Shown piece after piece: positions 1-64,000 of a DNA stretch of 64,000 nt. The translations under genes were made by a program, and so were the position numbers. Under the pieces are notes generated by a model. The model was given only the letters and a program-made list of their open reading frames with translations, searched no databases and had not been told where the DNA came from. How positions within the stretch are numbered: the stretch's first letter is position 1; every line of letters begins with the position of its first letter. The stretch is from a bacterium UBP2_UBA2255. Its GTDB lineage: Bacteria > Edwardsbacteria > AC1 > EtOH8. The stretch is from contig DDXR01000038.1 in NCBI GenBank assembly GCA_002347565.1, positions 9,909-73,908 of the forward strand. Direction: 5' to 3'.

Positions 1-403
1 GCCCCACGTGCAACGGCCCGGTGGGATTGACCGAGACGAACTCGACCTGGACCCTCTTGCCGTTGCCGATGTCCGATCGGCCATATCGGGGACCGAGGGC
101 CAGCAGCCCCGCCAATTCCCTGTAGAGCCAGCGCTGCGACAGCCGGAAGTTGATGAACCCCGGCCCGGCGATCTCGGTTTTCTCGACCAGATCGGGATCG
201 AGTTCCATGCCGGCGACGATGGCCTCGGCCAGCTGGCGCGGGTTCTCCCTGCGCTGCTTGGCCAGCGCCAGGGCGACGTTGGTCGACCAGTCGCCGTGCG
301 CGGCCTGCTTGGGCCGCTCGAAGCCGACCAGCGCGGGGTCGGCCTGCGCGCCGGCCCTTTGCAGGGCCCGCAGCGTCTGCTGTCGGAGATAATCCTTGAT
401 CAT
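1..403 (-). CDS. argS: arginine--tRNA ligase, N-terminal part (gene runs off the left window edge)
   Basis: Reverse-complement translation from the ATG at 403..401 reads MIKDYLRQQTLRALQRAGAQADPALVGFERPKQAAHGDWSTNVALALAKQRRENPRQLAEAIVAGMELDPDLVEKTEIAGPGFINFRLSQRWL..., a typical ArgRS N-terminal (Arg_tRNA_synt_N) sequence. Not in the ORF track because it is incomplete. Confidence 0.8.
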   Translation of the reverse strand, partial: MIKDYLRQQTLRALQRAGAQADPALVGFERPKQAAHGDWSTNVALALAKQRRENPRQLAEAIVAGMELDPDLVEKTEIAGPGFINFRLSQRWLYRELAGLLALGPRYGRSDIGNGKRVQVEFVSVNPTGPLHVG

Positions 404-449
404 CAATGCTGCGGCGAGAACAAGCTGGCGCTCCGTGCGGCTGACACCG

Positions 450-971
450 TCAGTCCTTCACCTCCTCGCGCGGCGCGTCGGCCCACAGGCCCTCCAGGTC
501 GTAGTAGTCGCGCACCCGCGGCTGCATCACGTGGACCACCACGTCGATGTAGTCCAGCAGCAGCCAGGTGCAGGAGGACTCGCCCTCGCGGTGCAGGGGT
601 CTGGCCCCCTGGGCCCGCAGTCCGTCCTCGACGGCGCGGCCGATGGCCCGCACCTGGATCTCGGTGGCGCCGGACGCGATCACGAAGTAATCGGTGGCCG
701 ATGACACCTGCCGCACGTCCATGACCACCACGTCGAACGCCTTCTTGGACAGCGCCAGCTCTGCCGCCCGGCGCGCCAGGCGGCGCGACAGCTCCGGACC
801 GAGCTTCTTCGGCCGGGGGGCGGCCGTTTTCTTCCTGGCCGGGGCCTTGGCCCTGGCGGGCGCGGGCTTCGACCCGGCCTTAAAACGGGAGGCCGGGGAA
901 CCCTTTTTTCTTCGGAGCGAGGTAGTCGTTGCCAATGATGACTGTGACCTCCAATAGTGAAGTTGGCTCAA
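450..971 (-). CDS. rsfS: ribosomal silencing factor RsfS (Iojap) with a Lys/Ala/Pro-rich N-terminal extension; true start uncertain
   Basis: C-terminal 100 aa FDVVVMDVRQVSSATDYFVIASGATEIQVRAIGRAVEDGLR...VVHVMQPRVRDYYDLEGLW matches RsfS. No ATG/GTG/TTG lies between the end of the upstream gene (880) and the conserved core, so the 173-aa form overlapping the LytR_C gene by ~90 nt may be real. Confidence 0.75.
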   Translation of the reverse strand: MSQLHYWRSQSSLATTTSLRRKKGSPASRFKAGSKPAPARAKAPARKKTAAPRPKKLGPELSRRLARRAAELALSKKAFDVVVMDVRQVSSATDYFVIASGATEIQVRAIGRAVEDGLRAQGARPLHREGESSCTWLLLDYIDVVVHVMQPRVRDYYDLEGLWADAPREEVKD

Positions 972-1338
972 GTTGCGGCAGGATGTTCCTGCAGCCCAGC
1001 GCCCGGGCCACCAGGACGGCGTTCTCGCGGGCGTTGTCGGCCCGGTCCACCACCACGGTCTCGGGGAAGCTGTCGTTCTCGGCGTTGGCGATGTTGACCA
1101 CGTCGAACCCGGCCTTGCGCAGCCGGTCGGTCACCGCCTGGGCCAGCCCCTCCTTGCGGGTGCCGTTGAGCACCTCCACCCGGATCTGGCGGATCTTCAT
1201 CTGGCGTTCGATGTCGCGGTTCTCCCTCCACCGCAGGTAGACTGACCCGCCGGTCACGGCGCAGACCATGACCAGCAGCAGGACGGCCGGCACCAGCCAT
1301 CTGCCCGTCGCGGATTTTTGCGTGCGTCTCGTCGGCAT
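880..1338 (-). CDS. LytR_C domain (LytR/CpsA/Psr C-terminal) membrane-anchored protein
   Basis: N-terminal TM helix (WLVPAVLLLVMVCAVTG) followed by a LytR_C-like domain (IRVEVLNGTRKEGLAQAVTDRLRKAGFDVVNIANAE...TVVVDRADNARENAVLVARALG). Confidence 0.55.
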   Translation of the reverse strand: MPTRRTQKSATGRWLVPAVLLLVMVCAVTGGSVYLRWRENRDIERQMKIRQIRVEVLNGTRKEGLAQAVTDRLRKAGFDVVNIANAENDSFPETVVVDRADNARENAVLVARALGCRNILPQLEPTSLLEVTVIIGNDYLAPKKKGFPGLPF

Positions 1339-1359
1339 CGTGGATGGATCAACTTCTGT

Positions 1360-1971
1360 TCAGCGGCTCCACAGCTCAACGACCCGGCGGTCGCGCATGG
1401 CGGGCACCGAGTAGGTGGTCCGCACCACGATCGCCGGCCGCCGCACCGCCAAGGCGGTCACCCGCAGGGCGACGTCGCGGTCGGCGGGGACCTCGGCGAC
1501 GACGGCGCCGCTGGCGGCGTCGGCGAACCGCCGCCGGGAGGTGTCCGGCGGCGCGCTAGTGCGCGGCAGGACGACGCGGCGCACGCCGCCCACGCGCATC
1601 CCGGCCACGCAGGGGAAGAAGTACGGCGGCACCTCGCCCGAGGCCACCATGCAGGGGATGCCGCCCAGGCGCCCCGGGTTCAGCGGCGGGTAGAGGAAGC
1701 TGATGTCCCCGGATCGGACGACCGCGTCCCGGTCGCCCAGCACCTCGATCCGCATCGTGATCCGCCTCCCGTGCTGGACCACCCGGCCCTTCCCGACCGC
1801 CAGCTCGACCGGCCCGAACGATGCCGGCCCCTCCTCGCTCTCGGAGAACGCCACCGCCTGGCGGGGCCCGAGGTCGCCGATGTCGGGCCAGCCGTCGACG
1901 CGGGACACGCTGCAGCCGGCACCCAGCAGGGCCGCGGCCAGCAGCAGGGGGATCATCGCCATCCTCGGCAT
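1360..1971 (-). CDS. FKBP-type peptidyl-prolyl cis-trans isomerase lipoprotein
   Basis: Signal peptide plus lipobox (LLGAGCS). The FKBP motif SGDISFLYPP...VAGMRVGGVRRVVLP matches FKBP V-x-GW-EG-LxGMKVGxKRxLxIP. Confidence 0.6.
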   Translation of the reverse strand: MPRMAMIPLLLAAALLGAGCSVSRVDGWPDIGDLGPRQAVAFSESEEGPASFGPVELAVGKGRVVQHGRRITMRIEVLGDRDAVVRSGDISFLYPPLNPGRLGGIPCMVASGEVPPYFFPCVAGMRVGGVRRVVLPRTSAPPDTSRRRFADAASGAVVAEVPADRDVALRVTALAVRRPAIVVRTTYSVPAMRDRRVVELWSR

Positions 1972-1975
1972 CAGA

Positions 1976-2887
1976 TCAGCCCCACAGCCGAGCCGGGTAC
2001 GCGCCCGCCGCCACCAGCCGGGCGATGGCCGCGGCCACCGCCGCCCTGTCCTGTTGGTAGGTGACGCCGAACCAGCGGTCGTCAGTGGGCAGCACCGCCA
2101 CCGCGGCCTTGTCCTCGCGCACCAGCCCGTCGACCACGCCGGGAAGGTAGTATTCGGGCTTGAGCGGGTCGGGCATCGTCCGCAGGAACTCGGGAAACCG
2201 CCGCTCCAACTCGTGCATGAACCCGGGGGTGAAGCCCCACAGGTTCATCGATACCGGCGTTCCGCGGGGGATGGCATGCCAGGACTCGCCGTCCTCGGTG
2301 TAGCGGGCCTCGCCGTCGAAGGACTGGATCCTGGTGCGCTCGGTGATGCCCGCCAGGTTGCCGTCCGCGTCGACCGTGCAGACACCGCGGGCCACGTGGC
2401 CGTGCTCGGTCAGGGTGTTCTCCACCGGGTAGCCCACCATGGCGTAGCGGCATTTCGCGTCGTCGCGCGCGTCGCGCAGGAAGCCCGCGATCGCCTGGAA
2501 CGACCGCCGGCCGTAGAAGTCGTCGCCGTTGATCACCGCGAACGGGCCGTCGACGTCATGTCGTGCCGCCAAGGCGGCATGGCCCGTGCCCCACGGCCTG
2601 GTCCGGCCGGCCGGGACCGCGAACCCGGCGGGCAGGTCGGCCAGCTCCTGGAAGGCGTAGCGCACCTCGACCGCCCGCTCCGCCTTGGCGCCGACCCGCT
2701 CCCGGAAGACGGATTCGATCTGGCGGGTGATCACGAACACCACCCGGCCGAACCCCGCGCGCACCGCGTCGTACAGCGAGTACTCGATCAGGATCTCGCC
2801 GGCCGGCCCCACCGGGTCGACCTGCTTGAGGCCCCCGTAGCGGCTGCCGATGCCGGCCGCCATCACCACCAGGGCCGGGGCGCTCAC
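1976..2887 (-). CDS. sugar-phosphate nucleotidyltransferase (NTP_transferase family)
   Basis: N-terminal MAAGIGSRYGG is the G-x-G-t-R nucleotide-binding loop. GTG start overlaps the panD stop (GTGA). Confidence 0.6.
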   Translation of the reverse strand: MSAPALVVMAAGIGSRYGGLKQVDPVGPAGEILIEYSLYDAVRAGFGRVVFVITRQIESVFRERVGAKAERAVEVRYAFQELADLPAGFAVPAGRTRPWGTGHAALAARHDVDGPFAVINGDDFYGRRSFQAIAGFLRDARDDAKCRYAMVGYPVENTLTEHGHVARGVCTVDADGNLAGITERTRIQSFDGEARYTEDGESWHAIPRGTPVSMNLWGFTPGFMHELERRFPEFLRTMPDPLKPEYYLPGVVDGLVREDKAAVAVLPTDDRWFGVTYQQDRAAVAAAIARLVAAGAYPARLWG

Positions 2888-3246
2888 AGCTTGGTCTTCT
2901 TGCTGATGCGGTTGCGCTCGTCCACGCAGACGATCCTGGGTTTGTGCCGCTTCGCCTGGGCGGTGGACAGCCAGCAGGACGAGATGATGATCACCTTGTC
3001 GCCCGGCATCCCCAGCCGCGCCGCCGCGCCGTTGAGGGTGATCACGCCCGACCCGGCCCGGCCCCGGATGGCGTAGGTCTCGAAGCGGTTCCCGTTGTTG
3101 ACGTTCACCACCTGCACGATCTCGTTGGGGAAGATGTCGGCCGCGGCCAGCAGCTTCTCGTCGACCGAGATCGAGCCCTCGTAGTGCAGGTTGACGTCGG
3201 TCAGCGTGGCCCGGTGGATCTTGGACTTGCAGAGGATTCTAAGCAT
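2884..3246 (-). CDS. panD: aspartate 1-decarboxylase
   Basis: MLRILCKSKIHRATLTDVNLHYEGSISVD...FETYAIRGRAGSGVITLNGAAARL closely matches PanD, including the YEGS pyruvoyl-forming serine. Confidence 0.93.
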   Translation of the reverse strand: MLRILCKSKIHRATLTDVNLHYEGSISVDEKLLAAADIFPNEIVQVVNVNNGNRFETYAIRGRAGSGVITLNGAAARLGMPGDKVIIISSCWLSTAQAKRHKPRIVCVDERNRISKKTKL

Positions 3247-3827
3247 TATCTGTTCCTACTAGCGATTACTACTTTCCAGTTCTTTATAAAATCATCTTCT
3301 ACCGAGTCGTTACTATAATGCCGAAGAATCATCATTGCGATAAAATATATAACTGCAAAAGAATAATGAATGTTCCATCCAACCAGATAGATCAAAGACA
3401 GTTTATAACAGCATAGTAAAACTAAAGGGTATATTGAAATTATTATCCCTAAAATCAGAAACAGCGCGGTCTGAGAATATGTGTACATTTTGATCGTGAA
3501 TTTACTTCTGTAGTTTCTCCAATCAATCTCCCAATTCGATTTTCTTGCAGCAATGAGGTACGAACTAAGTATACGTAAGTTAATCTTCATATTACAACTT
3601 AACCAATATATCATGCCGAGAAGTATGTATAAAAAAGTCGTGACAAAGAAAACATAGTTGTGTATTGATTGGTTTTCATTTATCAAAGCCTTCGGCGTTA
3701 CCCATGCTAGGACCACGCAGACAGCACTAATAGCAGCTGTAGATAATGCTACTCTCTGATTTACTAATTGAAGTATTTCCCCATGTACTTTCGCTATATC
3801 ACCAGCTTGTTTTGGATCTGTTGGCAT
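3246..3827 (-). CDS. hypothetical low-GC polytopic membrane protein (about 4 TM), embedded in the pan operon
   Basis: 582-nt ORF of ~30% GC in a ~68% GC genome, using AT-rich codons (AGA, ATA, TTA) and encoding several hydrophobic helices. It starts 8 nt after the panC stop and its stop overlaps the panD ATG by 1 nt (TAATG). I recognise no family. Confidence 0.55.
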   Translation of the reverse strand: MPTDPKQAGDIAKVHGEILQLVNQRVALSTAAISAVCVVLAWVTPKALINENQSIHNYVFFVTTFLYILLGMIYWLSCNMKINLRILSSYLIAARKSNWEIDWRNYRSKFTIKMYTYSQTALFLILGIIISIYPLVLLCCYKLSLIYLVGWNIHYSFAVIYFIAMMILRHYSNDSVEDDFIKNWKVVIASRNR

Positions 3828-3835
3828 TGAAACAC

Positions 3836-4678
3836 CTAAATAATAATATTGTCTATCAACCGTGCGCTGGAGAACCTCACCGCCAGCGCGACTAGTGTAT
3901 CGCCCGTGATCTTCTTGACAGGTTCGAGCGTCCGGTTGTCCACGATCCCGATGTAGTCGACCTCGCCCAGAGGCGCCTCGCGTGCGAGCATTTTCGTCAT
4001 TTCACGTTTCACCATTCCCGCTTCACGCCGGCCCGACCGCGCCAGCCATTTCGCCAGGTTGAGCGCATGATAGAGCGCCGGGGCCTGGGCCCGCTCGGCC
4101 GGCGTCAAGTAGGCGTTGCGCGAGCTCATCGCCAGGCCGTCCTTCTCCCGCACGATCGGGCCGACCACGAACTTCACCGGGAAGTCCAGGTCCCGCGCCA
4201 TCTGCCTGATCACCGCGGCCTGCTGGGCGTCCTTCTGGCCGAACACGGCGACGTCCGGACGCACCATGTTGAACAATTTCGAGACGACGGTGGCCACGCC
4301 CCGGAAATGCCCGGGCCGCGATGCGCCGCACAGCCCATCGGTCAGTCGTTCGACCGTGACGTACGTGCGGTAATCGTCGGGATAGACGTCCTGGACCCGG
4401 GGCGCGAAAATGAGGTCCGCGCCGGCGGTGCTGCACAGCGCCGCATCGCGCTGCAGCTCGCGCGGGTATTTCTTGAGATCCTCCTTGGGCCCGAACTGGG
4501 CCGGGTTGACGAAGATCGAGACCACGACGAACTCCGACGTGCGCTTCGCCAGCCGGATCAGCGAGAGGTGCCCCTGGTGCAGCGCGCCCATGGTCGGCAC
4601 CAAGCCGATGCCGCGGCCCTTTATTCGCTGCGCGGCGACCAGTTGTCGGAGCCGGGGGATCGTCTTAACGATCTTCAT
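3836..4678 (-). CDS. panC: pantoate--beta-alanine ligase
   Basis: LVPTMGALHQGHLSLIRLAK (HxGH), FVNPAQFGP, GHFRGVATVVSKLFN and VFGQKDAQQ are PanC signatures. Confidence 0.93.
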   Translation of the reverse strand: MKIVKTIPRLRQLVAAQRIKGRGIGLVPTMGALHQGHLSLIRLAKRTSEFVVVSIFVNPAQFGPKEDLKKYPRELQRDAALCSTAGADLIFAPRVQDVYPDDYRTYVTVERLTDGLCGASRPGHFRGVATVVSKLFNMVRPDVAVFGQKDAQQAAVIRQMARDLDFPVKFVVGPIVREKDGLAMSSRNAYLTPAERAQAPALYHALNLAKWLARSGRREAGMVKREMTKMLAREAPLGEVDYIGIVDNRTLEPVKKITGDTLVALAVRFSSARLIDNIII

Positions 4679-4756
4679 TTTCTTCACACAAAGACACTGA
4701 GACACAAAGGAAAACCCGTGATGGTCTTGGCGTCTTCGCGTCTTGGCGTTCGGTGG

Positions 4757-5569
4757 TTATTCCTCGTCGGAGAAGCTCTCGGCCATCGACGGGAACGCGC
4801 CCTGGCGCACATCGTCGATGTACGACGTGTAGGCACCGCGCATGGCCTTGGCGATGTCGGCGTACTTGCGCACGAACTTGGGCGTGAAGTCCTCGAACCG
4901 GCCGTCCATGTCGTCCACCACCAGGATCTGCCCGTCGCAGTGCGGCCCGGCGCCGATGCCGATGGTGGGGATGGCCAGCGCCTCTGTCACCTTTTTCGCG
5001 ACCTGGTGCGGGATCTTCTCCAGCACGATGGCGAAGCAGCCCGCCGCCTCCAGCGCCTTGGCCGCGGTCAGCAGGCGCTCGGCCGACTCCTTGTCGCGGG
5101 CCTGCAGCTTGTATCCGCCGAACTTGTGCACCGACTGCGGGGTCAGGCCCAGGTGGCCCATCACCGGGATGCCGCGCTCCACCAGGTTCTTGACGATCGG
5201 CGCCGCCACCCGGCCGCCCTCCAGCTTGACCGCCTCGGCCCCGGACTCCTTGAGGAATTTTCCGGCGTTGAGCGCGGCGTCGGCGATCGAGGTCTGGTAC
5301 GACAGGAACGGCATGTCGGCCACCACCAGCGCCCGCTTGACGCCCCGCTTGACGGCCGCGGTGTGGTAGAGCATGGCCTCCATGGTGATCGGCAGGGTGT
5401 TCTCGTAGCCGGCGAACACCATCGCCGCCGAGTCGCCCACCAGGATCATGTCGATGCCGCACTGGTCCAGCATCCGGGCGGTGAGGTAGTCGTACGCGGT
5501 CAGGGAGGCGATCTTCCGCCCCTGTTGCTTCATCCTGATCAGCGTGCTGGTGGTGACCTTGTCGCTCAT
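4757..5569 (-). CDS. panB: 3-methyl-2-oxobutanoate hydroxymethyltransferase
   Basis: KIASLTAYDYLTARMLDQCGIDMILVGDSAAMV...GIPVMGHLGLTPQS...AGCFAIVLEKIP matches PanB; start taken at MSDKV. Confidence 0.93.
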   Translation of the reverse strand: MSDKVTTSTLIRMKQQGRKIASLTAYDYLTARMLDQCGIDMILVGDSAAMVFAGYENTLPITMEAMLYHTAAVKRGVKRALVVADMPFLSYQTSIADAALNAGKFLKESGAEAVKLEGGRVAAPIVKNLVERGIPVMGHLGLTPQSVHKFGGYKLQARDKESAERLLTAAKALEAAGCFAIVLEKIPHQVAKKVTEALAIPTIGIGAGPHCDGQILVVDDMDGRFEDFTPKFVRKYADIAKAMRGAYTSYIDDVRQGAFPSMAESFSDEE

Positions 5570-5729
5570 GGTCTGATCCGATCTTCTTTCGGACAAATGC
5601 ACGGCTGCACATCAGCGCGGGACGATGTTTACTGACGCCCCGCCATTCATAACCGATAAAGGATACACTAAAAACCGCGAAAAATCAAGCGAAAACGGGG
5701 AGTCCAAGTCCCGACGGATGAAGTGTTTA

Positions 5730-5758
5730 TTGACATTCCGACCGACATTGTGTATCAT
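5730..5758 (+). promoter_or_regulatory. sigma70-like promoter for trxB: TTGACA, 17-nt spacer, TATCAT
   Basis: ttgaca (5730-5735), ttccgaccgacattgtg, tatcat (5753-5758), about 30 nt upstream of the trxB ATG at 5790. Confidence 0.5.
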
Positions 5759-5789
5759 ACGATTCACATCAACACCCGAAAAGGCGATA

Positions 5790-6803
5790 ATGGAACTCAC
5801 CTCCCTCAACCTCTCGCTGGACGCGCTGCGGCAGACGGACTTCCCGGCCGTCGCGCCCGGCGGCGCGTACGACCTGGCCATCGTCGGCGGCGGGCCGGCC
5901 GGCCTGACCGCGGGCATCTACGCGGCCCGCAAGCGGGTCCCCGCGATCATGGTGACGCACGACCTGGGCGGCCAGGTGCTGTGGACATCGTCGGTGGAGA
6001 ACTACCCGGGCTACAACCTGGTGCAGGGCCGCGACCTGGTGGAGAAGTTCAAGGCCCAGGTGGCGCAGTTCCCCATCGCGGTGGCCCAGGGCCAGCGGGT
6101 GGCGCGGATCGAACCGCAGAACGGCCGCTTTCGGATCGTCACGGAATCAGGCGTGGAGCACTTCTCCCAAGCGGTATTGCTGGCGACGGGCAAGCGCTAC
6201 CGCAGCCTGGGCGTGCCCGGGGAGAAGGAACTGATCGGCCGCGGCGTGGCCTACTGCGCCACCTGCGACGCGCCGCTGTTCCAGGACAAAACCGCCGCCG
6301 TGGTCGGCGGCGGCAACTCGGCGCTGACTTCGGCGGGCGACCTCTTGAAGTACGCGGCCAAGGTCTACGTCATCAGCAACATGGCGGCGCTGAGCGGCGA
6401 CGCGGTGCTGCAGGAGCCGCTACGGAAATCCGGCAAGGTCGAGTTCCTGATGAGCACCACGGTGCTGGAGATCCACGGCACGGACAAGGTCGAGTCGATC
6501 ACCGTTTCGAACGGCGCGAACGACGGACAACGAACAATAGCCGTATCGGGCGTGTTCGTGGAGATCGGGCTGATCCCGAACAGCGAGCCGTTCCGGGACC
6601 TGGTCGACCTCAACCAGCGCGGGGAGATCGTCGTCGACTGCGCCTGTCGCACCTCGCGTCCCGGCGTGTTCGCGGCCGGGGACGTCACCACCGTGCCGGC
6701 CAAGCAGATCGTGGTGGCGGCCGGCGAGGGCGCCAAGGCCGCGCTGACGGCGTTCGACTGGCTGGCGCGGGGCGGGCCGCCGCAGGCCGCGGGCGAGCCG
6801 TGA
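5790..6803 (+). CDS. trxB: thioredoxin-disulfide reductase-like flavoprotein
   Basis: GGGPAG FAD motif, CATCDAPLF redox-active CxxC, second NAD(P)-binding GGGNSA and C-terminal GDVT. Start moved to MELTS at 5790 behind the predicted promoter. Confidence 0.85.
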   Translation: MELTSLNLSLDALRQTDFPAVAPGGAYDLAIVGGGPAGLTAGIYAARKRVPAIMVTHDLGGQVLWTSSVENYPGYNLVQGRDLVEKFKAQVAQFPIAVAQGQRVARIEPQNGRFRIVTESGVEHFSQAVLLATGKRYRSLGVPGEKELIGRGVAYCATCDAPLFQDKTAAVVGGGNSALTSAGDLLKYAAKVYVISNMAALSGDAVLQEPLRKSGKVEFLMSTTVLEIHGTDKVESITVSNGANDGQRTIAVSGVFVEIGLIPNSEPFRDLVDLNQRGEIVVDCACRTSRPGVFAAGDVTTVPAKQIVVAAGEGAKAALTAFDWLARGGPPQAAGEP

Positions 6804-6816
6804 CCGTCCCAGAATT

Positions 6817-6850
6817 AAAGTGGGGACATGGCGCGCCATGTCCCCACTTT
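6817..6850. terminator. bidirectional rho-independent terminator between convergent trxB and asnS
   Basis: Perfect palindrome AAAGTGGGGACATGGCGCGCCATGTCCCCACTTT (15-bp stem) followed by tcgttt on the plus strand. Confidence 0.6.
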
Positions 6851-6882
6851 TCGTTTCCAGACCCGTCGGGTCCGGCGGCATG

Positions 6883-8181
<1,299 letters not shown>

Positions 8182-8230
8182 GATGCGCTCGCTTTCGGAT
8201 GTCGGTTCGATGGCACCGCACGACGCCGGG

Positions 8231-8944
8231 CTACCGCAGGAACTTCCACACCAGGTAGATCGTGGCCCCCCAGGCGCCCAGGCCGTGGCAGATGGCCGCG
8301 GCCCACACGTTCCCGGTCCGGTGGGTCAGCCCGGCGAACAGCAGGCCGCCGAGGAACACGCTGGCCACCAGCGGAACACCGGCCGCCGACGGCATCAGGT
8401 AGCCGACCGTCGTGCAATGGTAGGCCGTGAACAGCAGCGAGGACAGCGCCACCTTCCGTCCCGGGCCGTACCGCTGCTCCAGCAGGCCCTGCAGGCCGCC
8501 CCGCCAGTACATCTCCTCGCCCGCCGGCAGCACCACGGCCACGAACAGGAAGAACAGCCAGAAGTTGTACCGCAGCGCCTGGCTGTCGCGCAGCCGCTGG
8601 GCACAGACCTGCAGCATGTTGCCCGGCATCGCCTGCTGGAAAAAGATGTGGCCGGCGCCGACGATGGCGATGGCGACCGCGGCGGCAGCGGCCAGCCCCC
8701 AACCGGCGGTTTTGAGCCAGGATCCCGGGCGGACCTTGACCCGGCGCCACAGCCCGAACGCCGTCAGCGACCAATAGGCCCCGCCGTAGAACACGATCGC
8801 CGACAGCGCGATCGCCGCCCAGCTGTCGTGGAGGATCCACAGCGCGACCCAGTTGACCAGCGCCGGCGCCAGTGTCAGCGCGGCCAGCAGGGCGGCCAGG
8901 GCCGGACCGGACGGCGCGCGCCGCCTACTCGCCGGCGGCTTCAT
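8231..8944 (-). CDS. CPBP family intramembrane glutamic endopeptidase (CAAX protease-like)
   Basis: EEMYWRG (EExxxR), FTAYH (FxxxH) and ICHG motifs in a polytopic membrane protein. Confidence 0.75.
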
Positions 8945-9560
8945 GCCAGCGCGCCTCCAGCAGGGCCCGGGGATCGAAGTAATGCCGCTCCAGCAGGGCG
9001 CGGTCGTGGCACTCCAGGGCCCTGGTGGCGAACCGCCGCCGGGGCAGTCCGGGGTCGGGCGGCAGCGCGGTCGGCGGGGTGCGCATTATCTCGAAATGCA
9101 GGTGGTCGAACTGGTGGCCATGGCGGTCGAGTTCCCCAAGGTTCAGGAAGCGGGCGATCGGCACCAGCGGCGACACCGTGTCGCCCGGTGCGACCGCGAT
9201 CCCTGCCACGTGCTCGTAGACAGACCACACCCCCCGCCCGTCCGGCAGCCGGTGTTCGACGATCACCTGGGCGAATGGACCGTCGTCTCGCACGCTGACG
9301 ACCACGCCCGGCGCCGCGGGAAAAACCGGCTCCTCCCCGCCGGAGCCCCGCGGACGGCGGATGTCCACCCCGGTGTGGAGGTGCGCCGGTATCTTCGGTC
9401 GGGCTCGGCGCTCGATGCCGAACCGTCCGATGGGCGTCAGCCGCACCTCGCTCCAGCACCGGCGGTCGGCCGCGTTGATCGGCAGCAGCCACCCGTCGCC
9501 CGCGGCGGCGGCGGCCAGGGATGCCAGCGCGGCAGCAGCCGCGATGCGGCGCGTATTCAT
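8925..9560 (-). CDS. M23 family metallopeptidase (secreted)
   Basis: HLHTGVDI (HxxxD) and HLHFEI (HxH) motifs plus a signal peptide. The ATG at 9560 overlaps the dusB stop (ATGA); the upstream part of the 501-aa listed ORF is a read-through artefact. Confidence 0.75.
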   Translation of the reverse strand: MNTRRIAAAAALASLAAAAAGDGWLLPINAADRRCWSEVRLTPIGRFGIERRARPKIPAHLHTGVDIRRPRGSGGEEPVFPAAPGVVVSVRDDGPFAQVIVEHRLPDGRGVWSVYEHVAGIAVAPGDTVSPLVPIARFLNLGELDRHGHQFDHLHFEIMRTPPTALPPDPGLPRRRFATRALECHDRALLERHYFDPRALLEARWHEAAGE

Positions 9561-10516
9561 CCGGCCAGGCGCTCCAGCAATTCGAACACCTGCCGCCGCG
9601 TCGCCGCCGACATGATGTCGCGGCGGGCGTGGGCCGCGCCATCGATCCCCCTGATGTACCAGCCCAGGTGCTTCCGCATCTCGCGGACGGCCCTGGTCTC
9701 GCCCTTGTCGGCGATCATCAGGTCGAAATGCTCCCGGATGGCGTCCAGCCGCAGCGGCCAGGGAACCGGCACGCCCGGCGCCGCGCGTTCCGCCGCGGCA
9801 GCGACCTCGGTGAACAGCCAGGGGTTGCCCAGCGCTGCCCGGCCGGCCATCACCAGGTCGCACCCGGTCTCGGCGAGCATTCGCCGGGCGTCGGCGCCGG
9901 AGCGGACATCGCCGTTGCCGATCACCGGGATGGACAACGCCCGCTTGACCCGGGCGATCACCCCCCAGTCGGCCGTGCCGGAGAATTTTTGCGAGGCGGC
10001 CCTGCCGTGGACCGTGACCGCCGCAACGCCGCACTGCTCCAGCAGCCGGGCGATCTCCGCAGCGTTCTCGGCGCCCACCTCCCACCCGGAGCGGATCTTG
10101 GCCAGCACCGGCCGGCCGGCGGCCGCGACCGCGGCCCGGGCGATGGCCTCGACCGCTCTCGGCTCCCGCAGCAGGGCCGACCCGCCGCCGTGCTTGACGA
10201 TCTTGGGCGCCGGACATCCGAAGTTCAGGTCGTAGCAGTCGGCGGCCAGCGGCTCCAGCCGGGCGATGGCGTCGGCGAAGGCCCCCGGTCTGGTGCCAAA
10301 CAGCTGGAGGACCACCGGCCGTTCTTCCTCCCGGAACGCCGCCATTCGCAGGGTCTTGCCATGGTCGCGGACCAGGGCCTCTGCCGCCAGCATCTCGGAC
10401 CACACCATCGCCGCGCCGCGCCGGCGGCACACCAGGCGGAACGGCGAGTCGGTGATGCCGGCCATGGGGGCCAGCACCGCCCGGCCGGAACCCGGGGGAG
10501 GGAACCGGCTACCCAT
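9557..10516 (-). CDS. dusB: tRNA-dihydrouridine synthase
   Basis: LAPMAGITDSPFR, CYDLNFGCPAPKIV and GNGDV are Dus family motifs. Confidence 0.88.
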   Translation of the reverse strand: MGSRFPPPGSGRAVLAPMAGITDSPFRLVCRRRGAAMVWSEMLAAEALVRDHGKTLRMAAFREEERPVVLQLFGTRPGAFADAIARLEPLAADCYDLNFGCPAPKIVKHGGGSALLREPRAVEAIARAAVAAAGRPVLAKIRSGWEVGAENAAEIARLLEQCGVAAVTVHGRAASQKFSGTADWGVIARVKRALSIPVIGNGDVRSGADARRMLAETGCDLVMAGRAALGNPWLFTEVAAAAERAAPGVPVPWPLRLDAIREHFDLMIADKGETRAVREMRKHLGWYIRGIDGAAHARRDIMSAATRRQVFELLERLAG

Positions 10517-11062
10517 CCGCCTCCAGCAACAGGGCCACCGGCTGCTGCACCACGAACAGCATTGCCGCAGCGATCTGCCGCAGCCGCCCGGACGTTACCT
10601 GGCGCAGCCAGAGACCGACGCGTCCGTGGCGTTGAACGGCGACAATGCGGAAACCGCATTCCGCGGAGATCCGCCGCAATGATCGCATGGTAAAGGAGGC
10701 CGGGTGCCGCTCGTCGATCCGAAGCAGCTCCGCGGCACGCCTGACCGACCACCCCCAGGCGTTGAACACGCTGACCCGCAAGTAAAGCAGCCCGCCGGGC
10801 CGCAGCGCCCGGTTGATCTGCACCAATGCCCGAGACGGATCTTCGCAATGGTCCAGCACGTTGTCACAGACAGCCAGGGAGAATGTCCGGGGGCGGCAGG
10901 GGAGCTCCTCGGCACGAGCGGCAGCGTAGCAGACGCCCGGATCTATCCTCCCGGACCGTGCCCGCCACCACGCAAGCTCGCCGTATTGCGCCTGCTGCCA
11001 GCGCCCCTGGGCCCGTTCCGTGCGGCCAGCGTCCCGCGCGGACGGGGCTGCGACGGTCACTC
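10509..11062 (-). CDS. class I SAM-dependent methyltransferase-like protein, degenerate paralog of the gene at 40737-41471 (likely non-functional)
   Basis: Motif post-II/III (FSLAVCDNVLDHCEDPSRALVQINRALRPGGLLYL) is conserved. Motif I is IDPGVCYAA versus VLDAGCSDGYV in the paralog, and ~35 aa including motif II are missing. There is no room for a longer N-terminus because the GT4 gene ends at 11057. The listed 465-aa ORF is a read-through artefact. Confidence 0.45.
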
Positions 11063-12085
11063 TCGGCCCCCGTGGCGCTTCTTCAGGAAGATCCACACCA
11101 GCGCCGAGAACAGGATCACCAGGATGGAGATCAAACGGCGGTCGGCCGAGGACAGCAGGATGGCCAGGATGCCGAAGAACCCCGACACGCCGTAAAGGAA
11201 CGCGACCGCTCCCTGGTGGGTGAAGCCCATGGTGATCAGCAGATGGTGGACGTGCTCCTTGTCGGCCAGGTAGAACTTCTGGCCGCGCCAGGTGCGCCGG
11301 ATCACGGCGCCCACCGTATCGGCTATCGGCACGCCCAGGGCCGCGATCGGGATCAGCAGGGCGATGGTGGCGATGCTCTTCATGGTCCCCAGCGCGGTCA
11401 TCGCGCCCAGGGCGTACCCCAGGAAGGTGGCGCCGGAATCGCCCATGAAGATCCGCGCCGGATGGAAATTGAAGGGCAGGAACCCCAGCATGCAACCGGC
11501 GGTCACCAGGGCCAGCAGCGAAATGAACGCCTCGCCGTGGGATCCTGCGGAGAAGAAGATGGTGAGCCCGGCGATGGCGGTGATGCCGCCGGCCAGACCG
11601 TCCAGGCCGTCGATGAAGTTGATGGCATTGATGAAGAAAACTATCCAGACCATGGTGAAGGGATAGCTTAACAGGCCCAGCTCGAACACGCCGCCGAACG
11701 GGCTGGGCAGGACCCGGATGTTGAACCCGGCAAACACCAGGATGGCGGCCGCCACGAACTGGGCCAGGAACCGGACGCCCACCGAAGCGTCCCGCAGGTC
11801 GTCGTACAGCCCGATGCCGAACACCACCAGGCCGCCGGCGGTGAATGCCAGCATTTTCACCGTGTCCTGGCCCAGCGCGGCGGGCCAGGTCAGGCGCGCC
11901 AGCCACATGCCTCCCAGCACCGACAGCACGATGGCCACCCCGCCCAGCACCGGGACGGCCTTGTCATGGACCTTGCGCAGGCCGGGCCGGTCGAACGCGC
12001 GGTACCTCATGGCCAGCGCCAGCGCCAGTGGCGTGACGGCCAGGGCCAGCACCGACGATCCGAAGAACGATATCAGGTAGAGCAT
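11057..12085 (-). CDS. glycosyltransferase family 4 (MraY/WecA-like polyprenyl-phosphate sugar-1-phosphate transferase)
   Basis: Polytopic protein with DDxxD-like LYDDLRD, NAINFIDGLDGLAGG and FMGDSGATFLGY motifs. Confidence 0.8.
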   Translation of the reverse strand: MLYLISFFGSSVLALAVTPLALALAMRYRAFDRPGLRKVHDKAVPVLGGVAIVLSVLGGMWLARLTWPAALGQDTVKMLAFTAGGLVVFGIGLYDDLRDASVGVRFLAQFVAAAILVFAGFNIRVLPSPFGGVFELGLLSYPFTMVWIVFFINAINFIDGLDGLAGGITAIAGLTIFFSAGSHGEAFISLLALVTAGCMLGFLPFNFHPARIFMGDSGATFLGYALGAMTALGTMKSIATIALLIPIAALGVPIADTVGAVIRRTWRGQKFYLADKEHVHHLLITMGFTHQGAVAFLYGVSGFFGILAILLSSADRRLISILVILFSALVWIFLKKRHGGRE

Positions 12086-12096
12086 CGCGTGCCTCT

Positions 12097-12121
12097 ATGC
12101 GACAATGCCGCCCCGGCGACC
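12097..12121 (-). terminator. GC-rich hairpin downstream of gcvPA (possible terminator or attenuator)
   Basis: GCCGCCCCGG-CGA-CCGGGGCGGC palindrome in the 62-nt gcvPA/GT4 spacer; no clear U tract. Confidence 0.3.
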
Positions 12122-12147
12122 GGGGCGGCGTCGCCGGTTGCGCCGTC

Positions 12148-13464
12148 TCACGGGGCGATCTCGCCCGCCAGCCGGTCGATCTCCTCCCGGGTGCGCTTCT
12201 CGGTGACTGCCACCAGCAGGCGGCCGGACAGCTCGGGATAGAAGCGGCCCAGGTCGAGGCCGGGGCAGATCCCCTGGCGCCCGAGCTCCTCGATCAGCCG
12301 TGCCGGCGGGATTCCGGTCTCCACCGCGAACTCCTTGAAGAACGGCGCCCCGAAGGACGGCTTGACCCTTTCCGCCAAATAGTGGCTCTTCTGCAGGCAC
12401 AGCTCGGCCACGCGCTTCAGGCCCTCCCGGCCCAGCAGGGTCAGGTAGACCGTGGCCGCCAGCGCGCACAACGCCTCGTTGGAGCAGATGTTGGAGGTGG
12501 CCTTTTCCCGCCGGATGTGCTGTTCGCGCGCCTGCATGGTCAGCACCGCCCCCTCGCGGCCCTGAGCGTCGGTGGTCAGTCCGGCAATCCGGCCGGGCAT
12601 CAGCCTCAGGAAGTCCTTCCTGACGGCGAACAACCCCAGGCAAGGCCCGCCGAATCCCTGCGCCAACCCCAGCGGCTGGCCCTCGCCGGTGGCGACATCG
12701 GCCCCGTACCAGCCGGGCGTCGTGAGGATGCCCAGCGAGACCGGGTCGACCGAGACGCAGAACAGCGCCCCCCGCCGGTGGGCGATCTCCCCGATCTGCT
12801 CCACCGGTTCCAGGCAGCCGAAGAAGTTCGGGTGCTGCGCCAGCACGCCGGCGGTGCCGTCCGTGACCGCGGTCGCCAGCGCGTCCAAGTCGGCCTGGCC
12901 GTCGCGCCACCCGATCTCCTTGATCTCGACGCCCAGCCCCCGGCAGTATGTCCCCAGGACTTCCCGATAGTGGGGGTGCACCGAGCGCAGCACGACCAGC
13001 CGCTTCCGCCTGGTATGGTTGCAGGCCAGCGTCCCGGCCTCGGCCAGCGCGGTGGCGCCGTCGTACATCGAGGCGTTGGCCGCGTCCATGCCGGTGAGGG
13101 CGCAGACCAGGCTCTGGAACTCGTAGATCGCCTGCAGCGTTCCCTGGCTGACCTCCGCCTGGTAGGGCGTGTAGGCGGTGTAGAACTCGGAGCGCAGCAG
13201 GATATGGTCGACGGCAGCCGGGACGTAGTGGTCGTAGATCCCGCCGCCCAGGAACGAGACCGCGGACGACGCCGGCGCGTTCTGCGCCGCCAGCGCTCCC
13301 AGGTGCTTGACCGCCTCCATCTCGGACAGCGCTGCCGGGAGCCGAAGCTCGGCCTTGCACCGGATCTCCGGCGGGATGTCGGCGATCAGCTCGTCGAAGG
13401 ACTTGACGCCGATCTTCTTGAGCATGTCCGCGCGGTTGCTGTCAGTATTCGGTATGAAAGCCAT
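12148..13464 (-). CDS. gcvPA: glycine dehydrogenase (decarboxylating) subunit 1
   Basis: AYTPYQAEVSQGTLQAIYEFQSLVCALTGMDAANASMYDGATA and overall length match GcvPA; no gcvPB follows. Confidence 0.88.
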   Translation of the reverse strand: MAFIPNTDSNRADMLKKIGVKSFDELIADIPPEIRCKAELRLPAALSEMEAVKHLGALAAQNAPASSAVSFLGGGIYDHYVPAAVDHILLRSEFYTAYTPYQAEVSQGTLQAIYEFQSLVCALTGMDAANASMYDGATALAEAGTLACNHTRRKRLVVLRSVHPHYREVLGTYCRGLGVEIKEIGWRDGQADLDALATAVTDGTAGVLAQHPNFFGCLEPVEQIGEIAHRRGALFCVSVDPVSLGILTTPGWYGADVATGEGQPLGLAQGFGGPCLGLFAVRKDFLRLMPGRIAGLTTDAQGREGAVLTMQAREQHIRREKATSNICSNEALCALAATVYLTLLGREGLKRVAELCLQKSHYLAERVKPSFGAPFFKEFAVETGIPPARLIEELGRQGICPGLDLGRFYPELSGRLLVAVTEKRTREEIDRLAGEIAP

Positions 13465-13477
13465 TCTTCGTCCTCAA

Positions 13478-13515
13478 CATCTAAACGTTGTAAACGTTAC
13501 AAACGTTTACACGTC
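13478..13515. repeat. AT-rich tandem array of AAACGTT units (9-nt period, 3-4 copies) between gcvPA and gcvH
   Basis: ctAAACGTTgtAAACGTTacAAACGTTtacACGTc; same core as the arrays flanking the four-helix-bundle gene at 57.6-58.1 kb. Confidence 0.6.
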
Positions 13516-13520
13516 CGGGA

Positions 13521-13907
13521 TCAGTGGCCGTGCTTCTCCATCTTATCGTAGGCGTCGGCGTCCATCAGCTTTGCGGCCTCGGCCGGGTCCGACAGCTTGA
13601 TCTTGACCATCCAGCCCTTGCCGTAGGCGTCCTTGTTGACCGCGTCGGGCGAGCCCTGCAGGTCGCCGTTGGTCGCGACCACCTCGCCGGAGAGCGGGGC
13701 GTTGAGATCGGAGACCGCCTTGACCGCCTCCACCGTGCCGAACGGCTTGCCCGCGCCGACCGTGGCGCCCACCGCCGGCAGCTCGACGAACACGATGTCG
13801 CCCAGCTCGCCCTGCGCGAAGTCGGTGATGCCCACCGTGGCCACGCCGTTTTCTATCCGCACCCACTCGTGGCTGGCCGTGTACTTCAGGTCCTTGGGGA
13901 AGTTCAT
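13521..13907 (-). CDS. gcvH: glycine cleavage system H protein
   Basis: YTASHEWV...GITDFAQGELGDIVFVELP...GTVEAVKAVSDLNAPLSGEV carries the lipoyl-lysine motif; ATG at 13907. The listed 419-aa ORF is over-extended. Confidence 0.9.
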   Translation of the reverse strand: MNFPKDLKYTASHEWVRIENGVATVGITDFAQGELGDIVFVELPAVGATVGAGKPFGTVEAVKAVSDLNAPLSGEVVATNGDLQGSPDAVNKDAYGKGWMVKIKLSDPAEAAKLMDADAYDKMEKHGH

Positions 13908-13942
13908 GACCGGAACTCCTATTCTATTGTGCGATTGATGGC

Positions 13943-15043
13943 CTACTTGTGCGTCCCGTGCTTGTAGAAGGGCGTCTCCACCACCTTCGCGGGCACGCCC
14001 TTGCCGCGGATCTCGACCTCGAACGAATCGCCGGTTTTGGAGAACTCGGTCGCGACGTAGGCCGTGCCGATGCCCTTGGCCACCGAGGGCGAGAACACGC
14101 CGCTGGTCACTTCGCCGATCTGTTTGCCGTCCTTCATCACCTTGTAGTGCTGGCGCGGGAAGGCGTTGCCCTCGACCTCGAAGCCGACCAGCTTGCGCTT
14201 GACGCCGCCGGCCTTCTGCTTGAGCAGCACGTCCTTGCCGTTGAAATCGCCCTGCTTCTTGAGCTTGGTGATCCAGCCCAGGCCCGCCTCCAGCGGCGTG
14301 GTGGTCTGGTCGATGTCGTTCCCGTACAGGCAGTACTTCATCTCCAAGCGCAGGCTGTCGCGCGCCCCCAGCCCGATGGGCTTCAGGTCGAACTCGGCGC
14401 CGGCCTTGAACAGCGCGTCCCAGATTTGATCGGCATACTTGACGTCGAAGTACAGCTCGAACCCGTCCTCGCCGGTGTAGCCGGTGCGCGACACGATCAT
14501 CTCGATCCCGTCCACCTTGCCGACCTTGAACCAGTAGAACTTCATCTCGGACAGCTTCAGGTCGCAGATCTTCTGCAGCAATTGCTCGGCCGTGGGCCCC
14601 TGCAAGGCCAATTGCGCGACCTGATCGCTGGTGTTCTTCAATGTGACATTGAAACCTTTCGCCTGCTCCTGCAGCCAGGCGAAGTCCTTGTCGACGTTGG
14701 AGGCGTTGACCACCAGGAAGAAGTGGTCGGGGAACCGGTAGACCAGCAGGTCGTCGACGATGCCGGCGTCCCGGTAGCACATGGCGGAGTACTGCACCTG
14801 GTCCACCGCCAGCGCCGCCGGGTCGTTGACCGTGACGAACGAGACGAACTTCAGCGCGTCCGGGCCCCGCACCTCGATCTCGCCCATGTGCGAGACGTCG
14901 AACAGCCCGGCCCTGGCGCGGACGTGGCGGTGCTCGTCGATGATCCCGAAGAACTGCACCGGCATCAGGAAGCCGGCGAACGGCACGACCTTGCCGCCGT
15001 GCTTCAGGTGCTGGTCGTAGAACGGTGTCTTCTTCTCCATCGT
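13943..15043 (-). CDS. gcvT: glycine cleavage system aminomethyltransferase T
   Basis: TPFYDQHLKHGGKVVPFAGFLMPVQF...GLFDVSHMGEIEVRG matches GcvT; start taken at MEKKTPFYD (alternative at 15121). Confidence 0.88.
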   Translation of the reverse strand, partial: TMEKKTPFYDQHLKHGGKVVPFAGFLMPVQFFGIIDEHRHVRARAGLFDVSHMGEIEVRGPDALKFVSFVTVNDPAALAVDQVQYSAMCYRDAGIVDDLLVYRFPDHFFLVVNASNVDKDFAWLQEQAKGFNVTLKNTSDQVAQLALQGPTAEQLLQKICDLKLSEMKFYWFKVGKVDGIEMIVSRTGYTGEDGFELYFDVKYADQIWDALFKAGAEFDLKPIGLGARDSLRLEMKYCLYGNDIDQTTTPLEAGLGWITKLKKQGDFNGKDVLLKQKAGGVKRKLVGFEVEGNAFPRQHYKVMKDGKQIGEVTSGVFSPSVAKGIGTAYVATEFSKTGDSFEVEIRGKGVPAKVVETPFYKHGTHK

Positions 15044-15133
15044 CTTCCCTTTATCTGTACTCTGCGACAATGTTTGCACGACCCTGTCGCGGGCATCGGA
15101 CCGCCAATCGCGAACGACCAACAGCCGTTCGGC

Positions 15134-15496
15134 TCAGCCGACCAGCTCCCGGATCTTCTCCAGCAGCTCGGCGATCTTGAACGGCTTGGTGAAATAGGCG
15201 TCGGCCCCGGCCGCGATCCCGGCCTGGATGTCCGCGCTCTCGATCTTGGCGGTCAGCAGGATGATCTTGACCGCGGCCAGCCCCGGGTCGGCCTTGATGG
15301 CGCGGCAGACCTCGAAGCCGTCGATGCCGGGCATCATGATGTCCAGCACCACCAGCTCGGGCCGATGGTTCTTCACCAGCTCCAGGGCGCTGGCGCCGCT
15401 GTATGCCATCAGCGGCTCGTAGCCGTTGCGGGTCAGCACCTCGGAGATCAGGAACAGAATGTTGGCGTCGTCGTCGACGATCAGAATCTTCTTCAT
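15134..15496 (-). CDS. single-domain response regulator (CheY-like receiver)
   Basis: KILIVDDD...LVVLDIMMPGIDGFEVCR...LLTAK, 120 aa with no output domain. Confidence 0.8.
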   Translation of the reverse strand: MKKILIVDDDANILFLISEVLTRNGYEPLMAYSGASALELVKNHRPELVVLDIMMPGIDGFEVCRAIKADPGLAAVKIILLTAKIESADIQAGIAAGADAYFTKPFKIAELLEKIRELVG

Positions 15497-15556
15497 TGCC
15501 GCCTCTGCGTTGCGTCGCCGGTGCCGCCGGGATTATACCCCAACCGCCGGAAAAAG

Positions 15557-17677
15557 TTAAGCGTTTTCTTGGCGGACGGCCGGGGTCGGCCAGCCGGCGA
15601 TCCGAGACCGCAGCAGCACCGCCAGGGCGTCGATGGCGCAGCGCTCCTGGGCCATGGTGTCGCGGTCGCGCACGGTCGCCGTGCCGTCCTGCAGGGTCTG
15701 GAAATCGACCGTGACGCAGAACGGCGTGCCGATCTCGTCCTGCCGCCGGTAGAGCTTGCCAATGCCGGCGGTGTCGTCGTACACGGCGCGGAAATCCGCC
15801 TGCAGCCGCTTCTTGACGCGCTGGGCCGTCTCGACGATGGCCGGCTCGTTCTTCTTGAGCGGCAGCACCGCCACGGTCACCGGGGCCAGCACCGGGTGCA
15901 GCCGCAGCACCACCCGGGTGTGCTCGTCGCACAGCCTGGCGCACGCCGCCCTGGCCTTCTTGACCAGGTCGAGCCGGTCGGCGCCGGGCAGGCCGCAGGC
16001 GCCGTCGACCTGCAGCAGCGAGTCCGGCAGCCCGGCCACGGCGGCGGCCAGCGCCGACTCGATGGTCCGCAGCTGCCCCGGCGTCGGGACGGCTTCGGCC
16101 GGCCGCTTCTCCGCCTCGGCGATCCGCTTGGCGATGTTCTTGAGGGCCGCCGCGGCGGCCTCGCGCAGCGGCGCCAGGGCCGCTTCCGCCGGCGCCGAGA
16201 GCTGCTCCTCCCCGTAGGCCTCGCACAGAAAAGCCAGCGTGGCCCGGGTGGCGCCGGCCGACGGCTCGATCACGAACGGGACGTACTTGGCGCCCTTCTT
16301 GCCGGTCTGCGGATCGGCGTAGGACTCGTCGAAGTACTCCAGCTTCTCCGTGGAGTGCCCGTTCCTGGCCAGCTTCAGCCGCGCCAGGGCGTCATCTGGC
16401 ACGTCCCGGCTGTGGGCCGTCAGGTCGTAGTCCTGGCGGTTGGCCACGCCCTCGATCTCGCTCCAGCCCAGGCTGCCCGGGAACAGGTACTCGATGTCCA
16501 CCGTGCGCTTGGCGTAGTGGGCCAGCTCCTTCGGCTCCTGCTCCCGCTGCCGCAGCCTGGCCGGGTCGATCCCCAGGCCGACGTACCAGCGGAACCGCGC
16601 CTGCAGCCACTCCTCGTGGAGCTGCTCGTCGTTCTTCTCGCCATCCTTCAGGAACCGCGGCGGCTTGCAGAAGTACTCGATCTCCATCTGCTCGAACTCG
16701 CGGGTGCGGAAGGTGAAGTTGCCGGGCGTGATCTCGTTGCGGAAGGCCTTGCCCACCTGGGCCACGCCGAACGGCAGCTTGCGCCGCGAGGACTGCAGGA
16801 TGTTGAGGAAATTGACGAAGATGCCCTGGGCGGTTTCGGGCCGCAGGTAGGTGAGGCCGGACTCGTCCTCCACCGGCCCGACATGGGTCCGGAACATGCC
16901 GTTGAACATCCGGGGCGCGGTCAGCTCGCCCCCGCACTCCGGGCATGTTTTTTCTAGGTATAACTCTAATTGTTCTACTTGATATGCTTTGACTTCGATG
17001 TTGAATTTCTTACCCCCTACAACCAAACATAAAGTCCCTCGACTATACAATGGCATTGATAGATGGTTAAAAGCAAAAAATATTGGGCCAGATGACGACT
17101 CTAGCTCCATGCCTACTGCTGGATCATAATAAGGGAATTCACCCGGTCTAGCTTTCCGTGTGATTGGAATCACAACATCGTTGTTAATGCAAAGTTTAAC
17201 GTCTTCGATCCTAACAACAGAGCCGGTTGCATTTGTTATGTCGATAAGACCTACTTTTAAGTACTTGTCATTGTTCTCATCAACGATTCGCACTACTCTT
17301 GATATCGCCTTGACACATATACCCTCACTACTGAATTCTCTGACAGAGTTGTAGGTAACTTGATCAGCACGATACCGCTTCTTACAATTTTTACAATCTT
17401 GAAGCGGGTCGGTGAAGGTGGCCTCGTGGCCGGAGTACTGCCAGACCAAACGGTTCATCAGGATGGCCGAGTCCAGGCCGTCCATGTCATCGCGGTCGTA
17501 GACCACGGCCTGCCACCAGGCGCGGATGACGTTGTTCTTCAGCTCCACGCCCAGCGGGCCGTAGTCCCAGGTGGAGCCCACGCCGCCGTAGATCTCGGAG
17601 GACTGGAACACGAAACCGCGCCGCTTGCAGAGCGAGACCAGTTTGTCGAAGGTGTTGTCGGGCTTATAGGGCTGCAT
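15557..17677 (-). CDS. glyQS: glycine--tRNA ligase (alpha2 type) carrying a ~150-aa low-GC in-frame insertion
   Basis: N-terminus MQPYKPDNTFDKLVSLCKRRGFVFQSSEIYGG, FRNEITPGNFTFRTREFEQMEIEYF and the C-terminal anticodon-binding domain match GlyRS. Residues ~93-246 are encoded by AT-rich DNA. Confidence 0.88.
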   Translation of the reverse strand: MQPYKPDNTFDKLVSLCKRRGFVFQSSEIYGGVGSTWDYGPLGVELKNNVIRAWWQAVVYDRDDMDGLDSAILMNRLVWQYSGHEATFTDPLQDCKNCKKRYRADQVTYNSVREFSSEGICVKAISRVVRIVDENNDKYLKVGLIDITNATGSVVRIEDVKLCINNDVVIPITRKARPGEFPYYDPAVGMELESSSGPIFFAFNHLSMPLYSRGTLCLVVGGKKFNIEVKAYQVEQLELYLEKTCPECGGELTAPRMFNGMFRTHVGPVEDESGLTYLRPETAQGIFVNFLNILQSSRRKLPFGVAQVGKAFRNEITPGNFTFRTREFEQMEIEYFCKPPRFLKDGEKNDEQLHEEWLQARFRWYVGLGIDPARLRQREQEPKELAHYAKRTVDIEYLFPGSLGWSEIEGVANRQDYDLTAHSRDVPDDALARLKLARNGHSTEKLEYFDESYADPQTGKKGAKYVPFVIEPSAGATRATLAFLCEAYGEEQLSAPAEAALAPLREAAAAALKNIAKRIAEAEKRPAEAVPTPGQLRTIESALAAAVAGLPDSLLQVDGACGLPGADRLDLVKKARAACARLCDEHTRVVLRLHPVLAPVTVAVLPLKKNEPAIVETAQRVKKRLQADFRAVYDDTAGIGKLYRRQDEIGTPFCVTVDFQTLQDGTATVRDRDTMAQERCAIDALAVLLRSRIAGWPTPAVRQENA
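16955..17395 (-). other. low-GC in-frame insertion inside the glyQS zinc ribbon (candidate intein-like or horizontally acquired insertion domain)
   Basis: ~440 nt of ~35% GC with AGA/ATA/TTA codons and no stop in frame. It separates the two CxxC knuckles (DCKNCKK ... CPECGG) by ~150 aa; without residues C121-T246 the knuckles would sit ~25 aa apart, as in typical GlyRS. Confidence 0.6.
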
Positions 17678-17760
17678 GATCGCATCGTTTCGCTGGAATG
17701 GTAATTATACTCCCAATAAATGAGGAAAATCAAGGATAAATAGCTGCGACCGGCCAAAGA

Positions 17761-17786
17761 GCGAGCCGCCCTGCCGGGCGGCTCGC
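17761..17786 (-). terminator. rho-independent terminator after the small T9SS gene
   Basis: GCGAGCCGCCC-TGCC-GGGCGGCTCGC hairpin; on the minus transcript it is followed by UCUUUGG. Confidence 0.5.
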
Positions 17787-17817
17787 TGCGGGGACTATCG
17801 CTGGACTGTCGCGGGAC

Positions 17818-18360
17818 CTACCTGACCACGGTCAGCTTCTGGGTCAGGCTCCGTCCCGCTGCGGTCAGCCGCAGCAGGTAGACGCCGGTGGCCACGGTCC
17901 GGCCGCGCTCGTCCCGGCCGTTCCAGCGCACCGAGTGCCACCCCGCCGGCCGGTCGCCGTCGAGCAGCACCGAGACCTCCTGCCCGATGATGTTGTAGAC
18001 CCGCAGCAAAACGCGATCGTTGCGCGGCAGGCCGAACCTGATGGTGGGCTGCAGACCGGGGTTGGGCCAGGGGCGGTCCAAGGTCAGGTTTTTGGGGAGA
18101 GGTTGCGCAGTCCCGCCCTGTTGGTTCGCCGCCACGCCGGCGGGTCCGGCGCCGATGGGATAGAACCCGCCGGCCTCGTGGTAGCTCGCGCTGGCGGCCA
18201 TTCCGCCGAAGGGGAAGCCGGTCGAATGCTCGAGAAAATAGGACGCGGACGCCGCCTTGGCGGAGCCGCCGGACAAGCCGTCCTGCAGCAAGAGGAACTG
18301 CGCGGCCCCCGGCGAGGCCGCCAGCAGCGCCAGCAACATCACTGGTAGTATTATCTTCAT
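17818..18360 (-). CDS. small secreted protein with T9SS (Por) C-terminal sorting domain
   Basis: Signal peptide MKIILPVMLLALLAASPGAAQ. C-terminus RVYNIIGQEVSVLLDG...WNGRDERGRTVATGVYLLRLTAAGRSLTQKLTVVR is a type A T9SS CTD. Confidence 0.7.
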   Translation of the reverse strand: MKIILPVMLLALLAASPGAAQFLLLQDGLSGGSAKAASASYFLEHSTGFPFGGMAASASYHEAGGFYPIGAGPAGVAANQQGGTAQPLPKNLTLDRPWPNPGLQPTIRFGLPRNDRVLLRVYNIIGQEVSVLLDGDRPAGWHSVRWNGRDERGRTVATGVYLLRLTAAGRSLTQKLTVVR

Positions 18361-18368
18361 TGTTACAC

Positions 18369-19526
18369 TCACTTCCCGGGTATGGCAGTAAGTGGAATCC
18401 ACTTCCAGCCGGATGCAGTCTTGATGTAGAGGTAGTTATTGTCGTAGGTGACGTCTCCCACCTCGCCCCCGGGATAACTTCCCGAGGGAGGCGCTATGGT
18501 TGATTTGAAATTCAGTTTCCCGTCTATCTTGACGTTGCCCTCGAAAAATCCGGCGTAGTTTGTGCCATAACCAGAAGCGGTGGCGTACACGCCGTACTTG
18601 GTCGACGAACTGGTGCCACCATCGGCCGAGAAATGTCCGCCGTATACCAACCCGGCGTAGTTATCCACATTGGTTGTGGCCCATGATTTCACGCCATAAA
18701 CAGGTCCGCCATTGTAGAATAAATACGCATAGGCATTCACGCCCCGCCGTTCACCCGTGCCGGAACTGCTGCCATTCGTCTGGAAATCGCCGGCATATGC
18801 CGCACCCGCGCCGCCGTTGTCGGCCAACCCATAGATGGCCCGGCGCAGGCCGGTGGCATTGTTGCCATAAACGTTCGCGGCAATGCCGTTGGCCGTCCCG
18901 GCGCCGGTGTTGTAGACCGTATCGACATAGCCGTACACCGCCGAGCCGCTGGCGGCGTCGACCCGCAGCGACAGGCCCAGCGATCCGGGATTGACCGACC
19001 AGCGCTGGCCGATGTGGTTGTGCGCAGCCAGCGGTGCGCTGCCGGCGGTGGTGGCATAGGTGGCACTGTCGGCCCGGGTGGCATGACCGGCATTCGTGGC
19101 ATTGGTTGCGTTGGTCGCGTTGGTGGCATTCGTCGCGCTGGTGGCCAAGGCAGCCTGGTACGACCATACCGAACGGGCCGCGTGGGTGATCAGCTTGCGC
19201 GGAGACAACGTCTCGCCATTGACCGTCACTTCCAGGAACAACTGCTCCAGCTCGAAGAGATCCGGATCGAGGAGCTCCGACTGTCCCAGTACGATGTTGT
19301 AGAAACCCTTGGTGACCGGAACGGCGGCATGCACCTCCTGCCACAGCGGCGAGGCGCCGACCGCGACATCATAGATCCGCACGGCCATGTCGACCGCCTC
19401 GTTGAGGGGCAGGGTATCGGCCGCTCCCGCCAGGTAGCCTTGGTAGTTCAGGTAGATCAGCGGCGGGGCTGCCTGGGCCGTTCCCGCCAGGGCCAACGCG
19501 ACAATGGCCAACAATGTGAAGCGCAT
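18369..19526 (-). CDS. secreted Gly/Tyr/Asn-rich repeat protein with an (ATN)5 tandem repeat
   Basis: Signal peptide MRFTLLAIVALALAGTAQA, a central SATNATNATNATNATNA repeat, and a YG-rich C-terminal half ending ...YDNNYLYIKTASGWKWIPL. Confidence 0.55.
   Translation of the reverse strand: MRFTLLAIVALALAGTAQAAPPLIYLNYQGYLAGAADTLPLNEAVDMAVRIYDVAVGASPLWQEVHAAVPVTKGFYNIVLGQSELLDPDLFELEQLFLEVTVNGETLSPRKLITHAARSVWSYQAALATSATNATNATNATNATNAGHATRADSATYATTAGSAPLAAHNHIGQRWSVNPGSLGLSLRVDAASGSAVYGYVDTVYNTGAGTANGIAANVYGNNATGLRRAIYGLADNGGAGAAYAGDFQTNGSSSGTGERRGVNAYAYLFYNGGPVYGVKSWATTNVDNYAGLVYGGHFSADGGTSSSTKYGVYATASGYGTNYAGFFEGNVKIDGKLNFKSTIAPPSGSYPGGEVGDVTYDNNYLYIKTASGWKWIPLTAIPGK
19086..19130 (-). repeat. 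five tandem 9-nt repeats (GCNACNAAY) encoding (Ala-Thr-Asn)5
   Basis: gcattcgtggcattggttgcgttggtcgcgttggtggcattcgtcgc seen in sequence; creates five N-A-T sequons. Confidence 0.7.
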
Positions 19527-19799
19527 GGTGGTGCTCCCGTGTTGTGTTGGTGACGGTTTCGTGCGGGCGACATGGCAAGAAAAACCTCTGCGGAGCGTGA
19601 TCGCGACAGCGCTCCTCCGGAAATCCCAGGACCATCGATTGCCGACGTTCAGTCGCATATGATCTCCCGGAAAGCCACGGACCCTGCCGGTCATGCCGTG
19701 TCTCTTTCCGGGGAAATACTAGCAGAATGCCGGTTGCATATCAAGCGATCGCCGGAAAAGATTAATGGGATACCGGGAACTGGCGCCCGTTCACTGCTG

Positions 19800-20630
19800 C
19801 TACGGCAGGCCCGGCGGGCCGGGGATGTTGGTCGGCCCGCCGCCGCTCGGCGGATCGCCCTTCTTGGTGGCGATGGCGATGGCGGTCGCCGTGCCTGCGG
19901 CCACGGCGACCGCCGAGGCCGCGACCAGCGCCGGGGCCGAGGCGTACCAGGCGGTCGAGGCGGCCGCGCCCAGGCTGCCGACCTTGATGGCCGCGCCGCC
20001 CCACAGCATCATGAACCCGACCTGGGCGGCGGTCATGGCCGACGGCTTCCTGGCCGCGCCGCCCCGCGGGACGGTGGTCATCATCTTTTCGCCCACCAGC
20101 ACCTCGGCGCCCCGCTCGCCGGCGATCGCCACCTCGCCCTTGAGCACGTCGAGCTCGGTGGAATCGCCCTCCACAAAGATGCCGAACACCGTGCCCCGCA
20201 CACCGGCCACAGCCGTCGGCGTGGTCACCGTGAACTTGCTGTCCTTGGACGCCAGCTTGCGGACGCACCCCAGCACCTTGCCGTTCATGGCCCGCATCGA
20301 GGTGACCGCCGCGGCCGGCTTCCGCTGCCGCTCCATCCGGTCAAGCACCAGCAGGCTCTTGTCCTTGAGCTTGACGATGCTGCCGTCATCCAGTGTGATC
20401 TCGGCCTCGGCCTCGGCTTCCGAGGATATCTTGTCGCCGGGATACAGCCGGGACCTCAGCGCCGCCGGGATCCAGTCGTTGGAGCCCCGGCGCTGGATCT
20501 CCACCCTGCCCTTGACGAAGCTGAGCTTGGCCTGGGTCGGCTTGAACTCGGCCAGGGCCGGGCCGGCCTGCGACAGCAGCATCGCGGCCAGCAGCATCAC
20601 GGCGGCCGGCCGGCTGGGGGTCATCTTCAT
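19800..20630 (-). CDS. FecR domain protein (anti-sigma/regulator-like) with signal peptide and C-terminal Ala-rich hydrophobic tail
   Basis: AKLSFVKGRVEIQRRGSNDWIPAALRSRLYPGDKISSEAEAEAEITLDDGSIVKLKDKSLLVL is a FecR-family signature; no ECF sigma gene is adjacent. Confidence 0.6.
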   Translation of the reverse strand: MKMTPSRPAAVMLLAAMLLSQAGPALAEFKPTQAKLSFVKGRVEIQRRGSNDWIPAALRSRLYPGDKISSEAEAEAEITLDDGSIVKLKDKSLLVLDRMERQRKPAAAVTSMRAMNGKVLGCVRKLASKDSKFTVTTPTAVAGVRGTVFGIFVEGDSTELDVLKGEVAIAGERGAEVLVGEKMMTTVPRGGAARKPSAMTAAQVGFMMLWGGAAIKVGSLGAAASTAWYASAPALVAASAVAVAAGTATAIAIATKKGDPPSGGGPTNIPGPPGLP

Positions 20631-20692
20631 GGTCCACCTCGCGTCTGCGTGTCGGGTCGTGGGTCCGTTCTTGGTCGTCATGGCGGCGCCTC

Positions 20693-23600
20693 CTATCTCA
20701 CCCGGACCAGCTTCTGGGTGCGGGCCTGATCATCGAACTCCAGCCGGACGAAGTACAGGCCGGCCGCGGCCGCCATCCGGCCGTTGTCGGTCCCGTCCCA
20801 GCGCGCGGCATAGTACCCCGCCTCCTGGCGCCCCTCGGCCAGGGTCCGCACCAGCTGGCCGGCCACATTGTAGACCTTCAGGCCGACCCTTCCGGTGCGC
20901 GGCAGCTGATAGCTGATGACCGCGCTGCCGGCGCAGGGATTGGGCGAGACCCGTTCCAGGCCGAAGGCCAGCGGCCTGAGGTCCAGGCTGCCGATCGGCC
21001 GGTCGCTGCAGATCACCGCGAACTCGCGCGATCCAGTCAGGGTGACCGCGACCGGTCCGGAGATCTCGGTGGCCGTGCCCAGCTTGCGGTCGACCAGGTA
21101 CGCGCGCTGGCCGGCGGCCAGGGCGCCGCTGGGCTCGAGCCGGATGGTCGCCCGGGCCTCGGGATCGGACTGCCGCACGACCAGCGGCCACTCCAGGTGC
21201 GCGGCCGGCGGCCGGAAATCGTAGTGGTAGGCCGCGCAGGGCCCCTGACCCCACTCGGGGTGCGGGATCTCGGCCGAGACGGCGTCCGACACCAGCGGCG
21301 GCTTCTCGGCATCCAGCCGGTCGTAGCCTGCGGCGGCCTGGGGAGAGACGCCCATCACCAGCCCGCGGTCCGCTCCGGCGTTGGACTCGACGTCGATCCG
21401 CACCTGCCACAGCTGATCAGCCGCTGGCGGCGATCCCACCCCCGGCTGCGCCTTGGCCGCCAAGAAACGCAGGTAGCAGCTTCCCACCGCGTATACCGCG
21501 TAGCCGCCCCAGGGCTGGATCTGCGAGCTCTCGTTGAACGGCGTCAGCGTGTCCCAAACGCCGTTGTTGTAGAGGTCGGGGCTGTTGTCGGTGTACGTCC
21601 ACACCCGCTGGCGCAGCATGGTGTTGTTGACGGCGCCGCTGTTGTCGTCGAACCGGTACGACGGTCCGGTGTCGCGGCTGACCTCGAGCCCGCCCAGCTG
21701 CAGCGCCGACAGGTAGGGATCCCCGAACAGGTTCCAGCCTGGCTCCATGGCCAGCACCGTCTGGGGATTGGTGTTCGGGGTGCAGCTGACGCTGAGCGTG
21801 GCGGTGTCGACCGTCGCCAGCCAGTAGCCGCGGCCGTTATGGACGGCCGGACGCTCGACATACCGGGCCTGCTGGGCACTGTAGCCGAACATCCGCCAGC
21901 TGGCGCTGCCGTATGAGCCCAGCGAAGGTCCGAGCGCCCCCACCGCGGTCGACTCGGCCGGGATGGCCGGGATCGACATCAGCTGGTAGCGGCGTCCCGG
22001 CCAAAGGGTCGTGACCGCCTGCGGGCTGGCCGTCGTGAATATGGCACCGGCGACCCCCGCCAGCGGGTTCCCGGAACTGTCGCGGGCGCCGGTGACGGTG
22101 AACGAGTACTCGGTCGCCGGGGCGAACCGGGCGTGGGACAGCGTCAGGTAGGTGCCGGCCGCGTTCCAGCTGCGGGACCATCCGGACACCGCCGGGCTGC
22201 AGACGAAGGTGACGCTGGTGTCCGTCACGCCCTTGGAGAACCCGATCACCACGTCCTGCGTCAGTCCGACGCCGGTGTCGCCGTTGGCGGGCGAGAGGGA
22301 TACGACCGCGGGTGCGCCGCTGTCGAAGGGCGCCCATATCGCAAATGAATCGCGGCCCAGCGTGAAGTCGAAGGAGTCCGCGAAGGCGCCGGCGTGGCCG
22401 AGCACGATCGCTCCGCCGTCGGCGGCGGCGCCGGGGTTGCGCTGCGCGACGGCCGGGCCGGACCAGCCCGGCAGGGCTCCGCGCCGGTAGCGGCCGGCGG
22501 CCATGGCCGCCTCGTGCGCCGCTTCGGTGAAGCCGGGAGGGTTGAAGTCGGCCGGGGTATAGGACAACCGGAGATCGAACCCGCCCAGCGCGATGCCGGT
22601 GGAGGCGAACGTCCAATGCTTGCGCAGGCAGGCCGCGGCGTTGGACACCATGGGATGGGGCTGGCCGCTGACGCCGGCGCTGACGTAGCCCGGTGCGCTG
22701 GGGCTGAATGGCTGCAGCTGGACCGGCGAGTAGCCGGCGGCCACGGTGCCAAGGTCGTAGGCCACCAGGGTGTCGCTGGTCCGGATGTACCGCCGCAGGG
22801 TGCCGTCGATATATCCGCCGGCCCGGGTGACAGAACCCGTACTGTCGACGGTCAGCGTGCGGCCGCCGGTGACCAACGCGCCCTGGGCCAGGGACAGGTT
22901 CCCGGCGACCGTCCGGTCGGCGTGCAGCGTCAGCGGCCCGCCGGTGCTGACCGAGACGTTGCGGGGCCCGTCGCTGACCGGGAACTCGCCTTCGCCGGTG
23001 ATGCCGGCGCCGGCCAGCTCATAGACCAGGCTGGCCGCCGGCCGGTACTGCAGCCAGTTGCTGTTGACCGCCCCGCTCCGCCGGACGCAGGCGCCCCTGA
23101 TCGGCAGCGGGGCGCCCAGGTTGACGCCGGCAGTGCGATCCAGCACCAGGGTGTCGAGGCCGGAGACCGTTGCCGGGATCAGGATGGGCGCGGGATCGTT
23201 GCCGGCCACGGCCAGCCGCGATGTGCTGTCCGCCAGCAGGTCGCCGCCGAAGTAGCCGATCTGCCCCAGCAGCGCCAGGCGGCGGGCGCCGACCCGCAGG
23301 GCTCCGGCGTTCAGCTTCAGCGTATCCCGCACCGCAAGGTTCCGCGTCAGGATGACGTTGTCACCGGAGCTCTCGACCACCAGCTGTCGCACCGTGTCCG
23401 GGAAGCCGGGGCCGGTCGGATACGGGCCGGTCGACAGCGAATAGAAGAAGTAGTCGGCGTCCTGGCTGTACTGCCGGGCGCCTCCGACCCGCACCGGTCC
23501 CAGGTCCTGGCCGGGCGGATGCAGTCCCTCGACGTCGGTCATCCCCAGCGCGGCGCCAGGCAGCAGCTGGAACCAGCCCAGGCTGTTCTGCCCGACGTTG

Positions 23601-25642
23601 CTCCATTGCTCGATCACCAGGAAGGCGCCGGGATCGACCCGGTAGTTGACGTGGCCGGTCAACATCTCGCCGCTGGCGGAGTAGCGCTGCATGGCGGCAC
23701 CGCAGAAGACGATGGTGGTCGAGTCCGGCCCGCCGCCGGCGATTCCGGCCACAAGGTGATAGTAATCGCCCCGCAGGAAGAGCGTGGAGATGCCGGGGCT
23801 GGACGTGTCCGTCAGGTGGAGCCAGGCGGGATCGTAGACGGTGAAGCTTCCGTTGACCGTGACCGAGCGCATCCCGCCGCCGCCCAGGACGACTTCGTTG
23901 CCGCTCCCCTGGAGCAGGAGATCGCCGTTGATGGTCAGATCCGGCACCGCCGGGCTGGTCAGGAACAGCCGGCTTCCCCCCGTCGACATCACCTCGAGCC
24001 CGCGCAGGGCGAATGCCGGCCCGCCGGGTAGAACGATGTCGCCGGACTGGTCGGGGCAGTACCAGCGGATTTCGCCGAAGGACTGGTTCATCCCCGCGGG
24101 AGCCAGGTTCTGGACATCCGCAATGTAGAGCGTGGAGAAGGGGCTCCAGTCTGCCGTCGGGATCGCGCCGCCGTTGACGGCATGGGTGTACTGGCTGTAG
24201 GCGTCGAACACCAGCGTCGCGCCCGGCGACTGGGTGAAGCTCCCGCCGGAGAACTGGTAGACGCCGCTGACGAACAGATCGTCTCCCAGGCCGTCGGCGA
24301 TCGTCAGGTCGGATCCCAGCTGCGCCAGCGTGCCCTCGACGCGCAGCTGGTCGATCGTGATGGCCGGGCCGCCGATGTCAAGGATGATGGCATGGCCGGC
24401 CTGGATGGTGACGATGCTGTCGCCGACGCCCGATGGGCAGAGGCTGTCCGGGTTGCCCCAGGTCAGGCCGCCGTTGTCCGAGTACTCCCACGAGGAGGGC
24501 GCCAGCCACTGCCCGCTCGCCGTCGCGCTGCGCCAAATGCGGCCTGGCACCTTGCCGATCACCGGCACCCAATCCAGGCCGCTGGCCGCCACGTAGACGT
24601 CGCCGCCGTTGTCCACCTTCAGGTCCACCGGGCGGGCATAGGCGGCACCCAGGTAAACGCTGGCCGCCAGCAGCGGGCTGGCGCCCCGGGGGTCGACGAT
24701 CCGGACATAGCCGTTGTTGCAGTCGGCGCAGTAGATCAGCGAGTCGGACGGGTTGTAGACGATGGCGGCGATCGAGTCGCCCACGGCCACCGAGTCGGCG
24801 TTCCCCAGCTCGTCGATGGCGTACAACGAGCGGCTGCTGGCCCCGTTGCAGGCGACGAACATCTTGTTATTGAGCGGGCACAGCGCGAACCCGGCCGGGT
24901 TATCACCGACGATGGGGCTGGCCAGCAGCATGTTGCTGGCGGTGTTGATGATCGCCACGCGGTCGACCAGGGAGAGGGCCGCGTACAGGCGGCTGATTGC
25001 CGGGTTCGCCCCCATCCGCTTGTTGCCGGAGGCCAGGCCCGAGATCTCGAGGGCCGCGACCTTGGCGTTGGTCGCGCCGCTGAACACGCCCAGCGAGTCG
25101 CCGCTGTACCAGGGGATGTAGACGCTGTTGGTCGGCTGGTAGTACAGCATCGGGCCGGCGAAGCCGTTGATGGCGGCGTTGTAGGTGTAGCCCGCGGAGT
25201 TGTAGACGTGGGTCTGCCCCGAGAAGTCGTCGAACAGGTAGATCTTGCCGTTGTCCGGGTTGTACTCCACCGCCAGCCCGCCCTGGAACCCGCCCACGGT
25301 CGTGTCCTCGGTGTTGGCAGCGCAGTCGATGGCGCACAGCTCGTCATTGCCTTTCATGTAAAGCAGATTGGCGGCAGCGTTGTACACCATCGGGCCGGTC
25401 ATGAACGAACCAGGCAGCTGCCCCAGCGACGAATCGTTGGCGCAATTCACCGCCAGCACCATGTTGTAAGCGTTGGCGGCGCAGTACATCCGGTTGCTGG
25501 CCGGGCTGAAGCCGAGATTCAGCAGCTGCGGTCCGGTGGCGCCCACGATGATCTGCTTCTTGACGCCATAACTGGCTGCCGACAACAACGTGGCGGGAAT
25601 GAGCAAACAAACCGCCATGATGCCGATCGTCCGATTTCTCAT
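20693..25642 (-). CDS. giant (1649 aa) T9SS-secreted surface protein: N-terminal YVTN/NHL-type beta-propeller repeats, beta-helix-like region, Ig-like (SbsA/Big_5-like) domain, C-terminal Por sorting domain
   Basis: Signal peptide MAVCLLIPATLLSAASYG. Repeated NP-x-x-x-LY/VYV propeller blades (YNPSDSLIYCADCNNGYVRIVD and similar). Ig-like VVSLSPANGDTGV...VTFVCSPA. T9SS CTD GLKVYNVAGQLVRTL...GLYFVRLEFDDQARTQKLVRVR. Confidence 0.7.
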   Translation of the reverse strand: MRNRTIGIMAVCLLIPATLLSAASYGVKKQIIVGATGPQLLNLGFSPASNRMYCAANAYNMVLAVNCANDSSLGQLPGSFMTGPMVYNAAANLLYMKGNDELCAIDCAANTEDTTVGGFQGGLAVEYNPDNGKIYLFDDFSGQTHVYNSAGYTYNAAINGFAGPMLYYQPTNSVYIPWYSGDSLGVFSGATNAKVAALEISGLASGNKRMGANPAISRLYAALSLVDRVAIINTASNMLLASPIVGDNPAGFALCPLNNKMFVACNGASSRSLYAIDELGNADSVAVGDSIAAIVYNPSDSLIYCADCNNGYVRIVDPRGASPLLAASVYLGAAYARPVDLKVDNGGDVYVAASGLDWVPVIGKVPGRIWRSATASGQWLAPSSWEYSDNGGLTWGNPDSLCPSGVGDSIVTIQAGHAIILDIGGPAITIDQLRVEGTLAQLGSDLTIADGLGDDLFVSGVYQFSGGSFTQSPGATLVFDAYSQYTHAVNGGAIPTADWSPFSTLYIADVQNLAPAGMNQSFGEIRWYCPDQSGDIVLPGGPAFALRGLEVMSTGGSRLFLTSPAVPDLTINGDLLLQGSGNEVVLGGGGMRSVTVNGSFTVYDPAWLHLTDTSSPGISTLFLRGDYYHLVAGIAGGGPDSTTIVFCGAAMQRYSASGEMLTGHVNYRVDPGAFLVIEQWSNVGQNSLGWFQLLPGAALGMTDVEGLHPPGQDLGPVRVGGARQYSQDADYFFYSLSTGPYPTGPGFPDTVRQLVVESSGDNVILTRNLAVRDTLKLNAGALRVGARRLALLGQIGYFGGDLLADSTSRLAVAGNDPAPILIPATVSGLDTLVLDRTAGVNLGAPLPIRGACVRRSGAVNSNWLQYRPAASLVYELAGAGITGEGEFPVSDGPRNVSVSTGGPLTLHADRTVAGNLSLAQGALVTGGRTLTVDSTGSVTRAGGYIDGTLRRYIRTSDTLVAYDLGTVAAGYSPVQLQPFSPSAPGYVSAGVSGQPHPMVSNAAACLRKHWTFASTGIALGGFDLRLSYTPADFNPPGFTEAAHEAAMAAGRYRRGALPGWSGPAVAQRNPGAAADGGAIVLGHAGAFADSFDFTLGRDSFAIWAPFDSGAPAVVSLSPANGDTGVGLTQDVVIGFSKGVTDTSVTFVCSPAVSGWSRSWNAAGTYLTLSHARFAPATEYSFTVTGARDSSGNPLAGVAGAIFTTASPQAVTTLWPGRRYQLMSIPAIPAESTAVGALGPSLGSYGSASWRMFGYSAQQARYVERPAVHNGRGYWLATVDTATLSVSCTPNTNPQTVLAMEPGWNLFGDPYLSALQLGGLEVSRDTGPSYRFDDNSGAVNNTMLRQRVWTYTDNSPDLYNNGVWDTLTPFNESSQIQPWGGYAVYAVGSCYLRFLAAKAQPGVGSPPAADQLWQVRIDVESNAGADRGLVMGVSPQAAAGYDRLDAEKPPLVSDAVSAEIPHPEWGQGPCAAYHYDFRPPAAHLEWPLVVRQSDPEARATIRLEPSGALAAGQRAYLVDRKLGTATEISGPVAVTLTGSREFAVICSDRPIGSLDLRPLAFGLERVSPNPCAGSAVISYQLPRTGRVGLKVYNVAGQLVRTLAEGRQEAGYYAARWDGTDNGRMAAAAGLYFVRLEFDDQARTQKLVRVR

Positions 25643-25824
25643 GGTTGCTCCCTTTCTAGGAGATGTGTATAACGACTAAATCTTGCAATAGCCATGCCAA
25701 ACACACCGATATCTATAATTCATTATTTATCAAATGGTTGACTAATGATATCTTTATGGAAACAACCAATGACATTATGATTTTTCATATCTATTACTGT
25801 CTAGCATTGCTGTTTTTTATATCA

Positions 25825-26250
25825 TCAGTCTGTCTCCACTTCAATATCGATCTCATCGATTTCCAAAGGATTATTCGGCAATGGAACAGTGATGGCGTCT
25901 TGCATATCGAACAACCGGGAAGCTTGTTGTTTTTTCCTCGCTCGCCTGGTGATTGGCATGGCCCCCGCGCTGGCGGCTTCGTTCTCCGGGGCCCGCTTCC
26001 CGCTGGCGGTCCTCTGCCGGAGCAGCGCCGCGGGGTTCAGCGAGATGCCGCTCTGCGACAGGCGCTGGTCCAGGCCGGTGGCGAAATTGCCGCCCTCGTC
26101 CAGCGCGGCCATCAGCTCGGCCAACGCCTCGTCTGACAGATTCAGCCCCAGCGTTCCGACGGTGCCCTCCAGGTCGGATTCCAGCCGGCGGCGGAACTCG
26201 TCGTCCGCGAGCGCGCGGTCGAGGATCAGCTGGACGTCTTTATCCGTCAT
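25825..26250 (-). CDS. Nif11/NHLP-like leader-domain protein (leader ends in GG) with an 85-aa Cys-free acidic C-terminal region
   Basis: MTDKDVQLILDRALADDEFRRRLESDLEGTVGTLGLNLSDEALAELMAALDEGG resembles Nif11/nitrile-hydratase-leader-peptide type RiPP leaders, including the terminal GG. GGAGGAG RBS 7 nt upstream. Assignment by pattern only. Confidence 0.35.
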   Translation of the reverse strand: MTDKDVQLILDRALADDEFRRRLESDLEGTVGTLGLNLSDEALAELMAALDEGGNFATGLDQRLSQSGISLNPAALLRQRTASGKRAPENEAASAGAMPITRRARKKQQASRLFDMQDAITVPLPNNPLEIDEIDIEVETD

Positions 26251-26333
26251 GGCTGAATCTCCTCCCCGCCAAAAACGCTACGTACGCTAAACCGTTTTCG
26301 CGCAGTTCGCGTCCTTCGCGGGGATACGGTTGA

Positions 26334-26546
26334 TCAGTCCAGCTCCTCCAGCTCCACCGGCTCGTTCTTGGGATGGCAGACGCCGCAGAACACCGCGTCC
26401 GCCGTGGCGATGCCCTTGAGCTTCTGGTCCCTCGTCCGGTAGACCGTGATCAGGTTGGGCAGCTTGCGGGCGTGCTCCTTGCACACCGCCCGGCCGCAGA
26501 AGCTGCAGACGGCGTTGGCCGGCCGTTCGCAATGCCAGCATTCCAT
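26334..26546 (-). CDS. small zinc-ribbon protein (DUF2180-like; CxxC-CxxC-CxxH-CxxCH)
   Basis: MECWHCERPANAVCSFCGRAVCKEHAR...FCGVCHP carries four Cys/His pairs. Confidence 0.5.
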   Translation of the reverse strand: MECWHCERPANAVCSFCGRAVCKEHARKLPNLITVYRTRDQKLKGIATADAVFCGVCHPKNEPVELEELD

Positions 26547-26638
26547 GTGGTTCTCTCCTGTCGTGGTATGTGGCGATTTCCAGACGATGGAACGGGAACA
26601 GCGCCAGCGCTGCCGCTACACGCCGGAACCCACAGTCA

Positions 26639-28429
26639 TTATACCTGCAGCAGCTCATCCCGGCGCGTCTGGTAACGGATCCTGGGGGTCGCGGCGAACA
26701 GCCCGGCATACAATCCCGCTGCACGCTGCCGCTGGTCTTTCGACTTGGTGATCTGGAACATTTCATACGCGATATCGGCGATATTTTCCGGTCGCTGGTG
26801 CCGCTGCGAGAGCTTTTTCAGTTGCGCCACTGCGGCGCCGGCATCGCACCGCGCCTTGAGCCGAGCGTCCAGCAAGCCGCAGCGCAACTGCATCTCGATC
26901 CGGCCCATTCCATCAGCGATGGCCAAGGCTTCGGTGTTGAGGGCGCGGGCCTGATCGCAGCGGCCCAGTCTGAAGCAGAGGTCGGCGCTGTCATGCAAGG
27001 CGTCGGCCAACAGGTGCTGGAAGCCGATCTCCCGGCTGCCGGCGATTGCCCGATCAAAGTGCCGTTGCGCCACCGCGGGATCGCCCGTTTCCCGGGACAG
27101 CCTGCCCAGGCAATTCTCGATCGTCGCGGTCATGACCGGATCGCGCAGCCGCTCCGCGGCGGCCGCGACCCGCTGATAGATCTCGCGGGCCGCACCATAT
27201 TCGCCCGTGTTGTAATGATAGTTCCCCAGCATGCCCTCGATCGTTGCCATGCCCCGTTCGTCCCCCAGCGACCGGAAGGTCGCCAACGCTTCGTCCAGCA
27301 GAGCCTTTGCCTGATGGTAGCGGCCCAGTTCCAGATCGATGGTGCCCAGGTTTCCCGTGGCGTTGGCCGCGGTATAGCCGTCCCCATATTCTTTCGCGAT
27401 CTCCGCCGACTCGCCGGCCAAGGCCGTCGCCTGCTCGAACCGCTCCTGAAAGATCAAGACATTGCTTTTATTGACCAGGGTGATGCCCGTATACAGCGGG
27501 TGGACCGACCGGGCGACCGCGAGCCCCTGTTCGCAGAATGCGAGTGCTCCGTCCGCATCGCCCCGGTAGAGGGTCGCCACGCTGTTGCTGTTGAGTGCGC
27601 TGATCTGGAGCAGGCGATCGCCGGTGCGGAGCCCCACCTCCAGCGCCCTGCTGCCGCGCACCACCGCTGCGGCGAACCGTCCCTCGACGAACTCGATGTT
27701 GGCCAGCATCAGGCAGGTCTGGCCCTCCAGTATCGGGCTGTTGACGGTCCGGTTTTCTTCCAGTATCTCCTGGCACAGCCGCCGTGCCTGTGCGTAGCGC
27801 GAACGGAAAAAATGCGCGTTGACCTGCCCCAACTTGGCATTGAGACGGGTATCCCGTTTGCCCAGGCCGTCGAACAGCTCGATGGATCGGAGATAGGCCT
27901 CGTCCGCGCCCTCGTATTCCTTGAGCTGAATGCGGGTGTTCGCCGAATTGAGCAGCGCCTTGCCGATCCCTTCCAAGTCCCCGCATTCCTCCGCCACCAT
28001 GCGCTGCTGCTGGTAGTAGTAGAGCGCTTGGTCGAACGCCCGGGCATTAAAGCTGACGATGCCCAGGTTATTGAGCGCCCGCCACACGCATTCCTTGGCG
28101 TCCAGCTCGTGCGCCAATGCCAGGGCCTCGGTGAGCAGCGCAACGCCCTTGGCCGGGTCTCCAACGACGCCAGTGCAATACCCCGACCGCATCTTGAATT
28201 TGGCGGTTTCCAGCCCCGCCGGAGCCGTGCTCAGCCACGCCAGGGCATCGTCGTAGATCGCGGCTGCCTCATCGAACCTGTTGCCGCCTTCCAGCAGGTA
28301 GCCTTTTTCATAGAGGATGCCGGTCGGCAGGAACGCCACGCCCGCGGCTGAGGCCTTCGACACCCACAGCCTTCTCAGCGCGAAAGCCTTCCTCGGGCAG
28401 GGGGCGGCCGACTGCGGCGCAACGGGCAC
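26639..28429 (-). CDS. TPR repeat protein (about 12 TPR-like repeats)
   Basis: Repeated A-x-x-x-Y/L-x-x-A-L motifs throughout; 6-nt gap to the upstream membrane protease gene. Confidence 0.6.
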   Translation of the reverse strand: MPVAPQSAAPCPRKAFALRRLWVSKASAAGVAFLPTGILYEKGYLLEGGNRFDEAAAIYDDALAWLSTAPAGLETAKFKMRSGYCTGVVGDPAKGVALLTEALALAHELDAKECVWRALNNLGIVSFNARAFDQALYYYQQQRMVAEECGDLEGIGKALLNSANTRIQLKEYEGADEAYLRSIELFDGLGKRDTRLNAKLGQVNAHFFRSRYAQARRLCQEILEENRTVNSPILEGQTCLMLANIEFVEGRFAAAVVRGSRALEVGLRTGDRLLQISALNSNSVATLYRGDADGALAFCEQGLAVARSVHPLYTGITLVNKSNVLIFQERFEQATALAGESAEIAKEYGDGYTAANATGNLGTIDLELGRYHQAKALLDEALATFRSLGDERGMATIEGMLGNYHYNTGEYGAAREIYQRVAAAAERLRDPVMTATIENCLGRLSRETGDPAVAQRHFDRAIAGSREIGFQHLLADALHDSADLCFRLGRCDQARALNTEALAIADGMGRIEMQLRCGLLDARLKARCDAGAAVAQLKKLSQRHQRPENIADIAYEMFQITKSKDQRQRAAGLYAGLFAATPRIRYQTRRDELLQV

Positions 28430-28435
28430 GGCGGT

Positions 28436-31400
28436 TCACTCCGCGTTGATCTTGTACCGGGTGTCCTTCATCCGCCGGCTGGAGGCCTGCTCCAGGCTCT
28501 TGGAGAAATACAGCTGCTCGCCCAGCAGCTCCATGAAGTCCCCCTGCATCAGGCGGAGCACCAGGCAGTCGCTCCGCGCCGTCACGCCGGCGGTGCGGGG
28601 CACGTCCAGCAGCAGGGCGATCTCGCCGAAATACTCGCCCGGCCCCAGCTCGGCCACCCTGCTTTCCTGCCCGTCCTTCGCCACAAGGATGTCGACCCGG
28701 CCCTGCTTGATGATGTAGAAGCTGTCGCCGGGGTCGCCCTGCGAGAAGATGCGCTGCCCGGCCTGGTAGCGTTCGGGGATCAGCCGCGATGCCACCATCG
28801 CCATCTGTCCCGGCGCGAACTCGGCGAACAGCGGCAGCTTGGCCAGAAACCCCCGGTTCTCGATCAGCCGGTCGATGCGCGAGGCCAGATCGATCTTCTG
28901 CGACAGCAGCATCGCGAAGTCGGCCCGGTTCAGGGTCAGCAGCGAGCAGTCGGCCACGGCCTTGACCGTGGCGGTGCGCGGCACGTTCTTGACCAGCGCG
29001 ATCTCGCCGAAGTAGTCACCCTGGGACAGCGTGGCCGCCAGGTGCTCGACGCCGTCGGGCATCCGGATCCAGACCTCGACTCGGCCGGACTTGATCAGGT
29101 AGAAGGTGTCGCCCTGCTCCCCCTGGCGGATGATGGTCTCGCCGGCCCGGCGCCGCTCCTCCTTGAGGCGGGAGGACAGGGCCTGTTTTTCCGGTTCGGC
29201 CAGCTCCCAGAATTTCGCCACGCCCTCGATCACGTCCTGTGCGGCCCGGCGCTCCCGCCCCAGGCGGGACAGCGCCAGGCCGGGCGCCCAGCTGGCGCCC
29301 GGCATCAAGTACTGCTGCGCGATCTCCCGCTCCTCCCAGTACAGGCTCTCGTAGGCGGCCCTGAACGCGTTGCCGGCAAAGTAGTGCCCTCCCTCGGCGC
29401 CCAGGTAGGCGTGCATGGCGTCCAGCAGACCACGGAAGGCGGCCGCCCGCTCCACGATCCCCGCGCTCCGCTCGAAGCGCTCCTCGCTGCGGTCGCCGTA
29501 CAGCCGGATCGGCCATTCCCGCGCTATCAGGATCAAGTTCAGCCGGTCGTCCATGGCCCGGGCCGCGGCGTCGCCGAAGAAAGCGGTGAAGTAGGCCCGG
29601 GCCGTCTTGTAAATCCTGACCGCGGCCTGGCGCATCCGCCGCCGTTCTGAGGCGGCCGGCTCGTAGGCCGACGCCCCGGGCGACCACGAGGTGCTCTTGA
29701 TCACCAGGTACAGCCACAGCATGGCCGTCAGCTCCAGCAGCGCCGCTGCGGCGCCCCACACCCGGGACCCGGGATCGATGACGCACAGGCCCCAGGCGGC
29801 TCCGCCCAGCAGGAACAGCACCCAGAAGTACTGCAGGCTCGATCCGCGGTTGTTCCAGACCAGCGACAGCAGCATCAGGAAGTTGGCCGCCGCCAGGAGC
29901 AGGGCCAGGTTTTGGTAGGTCGCCAGATGGGCGGTCAGGCCGATCACCGCCAGCGAGCCGAACCACAGCAGGCCCCACAGCAGGCGCTGCCACGAGCGCC
30001 AGCGGCGCAGGCTGGTGAACGAGAACTGGCTGTAGCCGGCCAGGAACGCCGCCGCCGAGCCGGCCAGCAGGGGGTAGACGCGCGCCGGACCGGGGAACAG
30101 CCGCAGTCCGGCTGCGCACAGCATGGCCGCAAGCAGGCTGGCCAATGTCAGCGACAGGTGCGAGCCGCGGTAGTAGCGGTTGACCCGCATGAACAGGGCA
30201 ATCCCGGCCGTCGCGGCCAGGGCGGCGACCATCCAGTATGCCCATCCGCGGGCGGCGGCTGCCGGCCACGGCGCCGCCAATGCCAGCACGGTGAGCGCAA
30301 TACCGGCGGCCTGCGGCCGGCGGTCCACGAACCGCAGCGCCGCCTGCCAGCCCGCAGCCAGCGCCGCGGCGATCCGTCGGCGGGCCGTCGCGGCCGAGGC
30401 GACCGCTGCCGCCGCCAGGGCCATCGGCAGCGCCGCCATGACCCCGGGCGGCAACGCCTGCGCCAGGCGGCGCAGCGCCGCCAGGGCCTGCTCACGGTAC
30501 AACAGAAAGGCGATGCCCAAGGCCAGTGCCGACCAGGCGAACGCCGCCAGCCCGAACCAGGCGTAGACGCGTTCCTCGCCCGACAGCGTCTGGCCGCGCC
30601 GCAGGCGGGCCCACAATTCGCGGCGCACAAACCTGGTGGCCTTTTCGCGCAAGCCGGGCATGTCCAGCCAGTCGACCAGGACGTAGTACCCGTCCAACGG
30701 CAGCAGCGGGTTGACGTTCAGGAACACCGACAGGTAGGACAGCGCTGCGAACTTGTAGAGCAGGGGGCTGAGGAACGGCAGGGGCGACCACCACACCACC
30801 AGCGATGCTGCGCCGGCCAGGAAGAACTGGGTGTAGGGCCCGACCATGGTGACCAGGATCCGCTGGCGGCGGGGCAGCAGCCAGGTATCGGTGGTGTCGA
30901 CGTAGAATGCGGGGAAACCGAGGCGGAAAATGGTGCCGCCGCTGTTGACCGACCGGCCGAACCGCTTGCAGGCCAGCGCGTGCGACAGTTCGTGGGTGAT
31001 CACCGCCAGATAGTTCAACAGAACCAGGATCAGCAGGCCCCACAGGTAGGAGCCGGACGATTTCAGGACCGAGTAGTGTCCCGACCGCATCACCACGGCG
31101 AAGGCCGCCGCGCCGCCCAGGGCCAGCAGGGCGGTGACCGCGATCACGGCCGGCGAGAAGAACAGGGCAAAGCCGTTCCGGTAGAGGGTTCCCGCCAGTG
31201 CGTCGAAACCGGGGATCGGCCACTGCCGCTGGGGCAGGCGGCGAATGAAGTCCGCCGCCCGCGCCGCCGGCCGCGCCAGGGCCAGCTTGCGCGCCAGCCG
31301 GCGGTACAGTCCGACCGGTCGCCGCGTCAGGAAACCGCCGGCGGACAGCTGCTGCACCAGCGATCCCACCCGGGAGAACGCCAGCGCGCCGTAGCGGCGA

Positions 31401-31663
31401 AAATACTCCACCAGCGCCTGCTGCACGGTGCGGCTGCCGTCGAACAGCGAAAACAGGAAACGGTCGTTGTCGCCCAGCTTGATGTATCCGGCGCCGCCCG
31501 GGGCTTTCAGCACGTGGTAGGGCCTGCCGGCGGCGTCCTCGAACCGCGCCTCCTCGAAACCGGGCCTGACCTGGGGACGGGCCCGGGAGAAGTCGAGTTT
31601 CTCCCCCAGCAGTTCCCACACCGGGCGCCGCCCGGCGCCGCTGTCGCCGGTAGCTCCGTTCAC
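28436..31663 (-). CDS. polytopic membrane protein: PqqD/RRE-like N-terminal domain, M50 (site-2 protease) HExxH...LDG core, additional multi-TM region, tandem C-terminal cyclic-nucleotide-binding domains
   Basis: YIKLGDNDRFLFSLFDGSRTVQQALVEY is PqqD-like; ITHELSHALACKRFG is HExxH; NVNPLLPLDGYYVL is the M50 LDG motif. Two cNMP-binding modules (GEQGDTFYLIKSGRVEV...GDYFGEIAL and GDPGDSFYIIKQGRVDI...GEYFGEIAL). The GTG start at 31663 overlaps the nadD stop (GTGA). Confidence 0.6.
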   Translation of the reverse strand: MNGATGDSGAGRRPVWELLGEKLDFSRARPQVRPGFEEARFEDAAGRPYHVLKAPGGAGYIKLGDNDRFLFSLFDGSRTVQQALVEYFRRYGALAFSRVGSLVQQLSAGGFLTRRPVGLYRRLARKLALARPAARAADFIRRLPQRQWPIPGFDALAGTLYRNGFALFFSPAVIAVTALLALGGAAAFAVVMRSGHYSVLKSSGSYLWGLLILVLLNYLAVITHELSHALACKRFGRSVNSGGTIFRLGFPAFYVDTTDTWLLPRRQRILVTMVGPYTQFFLAGAASLVVWWSPLPFLSPLLYKFAALSYLSVFLNVNPLLPLDGYYVLVDWLDMPGLREKATRFVRRELWARLRRGQTLSGEERVYAWFGLAAFAWSALALGIAFLLYREQALAALRRLAQALPPGVMAALPMALAAAAVASAATARRRIAAALAAGWQAALRFVDRRPQAAGIALTVLALAAPWPAAAARGWAYWMVAALAATAGIALFMRVNRYYRGSHLSLTLASLLAAMLCAAGLRLFPGPARVYPLLAGSAAAFLAGYSQFSFTSLRRWRSWQRLLWGLLWFGSLAVIGLTAHLATYQNLALLLAAANFLMLLSLVWNNRGSSLQYFWVLFLLGGAAWGLCVIDPGSRVWGAAAALLELTAMLWLYLVIKSTSWSPGASAYEPAASERRRMRQAAVRIYKTARAYFTAFFGDAAARAMDDRLNLILIAREWPIRLYGDRSEERFERSAGIVERAAAFRGLLDAMHAYLGAEGGHYFAGNAFRAAYESLYWEEREIAQQYLMPGASWAPGLALSRLGRERRAAQDVIEGVAKFWELAEPEKQALSSRLKEERRRAGETIIRQGEQGDTFYLIKSGRVEVWIRMPDGVEHLAATLSQGDYFGEIALVKNVPRTATVKAVADCSLLTLNRADFAMLLSQKIDLASRIDRLIENRGFLAKLPLFAEFAPGQMAMVASRLIPERYQAGQRIFSQGDPGDSFYIIKQGRVDILVAKDGQESRVAELGPGEYFGEIALLLDVPRTAGVTARSDCLVLRLMQGDFMELLGEQLYFSKSLEQASSRRMKDTRYKINAE

Positions 31664-32298
31664 CTTCTGTATAATCCGTGCTGCATGATGTAGCGTTCGA
31701 CGGCCGGCGGGACCAAGTGGCGGATCTCCCGTCCCCGCCCGACCCGCCGCCGGATGTCGCTGGCGCTGATCTCGATGGCGGGCACCGGGACCAACCGCAG
31801 GCGCCGCCGCCACCGCGGATGGATCCACTCAGGCTGGTAGCCCGGCCGGGACAGCGCGCAGACCGCGGCCAGCCGGAACAACCGCGCCGGGTCCCGCCAG
31901 GTGCCCAACAGCGCAGCCTGATCGGCCCCGATCAGAAGATAGAGCCGCGGCCGCCGATCGTCCTGGCGCAGCCGCTGCAGCGTTTCTGCGGTGTAGGAGA
32001 CGCAGCGGGCATCGACCTCGATCCGGGACACGCGGAACAGCGGATCCCCCCGCACCGCCAGCGCCGCCATCCGGATCCGGTCGGCAGCCGGCGCCAGGCG
32101 CCGCCGGCATTTATGCGGCGGCCGGCCGGCCGGCACCAGCAGCACCAGGTCCAGTCCCAATCGCTCCGCCGCCTCCCGGGCGGCGATCAGGTGGCCGACA
32201 TGGATGGGATCGAACGTGCCGCCGAAGACGCCTATCCGTCGGCGCCGCGGCGGTGCCACTTGGCCGTCAGGCTGCCGCCAAATCCCCATGGCAGCCAT
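31660..32298 (-). CDS. nadD: nicotinate-nucleotide adenylyltransferase
   Basis: GVFGGTFDPIHVGHL (HxGH), ISASDIRRRV and overall length match NadD. Confidence 0.85.
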   Translation of the reverse strand: MAAMGIWRQPDGQVAPPRRRRIGVFGGTFDPIHVGHLIAAREAAERLGLDLVLLVPAGRPPHKCRRRLAPAADRIRMAALAVRGDPLFRVSRIEVDARCVSYTAETLQRLRQDDRRPRLYLLIGADQAALLGTWRDPARLFRLAAVCALSRPGYQPEWIHPRWRRRLRLVPVPAIEISASDIRRRVGRGREIRHLVPPAVERYIMQHGLYRR

Positions 32299-32331
32299 GG
32301 GTTTCGTTGCGGCGCGGGACGGCGGACGCGC

Positions 32332-33033
32332 TCAGTTCCGTCCCCCGGGAACGGCCCGCATCGTATCGGCCGTCCCCGGCAACGGCGCGGCCGCGGGCAA
32401 TCCCGCCAGCAGCGTTCTGGCCTCGGCGGCCCACTTGGTGTCTGGGTACTCGTTGACGATGCCCTCGAGATAGATCCTGGCCGAGCGGAACAACTTGCGC
32501 TTGGCGTAGAACTTACCGGCCTCGAACTCCTTCCGGGCCAGCTTCTCCTGGATCTCCACCCGCACCGACCGGGCACGGTCGGCCAGCTTGCTGTCCGGAA
32601 ACCTATCGAAGAACCGGTCGATGGCCTCCAGCGCCCGTTCCCCGGTCTCGCGCTGGTCCAGGGCGTGGTGCGGGGACAGCTTGAGATAGGCTTGGGCCAG
32701 GCGGATCTGGGCCTCATCGGCCCGGGCGGCGTCCGGGTAATCGGCCAGGAACAGCTGGTAGTCCTCGGCCGCAGTCTCGTACTCCTTCATCTTGAAGTGG
32801 CACTCTCCCAGCAAAAAGCCGGCCTCGGCGGCGATCCGAGTGCCGGAGTAGTTGTAAAGCACCTCCTTGAAGTCATCCGCCGCCCGCGAGTACTTCCCTG
32901 CCTCATACCGGGTCCTGCCGCGGCCGAGCAGGTCCTCGGCGTCAAGCTTGATCAGGCCCTGCTTGGTCCCGCAGGACGAAAGCGCCAGCAGCGTCCCGGC
33001 GATCAACGCCACGGCGGGTATCCTCTTGAACAT
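32332..33033 (-). CDS. bamD: outer membrane protein assembly factor BamD-like TPR lipoprotein
   Basis: Lipoprotein signal (LALSSCG) and TPR repeats with YxxAxxxF / YPDxxxA motifs typical of BamD/YfiO. Confidence 0.65.
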   Translation of the reverse strand: MFKRIPAVALIAGTLLALSSCGTKQGLIKLDAEDLLGRGRTRYEAGKYSRAADDFKEVLYNYSGTRIAAEAGFLLGECHFKMKEYETAAEDYQLFLADYPDAARADEAQIRLAQAYLKLSPHHALDQRETGERALEAIDRFFDRFPDSKLADRARSVRVEIQEKLARKEFEAGKFYAKRKLFRSARIYLEGIVNEYPDTKWAAEARTLLAGLPAAAPLPGTADTMRAVPGGRN

Positions 33034-33148
33034 GTCCGCTCCTTCATCACTTCGTTGTTCTGGTACGATGGCGGGGTGCGCCGTTCTATTGTAACGTGGA
33101 ATGGAGGAAAAATCAACTTTTTTCGGCGGCGGCCGCCTGCCGCGGCGG

Positions 33149-34258
33149 TCACGCCAGCCGTTTGATGGCCCGGATCACGGTCTGCTGGTCCGCCACGGTC
33201 AGCCGATGGTGGAACGGTATCGCCAGGCTGCGGTCGGCGATGCCCTCGGCCACCGGGAAATCACCCCGGCGATGGCCCAGCAGCTTCCGGGCGTAGGGCT
33301 GCAGGTGCAGGGCCGGGAAGTAGTGCGCGCATTGGATGCCGCGACGGTTGAGGGCGGCGATCAACCGGTCTCGCGCTTTGCCCGCCAACGGTTCGGGGAC
33401 GAGCACGACGAACACGAACCAGCTGCGGCTGGTCCCGGGGACCTCCGGCAGCACCGTGAACCCCGGCAGCGCTCGAGCGAACAGGGTCCGGTACGACTCC
33501 GCCAGCCGGCGGCGGCGCGCCAGCAGCTGGCGGAGCCGCGACAGCTGCACCCGGCCCAGCGCCGCCGCCATCTCCGACATCCGGTAGTTGTAGCCCAGCT
33601 GATGGTGGGCCAGCCAGCCGCCCATCGCTGTCCGGCCCTGGTTGCGCAGGCTGCGGATGCGTGCCGCCAGGGCGTCGCCATCGCACACCGCCATCCCCCC
33701 CTCGCCGGTGGTGATCTGTTTGTTGGGGTAGAACCCGAAGGCGGCCGCATCCCCGAACGACCCGGCCGCGCGGCCGGCGCGCGACGCCCCCAGCGCCTCG
33801 CAGGAGTCCTCGATCAGTCGCAGGCCGCGGCGGCCGCAGATCCCCTCCAGCGCCGGGTAATCGGCCGGCACGCCGAACACATCCACCGCCAGCACCGCTT
33901 TGGTGCGCCGGGTCAGGCGGCGCCGGACCTCGTCGGGGTCGATGTTGAAGCTGACCGGATCGACGTCGGCCAGCACCGGCCGCGCCCCGGCGTACAGGAT
34001 GCAGTTGAGCGAGGAGGCGAACGAGTAGGGCGTGGTGATCACCTCGTCCCCGGGCCCCAGGCCCAGCGTCCTCGCGATCAGGTGCAGCGCCGCCGTCCCC
34101 GACGAGACCGCCACGGCATGCTTCCGGCCGACGCTGCGGGCGAAGGCGCGCTCGAACCCCACGATCTCCGGGCCGAGGCTGAGAGTCCCCGACCGCATCA
34201 CCGACGCGACCGCGGCGATCTCGCGGGCCGTGATGTCCGGATGGGCGAGCTTGATCAT
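33149..34258 (-). CDS. DegT/DnrJ/EryC1/StrS family sugar aminotransferase (PLP-dependent)
   Basis: AVSSGTAALHL, DEVITTPYSF, FYPNKQITTGEGG and the SxxK region match nucleotide-sugar aminotransferases. Confidence 0.85.
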   Translation of the reverse strand: MIKLAHPDITAREIAAVASVMRSGTLSLGPEIVGFERAFARSVGRKHAVAVSSGTAALHLIARTLGLGPGDEVITTPYSFASSLNCILYAGARPVLADVDPVSFNIDPDEVRRRLTRRTKAVLAVDVFGVPADYPALEGICGRRGLRLIEDSCEALGASRAGRAAGSFGDAAAFGFYPNKQITTGEGGMAVCDGDALAARIRSLRNQGRTAMGGWLAHHQLGYNYRMSEMAAALGRVQLSRLRQLLARRRRLAESYRTLFARALPGFTVLPEVPGTSRSWFVFVVLVPEPLAGKARDRLIAALNRRGIQCAHYFPALHLQPYARKLLGHRRGDFPVAEGIADRSLAIPFHHRLTVADQQTVIRAIKRLA

Positions 34259-34265
34259 GGTTCAA

Positions 34266-35285
34266 CTACGTTCCGTTGCGCTGGTTGGTTACCGGGGAAA
34301 ACATGCCCAGCCGGACCGCCCACGCCGACACTGCCAGCCAGCCGGCGGCGGCCAAGGATGCGACGGCCCAGGGGTCGAGGAACGGCGCGGCCGCCCCCAA
34401 TCCGGCGAAGCACAGGCCCAGCAGGTACATCGATATGTCCGTCTTCCAGACCGACCGGGTGCGCAGGTAGACCAGGTCGTACAAGTGGCGCCGGTCTCCG
34501 GTGAAGACATCGCGGTGCAGCAGCAGGCGCCGCACGATCGCCAGACCGGTGTCCAGGATCAGCGGCGAGAGGATGATCGCCCCGGCCATCAGCCGGACCG
34601 GATGGCCGGCTCCGACGGTCAGCAGCAGGCCGGACAGGCTGAATCCCAGCACCAGGCTGCCGCAGTCCCCCATAAAGATCCGGGCCGGCGGCATGTTGGC
34701 AAGCCAGAACGCGGCGCAGGCGCCAGCCAGCGCCAGCGCCCAGGATCCCTCCAGCGCCAGTCCGGCTGTCCGGGACAGGGCGCAGAAACCGAGGGCGGCG
34801 ATGGCGGCCATGCCGGCGGCCAGGCCGTCCAGCCCGTCCATAAAGTTCAGGGCGTTGGCCCCGCCCACCAGCGCCAGCACGGCGATCATGACGTCCAACC
34901 GCTCGAAGCCGGTCATCCTGGCGTACGGCGACAGCATGGCGAACAGCAGCGCGGCCAGCACCAGGCCGATGGCCTTGAGATATGGCCGGATCTCGTGCAG
35001 GTCGTCGAGCAGCCCCACCAGAAAGAACGCCAGCGTGCCGATGGTGACGGCCGCGGACTGCCGGGCGGAGCCGCCGGTTCCCGGCAGCAGCTTCATCGTT
35101 TCCAGAGACAGCACCACTCCCAGCAGGATGGCTATCCCGCCGCTGCGGGGCACCGGCGCCCGGTGCATGCCCAGCTCGTCCGGAGTATCCCAGGCGCCCA
35201 GGCGGCGGCCCAGCAGACGGGCCAGCGGCAGCGAGGCCAGGACTGCTGCAAACGCGACGACCGTCACGATGATGTCATGGTGCAT
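34266..35285 (-). CDS. glycosyltransferase family 4 (WecA/MraY-like initiating phosphotransferase)
   Basis: LLDDLHEI, NALNFMDGLDGLAAG and FMGDCGSLVLGF motifs. Confidence 0.8.
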   Translation of the reverse strand: MHHDIIVTVVAFAAVLASLPLARLLGRRLGAWDTPDELGMHRAPVPRSGGIAILLGVVLSLETMKLLPGTGGSARQSAAVTIGTLAFFLVGLLDDLHEIRPYLKAIGLVLAALLFAMLSPYARMTGFERLDVMIAVLALVGGANALNFMDGLDGLAAGMAAIAALGFCALSRTAGLALEGSWALALAGACAAFWLANMPPARIFMGDCGSLVLGFSLSGLLLTVGAGHPVRLMAGAIILSPLILDTGLAIVRRLLLHRDVFTGDRRHLYDLVYLRTRSVWKTDISMYLLGLCFAGLGAAAPFLDPWAVASLAAAGWLAVSAWAVRLGMFSPVTNQRNGT

Positions 35286-35309
35286 GGTCCATCCTCCTGT
35301 TGCCGCCCG

Positions 35310-36497
35310 CTACCGCCGCGTTCCCAGAAATCCGGCGATGGCGGCGGCCATCCGTTGCGCCGCCCGGCCGTCCCACCTCGGAATGCGGCAGGGGGCGGCC
35401 GGCCGGCCGGCGCTCGTGGCGCCCAGGGTCGCGCCCCTGCGCCACGCCCGCCAGGCCCCGAGGATCTGCGCCCGGTCGGTCCCGGCCAACCGGTTGGTGC
35501 CGTGCGCGATCGTCACCGGCCGTTCGGTATTGGTCCGGACCGTGAAGCAGGGGACGCCCAGGTACGTGGTCTCCTCCTGCACCCCGCCGGAATCGGTGAA
35601 GACGCAGGCCGCGCAGGATTCGGCCCTGATGAAGTCGAGGTATCCCATCGGTGGCATCAGGTGCAGGCCGGCCGCGCGGATCTTCGACCCATCGTGCCCG
35701 ATCCGAACGAACCTCCCGAGCGAGCCGAAACGCTCGAGGCTGGCCAGCGACCTCGGGTGCGCCGGCCACAGCACGGGAAGCTCCTGGGCGATATCGGCCA
35801 GCGCCGACAGGATCCCGGCCAGCGCGGCGCGGTCGTCGACATTGGCCGGCCGGTGCAGGGTGGCCAGGGCGTAGGGCCGCACCGTGCCGCCGCGTTCCAG
35901 CCCCAGCCGGCGCAGCACCGGCCGGCGCCGCGCCTTGGCCAATCCGGTCCGCAGCGAGTCGATCATCACGTTGCCGGCGAAGACGACCTTCGCTCCCGCA
36001 ATTCCCTCGCGCCGCAGGTTCCGGTCGGCGTCGGCGCAGTGCGTGAACAGCAGGCCGGACAGGTGGTCGGTGGCGATGCGGTTGATCTCCTCCGGCATCG
36101 ACCGGTCGCGGCTGCGCAGCCCGGCCTCGACGTGGGCCACGGGAATCCCCAGCTTGGCCGCCGCCAGCGCGCCGGCCAGGGTCGAGTTGACGTCGCCCAC
36201 CACCACGACCAGGTCGGGCCGCTCGCGGAACAGCACCCGCTCGAATGCCTCCAATACCGCCGCTGTCTGCGCCGCATGGCTGCCCGAGCCCGCGCCCAGG
36301 CAGTGGTCCGGCCCCGGCATCCCCAGCTCGCGGAGGAACACACGGGACATCAGGGCATCGTAGTGCTGCCCGGTGTGGACGGTCACCACCTGCGGCCGCC
36401 GGCCCGGCGGGAGCGCTCGCAACGCCCTGACCAGCGGCGCCACCTTGGGGAAGTTGGGGCGCGCGCCGGCGACGATGATCACCTTCTTCGCGCTCAT
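35310..36497 (-). CDS. wecB: UDP-N-acetylglucosamine 2-epimerase (non-hydrolysing)
   Basis: KVIIVAGARPNFPKVAPL...HTGQHYD...VVVGDVNSTLAGALAA...DSGGVQEE match WecB/MnaA. Start at MSAKK (36497) overlaps the GT2 stop (ATGA). The listed 587-aa ORF is over-extended. Confidence 0.88.
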   Translation of the reverse strand: MSAKKVIIVAGARPNFPKVAPLVRALRALPPGRRPQVVTVHTGQHYDALMSRVFLRELGMPGPDHCLGAGSGSHAAQTAAVLEAFERVLFRERPDLVVVVGDVNSTLAGALAAAKLGIPVAHVEAGLRSRDRSMPEEINRIATDHLSGLLFTHCADADRNLRREGIAGAKVVFAGNVMIDSLRTGLAKARRRPVLRRLGLERGGTVRPYALATLHRPANVDDRAALAGILSALADIAQELPVLWPAHPRSLASLERFGSLGRFVRIGHDGSKIRAAGLHLMPPMGYLDFIRAESCAACVFTDSGGVQEETTYLGVPCFTVRTNTERPVTIAHGTNRLAGTDRAQILGAWRAWRRGATLGATSAGRPAAPCRIPRWDGRAAQRMAAAIAGFLGTRR

Positions 36498-37561
36498 GGC
36501 AGCACCGGGGGTTTCCGCCGGCGGAAGGGCATGGCCAGCAAGCCCCAGGCCGAACCCAATCCGTAGGAGAGGTGCAGCGTGGCGAACACGAACGGCAGCA
36601 GCGCCAGGGCCCGCAGCGACGGTCGCCGGGGATCGTCGGTCGCTGGGCCCGGATCCCCTGTGCCGGCGCGAAGCGTGAAGAACAATGCTGCCAAGAGGTA
36701 AGCGGCGACGGTCGTCCAGAAGACGGCCGACGCCAGGCGCGCCCAGGGCGATTGCCCCGGCAACACCAGCGCCGAGGCTCCGAACAGCAGCAGGCCCGAC
36801 ACGAAGACCAACGGGACATAATGCCTGGGTTTCGGCGCGGACGGGTTGTCCGGCAGGAAGTGCGCGATCTCGTACCCGTCGGCCCAGCGCTGGCGCCAGG
36901 TCCCGCCCAGCGTCGTACGGCAATAGTACCACGCCCTGATCAGAGGCGACAAGTAAATGGTGAATCCCGCGGCCCGCAGCCTGGCGTTGAACTCCAGGTC
37001 CTCGGTGCGCGACCGCCGCTCGTCCAGCGGGCCGGTCCTGGCGAACACGTCGCGCCGGTAGCAGCCAGGCCACACCGTCTCGACGAACCCCTCGGCGCCG
37101 GGGTTCCGGAACCGTCCGCCGCCCAGCCCGAACGGACTGTGATGGGCCAGCGCCACGGCCCGGGCCACGGCCGTCCCGCGGGCCGGCAGGGCCACCGCCG
37201 GGCCGCCCACGTTGGCGGCGCCGGTCCGCTCCATCACCTCCAGGCAGCGCTTGACGTAGTCGGGCTGATAGCGGGCATGGGCGTCCAGCATCACCAGCAC
37301 GTCGCCCCGCGCCGCCTTGATGCCGATGTTCCTGCCCGCCGCCACGCCTTTTCCTGGATTGAGTATAATCCTACAATTTGGAATTTTGAATTTGGAAGAT
37401 TGAATTTGATCGATGGTCCCGTCATCGGACATCCCGTCGACCACCAGCACTTCGCTGTCGATGCCGTGCAGGTCCAGCGCCAGCACCGACTCCAGGCAGC
37501 GGCCGATGTGCGCGGCCTCGTTGCGCACGGGCACGATGATCGAGACGGAGGGACTAGCCAT
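36494..37561 (-). CDS. glycosyltransferase family 2 with C-terminal TM segments
   Basis: SIIVPVRNEAAHIGRCLESVL...VVDGMSDDGT...DAH match GT2 (DxD/DAH). Confidence 0.8.
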   Translation of the reverse strand: MASPSVSIIVPVRNEAAHIGRCLESVLALDLHGIDSEVLVVDGMSDDGTIDQIQSSKFKIPNCRIILNPGKGVAAGRNIGIKAARGDVLVMLDAHARYQPDYVKRCLEVMERTGAANVGGPAVALPARGTAVARAVALAHHSPFGLGGGRFRNPGAEGFVETVWPGCYRRDVFARTGPLDERRSRTEDLEFNARLRAAGFTIYLSPLIRAWYYCRTTLGGTWRQRWADGYEIAHFLPDNPSAPKPRHYVPLVFVSGLLLFGASALVLPGQSPWARLASAVFWTTVAAYLLAALFFTLRAGTGDPGPATDDPRRPSLRALALLPFVFATLHLSYGLGSAWGLLAMPFRRRKPPVLP

Positions 37562-38783
37562 TGGCTGCGTTCGGCCGTTGATGCGGGAGCAACCTGTCAG
37601 CCAGGGTCCCGGCCAGCGCGGCGATCAGGAACGACGCCGGCATCATGTAGCGCAGGATCGAAAACGTGGCGAAAGCCATCAGCCAGTGGCACAAGGCGAT
37701 CGCAAGCAGCGCCGGCACCAGGATGCCGCCCCTCCTTTCCCTGCGCCAGACGGCAAACCCGGCGGCGGCCAGCAGGAGATAGAACGCCTGCACCATCGCG
37801 ATGGCCGGCTCATGCCACTGCTCATCCGTGGCGTACCAGGGCCTGAGCAGTTTGAGCGCCGCCAGCTTGGCCAGCGCCGCCGGCCGCCCGGCCCCCGCGC
37901 GGGCGATGGCATGGTAGAGCCGTGTCGCCGAAACCCCGCTTCCCTCGCGCGCCACCTGCTGCATCAGCGCGATGACGTCGCCGGGCAGTCTCGCCCTGTC
38001 GCCGCCGGCGCCCGTCGACAGCCCGTAGGTCCAGCCTTCGCGTGCCGTGCCGCTGCCCAGGGAAGAAAGCACCACCGGGCGAACGATGCGGGACGAAAGG
38101 TAGATCTGCCACGGCAGGATCGTCATGCAGGAAGCGGAGATCAGCAGCGCCGGCCGCAGCAGCCGCGACCCCGGCGGCCGCTGCCCCTGCCGGCCGGCCG
38201 CGTACGCCGCGGCGTAGAAGAACGGCAGCAGGATGCCGATCGGCTTGACCAGCATCGAATAGCCGGCCAGCGCACCCGCCGCCGCCGCCCACCATGGATT
38301 CCGCCCCATGGTGGCGACGATCAGCCATGCGGTGAGCGCCAGGCTGAACAGGTACAGCGGCTCCGGTCCCGGCGCCAGGCCGAGATAGACCGCGAAGGGG
38401 TAGGTGGCGAACGCCAGCCCGGCGAACAGCGCGGCCCGTCCCCCCATCGCGCGGCGCACCGCCGCCGTCAGTAGCGCGGCGGCCAGCGCCATCAGGACCA
38501 GATTGAGCAGCCGTGCCGCGCCATCGGGCCCGATGCCGTGCCCGCGGGACAGGGCGATGGCGCCGGCCAATGCCAGCGGATAGGCCGGCGGCGTGCGCGG
38601 CTCGCCGTTCAGCAGCATCCCGCCGCCGGCCAGGATCGTCTCGGCCTGCGGCCGGTAGCGGTTCAGATAATCGAGCGGCACCGAACGCGGCTCGAACTCG
38701 CCGAGCAGTCGCCCCGCCGCCAGCTGCACCAGCAGGGAGACGCCGATGACGACCGGCACGCAATGGCGGGAGACGCGGCTCAT
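37554..38783 (-). CDS. polytopic membrane glycosyltransferase, GT39/GT83-like (ArnT/PMT_2 family)
   Basis: About 12 TM helices and the overall topology typical of PMT_2 family glycosyltransferases; assignment by architecture. Confidence 0.45.
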   Translation of the reverse strand: MSRVSRHCVPVVIGVSLLVQLAAGRLLGEFEPRSVPLDYLNRYRPQAETILAGGGMLLNGEPRTPPAYPLALAGAIALSRGHGIGPDGAARLLNLVLMALAAALLTAAVRRAMGGRAALFAGLAFATYPFAVYLGLAPGPEPLYLFSLALTAWLIVATMGRNPWWAAAAGALAGYSMLVKPIGILLPFFYAAAYAAGRQGQRPPGSRLLRPALLISASCMTILPWQIYLSSRIVRPVVLSSLGSGTAREGWTYGLSTGAGGDRARLPGDVIALMQQVAREGSGVSATRLYHAIARAGAGRPAALAKLAALKLLRPWYATDEQWHEPAIAMVQAFYLLLAAAGFAVWRRERRGGILVPALLAIALCHWLMAFATFSILRYMMPASFLIAALAGTLADRLLPHQRPNAANG

Positions 38784-39973
38784 CCCGACCCTGCCTTGCG
38801 CGCCAGCGCCGCTTCTACCAGCCGCCCGAACTCCGCCGCCCGGGCGTCCCAACCTTCCCCGGCCACGCGCGCACTGAGTTTCGGCGCCAATGTTGTGCGG
38901 TCCGATTTCAACAACTTCTCGATAGCCTTGATGTATTCCTCAGCTGTAGTCGCGAACTTGACCGCGTCGCCGTACGGTTCCACCTCGGGCAGCCGCGCCG
39001 ACACCACCGGCACGCCGGCCGCCAAGTATTCGCGCAGCTTGAGTGGATTGACCGAGCGGGTCAGTTCGTTCAGCTTCATCGGGATCAGCGCGACGTCGAA
39101 GGCCGCGCAATACGCCGGCAGTTCCCGATACCGCTTGTGCCCCAGCCAACGGACATTGGGCAGCTTCAGTAAATGATCAAGATTGCCCGCCTCGGCCGCG
39201 ATCCGCCCCAATAGCACGAGCGACCAATCGGGCCTCAGCCTGGCCAGGGCGGCCAGCATGTCGGTGTCGATCCAATCGTTGATCTCGCCATAGAACCCGA
39301 TCACCGGGCGCCCGATCCCCCTGACGTCATCCGGGAACTGCCCCGCCCGGATCTTCAGCGCGGCCGAGAAATGCGAATGGTCGACCCCGTGGGGAATGAC
39401 CGTGATCGGCTTGCCATGGCGGGATTTCACCGCGGCCAGCTCGCTCGCGCTGGCGATCACGACATCGGCGTGGCGGATCAGGTCGCCCTCCATCCGCTCG
39501 ATAGCTGCCGCGGGGTGCCCGGTGAACTTGGTGAATTCGTCGGTGATGTAGTAGACGGCCAAACACTCGCCCAGCCGGCCGCAGACGCCCGCCATGCTGG
39601 GCAGAAACGTCAGCAGGACCGGCCGGCCGAACCCCAGCCCGGCGACCGCTCGGTTCACCTGGCGCGACAGCCACCGGGCATTGAACCGGTCGAGCACGGG
39701 GTTCCCATGGTACGGCAACACCAGCGGGTCGAGCACAATGATGCCGGGGGCAACGGCCCGGGTCCGCCGCCCGCAGAACCGCCCCAGCTTGGCCAGCGCC
39801 CGCTGCGCGTCGCGGCTATTGACTGCCGGACGCCTCAAGCCGATGGAGTTGACCCACAGCACCCGGTTGCCCGCCGCCAGCCGCCGGATGATATGGTGCT
39901 TGGACAGCGGGTCCTGGTCCCAGTCGGACGAGAAGCAGACGATGTCGGTCCCTTGCAGCACGCGAAATGTCAC
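38780..39973 (-). CDS. glycosyltransferase family 1 (GT4)
   Basis: The C-terminal E-x7-E region (EYLAAGVPVV) and length fit GT1. Confidence 0.7.
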   Translation of the reverse strand: MTFRVLQGTDIVCFSSDWDQDPLSKHHIIRRLAAGNRVLWVNSIGLRRPAVNSRDAQRALAKLGRFCGRRTRAVAPGIIVLDPLVLPYHGNPVLDRFNARWLSRQVNRAVAGLGFGRPVLLTFLPSMAGVCGRLGECLAVYYITDEFTKFTGHPAAAIERMEGDLIRHADVVIASASELAAVKSRHGKPITVIPHGVDHSHFSAALKIRAGQFPDDVRGIGRPVIGFYGEINDWIDTDMLAALARLRPDWSLVLLGRIAAEAGNLDHLLKLPNVRWLGHKRYRELPAYCAAFDVALIPMKLNELTRSVNPLKLREYLAAGVPVVSARLPEVEPYGDAVKFATTAEEYIKAIEKLLKSDRTTLAPKLSARVAGEGWDARAAEFGRLVEAALARKAGSG

Positions 39974-40740
39974 CCTTCCCGATACGCTCCAAAAAACACC
40001 ATCATCATCCGATCATAGGATCGTCGGCCGAGCACTCGCACCAGAACATCGCGGAGGCGTTTCTGCATCTGCAGTCGCTGTAACGCGGCAGGGGTCGGCG
40101 TCATCCGTTCGGCCAGCTGTCGCGCCGTCATGTTCTTCGTGACGAGAATCCGCTTCAACTGGTACCGATCGGCAGCACCGTCATTGACTCCGAAATCGCT
40201 GGTCCATAACGCCCGATACCCGGCGTCCTGCGCGGCCCGGACCAGTCGCCGGTCGACCATGCCGAACGGTGCGGAAAAATGCGTCACCGGCTTGCCGGTG
40301 ATCTCCTCGAGGATCGCCCTCGATTCCCGTAACTCGTCCCGCATCGTTCGGTCATCAACGCATGACAGGTCGATGTGGGTCAGCCCGTGCGACTGGATCG
40401 AAAAACCCCGCCGCGCCAAGTCAGCTATCTGCGGCCGATCCATCTTGCCACCCGCCCCGATCCTGCCGGCGATAACGAAGAACGTGGCGGTCATGCCGTA
40501 CCGTTCCAGCAGGGGCGCGGCGTGGTCGAAATTCGTCCGGCTGCCGTCGTCGAAGGTGATCACGACTTGATCCGTCCGGTCGTCGTTCCCCGAGATGCTT
40601 TCCTCGACCGTTAATGTCCGGCACCCCCGGGCGGCGATGGAACGCAGGTGCTCCTCCAGTCTGGCGGGCGTAACCGAATAGAGATTCCCCGAGCGGGGAG
40701 GACAGACCGCATGGAAGAGGACGCAGGGGGTCCCGTTCAT
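39970..40740 (-). CDS. polysaccharide deacetylase (CE4/NodB homology)
   Basis: VITFDDGSRTNFDHAAPLLERYGMTATFFV and HGLTH motifs. Confidence 0.85.
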   Translation of the reverse strand: MNGTPCVLFHAVCPPRSGNLYSVTPARLEEHLRSIAARGCRTLTVEESISGNDDRTDQVVITFDDGSRTNFDHAAPLLERYGMTATFFVIAGRIGAGGKMDRPQIADLARRGFSIQSHGLTHIDLSCVDDRTMRDELRESRAILEEITGKPVTHFSAPFGMVDRRLVRAAQDAGYRALWTSDFGVNDGAADRYQLKRILVTKNMTARQLAERMTPTPAALQRLQMQKRLRDVLVRVLGRRSYDRMMMVFFGAYREG

Positions 40741-41471
40741 CGTGGATGGGCCCTCACAGCGATGGTGTTGCTCTTTCCCTGGATGAAGGGCACGGCATCA
40801 GCCCCCGCCAATAATCGCAGCATGATTGCCGGGATCCAGTATGCCCGCAGCAGCATGATATATTTGCGGCTGACGGCGAAGGCCCGTGTCTTCGAGAAGT
40901 CATCGACGACCGGGCCGCTGCGCCGGCGGGAGTACCCGATCGAAAAGAACGCCCGTTGGATGCGATTCGCCAGGTCGAACGACGGTGAATAATAGATCTT
41001 TTGCATCTTGTCGATCCTCCAGCCGCTGCGTCGGCATGCAGCCTGGACTTCCTCTGCCGTGGCCCAACGGCAGCCGGCGTATTCACCGAGCACAATCGTC
41101 ATGTAGAGCGACCCATCGGGCCGAATCAGCCGCCGCAGTGCCCGCAATCCGGCCTCGGGATCATCGAGGTGCATCAGGACATCGAGCGAGACGATGGCGT
41201 CGAACGTCGAGACCTGCTCCGGCGTTAACCGCTCGATCGGGATCGACAGGAAACGCTGGTGCCGCTCCCCCGCGCAGCGCCTGTTGTTCTGCTCGATCAC
41301 CTTGGCCGCGACATCGATCCCCAGCACATCGCATCCGGACTTCGCCAGCTCCTGACTGACGTAGCCGTCGGAGCAGCCGGCATCCAGCACCCGCTGTCCG
41401 GGGCGGAGCGGCAGGAAACGCCTGAGCACCGCCCACCGCCAGTAAGGCCCGATGTGCAAACGCGAGATCAT
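40737..41471 (-). CDS. class I SAM-dependent methyltransferase
   Basis: Motif I VLDAGCSDG and motif post-II FDAIVSLDVLMHLDDP...IRPDGSLY. Confidence 0.8.
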   Translation of the reverse strand: MISRLHIGPYWRWAVLRRFLPLRPGQRVLDAGCSDGYVSQELAKSGCDVLGIDVAAKVIEQNNRRCAGERHQRFLSIPIERLTPEQVSTFDAIVSLDVLMHLDDPEAGLRALRRLIRPDGSLYMTIVLGEYAGCRWATAEEVQAACRRSGWRIDKMQKIYYSPSFDLANRIQRAFFSIGYSRRRSGPVVDDFSKTRAFAVSRKYIMLLRAYWIPAIMLRLLAGADAVPFIQGKSNTIAVRAHPR

Positions 41472-41480
41472 CGGAATCTC

Positions 41481-42254
41481 CTATTTTACCGCCCGGACCA
41501 CGGTGATGCGGGCGAAGCGGCGCAACGGCGGGAAAGCGGCCAGCAGGGCCGCGTCCAGCCGCAGCAGGGCGCCGCGCACGGTGCGATGGTGGACCAGCCT
41601 GTCCAGGCGCGAGAACAACTGGAACTCCCGGTGTTCGATCCGGCTGAAGCCGTGGCAGGCATCGAGCAGTTCCGCCAACCGCAGGCCGCGTTCCGTCTCG
41701 GTCCCCATCCGCCGTACCGGCACGATCCCCTTCGCCCATTCGACCGTGCGGCTGTCGGCCAGCGGATCGCTGATCACGGCGATGCCGCCCGGCCGCAGCC
41801 ACCCATGGATCCTGTGAACAGCGTTCCCGACGTCGGTATGGTGCAGGACATCGACGCAGGCCACGACATCGAAGCTGCCGGCCGGGAACTCCGCCGTCTC
41901 GATCGCGGTCGCCCGGGTCCTGATGCGACCGGTGACACCGTTCTCCCGGGCCAGGTCCCGCAGCAGTTCCAACATCCTGTCGGAGACGTCGATGGCGGTC
42001 ACCTCCGCTGCGCCCCGCCGGGCCATCACGATCGACAACCATCCCGTTCCGGCGCCGCAATCCAGCACCCGCTTCCCGGCCACATCGCCGATCTGCCGAT
42101 AAATGAAGGCCCTGCTGTCGGCCCACGGGTGCCCCAGCGGAATGTAGCCCTCGTCCACCTTGTTCCCGAACGCCGTCGCCGCGTATCGGCGGCTGGTCGC
42201 GGAGAATTCGTTCCAGAAATCGCGTTCGTGCGCGTATCGATCGTTGCGCGCCAT
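41481..42254 (-). CDS. class I SAM-dependent methyltransferase
   Basis: VLDCGAGTGWLS ... FDVVACVDVLHH ... LRPGGIAV; start at MARNDRY overlaps the upstream GT2 stop. Confidence 0.8.
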   Translation of the reverse strand: MARNDRYAHERDFWNEFSATSRRYAATAFGNKVDEGYIPLGHPWADSRAFIYRQIGDVAGKRVLDCGAGTGWLSIVMARRGAAEVTAIDVSDRMLELLRDLARENGVTGRIRTRATAIETAEFPAGSFDVVACVDVLHHTDVGNAVHRIHGWLRPGGIAVISDPLADSRTVEWAKGIVPVRRMGTETERGLRLAELLDACHGFSRIEHREFQLFSRLDRLVHHRTVRGALLRLDAALLAAFPPLRRFARITVVRAVK

Positions 42255-42256
42255 CG

Positions 42257-43207
42257 TCAGCTCGCGCTCGCGCTCCCGGGGGCCGTGACGGAACGGCAGA
42301 CACGGGCCGCCAGCAGGGGATATCGCACTGCCGATGCCAGAAACAGGGCGAACCGCTGCCGTCCGTGCTGGGAGAACACCGTGAATGCCGATGCCAGGGT
42401 CGTGGCCGCCAGGAACAGACCGTACAGGATGATCAGGGAAGCCCGCTCTGCGCCGGAATGGTGCAGGCAGAAATACGTCACTTGGCTCCGGTGCAGTACC
42501 AGGAAGTTGTCCAACGGCCTTGCCTCGGTGCTCTTGCCACCGAGATGGACGACGTCGCCGCACGGCACGTAGTAGCAGCGGTACCCGTTTCGCGACAATC
42601 GCCGGGCGAGGTCCTTCTCCTCGGCGTACATGAAGTACGTCTCCCGCAGCAGTTCCGGGCCTGGCACCGCGGCGCGCCGCACCATCATGAAGGCGCCTCT
42701 CAGGTAATCGACCGGGCGGGCAATGCCAGCGCTATAATGTGCCCGCCGGTACCCCGGCAGCACCCAGCGGTCGATCAGCAGCGCCTGCAGCACCATCCGG
42801 CCGAGAGTGGGAAAATATCCGATCGACGGTTGCGGCCGTCCATCGGCCTCGATCAGCCGGCAGGCGGCCATCCCGGCGTCGGGCGTCCGTTCCATGAACT
42901 CCCGGACGTAACGGATGGCTCCCAGCCGCACCACGGTATCGGGATTCAGCAGCAGCAGGTAGGGCGCGGTGGCGACCGCGGCGCCCTGGTTGCAGGCCTT
43001 GGCGAACCCAGCGTTGACCTGGTTCGCGACCATGGTCACGCCAGGGAACTCCTGCCGCACCGCCTCGGCGCTGCCATCGCCGGAGTCGTTGTCGACCACG
43101 ATCACTTCGGCGGCCATGCCGCGGCACTCGTCGATCACCGACCGCAGGCAGTCCAGCAGCAGCGTGCGCACGTTGTAGCTGACGATGACGACTGCGAGAT
43201 CAGCCAT
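42257..43207 (-). CDS. glycosyltransferase family 2
   Basis: AVVIVSYNVRTLLLDCLRSV...VVDNDSGDGS match GT2. Confidence 0.8.
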   Translation of the reverse strand: MADLAVVIVSYNVRTLLLDCLRSVIDECRGMAAEVIVVDNDSGDGSAEAVRQEFPGVTMVANQVNAGFAKACNQGAAVATAPYLLLLNPDTVVRLGAIRYVREFMERTPDAGMAACRLIEADGRPQPSIGYFPTLGRMVLQALLIDRWVLPGYRRAHYSAGIARPVDYLRGAFMMVRRAAVPGPELLRETYFMYAEEKDLARRLSRNGYRCYYVPCGDVVHLGGKSTEARPLDNFLVLHRSQVTYFCLHHSGAERASLIILYGLFLAATTLASAFTVFSQHGRQRFALFLASAVRYPLLAARVCRSVTAPGSASAS

Positions 43208-44597
43208 GGCCACCACCGCCACCTTCGCCGCCGTAGCCCAAGCCCAGGGCGATTACCACCGCCAGAATAAAAACTGCCTCCCTGGTCTGCAGCACCGGTG
43301 TGGACAGCCCGACGAATAGCCCCAAGTAGCAGGCAATCATCGCCACCACCGCCCAAGCCCCCGTCGCATGCTCGGCGTTTGTCGCGGCCCTGATCCGCAG
43401 CCGCAGCAGCAGACCGCGGAATACCATCGCCATCAGGAATAGGCCGGCCAGCCCGCCCTTGGCGGCGACATTAATCAGGTCGTTGTGGGTGAAGTTCGTC
43501 CTGAGGTGCCCCATCCCTATCCCGGCGATGAACCGGTAGAACCTGTACTGGAACCCGTATCCGACTCCCAGCAGCGGAGCCTCGAGGAACAGCCTTCCCG
43601 CCTGCGCGAACTCGGCGCTGCGGTTCTGGAACGAGATGTCGTGCTGGTAATCTACTAGACTGCGGAACCGCTCCTCCTGCTGGCTCAGCACCTGTTCGGT
43701 CGCCTTGGTGTTGTACAGCGCGATCAGCGTGCCGATGACCAGCAACACCATCAGCACCACTGCCTGGGCTCGGTACCTGGTGAAGAAAAACAATATCATC
43801 GGCACGGCCAGCGCCATTGCCAGCCATACGGTGCGGGTCTGGGTCAGGCCGGCAGCCAGCAGGGCCAGCAGGGCCAGCAGCAGCCAGCGGTTGCGCCGGG
43901 GTGCTCGACTGGCGAACAGCGCCAGCCCTGCCATGAACATCAGCGGCGGGTGCAGGGTCGACAACCGGACAGGAACGCCGGCCACCCAGCCCATGCCCAG
44001 ACCGAGATGCCGGTTGAGAATGAATACGATATCGCGCAGCAATCCGGCGGCCACCGGCACAACAACCAGATAGATCAGCCAGCGCGATCCCTTCTCCCCG
44101 AAGTGGTCGACCAACACTGGGATCATCAGCAGCATCAGCAGCGGGGCGATGTCGCGCAGCCAGTCGGACAGCGTGAAGCCGTACTTCATGCCCAGCAGCG
44201 GTGACACCCCCAGGTAAATCGTGAACACGAAAATCCACCGGTATTCCGGGAGAGCCCAGGGATGCCGCCCGCGTCGGGCGTTTGTCCACAGCCATAGCGC
44301 CAGGTTGTAGCCGAGCAGCAGCGCCACGCCGACCTTGACGATGCCGATGCCGCCGGACGGCGGCACGAACGGATAGGTCAGTAACAGCAGGGCCGTGCCG
44401 TACACCGGCCGCCACAGGATCATCACGCCGCCGAACGCCAGCGCGATCATCGGCGCCAGGCTGGAGGTCGGGTAGAACAGGTACCGGTAGAGATAGCTGC
44501 TGCCCAGATAGATGGCGACCCCGGCGATCAGCAGGTCGCGCAACAGCGATGAACTGCGGAGCACCCGGTGGAATCGCTGTCCCGGTTCTACCGGCAT
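43200..44597 (-). CDS. O-antigen ligase/polymerase-like polytopic membrane protein (Wzy_C family)
   Basis: About 10-12 TM helices with a periplasmic loop containing LTQTRTVWLAMALAV...; architecture typical of WaaL/Wzy_C. Confidence 0.55.
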   Translation of the reverse strand: MPVEPGQRFHRVLRSSSLLRDLLIAGVAIYLGSSYLYRYLFYPTSSLAPMIALAFGGVMILWRPVYGTALLLLTYPFVPPSGGIGIVKVGVALLLGYNLALWLWTNARRGRHPWALPEYRWIFVFTIYLGVSPLLGMKYGFTLSDWLRDIAPLLMLLMIPVLVDHFGEKGSRWLIYLVVVPVAAGLLRDIVFILNRHLGLGMGWVAGVPVRLSTLHPPLMFMAGLALFASRAPRRNRWLLLALLALLAAGLTQTRTVWLAMALAVPMILFFFTRYRAQAVVLMVLLVIGTLIALYNTKATEQVLSQQEERFRSLVDYQHDISFQNRSAEFAQAGRLFLEAPLLGVGYGFQYRFYRFIAGIGMGHLRTNFTHNDLINVAAKGGLAGLFLMAMVFRGLLLRLRIRAATNAEHATGAWAVVAMIACYLGLFVGLSTPVLQTREAVFILAVVIALGLGYGGEGGGGGHG

Positions 44598-45682
44598 GAG
44601 GCCTCCATCAGCAGCTGATAGGTTCTCTCCCCCGCTTCGTCCCACGAAAACCGGATCGCGCGGTCGCGCCCCTTGTTGCCCAGGCTCAGTCTCAGGCCCG
44701 CATCATTGAGCAGGTGCGTCACCTTCCGGGCGATGTCGGCGGCATCGAGGGGATCGAAGTACCTGACCGCATCCCCGCCCACCTCCGGAAGCGACACCAC
44801 GTTGCTGCAGACCACGGGACACCCGCAGGCCATGGCCTCCAGCACCGGCAGGCCGAATCCCTCGACCAGGCTGGGGAACACGAACAGGGCCGCCGTGCGG
44901 TACAGGCGGATCACGTCATCATCGGACGGGTTCTCGATGATCTCCACGCTTCCCTCCAGATGTTTCGACATCACCAATGCCCGGATGTCGATGTAGAGGC
45001 CCCCGGGGCTGGCCGGCCGGCTTTGTCCCGCCAGGACCAGTTTCCCGGCGAACCCCTGCTGCCGCAGGATGGCATGGGCGTCGAGCAATCGTTCCAGGTT
45101 CTTGCGCCGGTCGAAAGCGCCGACGAAGAGCAGGAACGTGTCCCTCGGCTCGCCGGGCGGCGGCGGCGCGTACCCGGCGGAAACGCCGCACGGGATCACG
45201 CTGATCCTGGCGGCCGGGATGCCAGACAACCGCTGGATCTGGCCGGCAGAATACCTGGATATCGTGATGACCCTCGATGCCACCTTTTCCATCCTGGCCA
45301 TTTGCATCCTGTTCTGGATCCGGTCGGCCCACGAACGGCGGATCCCGCGCAACGCCGTCGCCGGGGCGACATCCAGGACCGTCGCCACGGTCGTCACGTG
45401 CGGCCATAGCCAGATATCATTGGCCGGGAAGTACATCAGGTCTATCGCGTCCCTTCGAACCGCCCGCGGCAGGGTCCAGTTCAGCCAGGGACGGCCGCGC
45501 TGCGGCGGGACATGGCGGGCGATGAGCCCGGTCCGGTCCATCGCCGCTTCGCGGGACGGGCTGTAGAGAAAGAACGCGTCACGCGCCAGGTCCAACCTCG
45601 CCAGGGCCGACACGATCTCGGTGACGTACCGGCCCGGTCCCCGGCCGCCGGACCTCGCCGTGATGTCAATGCCGATCCGCAT
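44588..45682 (-). CDS. glycosyltransferase family 1 (GT4)
   Basis: FVFPSLVEGFGLPVLEAMACGCPVV (E-x7-E) is the GT1 signature. Confidence 0.82.
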   Translation of the reverse strand: MRIGIDITARSGGRGPGRYVTEIVSALARLDLARDAFFLYSPSREAAMDRTGLIARHVPPQRGRPWLNWTLPRAVRRDAIDLMYFPANDIWLWPHVTTVATVLDVAPATALRGIRRSWADRIQNRMQMARMEKVASRVITISRYSAGQIQRLSGIPAARISVIPCGVSAGYAPPPPGEPRDTFLLFVGAFDRRKNLERLLDAHAILRQQGFAGKLVLAGQSRPASPGGLYIDIRALVMSKHLEGSVEIIENPSDDDVIRLYRTAALFVFPSLVEGFGLPVLEAMACGCPVVCSNVVSLPEVGGDAVRYFDPLDAADIARKVTHLLNDAGLRLSLGNKGRDRAIRFSWDEAGERTYQLLMEASCR

Positions 45683-45685
45683 GCA

Positions 45686-46657
45686 TCACCCGCTCCCCAG
45701 TTCCCGGTTCATGCCCGCCAGCGTGTGGTGCCAAAGCACCAGCGATATCAGGGAGAACCTGGCGGCATCGGGGATGAGCAGGAACGGGCTGGCGGCCGCG
45801 GCTTTGATCATGGACATGACCGGATCATTGTACAGCACCCGCTTCATCGCGTGCCAGGCCCGCGGGGCCCGGTCCGGGCCGTGATAGTTTCCGGCGGAGC
45901 GGATGGACAGCGTCCCGGCCAGCTCGGGATGCTTGCGCCAGAAGATGACCGCCGACCGGCCCGACTGGAACGCCCGGGCGCACAGGTCATCGAACGAAAG
46001 GATGACATGGTGCCCGGCCCGCGCTGCCTGCGCGAACAGGACCCGCACCCCCCGCTGGCACAGCCGGTACCCCAGCTCGCTGTCCTCGTAGTTCGGGCTG
46101 GGCAGCGTCTCGTCGAACATCCCCGCCGCGACGACCAGCGAGCGGCGCAACGACAGGTTATTGGAGATGAACAGCCCCCACCGATCGCGGCGGGCCGGGC
46201 TGGCCGCCCGGCGGTACACCCGCTCCCAAAAATCGTCAAGATATCTCATGACGGGCCCGCCGCCCCTGTCGTCGACGATGGGCGTGTACCCCAGCACCGC
46301 GATCATGCGGTCCTTCGCCTCGGCATGGGCCTTCAGGTGCGCCGCGATCAGCCCCTGCCCGGCCTCCACGTCGTCGTCGATGAACAGGACTATCTCGCCC
46401 GACGCGGCCCCGATGGCGATGTTGCGGTTGGCGGCCGGGCCCACGTTCTGGTGCGTCACGTACCGGACCGCCGGCAGGCCGCCCGGGAACGCACGCATCA
46501 TCTCGTCCGTGCCGTCGGTGGAGCCGTCGTCGCTGACGATGATCTCGTACCGCGTCCGGTCGAAATCCTGTTCCCGCAACGCCCGCAGGCACCGTTCAAG
46601 CTGGTCACGGCGATTATACGTCGGTACCACGACGCTGACGGCGAAACGGTCAGCCAT
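45686..46657 (-). CDS. glycosyltransferase family 2
   Basis: VSVVVPTYNRRDQLERCL...IVSDDGSTDGT...FIDDD. Confidence 0.82.
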   Translation of the reverse strand: MADRFAVSVVVPTYNRRDQLERCLRALREQDFDRTRYEIIVSDDGSTDGTDEMMRAFPGGLPAVRYVTHQNVGPAANRNIAIGAASGEIVLFIDDDVEAGQGLIAAHLKAHAEAKDRMIAVLGYTPIVDDRGGGPVMRYLDDFWERVYRRAASPARRDRWGLFISNNLSLRRSLVVAAGMFDETLPSPNYEDSELGYRLCQRGVRVLFAQAARAGHHVILSFDDLCARAFQSGRSAVIFWRKHPELAGTLSIRSAGNYHGPDRAPRAWHAMKRVLYNDPVMSMIKAAAASPFLLIPDAARFSLISLVLWHHTLAGMNRELGSG

Positions 46658-47720
46658 CGCTCAGAATCTCCTGGTGCAGGTCGTCAAAGCGTTGGATCCA
46701 CTTGTCCAGTGAAAAGCGCTGTTCGACGTCGATCCTGGCCTTTCGCCCCATTAACTTCACCTGTTCGCGCCTCTCGAACAGTTGCTGGATGGCGTCGGCC
46801 AGCGCGACGGCATCACCGGGCTCGACCAACAGGCCGGTCTCGCCATGCCGCACTATTTCCGGCAAACCGCCGGCCCGGGTCGCGATCACCGGCAGGCCGC
46901 AGGCCATGGCCTCGATGGCGGCCTTGCCGAACGGCTCGGCCCACGCCGAGGGCACCACGGCCAGGGTCGAGCGCGACAGCGCCGCTGCCAGGTCGTTCTG
47001 GCCGATCTTTCCCAGCAGCTCAACGTCGGATAGACCGCCGAGCAATGATCCAATTTCCTCCTGCGAAAAACCCGACCGCCCCGGCCAAAGGTCGCCGCCA
47101 CCGGCCAGCCGCAGCACGAACCGCACTCCCCGCTGCTGCAGCAGCCGCTTGGCCGCCAGCAGGACGTCAAAGCCTTTCTTGGCGCTCCATTGGCCAGCGA
47201 AGGTCACGACCGGCATGGGATCGCTTGTCCCCCGTGGGCCGGGCGTGAACAGGCCCGTATCGACCGCGTTGTGGACCACCAGGCAGCGGCGCGGCCTGAT
47301 CCCGGGATGCCGCGCCAGCACCGCGTTCTTCAGGTATTCCGACACGAACACGAACGTGGCCCGGTTGTACCTGCCCGGCACGATCCGGTGATAGTCCAGG
47401 TGCAGTTCATTTTGGAACACCGCCACCGACCGCTCCGGCCGGTACAGCGCGCCCTGCGGGCAATTGTGAAAGTGGCAGACGTCGGCGTCCCGGTTGCGCC
47501 GCATGAAACCACGGTAGTAGCGGTCCGGACCGATGTACGGCAGGGAGGAATACGGGACGTTCCGGAACTCGGCGCTGCCGCCCTCAACCCGGCCGAACAG
47601 GGACACATCATGCCCGTGCCGGGCCAGGCCTTTCTTCAGGTCGACCAGCGATGTTTCCAGCCCGCCGTAAAGGTCGCCTTTGACGATAGCGACCGGCCAG
47701 TTCAGGAGCGCGATCTTCAT
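46650..47720 (-). CDS. glycosyltransferase family 1 (GT4)
   Basis: VVPSAWAEPFGKAAIEAMACGLPVIATRAGGLPE. ATG at 47720 overlaps the upstream stop (ATGA); the listed 447-aa ORF is over-extended. Confidence 0.82.
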   Translation of the reverse strand: MKIALLNWPVAIVKGDLYGGLETSLVDLKKGLARHGHDVSLFGRVEGGSAEFRNVPYSSLPYIGPDRYYRGFMRRNRDADVCHFHNCPQGALYRPERSVAVFQNELHLDYHRIVPGRYNRATFVFVSEYLKNAVLARHPGIRPRRCLVVHNAVDTGLFTPGPRGTSDPMPVVTFAGQWSAKKGFDVLLAAKRLLQQRGVRFVLRLAGGGDLWPGRSGFSQEEIGSLLGGLSDVELLGKIGQNDLAAALSRSTLAVVPSAWAEPFGKAAIEAMACGLPVIATRAGGLPEIVRHGETGLLVEPGDAVALADAIQQLFERREQVKLMGRKARIDVEQRFSLDKWIQRFDDLHQEILSDG

Positions 47721-48865
47721 ACGGCCATCAGCACCTTCTCGACCTGTGCCACCATGACGGACAGCCGGAAACTGCCGCGAACATGTTCCCGGGCTTTTTC
47801 CCGGCGTTCCTGTTTCTCCTGCTGCGTCAGCCCTATGGCGCTCCGGATCGCGCCGGCGAAGGCCTGCGCTGTCGGCTCGGCCACGAACCCGTTGTCCCCC
47901 ACCACCTCGGGCAGCGCGCCGCGGTCGGAGACGACCGGGATCGCGCCGCAGGCCATGGCCTCGGCCGCGGCCAGGCCGAAGGCCTCCAGGCACAGCGAAG
48001 GGACCAGGACGATCTCCGCCGTGCGCATCCTCGCCCAGACGTCCCGCCGCAGCAGGGCCCCGGCGTACGTCACCTGCTTGCCCAGTTTTTCGCGGCGGAT
48101 GAACGTCACCAGCTGGCCCTGGTAGCGGGCGGAGCGCCCGGTGCCGATGATCTCCAGCGGCAGGACCAGCCCCTGGTCGCGCAGCAGGGCCAGCGCCTCC
48201 AGCGCGACATGCGTCCCCTTGTGCCGCGAGACCGCCCCGACGAACAGCAGCTTGCGCTCCCGCTGTGCCGGGACGGCGCCGTCAAGAATTTCATCAGGCA
48301 GTCCGTTGTAGACCACCTGCAGCCGGTCCGGGGGGAATCCGTGCCCCGCCAGCGGCCGGGCGATGGCCTGTGAGACGGCGATCATACGCGCACGTTCCAG
48401 GGCGGGTTCGGTGTGGGACAGCCGCTGGACCAGCGACGGCGAATGGCGGTGATGCTTCCAGTAATGGCCGTAGTAATGGTTGTGGCAATGGACCGCGGTG
48501 CGGACCCCCATGTCGAGGGCCGCGGCCAGCGGGGACAGGGTCGTCCATTCCAGGTTGTGGACGTAGACCACGTCGGGCCGGTGCTTGCGCACGGCCTGCT
48601 GCACGATGCGATAGTTGCGGCGCGCCACTCCCATCCACCGCAACTTGGCCAGCAGGGTCCGCATCTGGCGGCGTTGCTCCACGCGCGGGTTCGAGGACAT
48701 CAGCGGCTCGACGCGGTACCGTTCCTCGTACTTCGCGGTCCCGGCCGTCAGCACGTCCACGGAGTGCCCCATCCGGGCCAGGCCGGTGAAGATGTCGTGG
48801 CACAGCAGCTCGGCGCCGCCCGTGTCGCGCTGGCGCATGAAGTTCTGGATGGCGAGGATTTTCAT
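47717..48865 (-). CDS. glycosyltransferase family 1 (GT4)
   Basis: LVPSLCLEAFGLAAAEAMACGAIPVVSDRGALPE; start at MKILAIQ (48865). Confidence 0.82.
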   Translation of the reverse strand: MKILAIQNFMRQRDTGGAELLCHDIFTGLARMGHSVDVLTAGTAKYEERYRVEPLMSSNPRVEQRRQMRTLLAKLRWMGVARRNYRIVQQAVRKHRPDVVYVHNLEWTTLSPLAAALDMGVRTAVHCHNHYYGHYWKHHRHSPSLVQRLSHTEPALERARMIAVSQAIARPLAGHGFPPDRLQVVYNGLPDEILDGAVPAQRERKLLFVGAVSRHKGTHVALEALALLRDQGLVLPLEIIGTGRSARYQGQLVTFIRREKLGKQVTYAGALLRRDVWARMRTAEIVLVPSLCLEAFGLAAAEAMACGAIPVVSDRGALPEVVGDNGFVAEPTAQAFAGAIRSAIGLTQQEKQERREKAREHVRGSFRLSVMVAQVEKVLMAV

Positions 48866-48887
48866 GAGATGTACGGCAGTTCGGACA

Positions 48888-49421
48888 TCAGATCCTTCGC
48901 CCGATTTTCTTCGCTGGCACACCACCAACAATAACATAGGGTTCTACATCCCTTGTCACAACGGCACCAGCACCGACAACTGCGCCATCCCCAATATTCA
49001 CGCCAGCAAGAATGATCACACCTGCGCCGATCCAAACATCATTCCCTATCTTGACGGGCTTATTGATCAGGGGCTGCTGCAAGATCATTTTTGTGCTTCT
49101 CTTGATGCCATGCTCATTCGTAAAAACCATCAACCCTGGGCCGATCATCACGTCGTGGCCTATTTCTATTTTTTCATCGGCGTTCAAGATCGCATTCAAA
49201 CCGATGCTTGAGTTATCGCCGATAAAAATGTTCCAGTAGTAGTTCAATTGGGCGCCTGGCTGTATGTTCACATTTCTCCCCATCTTCCCGACAAAATAGC
49301 GCAGAAAAGCGACCCGAGCTCTGGAACCAAAAGATTTGGCATCACGGGGTGCCGGTAAATCCTTCAGGAAAAGTGCGTAGAATAGCATGATCGCCTTTTC
49401 CAGATTATACTTGAGGCTCAT
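48888..49421 (-). CDS. hexapeptide-repeat sugar O-acetyltransferase (LbH family; WbbJ/MAT-like)
   Basis: IGDNSSIG...[10 protein letters not shown]...[31 protein letters not shown] hexapeptide repeats; ~47% GC, lower than the flanks. Confidence 0.8.
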
Positions 49422-50590
49422 TTCGCAACGTACCTTTCGATGATGTCGCATAGTTCCTCCACTCTCGCACCCCAGCTCCAACCAGACACCTGCCCGGTAA
49501 TGCGGGCCTGTATTGCTGCCCGATCGACCGGTGTCAGACATGCGTCGATGTACCGCGAAAAGACGGCTCGATCCTGCGATACCATAACATGTTCCTTCAA
49601 TGAATCATCCACTGGTACTGTTGAAACCACCATTTTCCCGGAAGCTTTATATTCAAGCAGTTTCAGTGGAAATCTGGAGCGCACAAATTCCTTATATCGG
49701 CCATCACATATCCATGGTATCAAACAGACAGCGAACGGCTTCAAGTAGGCTGGCAATGAGGTCCATGGCTTTGCCCCAAGGTAATGCATGTTTGTATTGC
49801 CATCAATCAGAAGCTTCAAACGCTCTCGACAGTCGTCCGTAACCGGTCCGATAAACACAAAACTCCTCCCCGCGTTTTGCGAGACTACGTATTCTAGTAA
49901 ATTGTAATCCAAGCCGGCATCGATCATGCCAACATAACCGATAATGGGGGGTGATATTCGCGAGATATCCTCTGGCACAGATAGCGGTTGTTGATTCTGC
50001 AAGTAAAAATGTTCGTCAACACCATGCTTAAACAACACGGCATTGGTGTTCATCGATTTGCATTTATCAAACAATGCCTCGGTAATAGCCAATGGTACGG
50101 TTACATTCGTGATCATTGCCTTTTCCCTGTTCTCCATCACTGAACGGAATTGACCGGAGTAGATTTCGGGGAAATTATCCGAGCAATGATAGACCGTGCA
50201 GGCAGCATCGGGGAAGGCGTCCAGCAAAAACGTATTCCAGGGGTTGCCCAGGAACAGTATCAGCTTGCTCGGGTCATACCGGCCCAGGGCGTGTTTGATC
50301 TGTGCGACAAAATACTTCGGATCGGCCGTGTTCATGACGAAATCGAACTTGTTCTTCCACGGCAGTTCCGAGGGCGACAGCACGGTCAGGCTTTCGTTCC
50401 CGGGCCGCCAGGCGCGCCCGGCCAGCGCCGCCAGCCCGTATTCCCCGACCTGCGCGTCAAGCGGCCGCGGGGGGTCGACAAAAATGACCCGGTTCTTTTT
50501 GGCCAGCCGGGACATGATGTGGTGCTTGCTGTAGCGGTTGCGGTTCCAGGGGATATTGGAGTCGCAAACTATGGTGTATCCCTCGATCAT
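49418..50590 (-). CDS. glycosyltransferase-like protein (GT1-related fold, weakly supported)
   Basis: 390-aa soluble protein in the glycan locus whose stop overlaps the acetyltransferase ATG; lower GC. Fold assignment is tentative. Confidence 0.4.
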
Positions 50591-51578
50591 CCCTTTTCCA
50601 TCAGCTCTTCCATGACGGACTGGACGGCGGCCCGCCTCTTATCCAGCGAATAGTTGTTCCCGATCCAAGAGCGGTACCGGCCGCCGTCCTCACATTCCAG
50701 CGCCTGCCTGATCTTGGCGGCGGCGGCTTCCGCTTCGCCGTACTCCGCATAGAACGCGTCGGGGCCGGCGACTTCCGGCAACGACCCCCGGCCGGTGACC
50801 ACCGGCACGCAGCCGCAGAGCATGGCCTCGGCCAGGGCGCAGCCGAACCCCTCGTGGGCCGAGAGCTGGGCGTAGACCTTTGCTTTGCCCATCAGTTCCA
50901 GGAGCCGGGGTTCCTCAAGGTACCCGGTGATCTCCAGGTTGGCCGGAGCCTCGCGCCTCAGCTTTTCGGCCGTGCCGTCGACGTCGCGGCCGGCGATGAC
51001 AAACCGAACTGGCGGCAGCAGCCGGGCCGCGGCGATGAAGGTATCCAGCCCCTTGCGGCTGACATTGTCGCGTTTCAGGTGGCAGACCGTCAGCACCAGC
51101 GGTTCCTTGGCCGCTCCGGCCGGGTATCGTGCCGGGTCGAATCCCATGGGGACCGCCACGACCCTCGCGCCGGGCGACGCCCGCAGGACCTCGCTCGCGC
51201 TGAATCCCGAGAAGGCCAGCACCCGGCCGGCGTGGCCCAGCGCCCAGTAGGCACGGCGCCATGGTCCACCCTCGGCGCGCAGGCCGTAGCCGATCTCCGG
51301 CATATGCGCCACGTCGTAGCCGCCGGCCGCGATCGCCGTCTTCCTGCCCATCAGCCTTGCCAGCGCCACCACCCAGAACGCATGCGCGCCGGAGAACCAG
51401 ACATAGGCCAGGTCCGCGTTCATCAGGTGCCGGAACGCGCGCAAGGGGAAAAGCGGGTCGCCGGCGCGGTAGCTGAGGTCGGCCAGCCGATGCCGTGTCG
51501 CCAGCATCTCGCGGTCCCTGCCCACGAACGACGCGCCTGAGGCCCATACCGGCTTGACGAAGAGTATCCTGCGCACTA
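50587..51578 (-). CDS. glycosyltransferase family 1 (GT4)
   Basis: YAQLSAHEGFGCALAEAMLCGCVPVVTGRGSLPE. Probable GTG start (VRRILFVKPVW) overlaps the upstream stop; the listed 461-aa N-terminus overlaps the methyltransferase gene. Confidence 0.7.
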
Positions 51579-52304
51579 CCGCCCCTTGGTGAGGACCATC
51601 GCCAGGCAATCCCCGCAGGTGCCGTGCAACGTCCGCCGCTGCAGCCAGTGGGCCAGGGCCGTCATCCCGTGCCGTTTCATGAGATCGTCCCCGGGGAACG
51701 AATTGCTGCCCACCCAAACCGACGTGACCTGCAGGCCCGCCCGTTCTGCCAGCGCGCGCAGCCGCTTGACCGAGAAGACATGCAGGTGCGTTTCGTCGAT
51801 CTGCCGCAGCTGCCCGAGCGCGGTCTCTCCGCGCATCATCCGCCGCCACCGCTGCTGCAGGGACGACGCGATAGGCACCGTGATGAAGATGAACCCGCCG
51901 CCGTGCAGGGCTCCCGCCATCCGTTGCAGGGCCAGCGCTGGATCGTCCAGGTGCTCCAGCACCTCGCAGCACAGCACCGCGTCAAATGCCCCGTCTCCCG
52001 GAAGCAGATAGACGCTGCCCTGCCCGACGTCGAGCCCCTTGGACCGGCAGATGTCGACAAATGGCTGCGACGCGTCGATGCCGTGGATGTCGGTGAAACC
52101 CAGGTTCCTGAGGTGCTCCAGGAAGAACCCGTCGCCGCAGCCGGCGTCGAGCACCTTGAGGCCGGTCGGCAGGCGATGGAAATACGACAGGAAGTATTCC
52201 ATCACCAGCCGGTGATGGTAGAAGATCAAACGGTTGCGGGACAGCAGCCGCCCGGCGCCGTACTGATCCCACATGTTCGAGCAAGCGGTGTTCCTGTCTT
52301 TCAT
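51576..52304 (-). CDS. class I SAM-dependent methyltransferase
   Basis: VLDAGCGDGFFLEHL ... FDAVLCCEVLEHLDDP ... LHGGGFIFI. Confidence 0.82.
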   Translation of the reverse strand: MKDRNTACSNMWDQYGAGRLLSRNRLIFYHHRLVMEYFLSYFHRLPTGLKVLDAGCGDGFFLEHLRNLGFTDIHGIDASQPFVDICRSKGLDVGQGSVYLLPGDGAFDAVLCCEVLEHLDDPALALQRMAGALHGGGFIFITVPIASSLQQRWRRMMRGETALGQLRQIDETHLHVFSVKRLRALAERAGLQVTSVWVGSNSFPGDDLMKRHGMTALAHWLQRRTLHGTCGDCLAMVLTKGR

Positions 52305-53242
52305 CGCGGGACGATCATCCGAGACATGAAGTACGCGGCCTCAGCGCCGTCGCCGATCCGCAAGCACTCCAGCGCCATGCTGCCGGCGGCCCGGCGCAGG
52401 ATCGGTCCCCGTCGGGCCGCCAGCGGGGCCGGGACCGCCGGGTCGGCCAGGGTCTTGCCCTTCAGCGCCAGCCGCTCCCTGCGGAACTTCCTGGTCCATG
52501 CCGCGCGCGATCCCGTCGTCTTGGAACTCTCGTGCGTTCGCATCGCCGCCAGGGCCTGTGGCAGGCGCGCCAGCCGGTGCCGCATCCCCAGCCGCAGCCA
52601 CAGGTCGTAGTCCATCACGTAGTGCAGCGACTCGTCGAACCACCCCAGCTCCCGCGCCGCGCCGGCCCTGAAGAAGGCCGCGGCCTGCGGAATGCCGTGG
52701 AACCAGCGGAGCATCGCCTCGAGGTCGAAGTCGGCCGCGTGCATCACCCCGGTCCGCTTCCCGCCCTCGTCGACGCCGTCGCAGTCGCCGTAGGCCATCG
52801 CGGCGTTGGGTTCCTTTCGCAATGCCTCGGCCGCTGTTCGGAGCGCGCCGGGCAGGTAGTAGTCGTCGGAGTTGATGTAGGCCGCGACCGCGCCCGTCGC
52901 CCGCCGCATCCCCTTGTTGATGGCGTGGCTCTGTCCGTTGTCCTTCTCACTCACCCAGAACGCCAGCCACGGCGCGTATTTCTTGATGATCGCAACGGTC
53001 CCGTCCGTGCTGCCGCCGTCGATCACGAGGTACTCCAGGTCCGGGTAGCCCTGCAGCAGCACCGAGCGGATCGTCTGCTCGATGAATTGCCCCTGGTTGA
53101 AGGACGGCGTGACGATGGTGATGCGCGGCCAGGGCGAACCGTCCGCCATGGCCGGCGGCGGCGAATCACAGCCCTCGGTCCAGGGCCAGCCGGTCCTGCC
53201 CGGCGGCGGGGCCGGCAGGTCGGATACGCTGGCCATCACCAT
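52301..53242 (-). CDS. glycosyltransferase family 2
   Basis: ITIVTPSFNQGQFIEQTIRSVLLQGYPDLEYLVIDGGSTDGT. ATG at 53242 (MVM) overlaps the upstream gene; the listed 449-aa ORF is over-extended. Confidence 0.82.
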   Translation of the reverse strand: MVMASVSDLPAPPPGRTGWPWTEGCDSPPPAMADGSPWPRITIVTPSFNQGQFIEQTIRSVLLQGYPDLEYLVIDGGSTDGTVAIIKKYAPWLAFWVSEKDNGQSHAINKGMRRATGAVAAYINSDDYYLPGALRTAAEALRKEPNAAMAYGDCDGVDEGGKRTGVMHAADFDLEAMLRWFHGIPQAAAFFRAGAARELGWFDESLHYVMDYDLWLRLGMRHRLARLPQALAAMRTHESSKTTGSRAAWTRKFRRERLALKGKTLADPAVPAPLAARRGPILRRAAGSMALECLRIGDGAEAAYFMSRMIVPR

Positions 53243-54234
53243 CCCGCCGCCTTCAGCAATCGGTCGCCCAACCTGACCAGCGGATGATAGGTCCTTGTCT
53301 GCGTGGATCTCAGCCACAGGTGCGTCAGTTTCTCCAGCGCGTTCCGAGGATCGCTGAACGTTCCGGTCTGGCCGGTCTTGCGGGCGATCGCGTCCCAGTC
53401 GACGTCCCAAATCGCCTGCTGGGAGAAATGCCCGGCCCCGTGCTTCCCGAACCAGCCAAGCACCTCGCGGTCGAACCAGTAGACATCGTCCTTTGTCACC
53501 GTCCGCATGTCGATCCCGGCTGCCTCGTAGGCGGCGAACCAGACGGGCCCGACCGGCTTGATCTGCCCGGCGGCGACGGCGTCCATGTGGTGGTACTGGC
53601 GGTAGAGGTCGACCGCGGACCGGCGCGGGTCGCGCAGCTGTTCCAGGCACACGTACCAGCGGTGCTTGCTTTTCATTCGGTCCCAGTCGGCGTACTGGTA
53701 ATGCAGCACCGCCCCGCGGTCGATCGTCACGATCGGACGATCAGGGTTCTTGGGCAGCCGGTCGCCATGCTGGAGTCCGCCCTGATACGGTCGGCCGTCG
53801 TCTGAATAGAAAATCCCTTTGTTGTTCGCGGCCCGCCAAAACGTTGCCAGGCCCGGCATCAGGTTCACCCAGGGCAGCGCGACCGTCGTCCCCGGCGCGG
53901 CGCCCAGCACGCCCTTCCAGATATCCGTGCCGAACACTTCGGCAGACAGGACTTCGTCGGCATCAAGCTGCGCCAGGATGCGCGGGCCGGACTGTTTCCG
54001 GGCCTCGTCGATCAGCAGCGACATCCGGGCGTGCTCGTTGTACAGGCTGGTGTCCGGGTTGTCCAGCACAGTGACCTTGGGGAACCCGCTCGCGATGGCG
54101 ACGGTATCATCGCTGGAATTCTGGTCGGCGACGATGATGCGGTCGGCCCACAAGCTGGCGCAGGCGAGGAAGCGCCCGATGATCCAGGCCTCGTTGCGGA
54201 CGGGCGTCAGGCAAATGACGGCGGGTTTCGCCAT
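53236..54234 (-). CDS. glycosyltransferase family 2-like protein
   Basis: AVICLTPVRNEAWIIGRFLACASLWADRIIVADQNSSDDT is a GT-A fold N-terminus. Confidence 0.6.
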   Translation of the reverse strand: MAKPAVICLTPVRNEAWIIGRFLACASLWADRIIVADQNSSDDTVAIASGFPKVTVLDNPDTSLYNEHARMSLLIDEARKQSGPRILAQLDADEVLSAEVFGTDIWKGVLGAAPGTTVALPWVNLMPGLATFWRAANNKGIFYSDDGRPYQGGLQHGDRLPKNPDRPIVTIDRGAVLHYQYADWDRMKSKHRWYVCLEQLRDPRRSAVDLYRQYHHMDAVAAGQIKPVGPVWFAAYEAAGIDMRTVTKDDVYWFDREVLGWFGKHGAGHFSQQAIWDVDWDAIARKTGQTGTFSDPRNALEKLTHLWLRSTQTRTYHPLVRLGDRLLKAAGW

Positions 54235-54252
54235 CTCAGATAACTGGGCCTA

Positions 54253-55401
54253 TCAAATGCTCTCCTGAATGACCGATTCATAAACCCGCTGCATTGACTT
54301 GGCGGCCTTTTCCCAGGCATATTGCATCGATCGCGCCTTGCCCATCTCTATCAATTCATCCCGTTTGTGCTGATTGTGTAACACTGTATTAACTGCACTT
54401 CGCAGTGCGCTAGGGTCCTTGGGCGGGAAGAAGACAGCCGCATCACCCGCAACTTCCCTATGGCAGCTTGTTTCGCTCGCAACAACTGGGCATTCGCACC
54501 GGAATGCTTCAGCGATGGGGAGAGAGAAACCTTCGTACAACGAAGGCACGATCAATAACTCAGCATTGGTGTAGAGATCTGCAAGCATGTGGTCGTTTGC
54601 AGCAACCTGAATGACATTCTCGGCGATTCCAAGCCCGGAAAAATAGGATCGTTCTATCCCTGAAAAAGGATTTTCGTTCGCGCATACCAATAGATACGGC
54701 TTGCTGCCGGACAGGAGCGGTCGTATCGCTTGGCATAGGAAATGAAAATTCTTGTATCCCGATCTTCTTCCGACATACAAGAAATACTTGCGTGGATATT
54801 GAGAACCTGTCGGCGCATTTCCTCTCCGACTCTGCAAGGATACCCCATGGTGTATCACGGTTATCTTTTGATGGGGGACACACAGAAAATCTATAATTTG
54901 CTTTTTAGTATTCTCCGAAACGGCAACAATATGGTTGGCCCTGTTGATTAAATCCCGTTTATAGAACAATAACGGGTCTTGGAGTGAATATTCAGGGTAC
55001 GTTTCTTGGAACATATCATGAACCGTGAGGACGAAAGGCTTCCTTCCGATCGCTGGCAGGAAGTAGGGGTCGTGGTAGGTTGGATGGAAGAGGTCATAGC
55101 GGTGCCGGTTGTTTGCCAACCACCGGTTAGCAAGTCGGCGGTTTTCGGCAAGCCGATCACTCACATATCTCGGTCCGCCAAACACAGCACGGATCCTGTT
55201 CCTGAAAGATGGATAGGGAATCTCCATCTGCAACCGTCCCAGTGCGCCATCGTCAGCCGCATATTGGTTCTGTCCGTAATAACGGGGAATCTGGATATCC
55301 ACGCCCAGCAATCGCATATGGCTGATGATCTCGAAAAAATAGCGACTTATCCCGCCATACCGTTGCATGCCGAAAATCTGGCCGTCGTATGCGACCTTCA
55401 T
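54253..55401 (-). CDS. glycosyltransferase family 1 (GT4)
   Basis: LIVPSLYEGFSLPIAEAFRCECPVVAS; ~45% GC. Confidence 0.8.
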   Translation of the reverse strand: MKVAYDGQIFGMQRYGGISRYFFEIISHMRLLGVDIQIPRYYGQNQYAADDGALGRLQMEIPYPSFRNRIRAVFGGPRYVSDRLAENRRLANRWLANNRHRYDLFHPTYHDPYFLPAIGRKPFVLTVHDMFQETYPEYSLQDPLLFYKRDLINRANHIVAVSENTKKQIIDFLCVPHQKITVIHHGVSLQSRRGNAPTGSQYPRKYFLYVGRRSGYKNFHFLCQAIRPLLSGSKPYLLVCANENPFSGIERSYFSGLGIAENVIQVAANDHMLADLYTNAELLIVPSLYEGFSLPIAEAFRCECPVVASETSCHREVAGDAAVFFPPKDPSALRSAVNTVLHNQHKRDELIEMGKARSMQYAWEKAAKSMQRVYESVIQESI

Positions 55402-56357
55402 CTGAACACTCTCGAGAGCCTGTTCGCGATTCGTGAAAGACAGCGCGCGATCATCATTTTACAGTTTTCCGCGCCTCTGGGTGTATAATACTTGAATAGC
55501 CCGCCGACATTATCCAGATTATAGTTGCAGTCCCTGCAAAGGCCGGGGAAAATACCGCGGTTGTGCTTACCGATCAATGCCATCCGTTTGGGTTCCCTGA
55601 GGACATCCTCCAAACTCTCCTTCCCAATGTTCCCAAAGACGACGCTTCCCTGAAAATCGTGTGAGCATAGAACAATATCGCCATTAGGATAGAGCACGAT
55701 CATGTTGGTGAGGTAGTCGCAGGCCGCTCGCGACGTACGTTTCACCAATCCCCGGTCAATTGTCTTGCCTTGCTGGTTATCGAATTTATAGCTCACCCTG
55801 AGGGTGATGCCTTCGATCTCGGAAAAGGTATTGATGAAATCGATCACCTCCTGCTGGTTGGCTTCAAAAGCCAGCATGTGTATTTGCGCGTTCTTCGCCT
55901 TGCGGAACTCCCCCTCGTCGCCCAGCTGCTTGATTCTCGCCACAACATTGTCGAACGACAGTCCGGTAATTCTCTCGTACGTATCCTTCCTGCCGGCGTT
56001 GAAGCTGATGAAGAAATTATCTATGCCTTTGGGCACCTTCGTAACCGCGGAGCCGTTCGTTACTATGGTCGTGGCAATGTGACGTTCGCGGCACAGCGGC
56101 AGCGCCCATTCGACCATTTCAATAAAATGCGGGTGAAGGTAGCTTTCACCGATGGAGTAAAAATTGATGTTCTTCAGTTGTTCCACATTCAAGATCTGTG
56201 CTATGAACGCTTGGAAAGCGTCCCACCCCAGGTCCAGTGGCTGCCTGATGGTGTGATTCAGGCATGTTGTACAGCGAGCCGTGCACCTCGTCGTGAAGGT
56301 GATTTTTGCTTCGACGCCGCCCGGATTGAAGAGTACCATTGGTCGGGATCGCCTCAT
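55398..56357 (-). CDS. radical SAM enzyme with SPASM/twitch-like C-terminal Cys cluster
   Basis: TTRCTARCTTC is the CxxxCxxC radical SAM motif. C-terminal CSHDFQGSVVFGN...GLCRDCNYN resembles a SPASM/twitch auxiliary cluster. ~45% GC. Confidence 0.7.
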   Translation of the reverse strand: MRRSRPMVLFNPGGVEAKITFTTRCTARCTTCLNHTIRQPLDLGWDAFQAFIAQILNVEQLKNINFYSIGESYLHPHFIEMVEWALPLCRERHIATTIVTNGSAVTKVPKGIDNFFISFNAGRKDTYERITGLSFDNVVARIKQLGDEGEFRKAKNAQIHMLAFEANQQEVIDFINTFSEIEGITLRVSYKFDNQQGKTIDRGLVKRTSRAACDYLTNMIVLYPNGDIVLCSHDFQGSVVFGNIGKESLEDVLREPKRMALIGKHNRGIFPGLCRDCNYNLDNVGGLFKYYTPRGAENCKMMIARCLSRIANRLSRVFR

Positions 56358-57595
56358 GATCCAACGCTCCAGAACGGGCGGAAAAGCGACGTCCAGCCCT
56401 TTCGGTTGACCAGCGGGTACCGTCTGCCCAGTCCGTCTGTGTTGTCCAGGTTGAACAATAGGCTCCCGTCCTGTTTTATGATCCTGCGGTCCATGTGAAT
56501 CCCGATGTCGAATTCAATCCGGTACATGCCGGCTGCCAATGTATTTGACGGGATTACCCATTTGAAGGTGTATGTTCCCGGTAACGCTTCCAGCGCTGGT
56601 GGTAACTTGTCGTCGTCATGGACTACATATGCAATTTCGTAATCATATTCGGAAAAGAGCGTAAAACCGGCAATCAAGCCGTGTATCTTCTGGTGCACGT
56701 ATACTTCGCAGCCAATTTCCAGCGGGCTTGAAGTGTGGAAGGTCCGCTGGGCGTCTTTGGGCTGAATCCATGTCCGAAGCAACGACAGATGTCCGTCGCC
56801 GGCCTGACCGCTCCATGCCTGCTTGATTTCGCCGGCATTCAGGATCAGATATCTGGAAATGACCTCTTCGATCTCGCCGGTGGCTGTCAACGTGCCATTT
56901 TCGAGGAGAATGCCTTTGGTGCAGAGGCTGGACACCGCGCCCATGTTATGGCTGACAAAAATGACTGTGCGGCCCTGCCGCGAGACCTCGCTCATTTTCC
57001 CCAAGCATTTCTTTTGAAACAGTGCGTCGCCGACGGACAGCACCTCGTCCACCAGCAGTATCTCGGGCTCCAAATGCGCCGCCACCGCGAACGCCAGCCG
57101 CATGTACATGCCCGACGAGTAGTGCTTCACCGGCGTGTCGATGAACTTTTCCACCTCGGCGAAGGCCACCATCTCGTCGAACCGCCGCCGGATCTCGGCC
57201 CGGCCCATGCCCAGGATGGCGCCGTTGAGGAAGATGTTCTCGCGGCCGGTCAGCTCCGGATGGAACCCGGTGCCCACCTCCAGCAGCGACCCCACCCGGC
57301 CCCGCAGCTCCACCCGGCCCGCGGTGGGCTCGGTGATCTTGGAGAGGATCTTCAGCAGCGTGCTCTTGCCCGCGCCGTTGCGGCCGATGACGCCCACCAC
57401 CTCGCCCTGCTTGACCTCGAACGAGACGTCCTTGAGGGCCCAGAATTCATTGTCCGTTGAACATTGCCTTGTTTGAACGTTCGGACGCTTGAACGCCGAA
57501 GCGATGGAATCGCGGAGGGTGTCGTGCTTTTTATGCAGCGCCCCGATGCGGTATTTCTTGCCAAGGCTCTCGGCCCTGATCACGGTATCTGACAT
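56354..57595 (-). CDS. wzt: polysaccharide ABC transporter ATP-binding protein Wzt with C-terminal glycan-binding (Wzt_C-like) domain
   Basis: Walker A GRNGAGKST, signature YSSGMYMRL, Walker B LLVDEVLSVGD, plus a ~160-aa C-terminal beta-rich extension. Start taken at MSDTVIRAESLGKKY. Confidence 0.85.
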   Translation of the reverse strand: MSDTVIRAESLGKKYRIGALHKKHDTLRDSIASAFKRPNVQTRQCSTDNEFWALKDVSFEVKQGEVVGVIGRNGAGKSTLLKILSKITEPTAGRVELRGRVGSLLEVGTGFHPELTGRENIFLNGAILGMGRAEIRRRFDEMVAFAEVEKFIDTPVKHYSSGMYMRLAFAVAAHLEPEILLVDEVLSVGDALFQKKCLGKMSEVSRQGRTVIFVSHNMGAVSSLCTKGILLENGTLTATGEIEEVISRYLILNAGEIKQAWSGQAGDGHLSLLRTWIQPKDAQRTFHTSSPLEIGCEVYVHQKIHGLIAGFTLFSEYDYEIAYVVHDDDKLPPALEALPGTYTFKWVIPSNTLAAGMYRIEFDIGIHMDRRIIKQDGSLLFNLDNTDGLGRRYPLVNRKGWTSLFRPFWSVGS

Positions 57596-57600
57596 TACTT

Positions 57601-57657
57601 CCGTTTGCACGTTGGAGCGTTGAGACGTTATCACGTTCGAACGCGTTGACGTTATTG
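57601..57657. repeat. tandem array of six ACGTT-core units with 8-nt period, abutting the 3' end of the four-helix-bundle gene
   Basis: gcACGTTggagCGTTgagACGTTatcACGTTcgaACGCGTTgACGTTatt; unit starts at 57609, 57617, 57625, 57633, 57641 and 57649. Confidence 0.7.
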
Positions 57658-58017
57658 GTTTTTAAGGTACGTTATCAATTTGCTGATCTGGCTGCTGCAC
57701 TTTTCGGCCTTGTCGAACAGGACCGCGAAATCGTCGCGGCTGATGTACTCCTGGTCGAGCACGGCATACAACTGGGACCGGAACTCTCCCGAGGAGGCCT
57801 TGGCGATGCCGAGATAGCGGATGAACCCCGGCTTCGTCTGGCTCTCGAAACCCTCGGCGATGTTCGACATGATCGAGACCGCGGAACGGCAGATCTGGTC
57901 GCGCAGTCCAAAATCACGCTTGAACGCCTTGCTGCCGGAGATCGCATACGCCGCCCTGGTCAGTTCCCGCGCCGTCTTCCAGGCTTCGATGTCCTCGAAC
58001 CGCTTGAAGGTGCCCAT
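57652..58017 (-). CDS. four-helix-bundle protein (23S rRNA intervening-sequence protein family)
   Basis: MGTFKRFEDIEAWKTARELTRAAYAISG...DQICRSAVSIMSNIAEGF...YLGIAKASSGEFRSQLYAV is characteristic of this family; it sits between wzm and wzt. Confidence 0.8.
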   Translation of the reverse strand: MGTFKRFEDIEAWKTARELTRAAYAISGSKAFKRDFGLRDQICRSAVSIMSNIAEGFESQTKPGFIRYLGIAKASSGEFRSQLYAVLDQEYISRDDFAVLFDKAEKCSSQISKLITYLKNQ

Positions 58018-58045
58018 TTCTATTAACCCTTGATTGTTGAATCCT

Positions 58046-58091
58046 GTCGTTCGAACGTTCTAACGTTCCAACGTTACAACGTTAAAACGTC
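58046..58091. repeat. tandem array of six AACGTT units with 8-nt period, ~30 nt upstream of the four-helix-bundle gene
   Basis: tcgTTCGAACGTTctAACGTTccAACGTTacAACGTTaaAACGTcgg; unit starts at 58054, 58062, 58070, 58078 and 58086. Confidence 0.7.
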
Positions 58092-58096
58092 GGTGA

Positions 58097-58930
58097 TCAG
58101 GCCTCGTCCGCGAAGGTCTTCTCCATCCGCCGGAAATAGAAGGCGCCGCTCACCAGGATCGCCAGCCCCGCGCACAGCGAGACCAGCATGGTGTTCAGCG
58201 GCATCAGGCCGGTGCCCAGGAACGCCCAGCGGAACCCGTTGATCACGCCCACCATCGGGTTGAGCGCGTAGAGCGGCTGCCACTGGGCCGGGATCAGCAT
58301 CAGCGAGTAGGCCACCGGCGAGGCGAACATCCAGGCCTGGATCATGAACGGAATGGCGTGGCCCACGTCGCGGTAGCGGACGTTCAGCGCCGACAGCCAC
58401 AGCCCCGCCCCCAGCGCCACCGACAGCGTCACCAGCACCAGCAACGGCAGCAGCAGCAGCCCCCAGCCGAACGGCATGCGGTACCAGGCCATCAGGGCGA
58501 ACAGCACCAGCAGCGAGATGGCGAAGTCCACCAGCGGGGACAGGGTGCTGGAGACCGGGATCAGCAGGCGAGGGAAGTAGACCTTCTTGACCATGCCGGA
58601 ACTGCCCACCACGCTATTGGTGGCGCGGGTCAGCGCGGCGGCGAACAGGTTCCACGGCAGCAGGGCGCAGAAGGTGAACACCGGGTAGGGCACACCGCCC
58701 GAGGGCAGCTTGCCGAACCTGCCGAACACCAGGCTGAAGATCACCATCGTCACCACCGGTTGGATCACCGCCCACAGCACGCCCAGCGCGGTCTGCTTGT
58801 AGCGCACCAGGATGTCGCGCCAGGTCAGGAAGTACAGCAGCTCCCGGTAGCGCCACAGCTCCCGGACGTCGATCGGAATCCAGCCCCTGCGGGGCTCGAT
58901 GATGGTGACGGGTGCGTCGGCGTCCATCAA
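58097..58930 (-). CDS. wzm: polysaccharide ABC transporter permease Wzm (ABC-2 type)
   Basis: Six-TM ABC-2 permease with N-terminal ELWRYRELLYFLTWRDILVRYKQTALGVLWAVIQP, typical of Wzm/TagG. Confidence 0.85.
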   Translation of the reverse strand: MMDADAPVTIIEPRRGWIPIDVRELWRYRELLYFLTWRDILVRYKQTALGVLWAVIQPVVTMVIFSLVFGRFGKLPSGGVPYPVFTFCALLPWNLFAAALTRATNSVVGSSGMVKKVYFPRLLIPVSSTLSPLVDFAISLLVLFALMAWYRMPFGWGLLLLPLLVLVTLSVALGAGLWLSALNVRYRDVGHAIPFMIQAWMFASPVAYSLMLIPAQWQPLYALNPMVGVINGFRWAFLGTGLMPLNTMLVSLCAGLAILVSGAFYFRRMEKTFADEA

Positions 58931-58979
58931 ACCAAGCAGCCGGTATCGCTACCGGCCGCCGTCGTCCATCGGTCAGTGG

Positions 58980-59201
58980 TTACTTGCAGCAGGGCCCGCC
59001 GTCCTTGTGCGCCTGTGCCTTGACGAGGCAGAGTTTCACGGCGATGGCCGCTAGCAGGAACAACTGGGCCATGTCGACATACGTGTTGTGCCTGATGTCC
59101 AGGAACTCCCGGGGTAGTATCCCAACCTTGGATATGATCCCGGTCAGAAAACTGGCCGCCGCCATCAGGATGAGCAGCGTTGTCAGGCGGATCTTCGGCA
59201 T
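58980..59201 (-). CDS. hypothetical small membrane protein (73 aa, 2 TM, C-terminal GGPCCK)
   Basis: ORF immediately downstream of thrS with two hydrophobic helices; no family recognised. Confidence 0.3.
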   Translation of the reverse strand: MPKIRLTTLLILMAAASFLTGIISKVGILPREFLDIRHNTYVDMAQLFLLAAIAVKLCLVKAQAHKDGGPCCK

Positions 59202-59363
59202 CGTCCTTCCTCCCTGTTTTGATTGTCGGTTGGTTTGGGCGTCCGTGTTCGGTATCCGTTCTCAGGCCGTCCCTGCGAGCCGACTATTCCGTCTGGATTC
59301 CCGATTTCTCGGGAATGACACACAGCAACGTCCCTCCGTGCCTCAGTGTCTCCGTGGCAAAAA

Positions 59364-61298
59364 TCAGGCCCGCTCGGCCACTTCCTTATGCAGCAGCGCC
59401 ACCAGCTCGTCCACCGTCAGCTGCCCGACGTCGCCCCTGCCGTGGCGCCGCAGCGAAACCCTGTTGGTTTCGGCCTCCTTGGCGCCGACGATGGCCATGC
59501 AGGGCACCTTGGCGATCTCGGCGTCGCGGATCTTGGCGCCGATCTTCTCGCCGCCCGGGTTGAGCGTGACCCGGAACCCCTGGGCCGTCAGCACCCCCGC
59601 CAGCTTGCGGGCGTACTCCCCCTGGGCGCTGGTGATGTTCAGCACCGCCACCTGCACCGGCGCGAGCCACAGCGGGAAGTTGCCTGCGTAGTGCTCGATC
59701 AGGATGCCGAAGAACCGCTCCAGCGATCCCAGCAGCGCGCGGTGCACCATGTAGGGCCGGTGCTTGGCGCCGTCCTCGGCCACGTAGGTCATGTCGAACT
59801 TCTCGGGCATGTTGAAGTCGAACTGGATGGTGGTGCACTGCCACAGCCGGCCCAGCGAATCGCGGATCTTGATGTCGATCTTGGGCCCGTAGAACACCGC
59901 CTCGCCCTCCATCCGCTCGGCCGCGATGCCGCGCGCCTGCAGCGCCTTGACCAGCGACTGCTCGGCCTTGACCCACATCTCGTCGGCGCCGGCGTACTTG
60001 TCCAGGCGGGCCGGGTCCCGCACCGACAGCTCGATCTTGACGTCCGTGAAGCCGAAGTCGGACAGGATCGACAGGGAGAAGTCCAGCACTCTGAGTATTT
60101 CCTCGTCCATCTGGGCCGGCGTGCAGATGATGTGGGCGTCGTCCTGGGTGAACCCGCGGACGCGAAACAGGCCGGCCAGGGTGCCGCTGCGCTCGTAGCG
60201 GTAGACCGTGCCCAGCTCGGCCCAGCGCAGGGGCAGGTCGCGGTAGGAGTAGTGGCCCGACTTGTAGATCATGATCTGCATCGGGCAGTTGACCGGCTTG
60301 AGGTAGTACTTGTCGCCGTCGATGTCCACGGGCGAGTACATGTTCTCGTGATAGAACTTGAGGTGGCCCGAGGTCTGCCAGACCCACTCCCGGCCGAGGT
60401 GCGGGGTGTAGACGATGTCGTAGCCTCCGGCGAAGTGCCGCTTGCGCCAGTGGTCCTCGACGATCGACCGCATCCGCGCGCCCTTGGGGTGCCAGCACAC
60501 CAGGCCGGCCCCCAGCTCCTCGTGCAGGGAGAAGAGGTCGAGTTCCTTGCCCAGCCGGCGGTGGTCGCGCTTCTTGATCTCCTCCAGCTTGGCCAGGTGG
60601 GCGTCCAGCTGCTCCTTCTTGTCGAAGGCGGTGCCGTAGATGCGCTGCAGCATCTTGTTGCGCTCGTCGCCCCGCCAGTAGGCGCCGGCCACCGACAGCA
60701 GCTTGTAGTGCCTGATCCGGCCGGTGGAAGGCACGTGCGGCCCGCGGCAGAGGTCGATGAAGCCGCCCTGCCGGTAGCACGAGATGGTCTCGCCGGCCGG
60801 TAGCGCCTCGATCAGCTCGACCTTGTAGGTCTCGCCCAGCTGCTTGAAATGCTCGATCGCCTGGTCGCGCGGCATCTCCTGGCGGGTGACCGGCAGATCA
60901 CGGAGCACGATCTCCGCCATCCGCGCTTCGATTTTTTTCAGGTCCTCGGCGGCGAAGGGCGTTTCGCGGTCGAAGTCGTAGTAGTACCCGTCCTCGATGG
61001 CCGGGCCGATGGCCACCTTGGTGCCGGGGTAGAGCTCGGTGACCGCCTGGGCCATCAGATGGCTGGCCGAGTGGCGCAACACCTCCCTGCCCTGGTCGGA
61101 GTCGAAGGTCAGCGCCGCGAACCTCGCGTCATGGCCGATCGGCGTTCCGAGATCGACCGGCGTACCGTCCAGCGAGGCGGCGAGCGCGGCCCTGGCCAGG
61201 CCCGGGCCTATGGACTTGATCACCTCGGCCGCGGTGGTCCCGGCCGGGTACTCCCGGACGCTGTCGTCCGGGAGGGTCAGCTTGATGGTGGCGCTCAT
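59364..61298 (-). CDS. thrS: threonine--tRNA ligase
   Basis: TGS N-terminus MSATIKLTLPDDSVREYPAGTT, HSASHLMAQAV, class II core FRVRGFTQDDAHI and GPKIDIKIRDSLGR match ThrRS. Confidence 0.92.
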   Translation of the reverse strand: MSATIKLTLPDDSVREYPAGTTAAEVIKSIGPGLARAALAASLDGTPVDLGTPIGHDARFAALTFDSDQGREVLRHSASHLMAQAVTELYPGTKVAIGPAIEDGYYYDFDRETPFAAEDLKKIEARMAEIVLRDLPVTRQEMPRDQAIEHFKQLGETYKVELIEALPAGETISCYRQGGFIDLCRGPHVPSTGRIRHYKLLSVAGAYWRGDERNKMLQRIYGTAFDKKEQLDAHLAKLEEIKKRDHRRLGKELDLFSLHEELGAGLVCWHPKGARMRSIVEDHWRKRHFAGGYDIVYTPHLGREWVWQTSGHLKFYHENMYSPVDIDGDKYYLKPVNCPMQIMIYKSGHYSYRDLPLRWAELGTVYRYERSGTLAGLFRVRGFTQDDAHIICTPAQMDEEILRVLDFSLSILSDFGFTDVKIELSVRDPARLDKYAGADEMWVKAEQSLVKALQARGIAAERMEGEAVFYGPKIDIKIRDSLGRLWQCTTIQFDFNMPEKFDMTYVAEDGAKHRPYMVHRALLGSLERFFGILIEHYAGNFPLWLAPVQVAVLNITSAQGEYARKLAGVLTAQGFRVTLNPGGEKIGAKIRDAEIAKVPCMAIVGAKEAETNRVSLRRHGRGDVGQLTVDELVALLHKEVAERA

Positions 61299-61386
61299 GG
61301 GATTCCTTGTCCTGGCGATGTCCGGTTCTGCTCCTGGTTGGCGGGATCAGCCGGCGCCGGCACGGGCGCCATCCCGGTTAAAGCCT

Positions 61387-61415
61387 ATATTACCATTGAT
61401 TTATTGCCAATGCAA
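61387..61415 (-). promoter_or_regulatory. sigma70-like promoter for thrS (minus strand): TTGCAT, 17-nt spacer, TAATAT
   Basis: Reverse complement of 61387-61415 reads TTGCATtggcaataaatcaatggTAATAT, ~85 nt upstream of the thrS ATG. Confidence 0.5.
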
Positions 61416-61490
61416 GCCTTTTTCGGCGTTTGCCGGCGGCGTTCCGTGGCGCCGCCGGCGGCGGCGCGCTCATTTCCGGTTTTTCTTCTC

Positions 61491-61519
61491 TTGACAAAGC
61501 CCGCCGAATATACTATCAT
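61491..61519 (+). promoter_or_regulatory. sigma70-like promoter for the S8 peptidase: TTGACA, 17-nt spacer, TATCAT; AGGAGG RBS at 61546-61551
   Basis: ttgacaaagcccgccgaatatactatcat has the same -35/-10 hexamers as the trxB promoter; GGAGG lies 5 nt before the ATG at 61556. Confidence 0.5.
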
Positions 61520-61555
61520 ATTTGTTCGCACCAACAACCAATGCAAGGAGGTCCC

Positions 61556-64000
61556 ATGTCCCGTCCCATCCGCATCGCGGCCGTCGCCGCCGGTTGCCTG
61601 CTGTTGGCGGCAGCGCCCTGCCTGGCCGCGCCCTCCGGCGCCGCGCCGGCAGCCGGCCAGCCGGCATCCGCCCGGTCCGGCATGCCGTCCTCGTCCGGTT
61701 ACGAGACGCCGGCCGCCTACGGCGGCGCCGAGCTGATCACGTTCTCCAACGGCATCGTCATCAACACCGACCTGGGCCAGCCCGACCTGCCGGCGAGCCT
61801 GACCATCGACGGCGACGCCCAGCGCGGGGCCGGCTACTACATCGTGCAGTTCTCCGGGCCGGTGCAGCAGGATTGGAAGCGGGACCTGGAGGCCCGCGGC
61901 GCCAAGATCCTGTCCTACCTCCCGAACTACGCCTTCGTGGTGCGGATGGACGCCGCCTCCCGCAACGGCGTGCTGGCCCACTCGGCAGTGCGCTGGGTCG
62001 GACCCTACCAGCCCGCCTACAAGATCTCGGGACAGCCCGGGCTCAAGGCCACCTCGGGCCGCCTGACCGCGGTCATCGCCCTGCACTACGACGAGAGCCT
62101 GGAACAGGCCCGGGCCGACCTCGAGGCCCTGGGGGCCGAGGTGCTGGAGGCCACTGCCTCCGAGCACAGCAAGCTGATCAAGGCCGAGATCGACCTGGCC
62201 GCGCGGGACCGCATAGCCAGCCTGACCGCGGTGTCGTGGATCGAGCCCTGGCACCCGCTGCGGCTGATGAACGACCTGTGCCAGTACGTGGTGCAGGACG
62301 GCGTGGCCGGCAGCCGCACCATCTGGGCCAAGGGCATCCGCGGCGAGGGCCAGGTGCTGTCCTCCAGCGACTCGGGCGTGCGCGTGACGCACAACATGTT
62401 CAACGACCCGGCCGTCTCGCTGACCACCTGGGGCGACTACCCCACCCACCGCAAGATCGTCGCCTACAAGCAGATCGGCGAGGCCACCTTCGGCGACGAG
62501 TCGGTCAACTATTACCACGGCAGCCACACCGGCGGCACGCTGTGCGGCGACGACTCGGTCACCGGCGGCGCCAGCGCCTACGACGGCATGGCCATCAAGG
62601 CCCGGCTGTACTTCATGGACGGCGGCGGCTCCACCTCGGGCATCTGGGGCTGGAGCGACCTGTCCTACCTGTTCGGCCCACCCCACGGCGGCGTCGCCGG
62701 CTACCCCGAGACCCGGGCTTACATCATGTCCAACAGCTGGGGCTCGCAGCAGACCACCGGCCCCATGCCCTACGACACCAAGTGCCAGACCCTTGACCAG
62801 TACACCTGGAACAACAAGGATTTCCTGCCGTTCTTCTCGCAGGGCAACACCGACGGCGGCCAGTACGTCGGCTCGCCGGCGGTGGCCAAGAACTGCGTGT
62901 CGGTGGGCGCCACCATGAACGGCACCAGCGCGGCCACGCTGGCCTCGTTCAGCGTCTACGGGCCGACCCAAGACCAGCGCCGCAAGCCGATGCTGGTGGC
63001 CCCGGGCAACAACCTGAACTCGGCCTACGGCGCCAACAACACCGGCTACACCACGATGTCCGGCACCAGCATGTCCTGCCCGGCGGCCGCCGGCGCCGCG
63101 GTGCTGGCCCGCCAGTACTTCACCGAGGGCTGGTACCCGTCCGGCGTCAAGACCCCCGCCGACGCCTTCGTCCCATCGGGCGCGCTGCTCAAGGCCGTGC
63201 TGCTGGCCGGCGCCGACAAGGGTACGCCGGTGATCCCCGACACCCGCTACGGCTGGGGCCGGGTCGACCTCGACAGCTCGCTGTACTTCTCCGGCGACTA
63301 CCGCAAGCTGGCCGTGATCGACGACGCGGTGGGGCTGCAGACCGGTCAGTACAAGGAATACAGCATCTCCATCCCGGACAGCCTGTGCATCCTGCGCGCC
63401 GCGCTCTGCTGGACCGACTACCCGGGCATGCCGGGCGCCGGCCGGATGATCGTCAACGACCTCGACCTGACGGTGATCGACCCCTACGGCACCACCTACC
63501 GCGGCAACAACTTCACCTCCAGCCAGTCGAACACCAACGCCACGTTCGACACGGTCAACGTCGAGGAGAACGTCCGCCGCAACCGGGCCGCCTACCGCAC
63601 CGGCACCTGGACGCTGCGGGTCTCGGCCCGCAACACGCCGCAGGGCCCCCAGCCCTACGCCCTGGCCATCACCGGCCCGGTGTCCGGGCCGCTGTCCTGG
63701 ACCCCGGCGCCGCTGATCGGCATCCAGTCCAACACCGTGATCGACGCCGGCCAGTCGCGGCCCAACGCCAAGCTGGATCCGGGCGAGACCGACTCCATCC
63801 GGATCGTGCTGGTCAACAGCGGCCCGGTTGACGCCGCCGGCGTCACGGCCAAGCTGCGCACCGCCTCGGCCCACGTCACCAAGGTCGACACCACGGCCGA
63901 CTACGGCACCATCGTCGCCGGCGGCGGCAGCTCGGCCGGCGACAACTTCCTGGTGACGATGTCGGCCGCCACGCCCGAGGGCACCACCATCCCCTTCGTG
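61556..64000 (+). CDS. secreted subtilisin-like serine peptidase (S8 family), 3'-truncated by the window edge
   Basis: My own translation from the ATG at 61556 gives the signal peptide MSRPIRIAAVAAGCLLLAAAPCLAAPS, the catalytic His motif YYHGSHTGGT and the Ser motif SGTSMSCPAAAGAA with no stop to 64000. Not in the ORF track because it is incomplete; the listed 829-aa minus-strand ORF is its antisense artefact. Confidence 0.8.
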   Translation, partial: MSRPIRIAAVAAGCLLLAAAPCLAAPSGAAPAAGQPASARSGMPSSSGYETPAAYGGAELITFSNGIVINTDLGQPDLPASLTIDGDAQRGAGYYIVQFSGPVQQDWKRDLEARGAKILSYLPNYAFVVRMDAASRNGVLAHSAVRWVGPYQPAYKISGQPGLKATSGRLTAVIALHYDESLEQARADLEALGAEVLEATASEHSKLIKAEIDLAARDRIASLTAVSWIEPWHPLRLMNDLCQYVVQDGVAGSRTIWAKGIRGEGQVLSSSDSGVRVTHNMFNDPAVSLTTWGDYPTHRKIVAYKQIGEATFGDESVNYYHGSHTGGTLCGDDSVTGGASAYDGMAIKARLYFMDGGGSTSGIWGWSDLSYLFGPPHGGVAGYPETRAYIMSNSWGSQQTTGPMPYDTKCQTLDQYTWNNKDFLPFFSQGNTDGGQYVGSPAVAKNCVSVGATMNGTSAATLASFSVYGPTQDQRRKPMLVAPGNNLNSAYGANNTGYTTMSGTSMSCPAAAGAAVLARQYFTEGWYPSGVKTPADAFVPSGALLKAVLLAGADKGTPVIPDTRYGWGRVDLDSSLYFSGDYRKLAVIDDAVGLQTGQYKEYSISIPDSLCILRAALCWTDYPGMPGAGRMIVNDLDLTVIDPYGTTYRGNNFTSSQSNTNATFDTVNVEENVRRNRAAYRTGTWTLRVSARNTPQGPQPYALAITGPVSGPLSWTPAPLIGIQSNTVIDAGQSRPNAKLDPGETDSIRIVLVNSGPVDAAGVTAKLRTASAHVTKVDTTADYGTIVAGGGSSAGDNFLVTMSAATPEGTTIPFV

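Follow-up and report, generated by a model that had tools for sequence, protein, structure and literature searches.

The window analysed here, a 64-kb stretch of DNA with a GC content of 65.8%, carries on its minus strand a pan operon in which an additional open reading frame, here termed orfX, lies between panC and panD (Table 1). The true start of panC is probably the ATG at 4678 rather than the one implied by the tabulated coordinates, since its homologues measure 280-281 aa. The NTP-transferase gene downstream of panD is part of a synteny kept in all relatives, with or without orfX (as seen in L090, L151 and L155).

Table 1. Features of the pan locus, in window coordinates
Feature	Coordinates	Strand	Basis or remark
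panB (ketopantoate hydroxymethyltransferase; first operon gene)	4757-5602	minus	Pfam PF02548, E=1.9e-117
panC (pantoate-beta-alanine ligase)	3836-4705	minus	Pfam PF02569, E=5.5e-108
panC stop TAG and 8-nt spacer GTGTTTCA	3828-3838	minus	read from sequence
orfX, 193 aa	3246-3827	minus	between panC and panD
TAATG, orfX stop overlapping panD start	3244-3248	minus	sequence
panD (aspartate 1-decarboxylase)	2884-3246	minus	Pfam PF02261, E=5.6e-48
NTP-transferase gene, overlaps panD stop	1976-2887	minus	Pfam PF00483
AT-rich tract, 622 nt, GC 0.342	3238-3859	minus	comparison with insert-less L089, L090 and L091

An earlier note on this DNA had placed a low-GC gene at this position, and the sequence confirms its description of the junctions: the orfX ATG begins 8 nt past the panC stop, the intervening spacer GTGTTTCA contains a Shine-Dalgarno-like AGGTG 5 nt upstream of that ATG, and the TAATG shared with panD would allow translational coupling of the two genes. 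The compositional contrast is equally real, orfX having a GC content of 0.35 and a GC3 of 0.35, against a GC3 of 0.84-0.97 in the neighbouring genes (pooled 0.92). The same note called the gene precisely embedded, a description that holds for its fit to the operon (the Shine-Dalgarno-like GGTG and the stop/start overlap) but not for the AT-rich tract, which does not coincide with the reading frame. This tract comprises the last seven codons of panC, which are recoded, the 8-nt spacer, orfX, and codons 2-3 of panD, which are also recoded. In particular, panC ends in TTG ATA GAC AAT ATT ATT ATT TAG, as opposed to CTG ATC GAC AAC GTC GTG ATC CGG TAG in the insert-less relatives (L089, L090, L091), and panD starts with ATG CTT AGA instead of ATG CTG CGG. 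The segment differing from these relatives can hence be delimited to about 3238-3859, and it appears to have brought short pieces of panC and panD along. No other 622-nt window anywhere in the 64 kb has a lower GC content, and the kilobases flanking the tract have GC contents of 0.70 and 0.65.

The earlier note saw neither an IS nor an integrase in the vicinity, and in agreement with this no ORF for a transposase or integrase lies within 10 kb of orfX. Neither inverted repeats nor a target duplication above chance flank the gene in the window, where the features expected of an insertion sequence, transposon or MITE (a transposase, terminal inverted repeats and a target-site duplication) are all missing, and no flanking inverted or direct repeats above chance were detected in 42 homologous loci. 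An integron gene cassette was also considered and rejected, since the overlap of the orfX stop with the panD start leaves no room for an attC site and there is neither an inverted repeat nor an integrase. Matches to sigma-70 promoters do occur inside orfX and are what AT-rich DNA yields by chance; the gene appears to have no recognisable promoter, terminator or mobility function of its own. Phage morons are extra genes of deviant composition located between conserved genes, and orfX resembles them in being a single extra gene of sharply different GC content, inserted between otherwise adjacent conserved genes and missing in close relatives. Unlike morons, however, it does not lie in a prophage, it apparently lacks its own promoter and terminator, and its translation is probably coupled to that of the downstream gene.

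The orfX product and its protein family

A frame of 193 codons was reached in none of 5000 shuffles of the segment, the longest being 163 codons; the remaining five frames of the orfX segment are open for at most 56 codons, and no Rfam family matches the region. These results rule out a chance ORF or a non-coding RNA. Four metagenome contigs, assembled independently of one another (two JGI and two ENA contigs, covering at least three samples), encode exactly the same orfX protein; all of them span panC-orfX-panD, reproduce both junctions and are 99.7-100% identical to the window, the sole differences being five clustered mismatches within panC (window 4164-4174). An assembly chimera, which the earlier note had named as an outcome that would overturn its claim, is ruled out by the two junctions shared among these four assemblies. 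The same architecture is also found in two further lineages (L151, L154), and the family counts 299 members. No observation speaks for an artefact, whether a chimera or an ORF arisen by chance in AT-rich DNA without coding function; this view is therefore already refuted and can be regarded as virtually impossible. The gene is real, is maintained by selection and belongs to a new family.

A database search with the orfX protein led to no curated family. In Pfam there was no significant match, the best being DUF5676 with 14.3 bits for a cut-off of 27.6; NCBIfam and PADLOC returned no matches, PHROGs matched only at E>=0.035, and a Pfam search across 88 members of the family yielded only scattered sub-threshold matches to transmembrane (TM) families. 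A word-indexed search of 5.8 billion proteins matched orfX only to itself, for which reason the family had to be recovered by an exhaustive HMMER (phmmer) search. Run against a library of 1.84 billion cluster representatives, this search identified 299 relatives at E<=1e-3, 120 of them at E<=1e-10, most of which are 185-205 aa long. The product of orfX is, hence, a small inner-membrane protein of an undescribed and unnamed family that none of Pfam, NCBIfam, PADLOC and PHROGs covers and for which no related structure has been solved.

The AlphaFold2 model of orfX, built with the family alignment as input, has a pLDDT of 94 and a pTM of 0.87 and contains helices at residues 5-43, 57-93, 98-109, 114-141, 148-171 and 175-191, within which four long, hydrophobic TM helices are predicted (26-43, 57-78, 114-141 and 148-171). 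The protein is thus modelled as four TM helices with a cytoplasmic extension, in line with the roughly four TM segments proposed in the earlier note. The distribution of Lys and Arg residues fits an N-in/C-in topology, with the N-terminus, the TM2-TM3 loop and the C-terminus predicted to be cytoplasmic, an orientation that would gather the conserved residues on the cytoplasmic side. Across the family the TM sequences are poorly conserved, and the conserved residues are polar and map to that side. In the 88-sequence alignment K13 and S97 are invariant, and D10, H15, E17, Q20, Q24, R25, L70, Y90, L91, W99, E100, L126 and W184 are nearly so, and the window protein retains all of them. Among these residues can be recognised a motif in the cytoplasmic N-terminal helix (D10-K13-H15-E17-Q20-Q24-R25), a loop motif (S97-x-W99-E100) and W184, so that orfX matches the family pattern of about 190 aa, four TM helices, D-x2-K-x-H-x-E-x2-Q-x3-QR, a loop S-x-W-E and a C-terminal Trp. 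In the predicted structure, the N-terminal helix, the TM2-TM3 loop and the C-terminal helix together build a cytoplasmic polar cluster. The family adds to the repertoire of uncharacterised membrane proteins one with a confident predicted fold, an invariant Ser and an invariant Lys, and fusions to HAD phosphatase and SLATT domains.

Occupants of the panC-panD junction in Edwardsbacteria

The best PanC relatives of the window are annotated as Candidatus Edwardsbacteria or TA06, and on this basis the host can be assigned to a Candidatus Edwardsbacteria lineage. The three nearest lineages by PanC identity (L089, 88%; L091, 84%; L090, 83%) share the order panB-panC-panD-NTP-transferase, and their panC-panD spacer measures only 66-101 nt, contains an AAGGAG site and lacks orfX, which thus represents an insertion relative to the nearest relatives. 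A PanC scan of GTDB genomes, dominated by the widely conserved FGQKDAQQ peptide pattern and comprising 80 loci, yielded only distant matches (<=57% identity) and no orfX. The panC-panD gap in these distant loci is usually 10-100 nt, and the two long gaps that were inspected (L005 and L014) contain unrelated ORFs.

Two other Edwardsbacteria lineages do carry orfX at the same site. On a 133-kb contig (L151) the gene order is asnS ... panB-panC-orfX-panD-NTP-transferase-LytR_C-RsfS-argS, and the allele at the identical position, P0003, encodes a protein of 216 aa that is one of the two closest homologues of orfX (42% identity in the HMMER search, 38% in global alignment). In L154 an allele coding for 221 aa (P0051) likewise occupies the panC-panD site. 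Both alleles are AT-rich (GC 0.29-0.30, GC3 0.22-0.25) and are flanked by panB and panD genes with a GC3 of 0.81-0.89, and the three orfX alleles at the pan site share 38-51% aa identity. A GGTG-N5-ATG ahead of orfX is common to all three, as is a panD start of the form ATG-NNT-AGA followed by ATCCTCTGCAA, with CTG CGG at those codons in the insert-less relatives. The orfX/panD junction of L151 and L154, on the other hand, is an 8-nt overlap (ATGTATAG and ATGTTTAG, respectively) instead of the TAATG of the window.

A different gene holds the site in the sister lineage of L151 (L155-L159), in which a GxxExxY/PDDEXK_3 gene of 131 aa and GC 0.36, flanked by a 15-nt inverted repeat, lies between panC and panD; this arrangement was observed on 11 contigs, including two of the window's own samples. 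A second GxxExxY gene is located in L154, in the panB-panC spacer. Like orfX, these small ORFs (TIGR04256, PF13366) are AT-rich (GC 0.36-0.40) and solitary, but their product is unrelated to orfX, being a soluble nuclease fold of the PD-(D/E)XK family as opposed to a protein with four TM helices. Moreover, remnants of the spacer persist in the GxxExxY cassette, which the inverted repeat encloses, and orfX shows neither feature. Searches of the literature on Edwardsbacteria and on GxxExxY/PDDEXK_3 retrieved nothing relevant. The distribution of orfX is patchy, its three host lineages branching apart from one another in a neighbour-joining tree of PanC. Comparison of the pan operons of these relatives thus portrays the panC-panD junction as a cassette slot that may be empty (L089-L091), hold divergent orfX alleles (window, L151, L154) or hold a GxxExxY gene (L155-L159).

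The borders of this slot are sharp. Among L151, L154 and L155, PanB is 96-97% and PanD 93-98% identical, yet PanC is only 81-85% identical, and the orfX proteins of L151 and L154 are only 51% identical. Sliding nucleotide identity for the same three loci is 0.89-0.98 in panB, panD and the downstream gene, drops to 0.4-0.6 from 130-280 nt before the panC stop through the cassette and recovers to 0.82-0.94 at the panD start, the collapse ending at codon 3 of panD. The panC tails within this segment are AT-rich, and their amino acids stay Edwardsbacteria-like (e.g. ...KFP(S/N)ARLIDN...).

The simplest reading of the slot, and probably the correct one, is allelic replacement by homologous recombination, as judged from identity profiles of three close genomes plus the window and from contexts sampled for seven PanC lineages. 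The content of the slot, along with more or less of the panC 3' end, would be swapped between lineages by recombination anchored in conserved panC and in the strongly conserved 5' sequence of panD, and the source of the replacing alleles would be a divergent, AT-rich pool in the same phylum. Such anchoring would explain the spill of AT-rich sequence into both genes and its end at panD codon 3. Very fast in-place evolution of an ancestral orfX, accompanied by precise losses, is a less likely alternative. With no recognisable promoter of its own, orfX would be co-transcribed with the pan genes, the pan promoter reading through into it, and its translation would start at its own GGTG site and couple to that of panD through the stop/start overlap; this mode of expression is inferred from the sequence.

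Variable slots between core genes, such as defence or integration hotspots and O-antigen-type loci, are known to swap their contents through recombination in the flanks. The pan slot shares with them conserved flanks with alternative or divergent contents, a nucleotide identity that drops and recovers abruptly at the borders (from 0.9 to 0.4-0.6 and back to 0.9) and an AT-rich content. It differs from them in lying inside a three-gene biosynthetic operon, in holding one promoter-less gene fused by stop and start codons to its neighbours, in the inclusion of the coding 3' end of panC in the exchanged tract, and in containing no known defence gene. Slots of this kind are usually sought between operons or beside tRNA genes, and the locus described here suggests that a core biosynthetic operon can also host a hypervariable single-gene slot, with an exchange tract cutting into the panC coding sequence.

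The junction with panD also bears on the notion that orfX is a purely selfish hitchhiker of no benefit to the host, entrenched because the spacer and ribosome-binding site of panD have been replaced and an imprecise deletion would harm panD. The native spacer with its AAGGAG is indeed gone, in each of the three lineages with orfX the start of panD and the stop of orfX overlap, and there are no mobility genes. Nevertheless, the family-wide conservation of residues and the confident fold imply purifying selection on the protein, and no mechanism of spread has been identified, so that we deem a purely selfish gene very improbable.

Genomic contexts of the family and clues to function

Apart from a HAD partner, no conserved gene neighbourhood was found for the orfX family in the sampled loci. 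Homologues neighbour housekeeping genes such as aroA, aroC, miaA, der, fusA, aconitase and ahpC, and also genes of a mobile or conflict type (Mrr, an integrase, a type IIG restriction-modification gene, a HepT/MNT pair, a terminase nuclease and, in L129, a SLOG-cluster-4 protein). Since the family occurs in so many unrelated contexts, a pantothenate-specific role for orfX is unlikely.

The HAD partner, a HAD-IA hydrolase from the beta-phosphoglucomutase family, is encoded directly downstream of the orfX homologue in L086, L088 and L098 and fused to it in L107 and P0024. The paired proteins co-diverge, with identities of 41-54% for orfX and 42-60% for HAD. Being the only recurrent partner, co-diverging and twice fused, HAD-IA argues for an enzymatic or partner role over a role in conflict. 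The orfX product might, accordingly, be a physiological accessory, either one that anchors a HAD-IA sugar-phosphate phosphatase to the membrane or partners it, or else a small transporter or enzyme working with the invariant Ser97/Lys13 cluster, with its location in the pan operon reflecting selection for co-expression. The occurrence of orfX-HAD pairs in at least four divergent loci, the independence of the two fusions, the polar and cytoplasmic nature of the conserved residues next to poorly conserved TM sequence, and the many housekeeping neighbours are all congruent with this proposal. It is nonetheless difficult to reconcile with the three pan-slot loci, in none of which a HAD gene adjoins orfX, with a slot that in close relatives equally holds GxxExxY or nothing, and with alleles that are hypervariable where core genes are 96-98% identical, which would be unusual for a housekeeping partner. 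We consider a physiological accessory unlikely, though by no means negligible.

A different set of observations points towards conflict. P0002 (L150), the closest homologue outside the pan slot, is encoded between two toxin-antitoxin pairs, a Gp49/HTH pair and a PIN/MazE pair. Restriction-modification, toxin-antitoxin or PDC-type neighbours are present in about five or six of 38 loci, a raw count that stands against a majority of housekeeping neighbours. SLATT/DUF4231 proteins are two-TM effector domains of nucleotide-signalling conflict systems and are, like orfX, small helical membrane proteins. Two links connect them with the family, namely P0123, in which a family member is fused to a genuine SLATT_4 domain, and L129, in which the homologue lies beside the SLOG-cluster-4 protein. 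They have, however, two TM helices as opposed to four, and no homology is detectable. A SLATT/DUF4231 assignment was rejected on the basis of Pfam matches that are only sub-threshold (DUF4231 in 5 and SLATT_5 in 2 of 88 members), as was homology to SLATT_4, for which an alignment of the family profile with that domain by hhalign returned a probability of 1.5%.

No orfX homologue was retrieved from phage genomes, plasmid collections or the IMG/VR viral collections. With no matches in phage genomes, IMG/VR or BFVD and no lysis-gene context, orfX does not qualify as a holin or phage membrane protein. Given its hypervariability, its presence/absence polymorphism, an alternative occupant of the slot from a nuclease family, toxin-antitoxin and restriction-modification neighbours and the SLATT fusion, we lean tentatively towards orfX being an accessory, conflict-type membrane protein (with a role in defence against phages, exclusion or addiction) and not a factor related to pantothenate, a suggestion that is possible but should be regarded as doubtful.

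Base composition of the cassette

The scan of metagenomes with a sub-alignment of the orfX family provided 58 further loci, and the GC content of family homologues was found to lie below that of their surroundings in 34 of 37 non-redundant loci (median difference -0.07, largest -0.19; sign test p=1e-7). The earlier note had read the low GC of orfX as the mark of a horizontally acquired gene. The insertion itself stands with respect to the nearest relatives, given the 66-101 nt spacers of L089-L091, but a foreign low-GC donor is not supported, in view of the AT-rich alleles of L151 and L154. The note had also held that a gene of comparable GC in close relatives would count against its interpretation; such genes do exist in these more distant Edwardsbacteria, and in the closest lineages the site is empty.

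A single, fairly recent acquisition from a low-GC donor outside the lineage, domesticated but not yet ameliorated and with the AT-rich glyQS block coming from the same donor, would account for the lack of the gene in the nearest relatives, for the GC3 of 0.35 against 0.92 and for a relative synonymous codon usage (RSCU) that resembles that of the glyQS block. We judge it quite improbable. Equally AT-rich alleles, only 38-51% identical, hold the same site with a similar junction in other Edwardsbacteria, and for this reason a recent, un-ameliorated import is rejected. Furthermore, the PanC tails travelling with the cassette are Edwardsbacteria-like in their amino acids, the family is AT-shifted in most of its hosts, and outside the pan slot even the nearest homologue reaches no more than 39% identity. 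The low GC has characterised the orfX gene pool for a long time and does not signal a recent arrival.

Several causes of the AT-richness are possible: GC-biased gene conversion may not act on a segment that is hemizygous or highly divergent, rare codons may be selected for because they throttle the expression of a membrane protein, or the segment may be continually renewed from an AT-rich pool of accessory genes. The AT-rich synonymous sites in the adjacent panC tail argue for a regional process over selection on orfX alone. Taken as a whole, an account in which a real gene for a four-TM protein occupies a cassette slot exchanged by recombination, and in which its low GC is of long standing, appears on balance probable. 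The locus offers a clean counter-example to the notion that a low-GC patch means recent foreign DNA, since the AT-richness is common to alleles that are 38-51% identical, and the pan slot lends itself naturally to testing ideas on why accessory genes remain AT-rich within genomes of high GC.

It may also be postulated that orfX and the GxxExxY genes represent a class of operon lodgers, which would have neither promoter nor mobility genes, pass between related genomes solely through homologous recombination in the conserved housekeeping genes on either side and become entrenched by capturing the translational start of an essential gene downstream, with orfX perhaps a new stand-alone membrane protein of conflict between genomes and its 30% GC marking a long-lived AT-rich pool. 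This proposal is speculative, and we hold it to be rather unlikely. If it were true, the AT-rich pool would escape whatever drives the high GC of the core genes, such as GC-biased gene conversion (the GC3 of the genome is 92%).

The earlier note had further observed that the codon usage of orfX matches that of an insert in glyQS, and this resemblance was recovered: RSCU values of orfX and the AT-rich glyQS block correlate with r=0.60, and each correlates with the host genes at about -0.4. The common donor that the note took this to hint at is not established by the correlation, because any two AT-rich coding stretches would correlate. The glyQS block itself spans residues ~95-250 (window 16928-17395), where it replaces and enlarges a variable insertion between zinc knuckles; the corresponding stretch of Thermus GlyRS is only about 50 residues long.

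Domain partners of the orfX family

Within one subgroup of the family of orfX, the AT-rich gene for a four-TM membrane protein found between panC and panD, a HAD-IA hydrolase gene (beta-phosphoglucomutase family) always follows directly or is fused to the orfX homolog. With an overlap of about 25 nt and parallel divergence, the pair is a conserved two-gene module across unrelated genomic contexts. Other partners occur elsewhere in the family. In the 387-aa protein P0123, a genuine SLATT_4 domain (NF033632, 84.6 bits) is fused to the C-terminus, and at a further locus (L129, 6798-7958) the gene after the family member encodes a protein that matches SLOG cluster 4 at a borderline level. In the 433-aa protein P0057, the orfX module is present as a tandem duplication.

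Variation within the pan operon

The window and the independently assembled contig L001 differ solely by five mismatches in panC, clustered within 11 nt and altering three PanC residues, a pattern that could reflect micro-conversion or an assembly variant. In the more distant Edwardsbacteria clade represented by L151, L154 and L155, panC is AT-rich and highly divergent in its 3' part regardless of the cassette downstream, and in L154 at its 5' end as well, and whole-gene GC3 is 0.62-0.65 for panC versus 0.88 for panB and panD.

The pan operon also harbors GxxExxY/PDDEXK_3 genes (130-146 bits to TIGR04256; GC 0.36-0.40), the location of which differs by Edwardsbacteria lineage: one lineage has the gene in the panC-panD slot, and in another it lies in the panB-panC spacer. 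The L155 copy is flanked by an inverted repeat of 15 nt (TACGATTCAAACGGA), and no shuffle yields one of such length; the insertion point of this copy seems to fall within the ancestral spacer.

Coordinates of the features discussed
Feature	Position	Strand	Remark
orfX-HAD pairs/fusions	L086 5668-6938; L088 188-1458; L098 6001-7337; L107 1278-2888; protein P0024
panC mismatch cluster	window 4164-4174; L001 773-783
AT-rich divergent panC stretches	L151 5800-5989; L154 2000-2251 and 1409-1500; L155 4600-4843
GxxExxY/PDDEXK_3 gene, panC-panD slot	L155 4882-5277		also L156-L159; TIGR04256
GxxExxY/PDDEXK_3 gene, panB-panC spacer	L154 984-1364		TIGR04256
Thioredoxin-reductase/AhpF-like ORF	window 5625-6803	plus
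glyQS	window 15557-17677	minus
AT-rich in-frame block within glyQS	window 16928-17395	minus	~156 codons
Hexapeptide-repeat acetyltransferase-like and glycosyltransferase-like ORFs	window 48888-50590 and 54253-55401	minus	annotated by eye

Other compositional anomalies in the window

The AT-rich block of glyQS, with a GC3 of 0.38 versus 0.95 for the remaining gene, separates the CxxC knuckle from the CPxCGG knuckle, a position at which only some 50 residues are present in Thermus GlyRS (1ATI), and has no match in Pfam or NCBIfam. glyQS has a second insertion, Ala-rich and GC-rich, that spans about 90 aa (residues ~494-586).

At the annotated 5' end of the AhpF-like ORF, GC drops to 0.44-0.48 (5611-5810), and this stretch contains the region's two best matches to a sigma-70-like promoter (5730-5791); the actual start is probably downstream of the annotated one, near residue 80. 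What looks like a promoter region is the very AT-rich stretch at 25643-25960 (GC as low as 0.29), located upstream of a gene for a 1649-aa secreted protein (20693-25642, minus strand) and running on into the AT-rich C-terminal coding tail of the ORF at 25825-26250, a part that the promoter reading would not cover. Finally, the acetyltransferase-like and glycosyltransferase-like ORFs present a GC3 of 0.55-0.62, compared with 0.86-0.87 for their neighbors, and on by-eye annotation probably belong to a glycan-synthesis locus with lower-GC, exchangeable genes.

Follow-up and report, generated by a model that had tools for sequence, protein, structure and literature searches.

Few proteins are as constrained as the aminoacyl-tRNA synthetases. 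The described systems closest to the glycyl-tRNA synthetase (GlyRS) gene reported here are mosaic alleles, the insertion domain 1 of bacterial GlyRS, mini-inteins, and palindromic elements that reside in frame within genes. The mosaic penicillin-binding-protein genes, for example, hold alleles that arose from short-patch replacement with foreign homologous DNA. In solved bacterial GlyRS, the loop that joins the two zinc knuckles lies on the tRNA acceptor-arm side (PMC12208437; PDB 8U2Q, 8SLD, 1ATI), and the GlyRS of M. thermoresistibile carries a largely disordered helical insert there, near the acceptor arm (PMC12208437). The Rickettsia palindromic elements are palindromes of about 150 bp, present in multiple copies and in many unrelated genes (PMC10969869). 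The AT bias of host-dependent elements is likewise a known pattern (PMC6519830). A literature search returned no description of a GlyRS interrupted by an intein or by an AT-rich insert.

The gene under study is the glyS of a member of the Edwardsbacteria, found within a window of 64 kb, which is the whole stretch of DNA that was analysed. Its product matches the Pfam families tRNA-synt_2b (PF00587) and HGTP_anticodon (PF03129), and among PDB sequences it aligns with T. thermophilus 1ATI (E 6e-135) and with 8U2Q (E 8e-132), in three blocks each that skip the insert. The class II core, the HGTP anticodon-binding domain and the full-length similarity place it among the dimeric (alpha2) GlyRS. The nearest allele, that of a Candidatus Edwardsbacteria MAG (P0001/L001), shares 95% amino acid identity and the local synteny with the window gene, and its host part is 96% identical in nucleotides; it has no block, no GC dip and the typical x13 spacing of the knuckles. 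Against this allele, the host part of glyS shows a pN of 0.019 and a pS of 0.101, and purifying selection still acts on it. The identical 706-aa protein is recorded in NCBI and ENA assemblies, the ENA contig being 100% identical to the window along 6.7 kb; the two records of the insert-bearing allele possibly derive from the same source reads.

The original prediction described an in-frame low-GC segment with no stop inside the high-GC glyS, and the GC, GC3 and frame statistics confirm it. The tract is foreign in composition, with a GC of 0.39 against 0.69 in the remaining gene and a GC3 of 0.35 against 0.96, and the GC of about 35% given at first is corrected to about 39% over the whole tract. 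The suggested check by windowed GC and codon adaptation bears this out, as GC lies at 0.36-0.39 (0.36 being the minimum among 150-nt windows) and a CAI-like index falls to 0.17, compared with 0.84 for the remaining gene. The AT-rich codons AGA (3), ATA (4) and TTA (4), already named in that prediction, and CTA (3), GTT (7) and GTA (5) occur in the tract and are missing from the other 553 codons. The tract has no stop in the coding frame and 6-17 stops in each of the other five frames; base composition gives a probability of 1.2e-5 that such a frame stays open, and none of 20,000 shuffles was open. Along the DNA alignment with L001, identity drops exactly at codon 92 and returns at codon 245. 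No other segment of low GC3 lies inside a high-GC gene anywhere in the 64-kb window. A promoter scan found four sigma-70-like sites against 0.6 expected, an excess which is what AT-rich DNA yields and not evidence of function.

Table. Features of the insert-bearing glyS (positions within the 64-kb window)
Feature	Position	Strand	Description and basis
glyS, dimeric (alpha2-type) glycyl-tRNA synthetase	15557..17677	minus	ORF, 706 aa including the insert; Pfam, 1ATI similarity
Whole foreign AT-rich tract	16946..17404	minus	codons 92-244 (153 codons); GC/GC3, DNA alignment with L001
Recoded homologous 5' flank (LQDCKNCKKRYRADQVT)	17354..17404	minus	codons 92-108, including zinc knuckle 1; L001 comparison
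Zinc knuckle 1, C95-K-N-C98	17384..17395	minus	AT-coded, foreign copy; read from sequence
New coding sequence	16946..17353	minus	codons 109-244, 136 aa, net +133 aa; replaces the native Gly-Pro-Arg linker
Zinc knuckle 2, C245-P-E-C248	16934..16945	minus	GC-coded, host-like; 3' junction immediately upstream

The four knuckle cysteines (C95, C98, C245 and C248) do not vary within the clade. In the window GlyRS, 146 residues lie between C95/C98 and C245/C248, the separation given at first being about 150 aa. The native spacing, put at about 25 aa, is 13 residues in the clade, with CxxC-x13-CxxC in 41 of the 49 scorable members; loop lengths among the relatives range from 13 to 51 residues, some of them carrying 30-51-aa lineage-specific inter-knuckle inserts at normal GC. 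The limits of the insert also had to be redrawn, from C121-T246 to Y109-T244, which replaces Gly-Pro-Arg with a net gain of 133 aa over the nearest allele. Alignment with P0001 makes Tyr109 the first new residue (boundary T108/Y109), and the start at the DNA level is Leu92; the AT-rich DNA begins 17 codons upstream of the first new residue.

These 17 codons (92-108) are a homologous, recoded copy of the host flank. They share 62.7% nucleotide identity with L001, compared with 96.1% for the host part, and their synonymous differences are saturated, against a pS of 0.10 in the host part. The changes run from GC to AT in 13 of the 19 differences, a bias of 13:1. The 50 codons on either side of the AT-rich block are 95-96% identical to L001 in nucleotides. 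Within the recoded stretch, Q93 and Q106 stand where the clade has V93 and H106 (at least 90% conserved in 65 clade sequences).

These observations are best explained by a mosaic glyS allele which, on balance, probably holds a recently and laterally acquired in-frame block, translated and not spliced, in a tolerant loop. The block includes a homologue of the segment that it replaced, at a divergence far above the gene background, as mosaic alleles do. As the alignment suggests, 20 native codons (LVDCKSCKKRFRADHVTGPR in P0001/L001) would have given way to 459 nt of foreign DNA, joined on the 5' side within codon 92 and on the 3' side directly ahead of Cys245. In its first 17 codons, this DNA spells the same GlyRS motif in AT-rich form, and because of this the donor would itself have been glyS-like, either a divergent AT-rich glyS allele or an element travelling with glyS flanks; the source would be neither a transposon nor randomly captured DNA. 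The original prediction had allowed for a horizontally acquired insertion domain, and this part of it is supported, and made more precise, by the relative with 96% nucleotide identity that lacks the block and from the glyS-like recoded flank. As in the mosaic penicillin-binding-protein alleles, a sharply bounded internal block of deviant composition and saturated synonymous divergence sits in a near-identical gene. Unlike in those alleles, the GlyRS block adds 133 residues without a homologue, and the gap of about 30 GC points between donor and recipient is beyond ordinary homologous recombination. Classical RecA recombination between DNA of about 39% and about 69% GC is implausible, which counts against the mosaic reading. 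So far, every carrier has been a GC-rich host with an AT-rich insert, a pattern that an AT bias intrinsic to an element explains no less well than an AT-rich donor genome would.

The remaining 136 codons would be translated and retained in the mature enzyme, where they probably form a beta-rich excrescence from the inter-knuckle loop, insertion domain 1. Translation of the block without splicing is suggested by analogy with sister inserts in related GlyRS that are under purifying selection. AlphaFold2 (AF2) reached a pLDDT of 47.5 for the insert alone (single sequence, low confidence) and of 56 for the full length with 65 sequences, in which the core was also poorly modelled; both low-confidence runs predicted a beta-rich insert. 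With models of such low confidence a folded domain is no more than putative, which counts against the mosaic reading. Most likely the loop is permissive and tolerates the block as a passenger or as selfish DNA that takes no part in catalysis, although the fold of the block and its neutrality are both inferred. The block shares with the insertion domain 1 of other bacterial alpha2 GlyRS the same site between the zinc knuckles, after the first core strand, and the inserts of other species are likewise variable, partly disordered and directed toward the acceptor arm (PMC12208437). However, the known inserts are of 13-50 residues, host-like in composition and lineage-wide, whereas the window GlyRS has 146 inter-knuckle residues that are AT-rich and strain-specific.

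The distribution of the block is narrow. It is missing from all 64 aligned clade relatives, at normal GC or otherwise, so that high-GC relatives with the same segment at normal GC, named at the outset as the finding that would speak for an ancestral domain, did not appear. Among 80 GTDB GlyRS loci of other phyla, none has a comparable GC3 dip inside the gene; the apparent dips in this census were all upstream non-coding sequence within stop-to-stop frames. An exhaustive HMMER (phmmer) scan of 1.84 billion representatives gave no credible match to the insert. Its single hit, P0121, a protein of 2211 aa with 14 SPOR-like repeats, had summed weak matches and was discarded as an artefact. The insert was not found in GTDB genomes, JGI metagenomes, IMG/VR, phages or plasmids; the only hit among PDB sequences was non-significant (E 0.13), and PHROGs gave sub-threshold noise only. 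A word-indexed protein search with the insert returned nothing and is uninformative, the window protein being clustered under the insert-free P0001; the same kind of search also missed the carriers of the second-site inserts described below when given their own alignment. No donor lineage was recognisable in any collection searched, and this too counts against the mosaic reading. The block at this site (site 1) is known from one sequence only, the window allele, from which no dN/dS can be computed, and its presumed translation and retention in the protein are a further weak point of that reading.

Similar blocks occur at a second site (site 2), about 20 residues downstream of site 1 in the same gene, a parallel that also counts in favour of the mosaic reading. 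Four related GlyRS (P0020, P0021, P0027 and P0016) carry AT-rich in-frame inserts of 128-152 aa after GPVQ[DES], with a GC3 of 0.18-0.29 compared with 0.76-0.84 in their hosts. Their dN/dS of 0.22-0.49 indicates purifying selection, and therefore that they are translated. Two relatives, P0004 and P0019, lack the insert, their host parts being 92-94% identical in amino acids to the carriers. In the pair P0016/P0004, the flanks are 73-78% identical in nucleotides against 94% in the host part, with GC to AT changes of 10:2 and 7:0. In the more divergent pair P0027/P0019, the flanks (81-87% identity) are not distinct from the host part (86.5%), and the AT bias is present. The P0021 insert was assembled in four contigs from at least two SRA runs, and site-2 inserts were also found in JGI and Logan assemblies. 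Homology between the inserts of the two sites was considered and rejected, with a BLASTP E of 0.08 on a 23-residue motif and an hhalign probability of 1.9%.

The site-2 inserts lend some weight to a different account, in which the block is a gene-specific, homing-like selfish element made up of an AT-rich part and short glyS flanks and confined to the glyS of the Edwardsbacteria/TA06 group; this is possible, though we hold it to be unlikely. Like inteins, such an element would pass from allele to allele through conversion-type repair, but it would never be spliced, its AT-richness being its own, a proposal to be taken with similar reserve. The account draws on the blocks that related lineages carry in one gene at two sites 20 residues from each other, and on the site-2 position, which is identical in three host sub-lineages, each with a closer insert-free relative. 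Flank co-conversion is clear in two of three pairs (window/L001 and P0016/P0004), the third showing AT bias only. Between P0020 and P0021, the insert dS is about 0.6 and the host dS 0.53, and because the GC3 of these inserts stays at 0.18-0.29 at such divergence, the AT bias appears to be maintained in situ. The searches brought up no AT-rich organism with a native copy, and the dip was absent from every one of the 80 GlyRS genes of other phyla. Against the homing-like element stand the undetectable homology between the blocks of the two sites, the lack, within the insert and next to it, of any gene for an endonuclease or for mobility, and the single site-1 sequence; moreover, ordinary indel polymorphism with allelic recombination gives the same pattern.

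Excision of the block from GlyRS by protein splicing, as a degenerate or non-canonical mini-intein, is very improbable. The likeness to mini-inteins consists in an in-frame block of about 130-150 aa (133-136 aa, within the mini-intein size range) in a conserved essential gene, foreign composition, a Cys directly after the insert, and a patchy presence or absence among near-identical hosts with co-converted neighbouring codons. The difference lies in the lack of Hint blocks, of an HMM match and of correct junction residues, and nothing points to excision. Of the intein-like Cys...Cys geometry first proposed, Cys245 as the +1 residue stands; the first Cys rested on an arbitrary boundary at C121, which is 12 residues inside the insert, and the true N-terminal residue, Tyr109, is not Cys, Ser or Ala. 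The insert ends in ...LYLEKT, so the terminal His-Asn was rightly said to be missing, with Lys-Thr in its place and neither Gln nor Asp. There is a single His in the insert (in FNHLS) and no TxxH motif. The proposed search with intein and Hint profiles gave no match in Pfam (E <= 1) or NCBIfam (E <= 10), and the degenerate or atypical mini-intein first suggested finds no support. A Foldseek search of the poor insert-alone model against the PDB returned nothing at E <= 0.001 and no intein or Hint structure in the top 50. Likewise, the site-2 inserts have no conserved junction nucleophiles and no intein HMM matches.

Every bit as improbable is a reading in which the relatives precisely lost an ancestral, lineage-specific GlyRS domain, or in which the tract is an RNA-level intron with a frame open by chance. 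The normal-GC loop inserts of 30-51 aa in some relatives offer a precedent for the former, and the size would suit a small group I intron. Yet the block is missing from 64 of 64 aligned clade members, its composition has not ameliorated and its flank is recoded, all of which speaks against an ancestral domain. For the intron, the tract matched no Rfam covariance model at E <= 1 and has a folding MFE z-score of -0.59, no more stable than shuffles; a structured RNA or intron was rejected on this unremarkable fold and the missing Rfam match. The open frame would also have a probability of about 1e-5, and the sister inserts evolve like coding sequence.

Least probable of all is a metagenome assembly chimera, in which glyS reads of an AT-rich organism were joined into a GC-rich contig, for although the window comes from an assembly of an uncultured organism and both 100% identical records of the allele may share reads, it needs two junctions, both in frame and stop-free, at a 69%/39% GC boundary that allows no shared k-mer, with both zinc knuckles kept exactly once, and analogous site-2 inserts recur in JGI/Logan assemblies, one of them from at least two independent runs. 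A transposon or MITE was rejected, as no repeat pair marks the junctions (terminal inverted repeats or target-site duplication, 16700-17650) and blastn and tblastn within the 64-kb window return the insert itself only, a single copy. The block resembles the Rickettsia palindromic elements and in-frame MITEs as selfish-looking in-frame DNA in housekeeping genes that is translated into an extra surface segment (PMC10969869). In contrast to these elements, the GlyRS block is of 408-459 bp, single-copy and gene-specific; neither terminal repeats nor a target duplication border it, and it brings along a homologous copy of the host flank.

The mosaic allele means that 133 strain-specific residues lie near the acceptor-arm side of the active site, and it tells how much foreign sequence an essential enzyme can absorb. 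Its recoded flank is a rare direct footprint of entry, that of replacement by a glyS-like donor and not of transposition. The unrelated AT-rich blocks with the same footprint at a second site in sister lineages suggest a repeatable process. Such inserts are hidden by cluster-representative databases and can mislead the annotation of inteins, the quality checks of MAGs and the alignments of phylogenetic markers. More speculatively, and with low probability, the glyS of the Edwardsbacteria/TA06 group may host an undescribed gene-specific mobile module, in frame and AT-rich, which would be site-specific, patchy, flanked by co-converted sequence and intein-like in its population behaviour, with no Hint domain or endonuclease, retained in the mature enzyme, its AT-richness actively maintained, and present as at least two unrelated families at sites that flank the second zinc knuckle; of the site-1 family, the only known member is the one in the window. 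If a non-splicing, homing-like element of this kind is real, bacterial coding sequence would harbour a new category of selfish DNA, one from which new protein domains could naturally arise.

The glycyl-tRNA synthetase (GlyRS) encoded in the window carries the tRNA-synt_2b and HGTP_anticodon domains (Pfam) and, in a phmmer comparison with PDB sequences, matched the enzymes of T. thermophilus (1ATI, E 6e-135) and a mycobacterium (8U2Q, E 8e-132), each in three blocks which skipped its residues ~108-241 and 495-585. The latter segment (window 15923-16195), located between the catalytic and anticodon-binding domains, is of very high GC (76-80%) and predicted to be helical. It is common to all the aligned clade members, and is hence an ancestral clade-specific insertion, but is absent from the T. 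thermophilus and mycobacterial enzymes.

The low-GC segment described in the original prediction as running in frame without a stop is borne out by its composition. The GC content of the tract is 0.39 against 0.69 in the remaining glyS, its GC3 0.35 against 0.96, and a CAI-like index 0.17 against 0.84. The codons AGA (3), ATA (4), TTA (4), CTA (3), GTT (7) and GTA (5) occur in the tract and not once in the other 553 codons. There are no stops in the coding frame and 6-17 in each of the other five; base composition gives such an open frame a chance of ~1e-5, and 20,000 shuffles yielded not one. Within a high-GC gene, this is the sole low-GC3 stretch of the whole 64-kb window.

Location of the host gene, the low-GC tract and the AT-rich inserts of sister GlyRS
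Feature	Position	Strand	Basis
glyS, dimeric-type glycyl-tRNA synthetase, 706 aa	15557..17677	minus	ORF, Pfam, PDB sequence matches
Low-GC tract, codons 92-244	16946..17404	minus	GC, GC3, codon usage
Site-2 AT-rich inserts (P0020, P0021, P0027, P0016)	L002:3974-4369; L008 glyS 3001-5094, codons 137-270; L004 glyS codons 137-264; L005:3194-3649		

The window has other low-GC stretches. An island of 37% GC exactly between panC and panD (3211-3900) holds a stand-alone ORF (3246..3827, minus) for a 193-aa multi-pass membrane protein with no Pfam family; its stop overlaps the panD start codon, and the last ~7 codons of panC beside it are AT-coded. As in glyS, the edge of a host gene is thus recoded by AT-rich DNA. 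A 300-nt intergenic stretch (25621-25920; 37% GC, minimum 26%) lies directly upstream of the start of a gene for a 1649-aa secreted/T9SS-type protein (20693..25642, minus). Whole genes at ~45-52% GC (48900-50300 and 54200-57000), encoding glycosyltransferases, a hexapeptide acetyltransferase, a radical-SAM-like protein and an ABC-transporter ATPase, appear to form an unremarkable polysaccharide-biosynthesis island gained by horizontal transfer, not a set of in-frame inserts.

The best database relative of the window GlyRS is P0001, from the Candidatus Edwardsbacteria MAG GCA_025453955.1, which shares 95% protein identity and is just 573 aa long. Its gene neighbourhood resembles that of the window: upstream lies a gene with a FlgD_ig domain, downstream are genes for a response regulator and for glycine cleavage. 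P0001 reads DCKSCKKRFRADHVT-GPR-CPECGG, while the window GlyRS reads DCKNCKKRYRADQVT-[136 aa]-CPECGG. The spacing between the two zinc knuckles is exactly 13 residues in 41 of the 49 scorable clade members and 30-51 in the other eight, and reaches 146 in the window only. The comparison with P0001 and the clade spacing together give a net gain of 133 aa and a native spacing of 13, in place of the C121-T246 insert and the ~25-aa native spacing first proposed. The longer-loop relatives are of host-like GC in both DNAs checked (GC3 0.77-0.80), and no GC dip was seen in glyS at L001, the locus of P0001. A same-length segment at normal GC, which would have marked an ancestral domain, was not found in the relatives, and the acquisition hypothesis thus survives; as judged from these alignments, the tract is a recent insertion. 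In the Rokuibacteriota GlyRS loci L047, L070 and L077, too, the loop between the two knuckles has proved a hot spot for insertion: it holds an extra Cys-rich segment (FCPATKGNKFTIPAGExCxHCG) at host-like GC3 (0.93-1.0). Upstream of glyS (window 17818-19694, L001:1-1872) the gene order differs, the 441-aa surface-protein genes are just 33% identical, and a 49-nt stretch (window 17828-17876) matches L001 at two places, which suggests local rearrangement or cassette exchange.

The footprint of entry was read from a codon-level DNA alignment with L001 glyS. The host part of the gene shows 96.1% nucleotide identity (pS 0.10, pN 0.019), so purifying selection still acts on it, and the 50 codons on each side of the tract show 95-96%. 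Codons 92-108 fall to 62.7% and yet encode nearly the same peptide (window LQDCKNCKKRYRADQVT, L001 LVDCKSCKKRFRADHVT); essentially all of their synonymous sites differ, 13 of the 19 differences are G/C to A/T, and Q93 and Q106 stand at positions otherwise at least 90% conserved among 65 clade sequences. Identity resumes right at Cys245. Such recoding implies that the foreign DNA brought its own version of the knuckle-1 region, homologous but with a separate evolutionary history, and hence that the donor was glyS-like DNA, which excludes random DNA capture and transposition. Neither terminal inverted repeats nor target duplications were found at the tract, nor a second copy of the insert in the window. 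The footprint fits a short-patch replacement that would have left a mosaic allele. The tract has the sharp boundaries and saturated divergence of known mosaic alleles, from which it differs in adding an orphan domain. In-frame MITEs, for example the Rickettsia palindromic elements (PMC10969869), resemble it as translated, selfish-looking DNA, but the window insert has one copy, no repeats and three times their length, and is specific to one gene.

An intein or degenerate mini-intein is not supported. The first comparison-defined residue is Tyr109 and the last are Lys-Thr, the lone His lies outside any TxxH context, and the intein and Hint models of Pfam (E <= 1) and NCBIfam (E <= 10) did not match the window GlyRS. 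The sole intein-like feature that holds, the Cys right after the insert, is an invariant zinc ligand. In its population behaviour the insert resembles inteins, but it fails as one on all the criteria that could be tested. An assembly chimera is unlikely: it would need two in-frame, stop-free joins where GC changes by 30 points and k-mers cannot be shared, and yet each knuckle would have to be kept exactly once; the identical allele is recorded in NCBI and ENA assemblies, which may share reads. An RNA intron is also unlikely, as no Rfam family matched the tract at E <= 1 and its RNA is not folded more stably than shuffled sequence (z = -0.59).

AT-rich inserts of 128-152 aa are also carried by P0020, P0021, P0027 and P0016, four GlyRS of this clade that are 687-752 aa long. 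These inserts lie at a second site ~20 residues farther downstream, following GPVQ[D/E/S] and directly ahead of the YLRPETAQG active-site loop. GC3 is 0.76-0.84 in the host gene but 0.18-0.29 in the inserts, which have a single open frame, match nothing in Pfam, NCBIfam or PHROG, and with a dN/dS of 0.22-0.49 evolve as coding sequence. Synonymous divergence between P0020 and P0021 is 0.60 in the insert and 0.53 in the host, and with GC3 still very low the AT bias must be maintained in place. The insert of P0016 is absent from the 94%-identical P0004, and that of P0027 from the 92%-identical P0019. The flanks are again AT-recoded: each of the four carriers has ESNL or DSNL in place of ESGL, and P0016 has ~13 AT-shifted codons upstream of its insert. 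Flanks in the P0016/P0004 pair are 73-78% identical against 94% in the host (GC to AT 10:2 and 7:0); those of P0027/P0019 (81-87%, host 86.5%) show no contrast, and AT bias alone is seen. Four contigs hold P0021, and they come from two SRA runs or more. Within a few kb around these carriers glyS alone has a GC3 dip, and no intragenic one was seen in 80 GlyRS loci of other phyla. The site-2 inserts show no detectable homology to that of the window.

The window glyS is best classed as a laterally acquired insertion or mosaic allele, and horizontal acquisition, one of the readings first offered, is supported and refined by the foreign composition, the absence from near-identical relatives and the recoded homologous flank. 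Insertion domain 1 comes after the first core strand of GlyRS (PMC12208437), and the block sits in the loop between its zinc knuckles. It is probably translated and retained in the enzyme, where it would form a beta-rich excrescence projecting from the zinc-ribbon tip; two independent AF2 runs, both of low confidence, predicted eight strands. The two ends of the insert come together at the ribbon, so that the catalytic core may stay undisturbed. Most likely the block is a passenger that this permissive loop tolerates, derived from a glyS-like donor, which may be either an AT-rich organism outside present sampling or a gene-specific, homing-like element living only inside glyS. The two DNAs differ too much in GC to have been joined by ordinary homologous recombination. 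It seems rather unlikely that the window and site-2 inserts together form a class of their own, of in-frame elements that are homing-like but do not splice.

For the 136 new residues, no relative could be detected in the databases searched. An exhaustive phmmer search of 1.84 billion representatives gave one match only, the 2211-aa protein P0121, regarded as a summed-repeat artefact as each of its 14 SPOR-like repeats adds a weak match. Pattern and tblastn scans did not find the insert in GTDB genomes, JGI metagenomes or IMG/VR; phage, plasmid and PHROG searches gave nothing credible, PDB sequences a single non-significant match (E 0.13), and the literature searched no report of an intein or AT-rich insert in GlyRS. 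The window GlyRS (P0122) itself falls, at 90% identity, into the cluster that the insert-free P0001 represents, so representative-based searches are blind to insert-bearing alleles of similar GlyRS; the insert alone returned nothing from cluster representatives, not even its own protein. DNA scans are free of this limitation. Cluster-representative databases thus systematically hide insert-bearing alleles of conserved genes.

Follow-up and report, generated by a model that had tools for sequence, protein, structure and literature searches.

An RRE-site-2 protease with tandem cyclic-nucleotide-binding domains, encoded with a zinc ribbon and an NHLP-clan protein: a candidate regulated-proteolysis module

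The locus and its products

The window (the whole stretch of DNA analysed, 64 kb) contains, as the preliminary description had stated, four co-oriented genes between nadD (31660..32298) and a giant Big_5/FlgD_ig gene (20693-25642) on the other side. All four lie on the minus strand, as does nadD: g1 (28436..31663) encodes a 1075-aa multi-pass membrane protein; g2 (26639..28429) a 596-aa TPR protein whose start is uncertain; g3 (26334..26546) a 70-aa zinc ribbon; and g4 (25825..26250) a 141-aa NHLP-clan protein of the Os1348 family. The GTG start of g1 overlaps the nadD stop codon as GTGA, and a promoter-like site lies 5' of bamD (33116-33088). The four genes are real and under purifying selection, as indicated for g1, g3 and g4 by dN/dS values of 0.19-0.49 against orthologs. 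The order bamD-nadD-g1 is kept in all Edwardsbacteria/TA06-like loci examined, and this core synteny speaks for vertical descent and against a biosynthetic cluster that moves between genomes.

The sequence and a full-length AF2 model (mean pLDDT 78) bear out the domain order proposed earlier for g1 and add a helical linker to it: a PqqD-like RRE, a site-2 protease (S2P) core, an extra transmembrane (TM) block, a helical linker and two cyclic-nucleotide-binding (CNB) domains; orthologs are 1061-1080 aa long. The RRE, a winged helix of three strands followed by three helices, occupies residues about 30-110 (31334..31576, minus strand, as for all segments of g1), and the S2P (M50) core residues about 171-355 (30599..31153), with HELSH at residues 224-228 (nt 30980-30994) and NVNPLLPLDG at residues 316-325 (LDG at nt 30689-30697). 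As Pfam PqqD and Peptidase_M50 both remain below their own cutoffs, these two assignments rest on fold and profile evidence; g1 also matches the NCBIfam daptide peptidase model NF041824 (E 1.6e-39; 136 bits, equivalog cutoff 300). The extra block of ~10 TM helices (residues about 362-657; 29693..30580), delineated by hydropathy, model helices and homolog length classes, is missing from family forms of ~720-830 aa and ~470-620 aa. It is followed by a conserved, cytosolic and mostly helical linker (residues about 673-830; 29174..29647), defined by the model and by alignment conservation, which has no Pfam or NCBIfam hit and matches no known family. The tandem CNB domains (residues about 831-1050; 28514..29173) are matched by Pfam cNMP_binding in two stretches (E 1.7e-52) and, in Foldseek, match the PKA/PKG regulatory tandem CNB domains (E 1e-17); the phosphate-binding cassettes of both the first (FGEIALVKNVPRTA, residues 885-898) and the second (FGEIALLLDVPRTA, residues 1012-1025) are intact.

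The TPR assignment of g2 holds (Pfam TPR_12, 8.9e-36), but its inclusion in the unit does not: g2 shares only 26% identity with the TPR gene that occupies this position in locus L004; no TPR gene stands between g1 and g3 in L005; and the slot holds an ORF6N gene together with a gene for 78 aa in L088, a 187-aa ORF in L010 and another insert in L094. The gene is a lineage-specific insert in a variable slot, outside the core. The g3 product, with 7 Cys and 3 His, follows the consensus MxCWHC..A..CRFCGRAVC..H...V.DA..CG.C.P.PEP...P.LD, which reaches the C-terminus, and is 93-94% identical in L004 and L005, where g1 is 72-76% identical. Its description as a "DUF2180-like zinc ribbon" stands for the Cys/His zinc ribbon but not for DUF2180 (15.2 bits, cutoff 22.2), and no curated Pfam or NCBIfam family reaches its cutoff on g3.

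Profile comparison supports g4 as a borderline member of the NHLP-clan Os1348 family: NF038399 scores 41.1 bits against a cutoff of 40, a g4 profile matches the Os1348 crystal structure 6LK7 (E 2e-4), and Pfam Frankia_peptide stays below its cutoff (3.7e-6). The Nif11/NHLP-type identity suggested previously is thus retained for the NHLP clan and not for its other elements, with no match to Nif11 or TIGR03798 and only 12 bits on TIGR03793 (NHLP; cutoff 50.9). The family model spans residues 4-65 (nt 26056-26241, minus strand), and in the ortholog alignment conservation extends to about residue 80, through GLDQRLSQSG..LNPAALLRQK. A leader ending in GG was not confirmed: the GG lies inside the conserved domain, and orthologs have DEGH, EEGR, NECR or TEGE at that position. 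Nor is the tail acidic throughout, since residues 66-125 are basic (pI 11.6), with a variable basic linker after the conserved part, and only the last 16 residues, NNPLEIDEIDIEVETD (nt 25828-25875), which are conserved, are acidic. By hydropathy, neither g3 nor g4 has a TM helix.

Family spread and gene context

The g1-type module is widespread in bacteria, and we found no description of it in the searchable literature; the family is large and, at E≤1e-30, counts no fewer than 550 genome loci and 448 representatives. In Edwardsbacteria-like genomes, at identities of 75, 72 and 55%, g1, g3 and g4 stay together and the gene in between differs, and the trio, or the g1-g3 pair, also occurs in Chloroflexota, Actinomycetota, other lineages and one distant contig; the co-occurrence of protease, NHLP-like protein and zinc ribbon is real in other genomes, down to 55% identity. 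Of the 59 loci with full flanks, 45 (76%) have a zinc ribbon at most 3 kb from the protease, and NHLP-clan proteins (63-78 bits on NF038399) accompany the protease in 37%. These two proportions suggest enrichment across phyla. Zinc ribbon and protease share a strand in 56 of 57 cases and are separated by a median gap of 111 nt. Starting from zinc ribbons instead, only about a third of the loci with flanks have a protease, so that g3 is not exclusive to the g1-type protease; elsewhere the zinc ribbon adjoins an ABC ATPase with its permease, or a large secreted protein with repeats.

Sensors are exchanged among the protease forms. None of the 38 CNB-fused forms has an FHA partner, whereas 16 of the 21 CNB-less forms (both counts from the 59 full-flank loci) are accompanied by a separate tandem-FHA protein, which shows that fused cNMP domains alternate with a separate FHA sensor. 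In seven loci an ECF sigma gene immediately precedes an NHLP-clan gene, and in four of these an NHLP-clan protein carries an anti-sigma-like N-terminus with HxxxCxxC (ZAS-type); in two (L033 and L070) it is the product of a second NHLP gene and not of the sigma-adjacent one. One ZAS-type protein has a sub-threshold match to an anti-sigma NCBIfam model. The surroundings often include class-III cyclase-AAA-TPR genes and genes for small CNB proteins, and they do so in the sister lineage (L001, L002, L011) as well. No radical-SAM, YcaO, LanM-type, ATP-grasp or similar enzyme occurs among the recurrent neighbour clusters, showing that these families include no conserved tailoring enzyme.

A proposed mechanism and its alternatives

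The sensor swap, the ECF sigma pairing and the anti-sigma-like NHLP N-terminus together indicate that the family acts in the manner of a regulated-proteolysis pathway, one that has taken over leader/RRE recognition of the RiPP kind. Of the two outcomes offered by the preliminary description, gene context favours a signalling cascade over maturation of a peptide natural product. The reading that we prefer, at about even confidence, is a second-messenger-gated intramembrane protease that would select cytoplasmic substrates by RRE/NHLP-type recognition; it keeps the earlier idea of a cNMP-gated protease recognising g4 and drops the cleavage of a GG-type leader. The cytoplasmic N-terminal RRE of g1 would dock proteins with a domain of the NHLP clan (Os1348-type), in this locus g4; protease activity or substrate access would be set when the C-terminal CNB domains bind a cyclic nucleotide; g3 may be a dedicated cytoplasmic accessory, whether adaptor, inhibitor or second substrate; and the output would be regulated cleavage or release of the docked protein, i.e. 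a signalling step. Cleavage would probably occur close to the conserved LD(E/Q)R(I/L)S(K/Q) motif. Elsewhere in the family, this module would receive its input from the tandem-FHA protein instead of fused CNB domains, and in some loci it is paired with an ECF sigma factor, at times also with an anti-sigma-like NHLP-clan protein. The RRE-S2P peptidase of daptide clusters and the sporulation protease SpoIVFB, both compared below, offer precedents.

Several observations count against this reading: the NF038399 score of g4 barely reaches the cutoff; about 60% of protease loci have no NHLP-clan gene within 6 kb; zinc ribbons are not exclusive to these loci; usual S2P substrates are transmembrane helices, which g3 and g4 lack; and no cyclase gene is encoded in the 64-kb window.

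It is also conceivable, although we think it unlikely, that the locus is a minimal RiPP or secreted-peptide pathway, in which the g1 RRE binds the NHLP-type leader of a g4 precursor and g1 removes that leader and sets free or exports the remaining C-terminal portion; the resulting bacteriocin or pheromone would be unmodified or modified by enzymes encoded elsewhere, and cNMP would only tune production. In keeping with this, g1 has matches to maturation proteases of the daptide and YydH/LiaK types; the NHLP-clan family takes its name from Os1348, a putative precursor tied to antibiotic activity (PMC7726476); up to four NHLP-clan genes stand in tandem in a single locus, their N-domains conserved and their tails (3-252 aa) hypervariable, a pattern that, with the M16 peptidases of several loci, looks RiPP-like and counts against the signalling reading; and ABC transporter genes adjoin zinc-ribbon/NHLP pairs in 11 metagenome loci. 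However, no modifying enzyme is conserved among recurrent neighbours; no exporter was found in the window; the gene sits in core-genome synteny; the 76-aa tail of g4, a poorly conserved basic linker with a conserved acidic end, is unlike a core peptide; and neither GG nor another leader-end motif is conserved. Moreover, some NHLP-clan domains are C-terminal in anti-sigma-like proteins, with 4-6 residues after the motif, an arrangement that leader-core logic does not explain.

A further reading seems to us decidedly improbable: that g1 is a cNMP-controlled S2P with a housekeeping or quality-control task specific to its lineage, and that g3 and g4 are mere syntenic neighbours whose function is tied to the downstream giant surface protein and a FecR-domain gene. 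The string of zinc ribbon, NHLP-like and giant protein is kept without a protease within 5 kb in L091 and L092, in the sister genomes (L001, L002, L011) g1 still follows nadD although neither g3 nor g4 is close by, and the giant gene has a promoter-like site of its own; but g1 and g3, whether g4 is there or not, are paired again in unrelated phyla amid entirely different flanking genes, so that shared ancestry of a syntenic block cannot explain the pairing, and an RRE domain implies that some particular peptide or protein serves as its client. A Pycsar-type anti-phage membrane effector activated by cyclic nucleotide is highly improbable: the PADLOC models PycTIR, PycC and Effector match g1 (E 1e-10 to 3e-23) only over residues 809-1072, where the generic CNB domains lie, the window encodes no cyclase, next to the locus or elsewhere, the locus lies in conserved core synteny rather than a defence island, and the RRE-S2P part has no Pycsar counterpart.

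Comparison with known systems

The closest described architecture is that of the daptide RRE-peptidase (DapP/MpaP; NF041824, "daptide biosynthesis intramembrane metalloprotease"), in which an N-terminal RRE is fused to an intramembrane site-2 protease (doi 10.1101/2023.03.08.531785); an RRE-M50 fusion as such is thus not new. A 727-aa relative in L006 aligns with positions 9-377 of the 379 in NF041824 (E 1.3e-47). To this shared core g1 adds about 10 TM helices, the helical linker and two CNB domains, and only the addition of tandem cNMP domains, combined with the extra TM block, a zinc ribbon and an NHLP-clan partner, was not found in the searchable literature. The annotated stretch on both sides of the locus (about 15.5-36 kb) has no gene for a daptide decarboxylase, aminotransferase, methyltransferase or DUF-RRE; and daptide precursors are short and end in Thr, whereas g4 is of the NHLP clan and ends in Asp. 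The HlyD-fused M50/PqqD proteins ("putative peptide zinc metalloprotease", YydH-like, K16922) are distant homologs of the g1 N-terminus, which P0025-P0033 match at E 1e-21 to 1e-10 (precomputed Pfam PF02163, PF05402 and HlyD-type domains); their C-terminal module is a periplasmic HlyD-like membrane-fusion domain where g1 has CNB domains.

NHLP/Nif11 systems (C39-ABC/HlyD export, CNB protein TIGR03896) share with the locus an NHLP-clan domain at the N-terminus and a cNMP-binding protein linked to the processing or export of peptides; the g1 CNB domains match TIGR03896 (E 1.4e-19), although at 70.7 against a cutoff of 161. In contrast to those systems, g4 lacks GG at the domain end, and C39 peptidase, ABC transporter and HlyD are not among the annotated neighbours. 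Os1348 (6LK7; NF038399), whose family cutoff g4 reaches and whose structure the g4 profile matches, is encoded in cluster OS3 of Pseudomonas sp. Os17 beside an HExxH peptidase that apparently controls its level (PMC7726476). That peptidase is a soluble gluzincin/TIGR04267 protein whereas g1 is an S2P; its cluster has GNAT and SagB-type genes without CNB or zinc ribbon; and Os1348 has 85 aa, compared with 141 aa and a long tail for g4.

RseP relies on periplasmic PDZ domains and on prior site-1 cleavage of a transmembrane anti-sigma factor (RseA, FecR), whereas in this locus all recognisable sensor and docking domains are cytoplasmic and the candidate clients have no TM helix. The Bacillus sporulation S2P SpoIVFB, whose sequence similarity to g1 is marginal (E 0.24), has a cytosolic nucleotide-binding CBS domain and cleaves Pro-sigmaK, which is not a transmembrane protein. 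SpoIVFB combines a CBS sensor (ATP) with no RRE, whereas g1 combines tandem CNB domains with one; and the partners of SpoIVFB, BofA and SpoIVFA, are membrane proteins, whereas the partner of g1 is a soluble zinc ribbon.

Domain architecture of the membrane protease and its locus

Our profile searches and structure predictions identify g1, the 1075-aa membrane protein encoded at 28436-31663 on the minus strand, as an RRE-S2P-CNB protein. The domain order in the preliminary description (RRE, S2P, multi-TM block, two CNB domains) is borne out by fold and profile evidence, not by Pfam thresholds. Of the Pfam families expected there, cNMP_binding (PF00027) matched two stretches of g1 (175.8 bits vs. 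a cutoff of 27.5), whereas PqqD (PF05402; 16.4 bits vs. 23.4, E 0.012) and Peptidase_M50 (PF02163; 21.5 bits vs. 27.2) fell below their gathering scores; DUF3267 also fell under its Pfam cutoff. The NCBIfam matches were to the daptide intramembrane metalloprotease (E 1.6e-39; 136 bits, cutoff 300) and, at 3e-14, to the YydH/LiaK maturation protease; no NCBIfam or Pfam model spans the whole of g1, nor g3, the 70-aa zinc ribbon of the locus.

AlphaFold models of g1 (pLDDT 78 for the full length, 86 for the N-terminal part) recovered the predicted S2P core fold and the domain order: an RRE with the winged-helix fold, three strands followed by three helices (residues 37-108); an S2P core with a membrane-reentrant hairpin (residues 171-355); about ten further TM helices (residues 362-657); a helical cytosolic domain (residues 673-830); and two CNB domains extending to about residue 1040. 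Foldseek with the full-length model gave CNB matches only, and a separate N-terminal model was therefore needed. The tandem CNB fold resembles PKA-R, and the phosphate-binding cassettes are intact in both domains (FGEIAL...PRTA, with Glu and Arg).

The HExxH motif of g1, HELSH (residues 224-228), sits within transmembrane helix 206-234; the second S2P motif NxxPxxxLDG, which supplies the third zinc ligand (Asp), reads NVNPLLPLDG (residues 316-325); and H224, E225, H228, N316, P319, D324 and G325 are invariant among 29 homologs. A profile of five g1 homologs matched the structure of M. jannaschii S2P (2e-7) with both motifs aligned. The family of this predicted protease is a divergent branch of the M50/site-2 proteases.

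Downstream of g1 on the minus strand lie g2 (26639-28429; 596 aa), a TPR protein by Pfam, g3 (26334-26546) and g4 (25825-26250; 141 aa), an NHLP-clan protein. Upstream of g1 is nadD (31660-32298), preceded by bamD, and the GTG start of g1 overlaps the nadD stop codon as GTGA; 3' of g4 are the gene for a 1649-aa Big_5/FlgD_ig surface protein (the giant gene) and one for a FecR-domain protein. The positions of two sigma-70-like sites, one upstream of bamD and the other between g4 and the giant gene, hint weakly that bamD, nadD and g1 to g4 might form one transcription unit. The dN/dS values against three orthologous loci (0.29-0.44 for g1, 0.14-0.35 for g3 and 0.26-0.49 for g4) indicate that all three are real protein-coding genes. 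Close homologs carry the annotation Candidatus Edwardsbacteria or candidate division TA06. In other parts of the window, 48001-50000 and 54001-58000 have a GC content of 0.52-0.57 vs. 0.64-0.71 elsewhere, and these segments may be foreign or otherwise atypical.

The NHLP-clan protein and the zinc ribbon

Profile comparison places g4 in the NHLP clan. Its residues 4-65 cover positions 1-63 of the 63-position model NF038399 ("Os1348 family NHLP clan protein") at a borderline 41.1 bits vs. 40; the ortholog at L088, a homologous locus, scores 46.2 bits, and the NHLP-clan neighbours of the protease in Chloroflexota score 63-78 bits. The profile of the g4 family matched 6LK7, the Os1348 crystal structure (2e-4), and then nitrile hydratase alpha chains; the Frankia_peptide match remained under its Pfam cutoff. 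The families named in the preliminary description did not hold for g4: NHLP TIGR03793 scored 12.1 bits vs. 50.9, and Nif11 TIGR03798 gave no match. Nor did the proposed leader ending in GG: in an alignment of 13 orthologs, conservation extends to about residue 80 and takes in FATGLDQRLSQSG.SLNPAALLRQK, G53-G54 corresponds to about position 51 of the 63 positions in the domain with some 25 conserved residues beyond it, and the orthologs have GH, GR, CR or GE at this position. With the GG internal to the conserved domain and itself unconserved, the GG-leader reading of g4 fails. Beyond about residue 80 follow a variable basic linker (pI 11.6) and a conserved, acidic C-terminus (EPLExDELDIEVETD).

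The tails of NHLP-clan proteins, measured from the end of the LD(E/Q)R(I/L)S(K/Q) motif, are hypervariable (3 to 252 residues); many are short with an aromatic end, and some proteins carry long tails made of simple repeats: (ARNT)n/(NTAA)n in L025 (3630-3938) and L078 (8454-8828), Ala/Asn-rich in L028 (5186-5902) and (SAEQLSHM)n in L023 (4778-5824). Os1348 itself, a putative precursor of 85 aa from Pseudomonas sp. Os17, is encoded beside genes for a GNAT, a SagB-type protein and an HExxH peptidase, and its loss has a modest antibiotic phenotype (PMC7726476).

The zinc ribbon g3, with 7 Cys and 3 His, reached no curated family, and no solved structural relative was found. DUF2180 (PF09947), its suggested identity, stayed under the gathering score (15.2 bits vs. 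22.2); sub-threshold matches occur in 11 of 21 members of the g3 family for DUF2180 and in all 21 for C5HCH, and the candidate identities DUF2180, C5HCH and B-box were rejected as all sub-threshold. Between close relatives in which g3 reaches 93-94% identity, g1 has 72-76% and g4 57-62%. Conservation of g3 (26334-26546, compared with L004 12692-12904 and L005 7158-7370) also holds at synonymous sites: its dS is 0.15-0.19, vs. 0.53-0.57 (g1) and 0.76-0.83 (g4) for the same pairs of genomes. Over its first ~100 nt the ORF is near-identical in the three genomes (two single-base differences), and neither flanking spacer aligns. An RNA-level cause was rejected (folding z-score −0.06, no Rfam match).

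The g3 family invariably terminates at PEPxxxPxLD. In g3 the C-terminus (26337-26363) reads ...NEPVELEELD, and in g4 (25828-25875) ...NNPLEIDEIDIEVETD; both are acidic and begin with Pro, and it is conceivable that these termini are a common recognition signal.

Neighbourhoods of the protease family

A scan of one genome per species with an RRE-S2P alignment as the query yielded at least 550 confirmed RRE-S2P loci, the best 80 of which belong mostly to Chloroflexota and Actinomycetota, with Edwardsbacteria/UBP2 and Acetothermia in addition, and include the cultured carriers Oscillochloris sp. ZM17-4, Chloroflexales bacterium ZM16-3 and Actinoplanes sp. CA-142083. With residues 1-421 of g1, phmmer against 1.84 billion representatives gave 448 matches at E<=1e-30, rising to 5,689 at <=1e-10. 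A length of 1000-1200 aa is found in about half of the 150 best matches, and the homologous proteins P0007 and P0058 are on the same contig. The neighbourhood census, based on our own ORF calling, iterated HMMs and clustering, covered 79 loci with a complete protease ORF, 59 of them with at least 2.5 kb on both sides.

Zinc ribbon and NHLP-clan genes of the g3 and g4 type accompany the protease across phyla. A zinc ribbon lies within 3 kb of the protease in 45 of the 59 loci (76%); counted over every protease locus, its strand is shared by 56 of the 57 zinc ribbons nearby, and the gap has a median of 111 nt. An NHLP-clan gene, in up to four copies, lies within 6 kb in 22/59 (37%), and both partners are present in 20/59. 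Other recurrent neighbour families are FHA, cyclase-AAA-TPR, M16 peptidase, ECF sigma, ParA-like and small CNB proteins; tblastn found no cyclase, FHA, M16 or ECF sigma gene in the 64-kb window. Four loci of Chloroflexota (L003 13589-14353, L022, L034 and L075) encode the ParA/MinD-like (CbiA) ATPase downstream of the protease/zinc-ribbon pair, at a distance of a few genes.

The proteases fall into three length classes. Two CNB domains are present in the class of ~1030-1220 aa, which also has the extra TM block, and in that of ~720-830 aa; the class of ~470-620 aa has no CNB domain. The CNB-less class usually has a zinc ribbon and a tandem-FHA protein upstream (16/21), and the FHA gene is absent from all CNB-fused forms (0/38). 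The input modules of the protease therefore swap, fused CNB domains in some forms and an FHA partner in others.

An ECF sigma gene lies directly upstream of an NHLP-clan protein gene in seven loci of three lineages. At one of them, L006, the order is ECF sigma, a 131-aa protein, a 727-aa RRE-S2P-CNB protein and a zinc ribbon; the 131-aa protein begins with HAAECAAC, the HxxxCxxC signature of zinc-binding anti-sigma domains, and ends with an NF038399 domain (41.9 bits). Such an N-terminus is found on an NHLP-clan protein in four of the seven loci; at L033 and L070 it belongs to a second NHLP gene of the locus, not to the sigma-adjacent one, and the L033 protein has a sub-threshold anti-sigma NCBIfam match (2e-5).

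Among close relatives, the locus L004 (g1 identity 75%) has the order nadD-g1-TPR-g3-g4-giant gene and L005 (72%) the same order without the TPR gene; at L088 (55%) an ORF6N gene and a 78-aa gene replace the TPR gene, and at L010 a 187-aa ORF fills its place. What lies between g1 and g3 therefore varies from locus to locus, and g2, proposed earlier as part of the unit, is not a core component. This spacer is an insertion hot spot: at L088 (9339-9865) and at L093, L094 and L096 (neighbour-gene clusters c13 and c14) it is taken up by ORF6N-type genes and by a ~200-aa gene that resembles by eye an IS200/REP-associated tyrosine transposase, and in the window by the TPR gene (26639-28429).

The sister genomes L001, L002 and L011 (~55% identity) retain bamD-nadD-g1; next come a PHP gene, a pair of small CNB genes, and the genes of a 112-aa protein and of a class-III cyclase-AAA-TPR protein of 1254 aa. 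Neither g3 nor g4 was found within 8 kb. The replacement of g2 to g4 spans 11302-17146 in L001 and 11340-17183 in L002 and recurs in L011; the two small CNB genes are divergently oriented, and the conserved 112-118-aa protein belongs to no known family. The 1254-aa protein, with class-III cyclase, AAA_16 and TPR parts, is likely a local cyclic-nucleotide source; for the idea that g2 might be a remnant of this gene, the two show generic TPR similarity only (26% over 239 aa).

Two related metagenome contigs, L091 and L092, keep g3-g4-giant gene with no protease within 5 kb. The order zinc ribbon, NHLP-like gene and giant Big_5/FlgD_ig gene is conserved in Edwardsbacteria-like contigs (L004, L005, L088 and L091-L097), and a FecR-domain protein comes next after the giant gene in the window (19800-25642), L004, L005 and L088. 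It is possible that g3 and g4 are functionally tied to the giant secreted protein.

In a reverse scan from the zinc ribbon (80 metagenome loci), a protease was near in only 11 of the 33 loci that had 1.5 kb or more on each side; some short contigs end within the CNB part of a truncated protease gene. The zinc ribbon also follows an ABC ATPase and a permease in 11 metagenome loci, sometimes with an NHLP-clan gene, and elsewhere a large secreted repeat protein; given these other contexts it is a frequent, not an exclusive, partner of the protease. At L112, L138, L139, L143, L145, L151, L153, L158 and L163 the order is ABC ATPase, a ~290-aa multi-pass membrane protein of no NCBIfam family and the zinc ribbon, sometimes then an NHLP-clan gene.

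Candidate function and comparison with known systems

We propose that the RRE of g1 docks the NHLP-clan domain or an adjoining segment, that the S2P cuts the docked client close to the conserved motif, and that cNMP binding gates this cleavage; g3 would act as a cofactor or inhibitor, and the physiological output would be regulatory. For this model of a cNMP-gated signalling protease we judge the chances to be even. More tentatively, and with doubt, we extend it to a widespread regulated-proteolysis pathway in Chloroflexota, Actinomycetota, Edwardsbacteria/TA06 and others, of which we met no description in the searchable literature. In it, the RRE/NHLP-clan pair might let the intramembrane S2P select cytoplasmic, non-TM clients, anti-sigma factors included, with no site-1 protease; fused cNMP sensors or phosphothreonine-reading tandem-FHA proteins would be its interchangeable cytoplasmic inputs, and the zinc ribbon a dedicated cofactor or inhibitor. 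Signal transduction would then have adopted RiPP leader/RRE recognition, or the reverse.

A secreted-peptide or RiPP pathway would account for RiPP-like traits of the family, namely the hypervariable tails of 3 to 252 residues, the multi-copy NHLP-clan arrays and the common M16 peptidases, but we consider it unlikely: no RiPP-tailoring enzyme family is among the recurrent neighbour clusters (rarer clusters being annotated in part), so that a co-conserved modification enzyme is lacking there, and the anti-sigma-like NHLP-clan proteins have only 4-6 residues after their conserved LDERISK motif, which leader-core precursor logic does not explain. That g3 and g4 are unrelated neighbours of g1 is improbable in our view; the sister genomes and the protease-free g3-g4 contigs speak for it and the 59-locus census against it. 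A Pycsar-like anti-phage defence is highly implausible: PADLOC matches of g1 are restricted to its CNB domains, the 64-kb window holds no cyclase, and the locus lies in conserved core synteny.

The protease family is large, and databases already list it under generic names; the value of our analysis lies in the family-wide pattern, not in the single locus. If the signalling model holds, it joins RiPP leader recognition and regulated intramembrane proteolysis, usually separate fields; it would put small proteins and ECF sigma factors under proteolytic control by a direct route from cyclic nucleotides or from phosphorylation at Ser/Thr; and it would give a function to a large family now annotated only as "cyclic nucleotide-binding domain-containing protein", to the zinc ribbons of 70 aa, an unannotated family with very strong conservation, and to NHLP-clan proteins of the Os1348 family. 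We know of almost no characterised signalling in Chloroflexota and Edwardsbacteria/TA06. The model would also caution genome mining against taking an RRE together with an NHLP-like ORF as sufficient evidence of a natural-product cluster.

RRE-S2P fusions are already published in the daptide RRE-S2P peptidase (doi 10.1101/2023.03.08.531785), and both a curated model and a crystal structure exist for the NHLP-clan family. In the searchable literature we found neither an RRE-S2P protein with tandem CNB domains or an FHA partner, a zinc ribbon and anti-sigma-like fusions, nor a paper on Franean1_4349 or on S2P plus cNMP. The locus differs from a daptide cluster in several respects: the g1 peptidase scores 136 bits vs. 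300 for the equivalog; the daptide precursor ends in Thr, whereas g4 ends in ETD; and no daptide DUF-RRE, oxidative decarboxylase, aminotransferase or methyltransferase gene is among the annotated neighbours or related loci. SpoIVFB joins an S2P core to a nucleotide-binding domain in the cytosol, and its substrate is a sigma precursor that does not span the membrane. By analogy, the daptide RRE-S2P peptidase and SpoIVFB would be the best precedents for g1.
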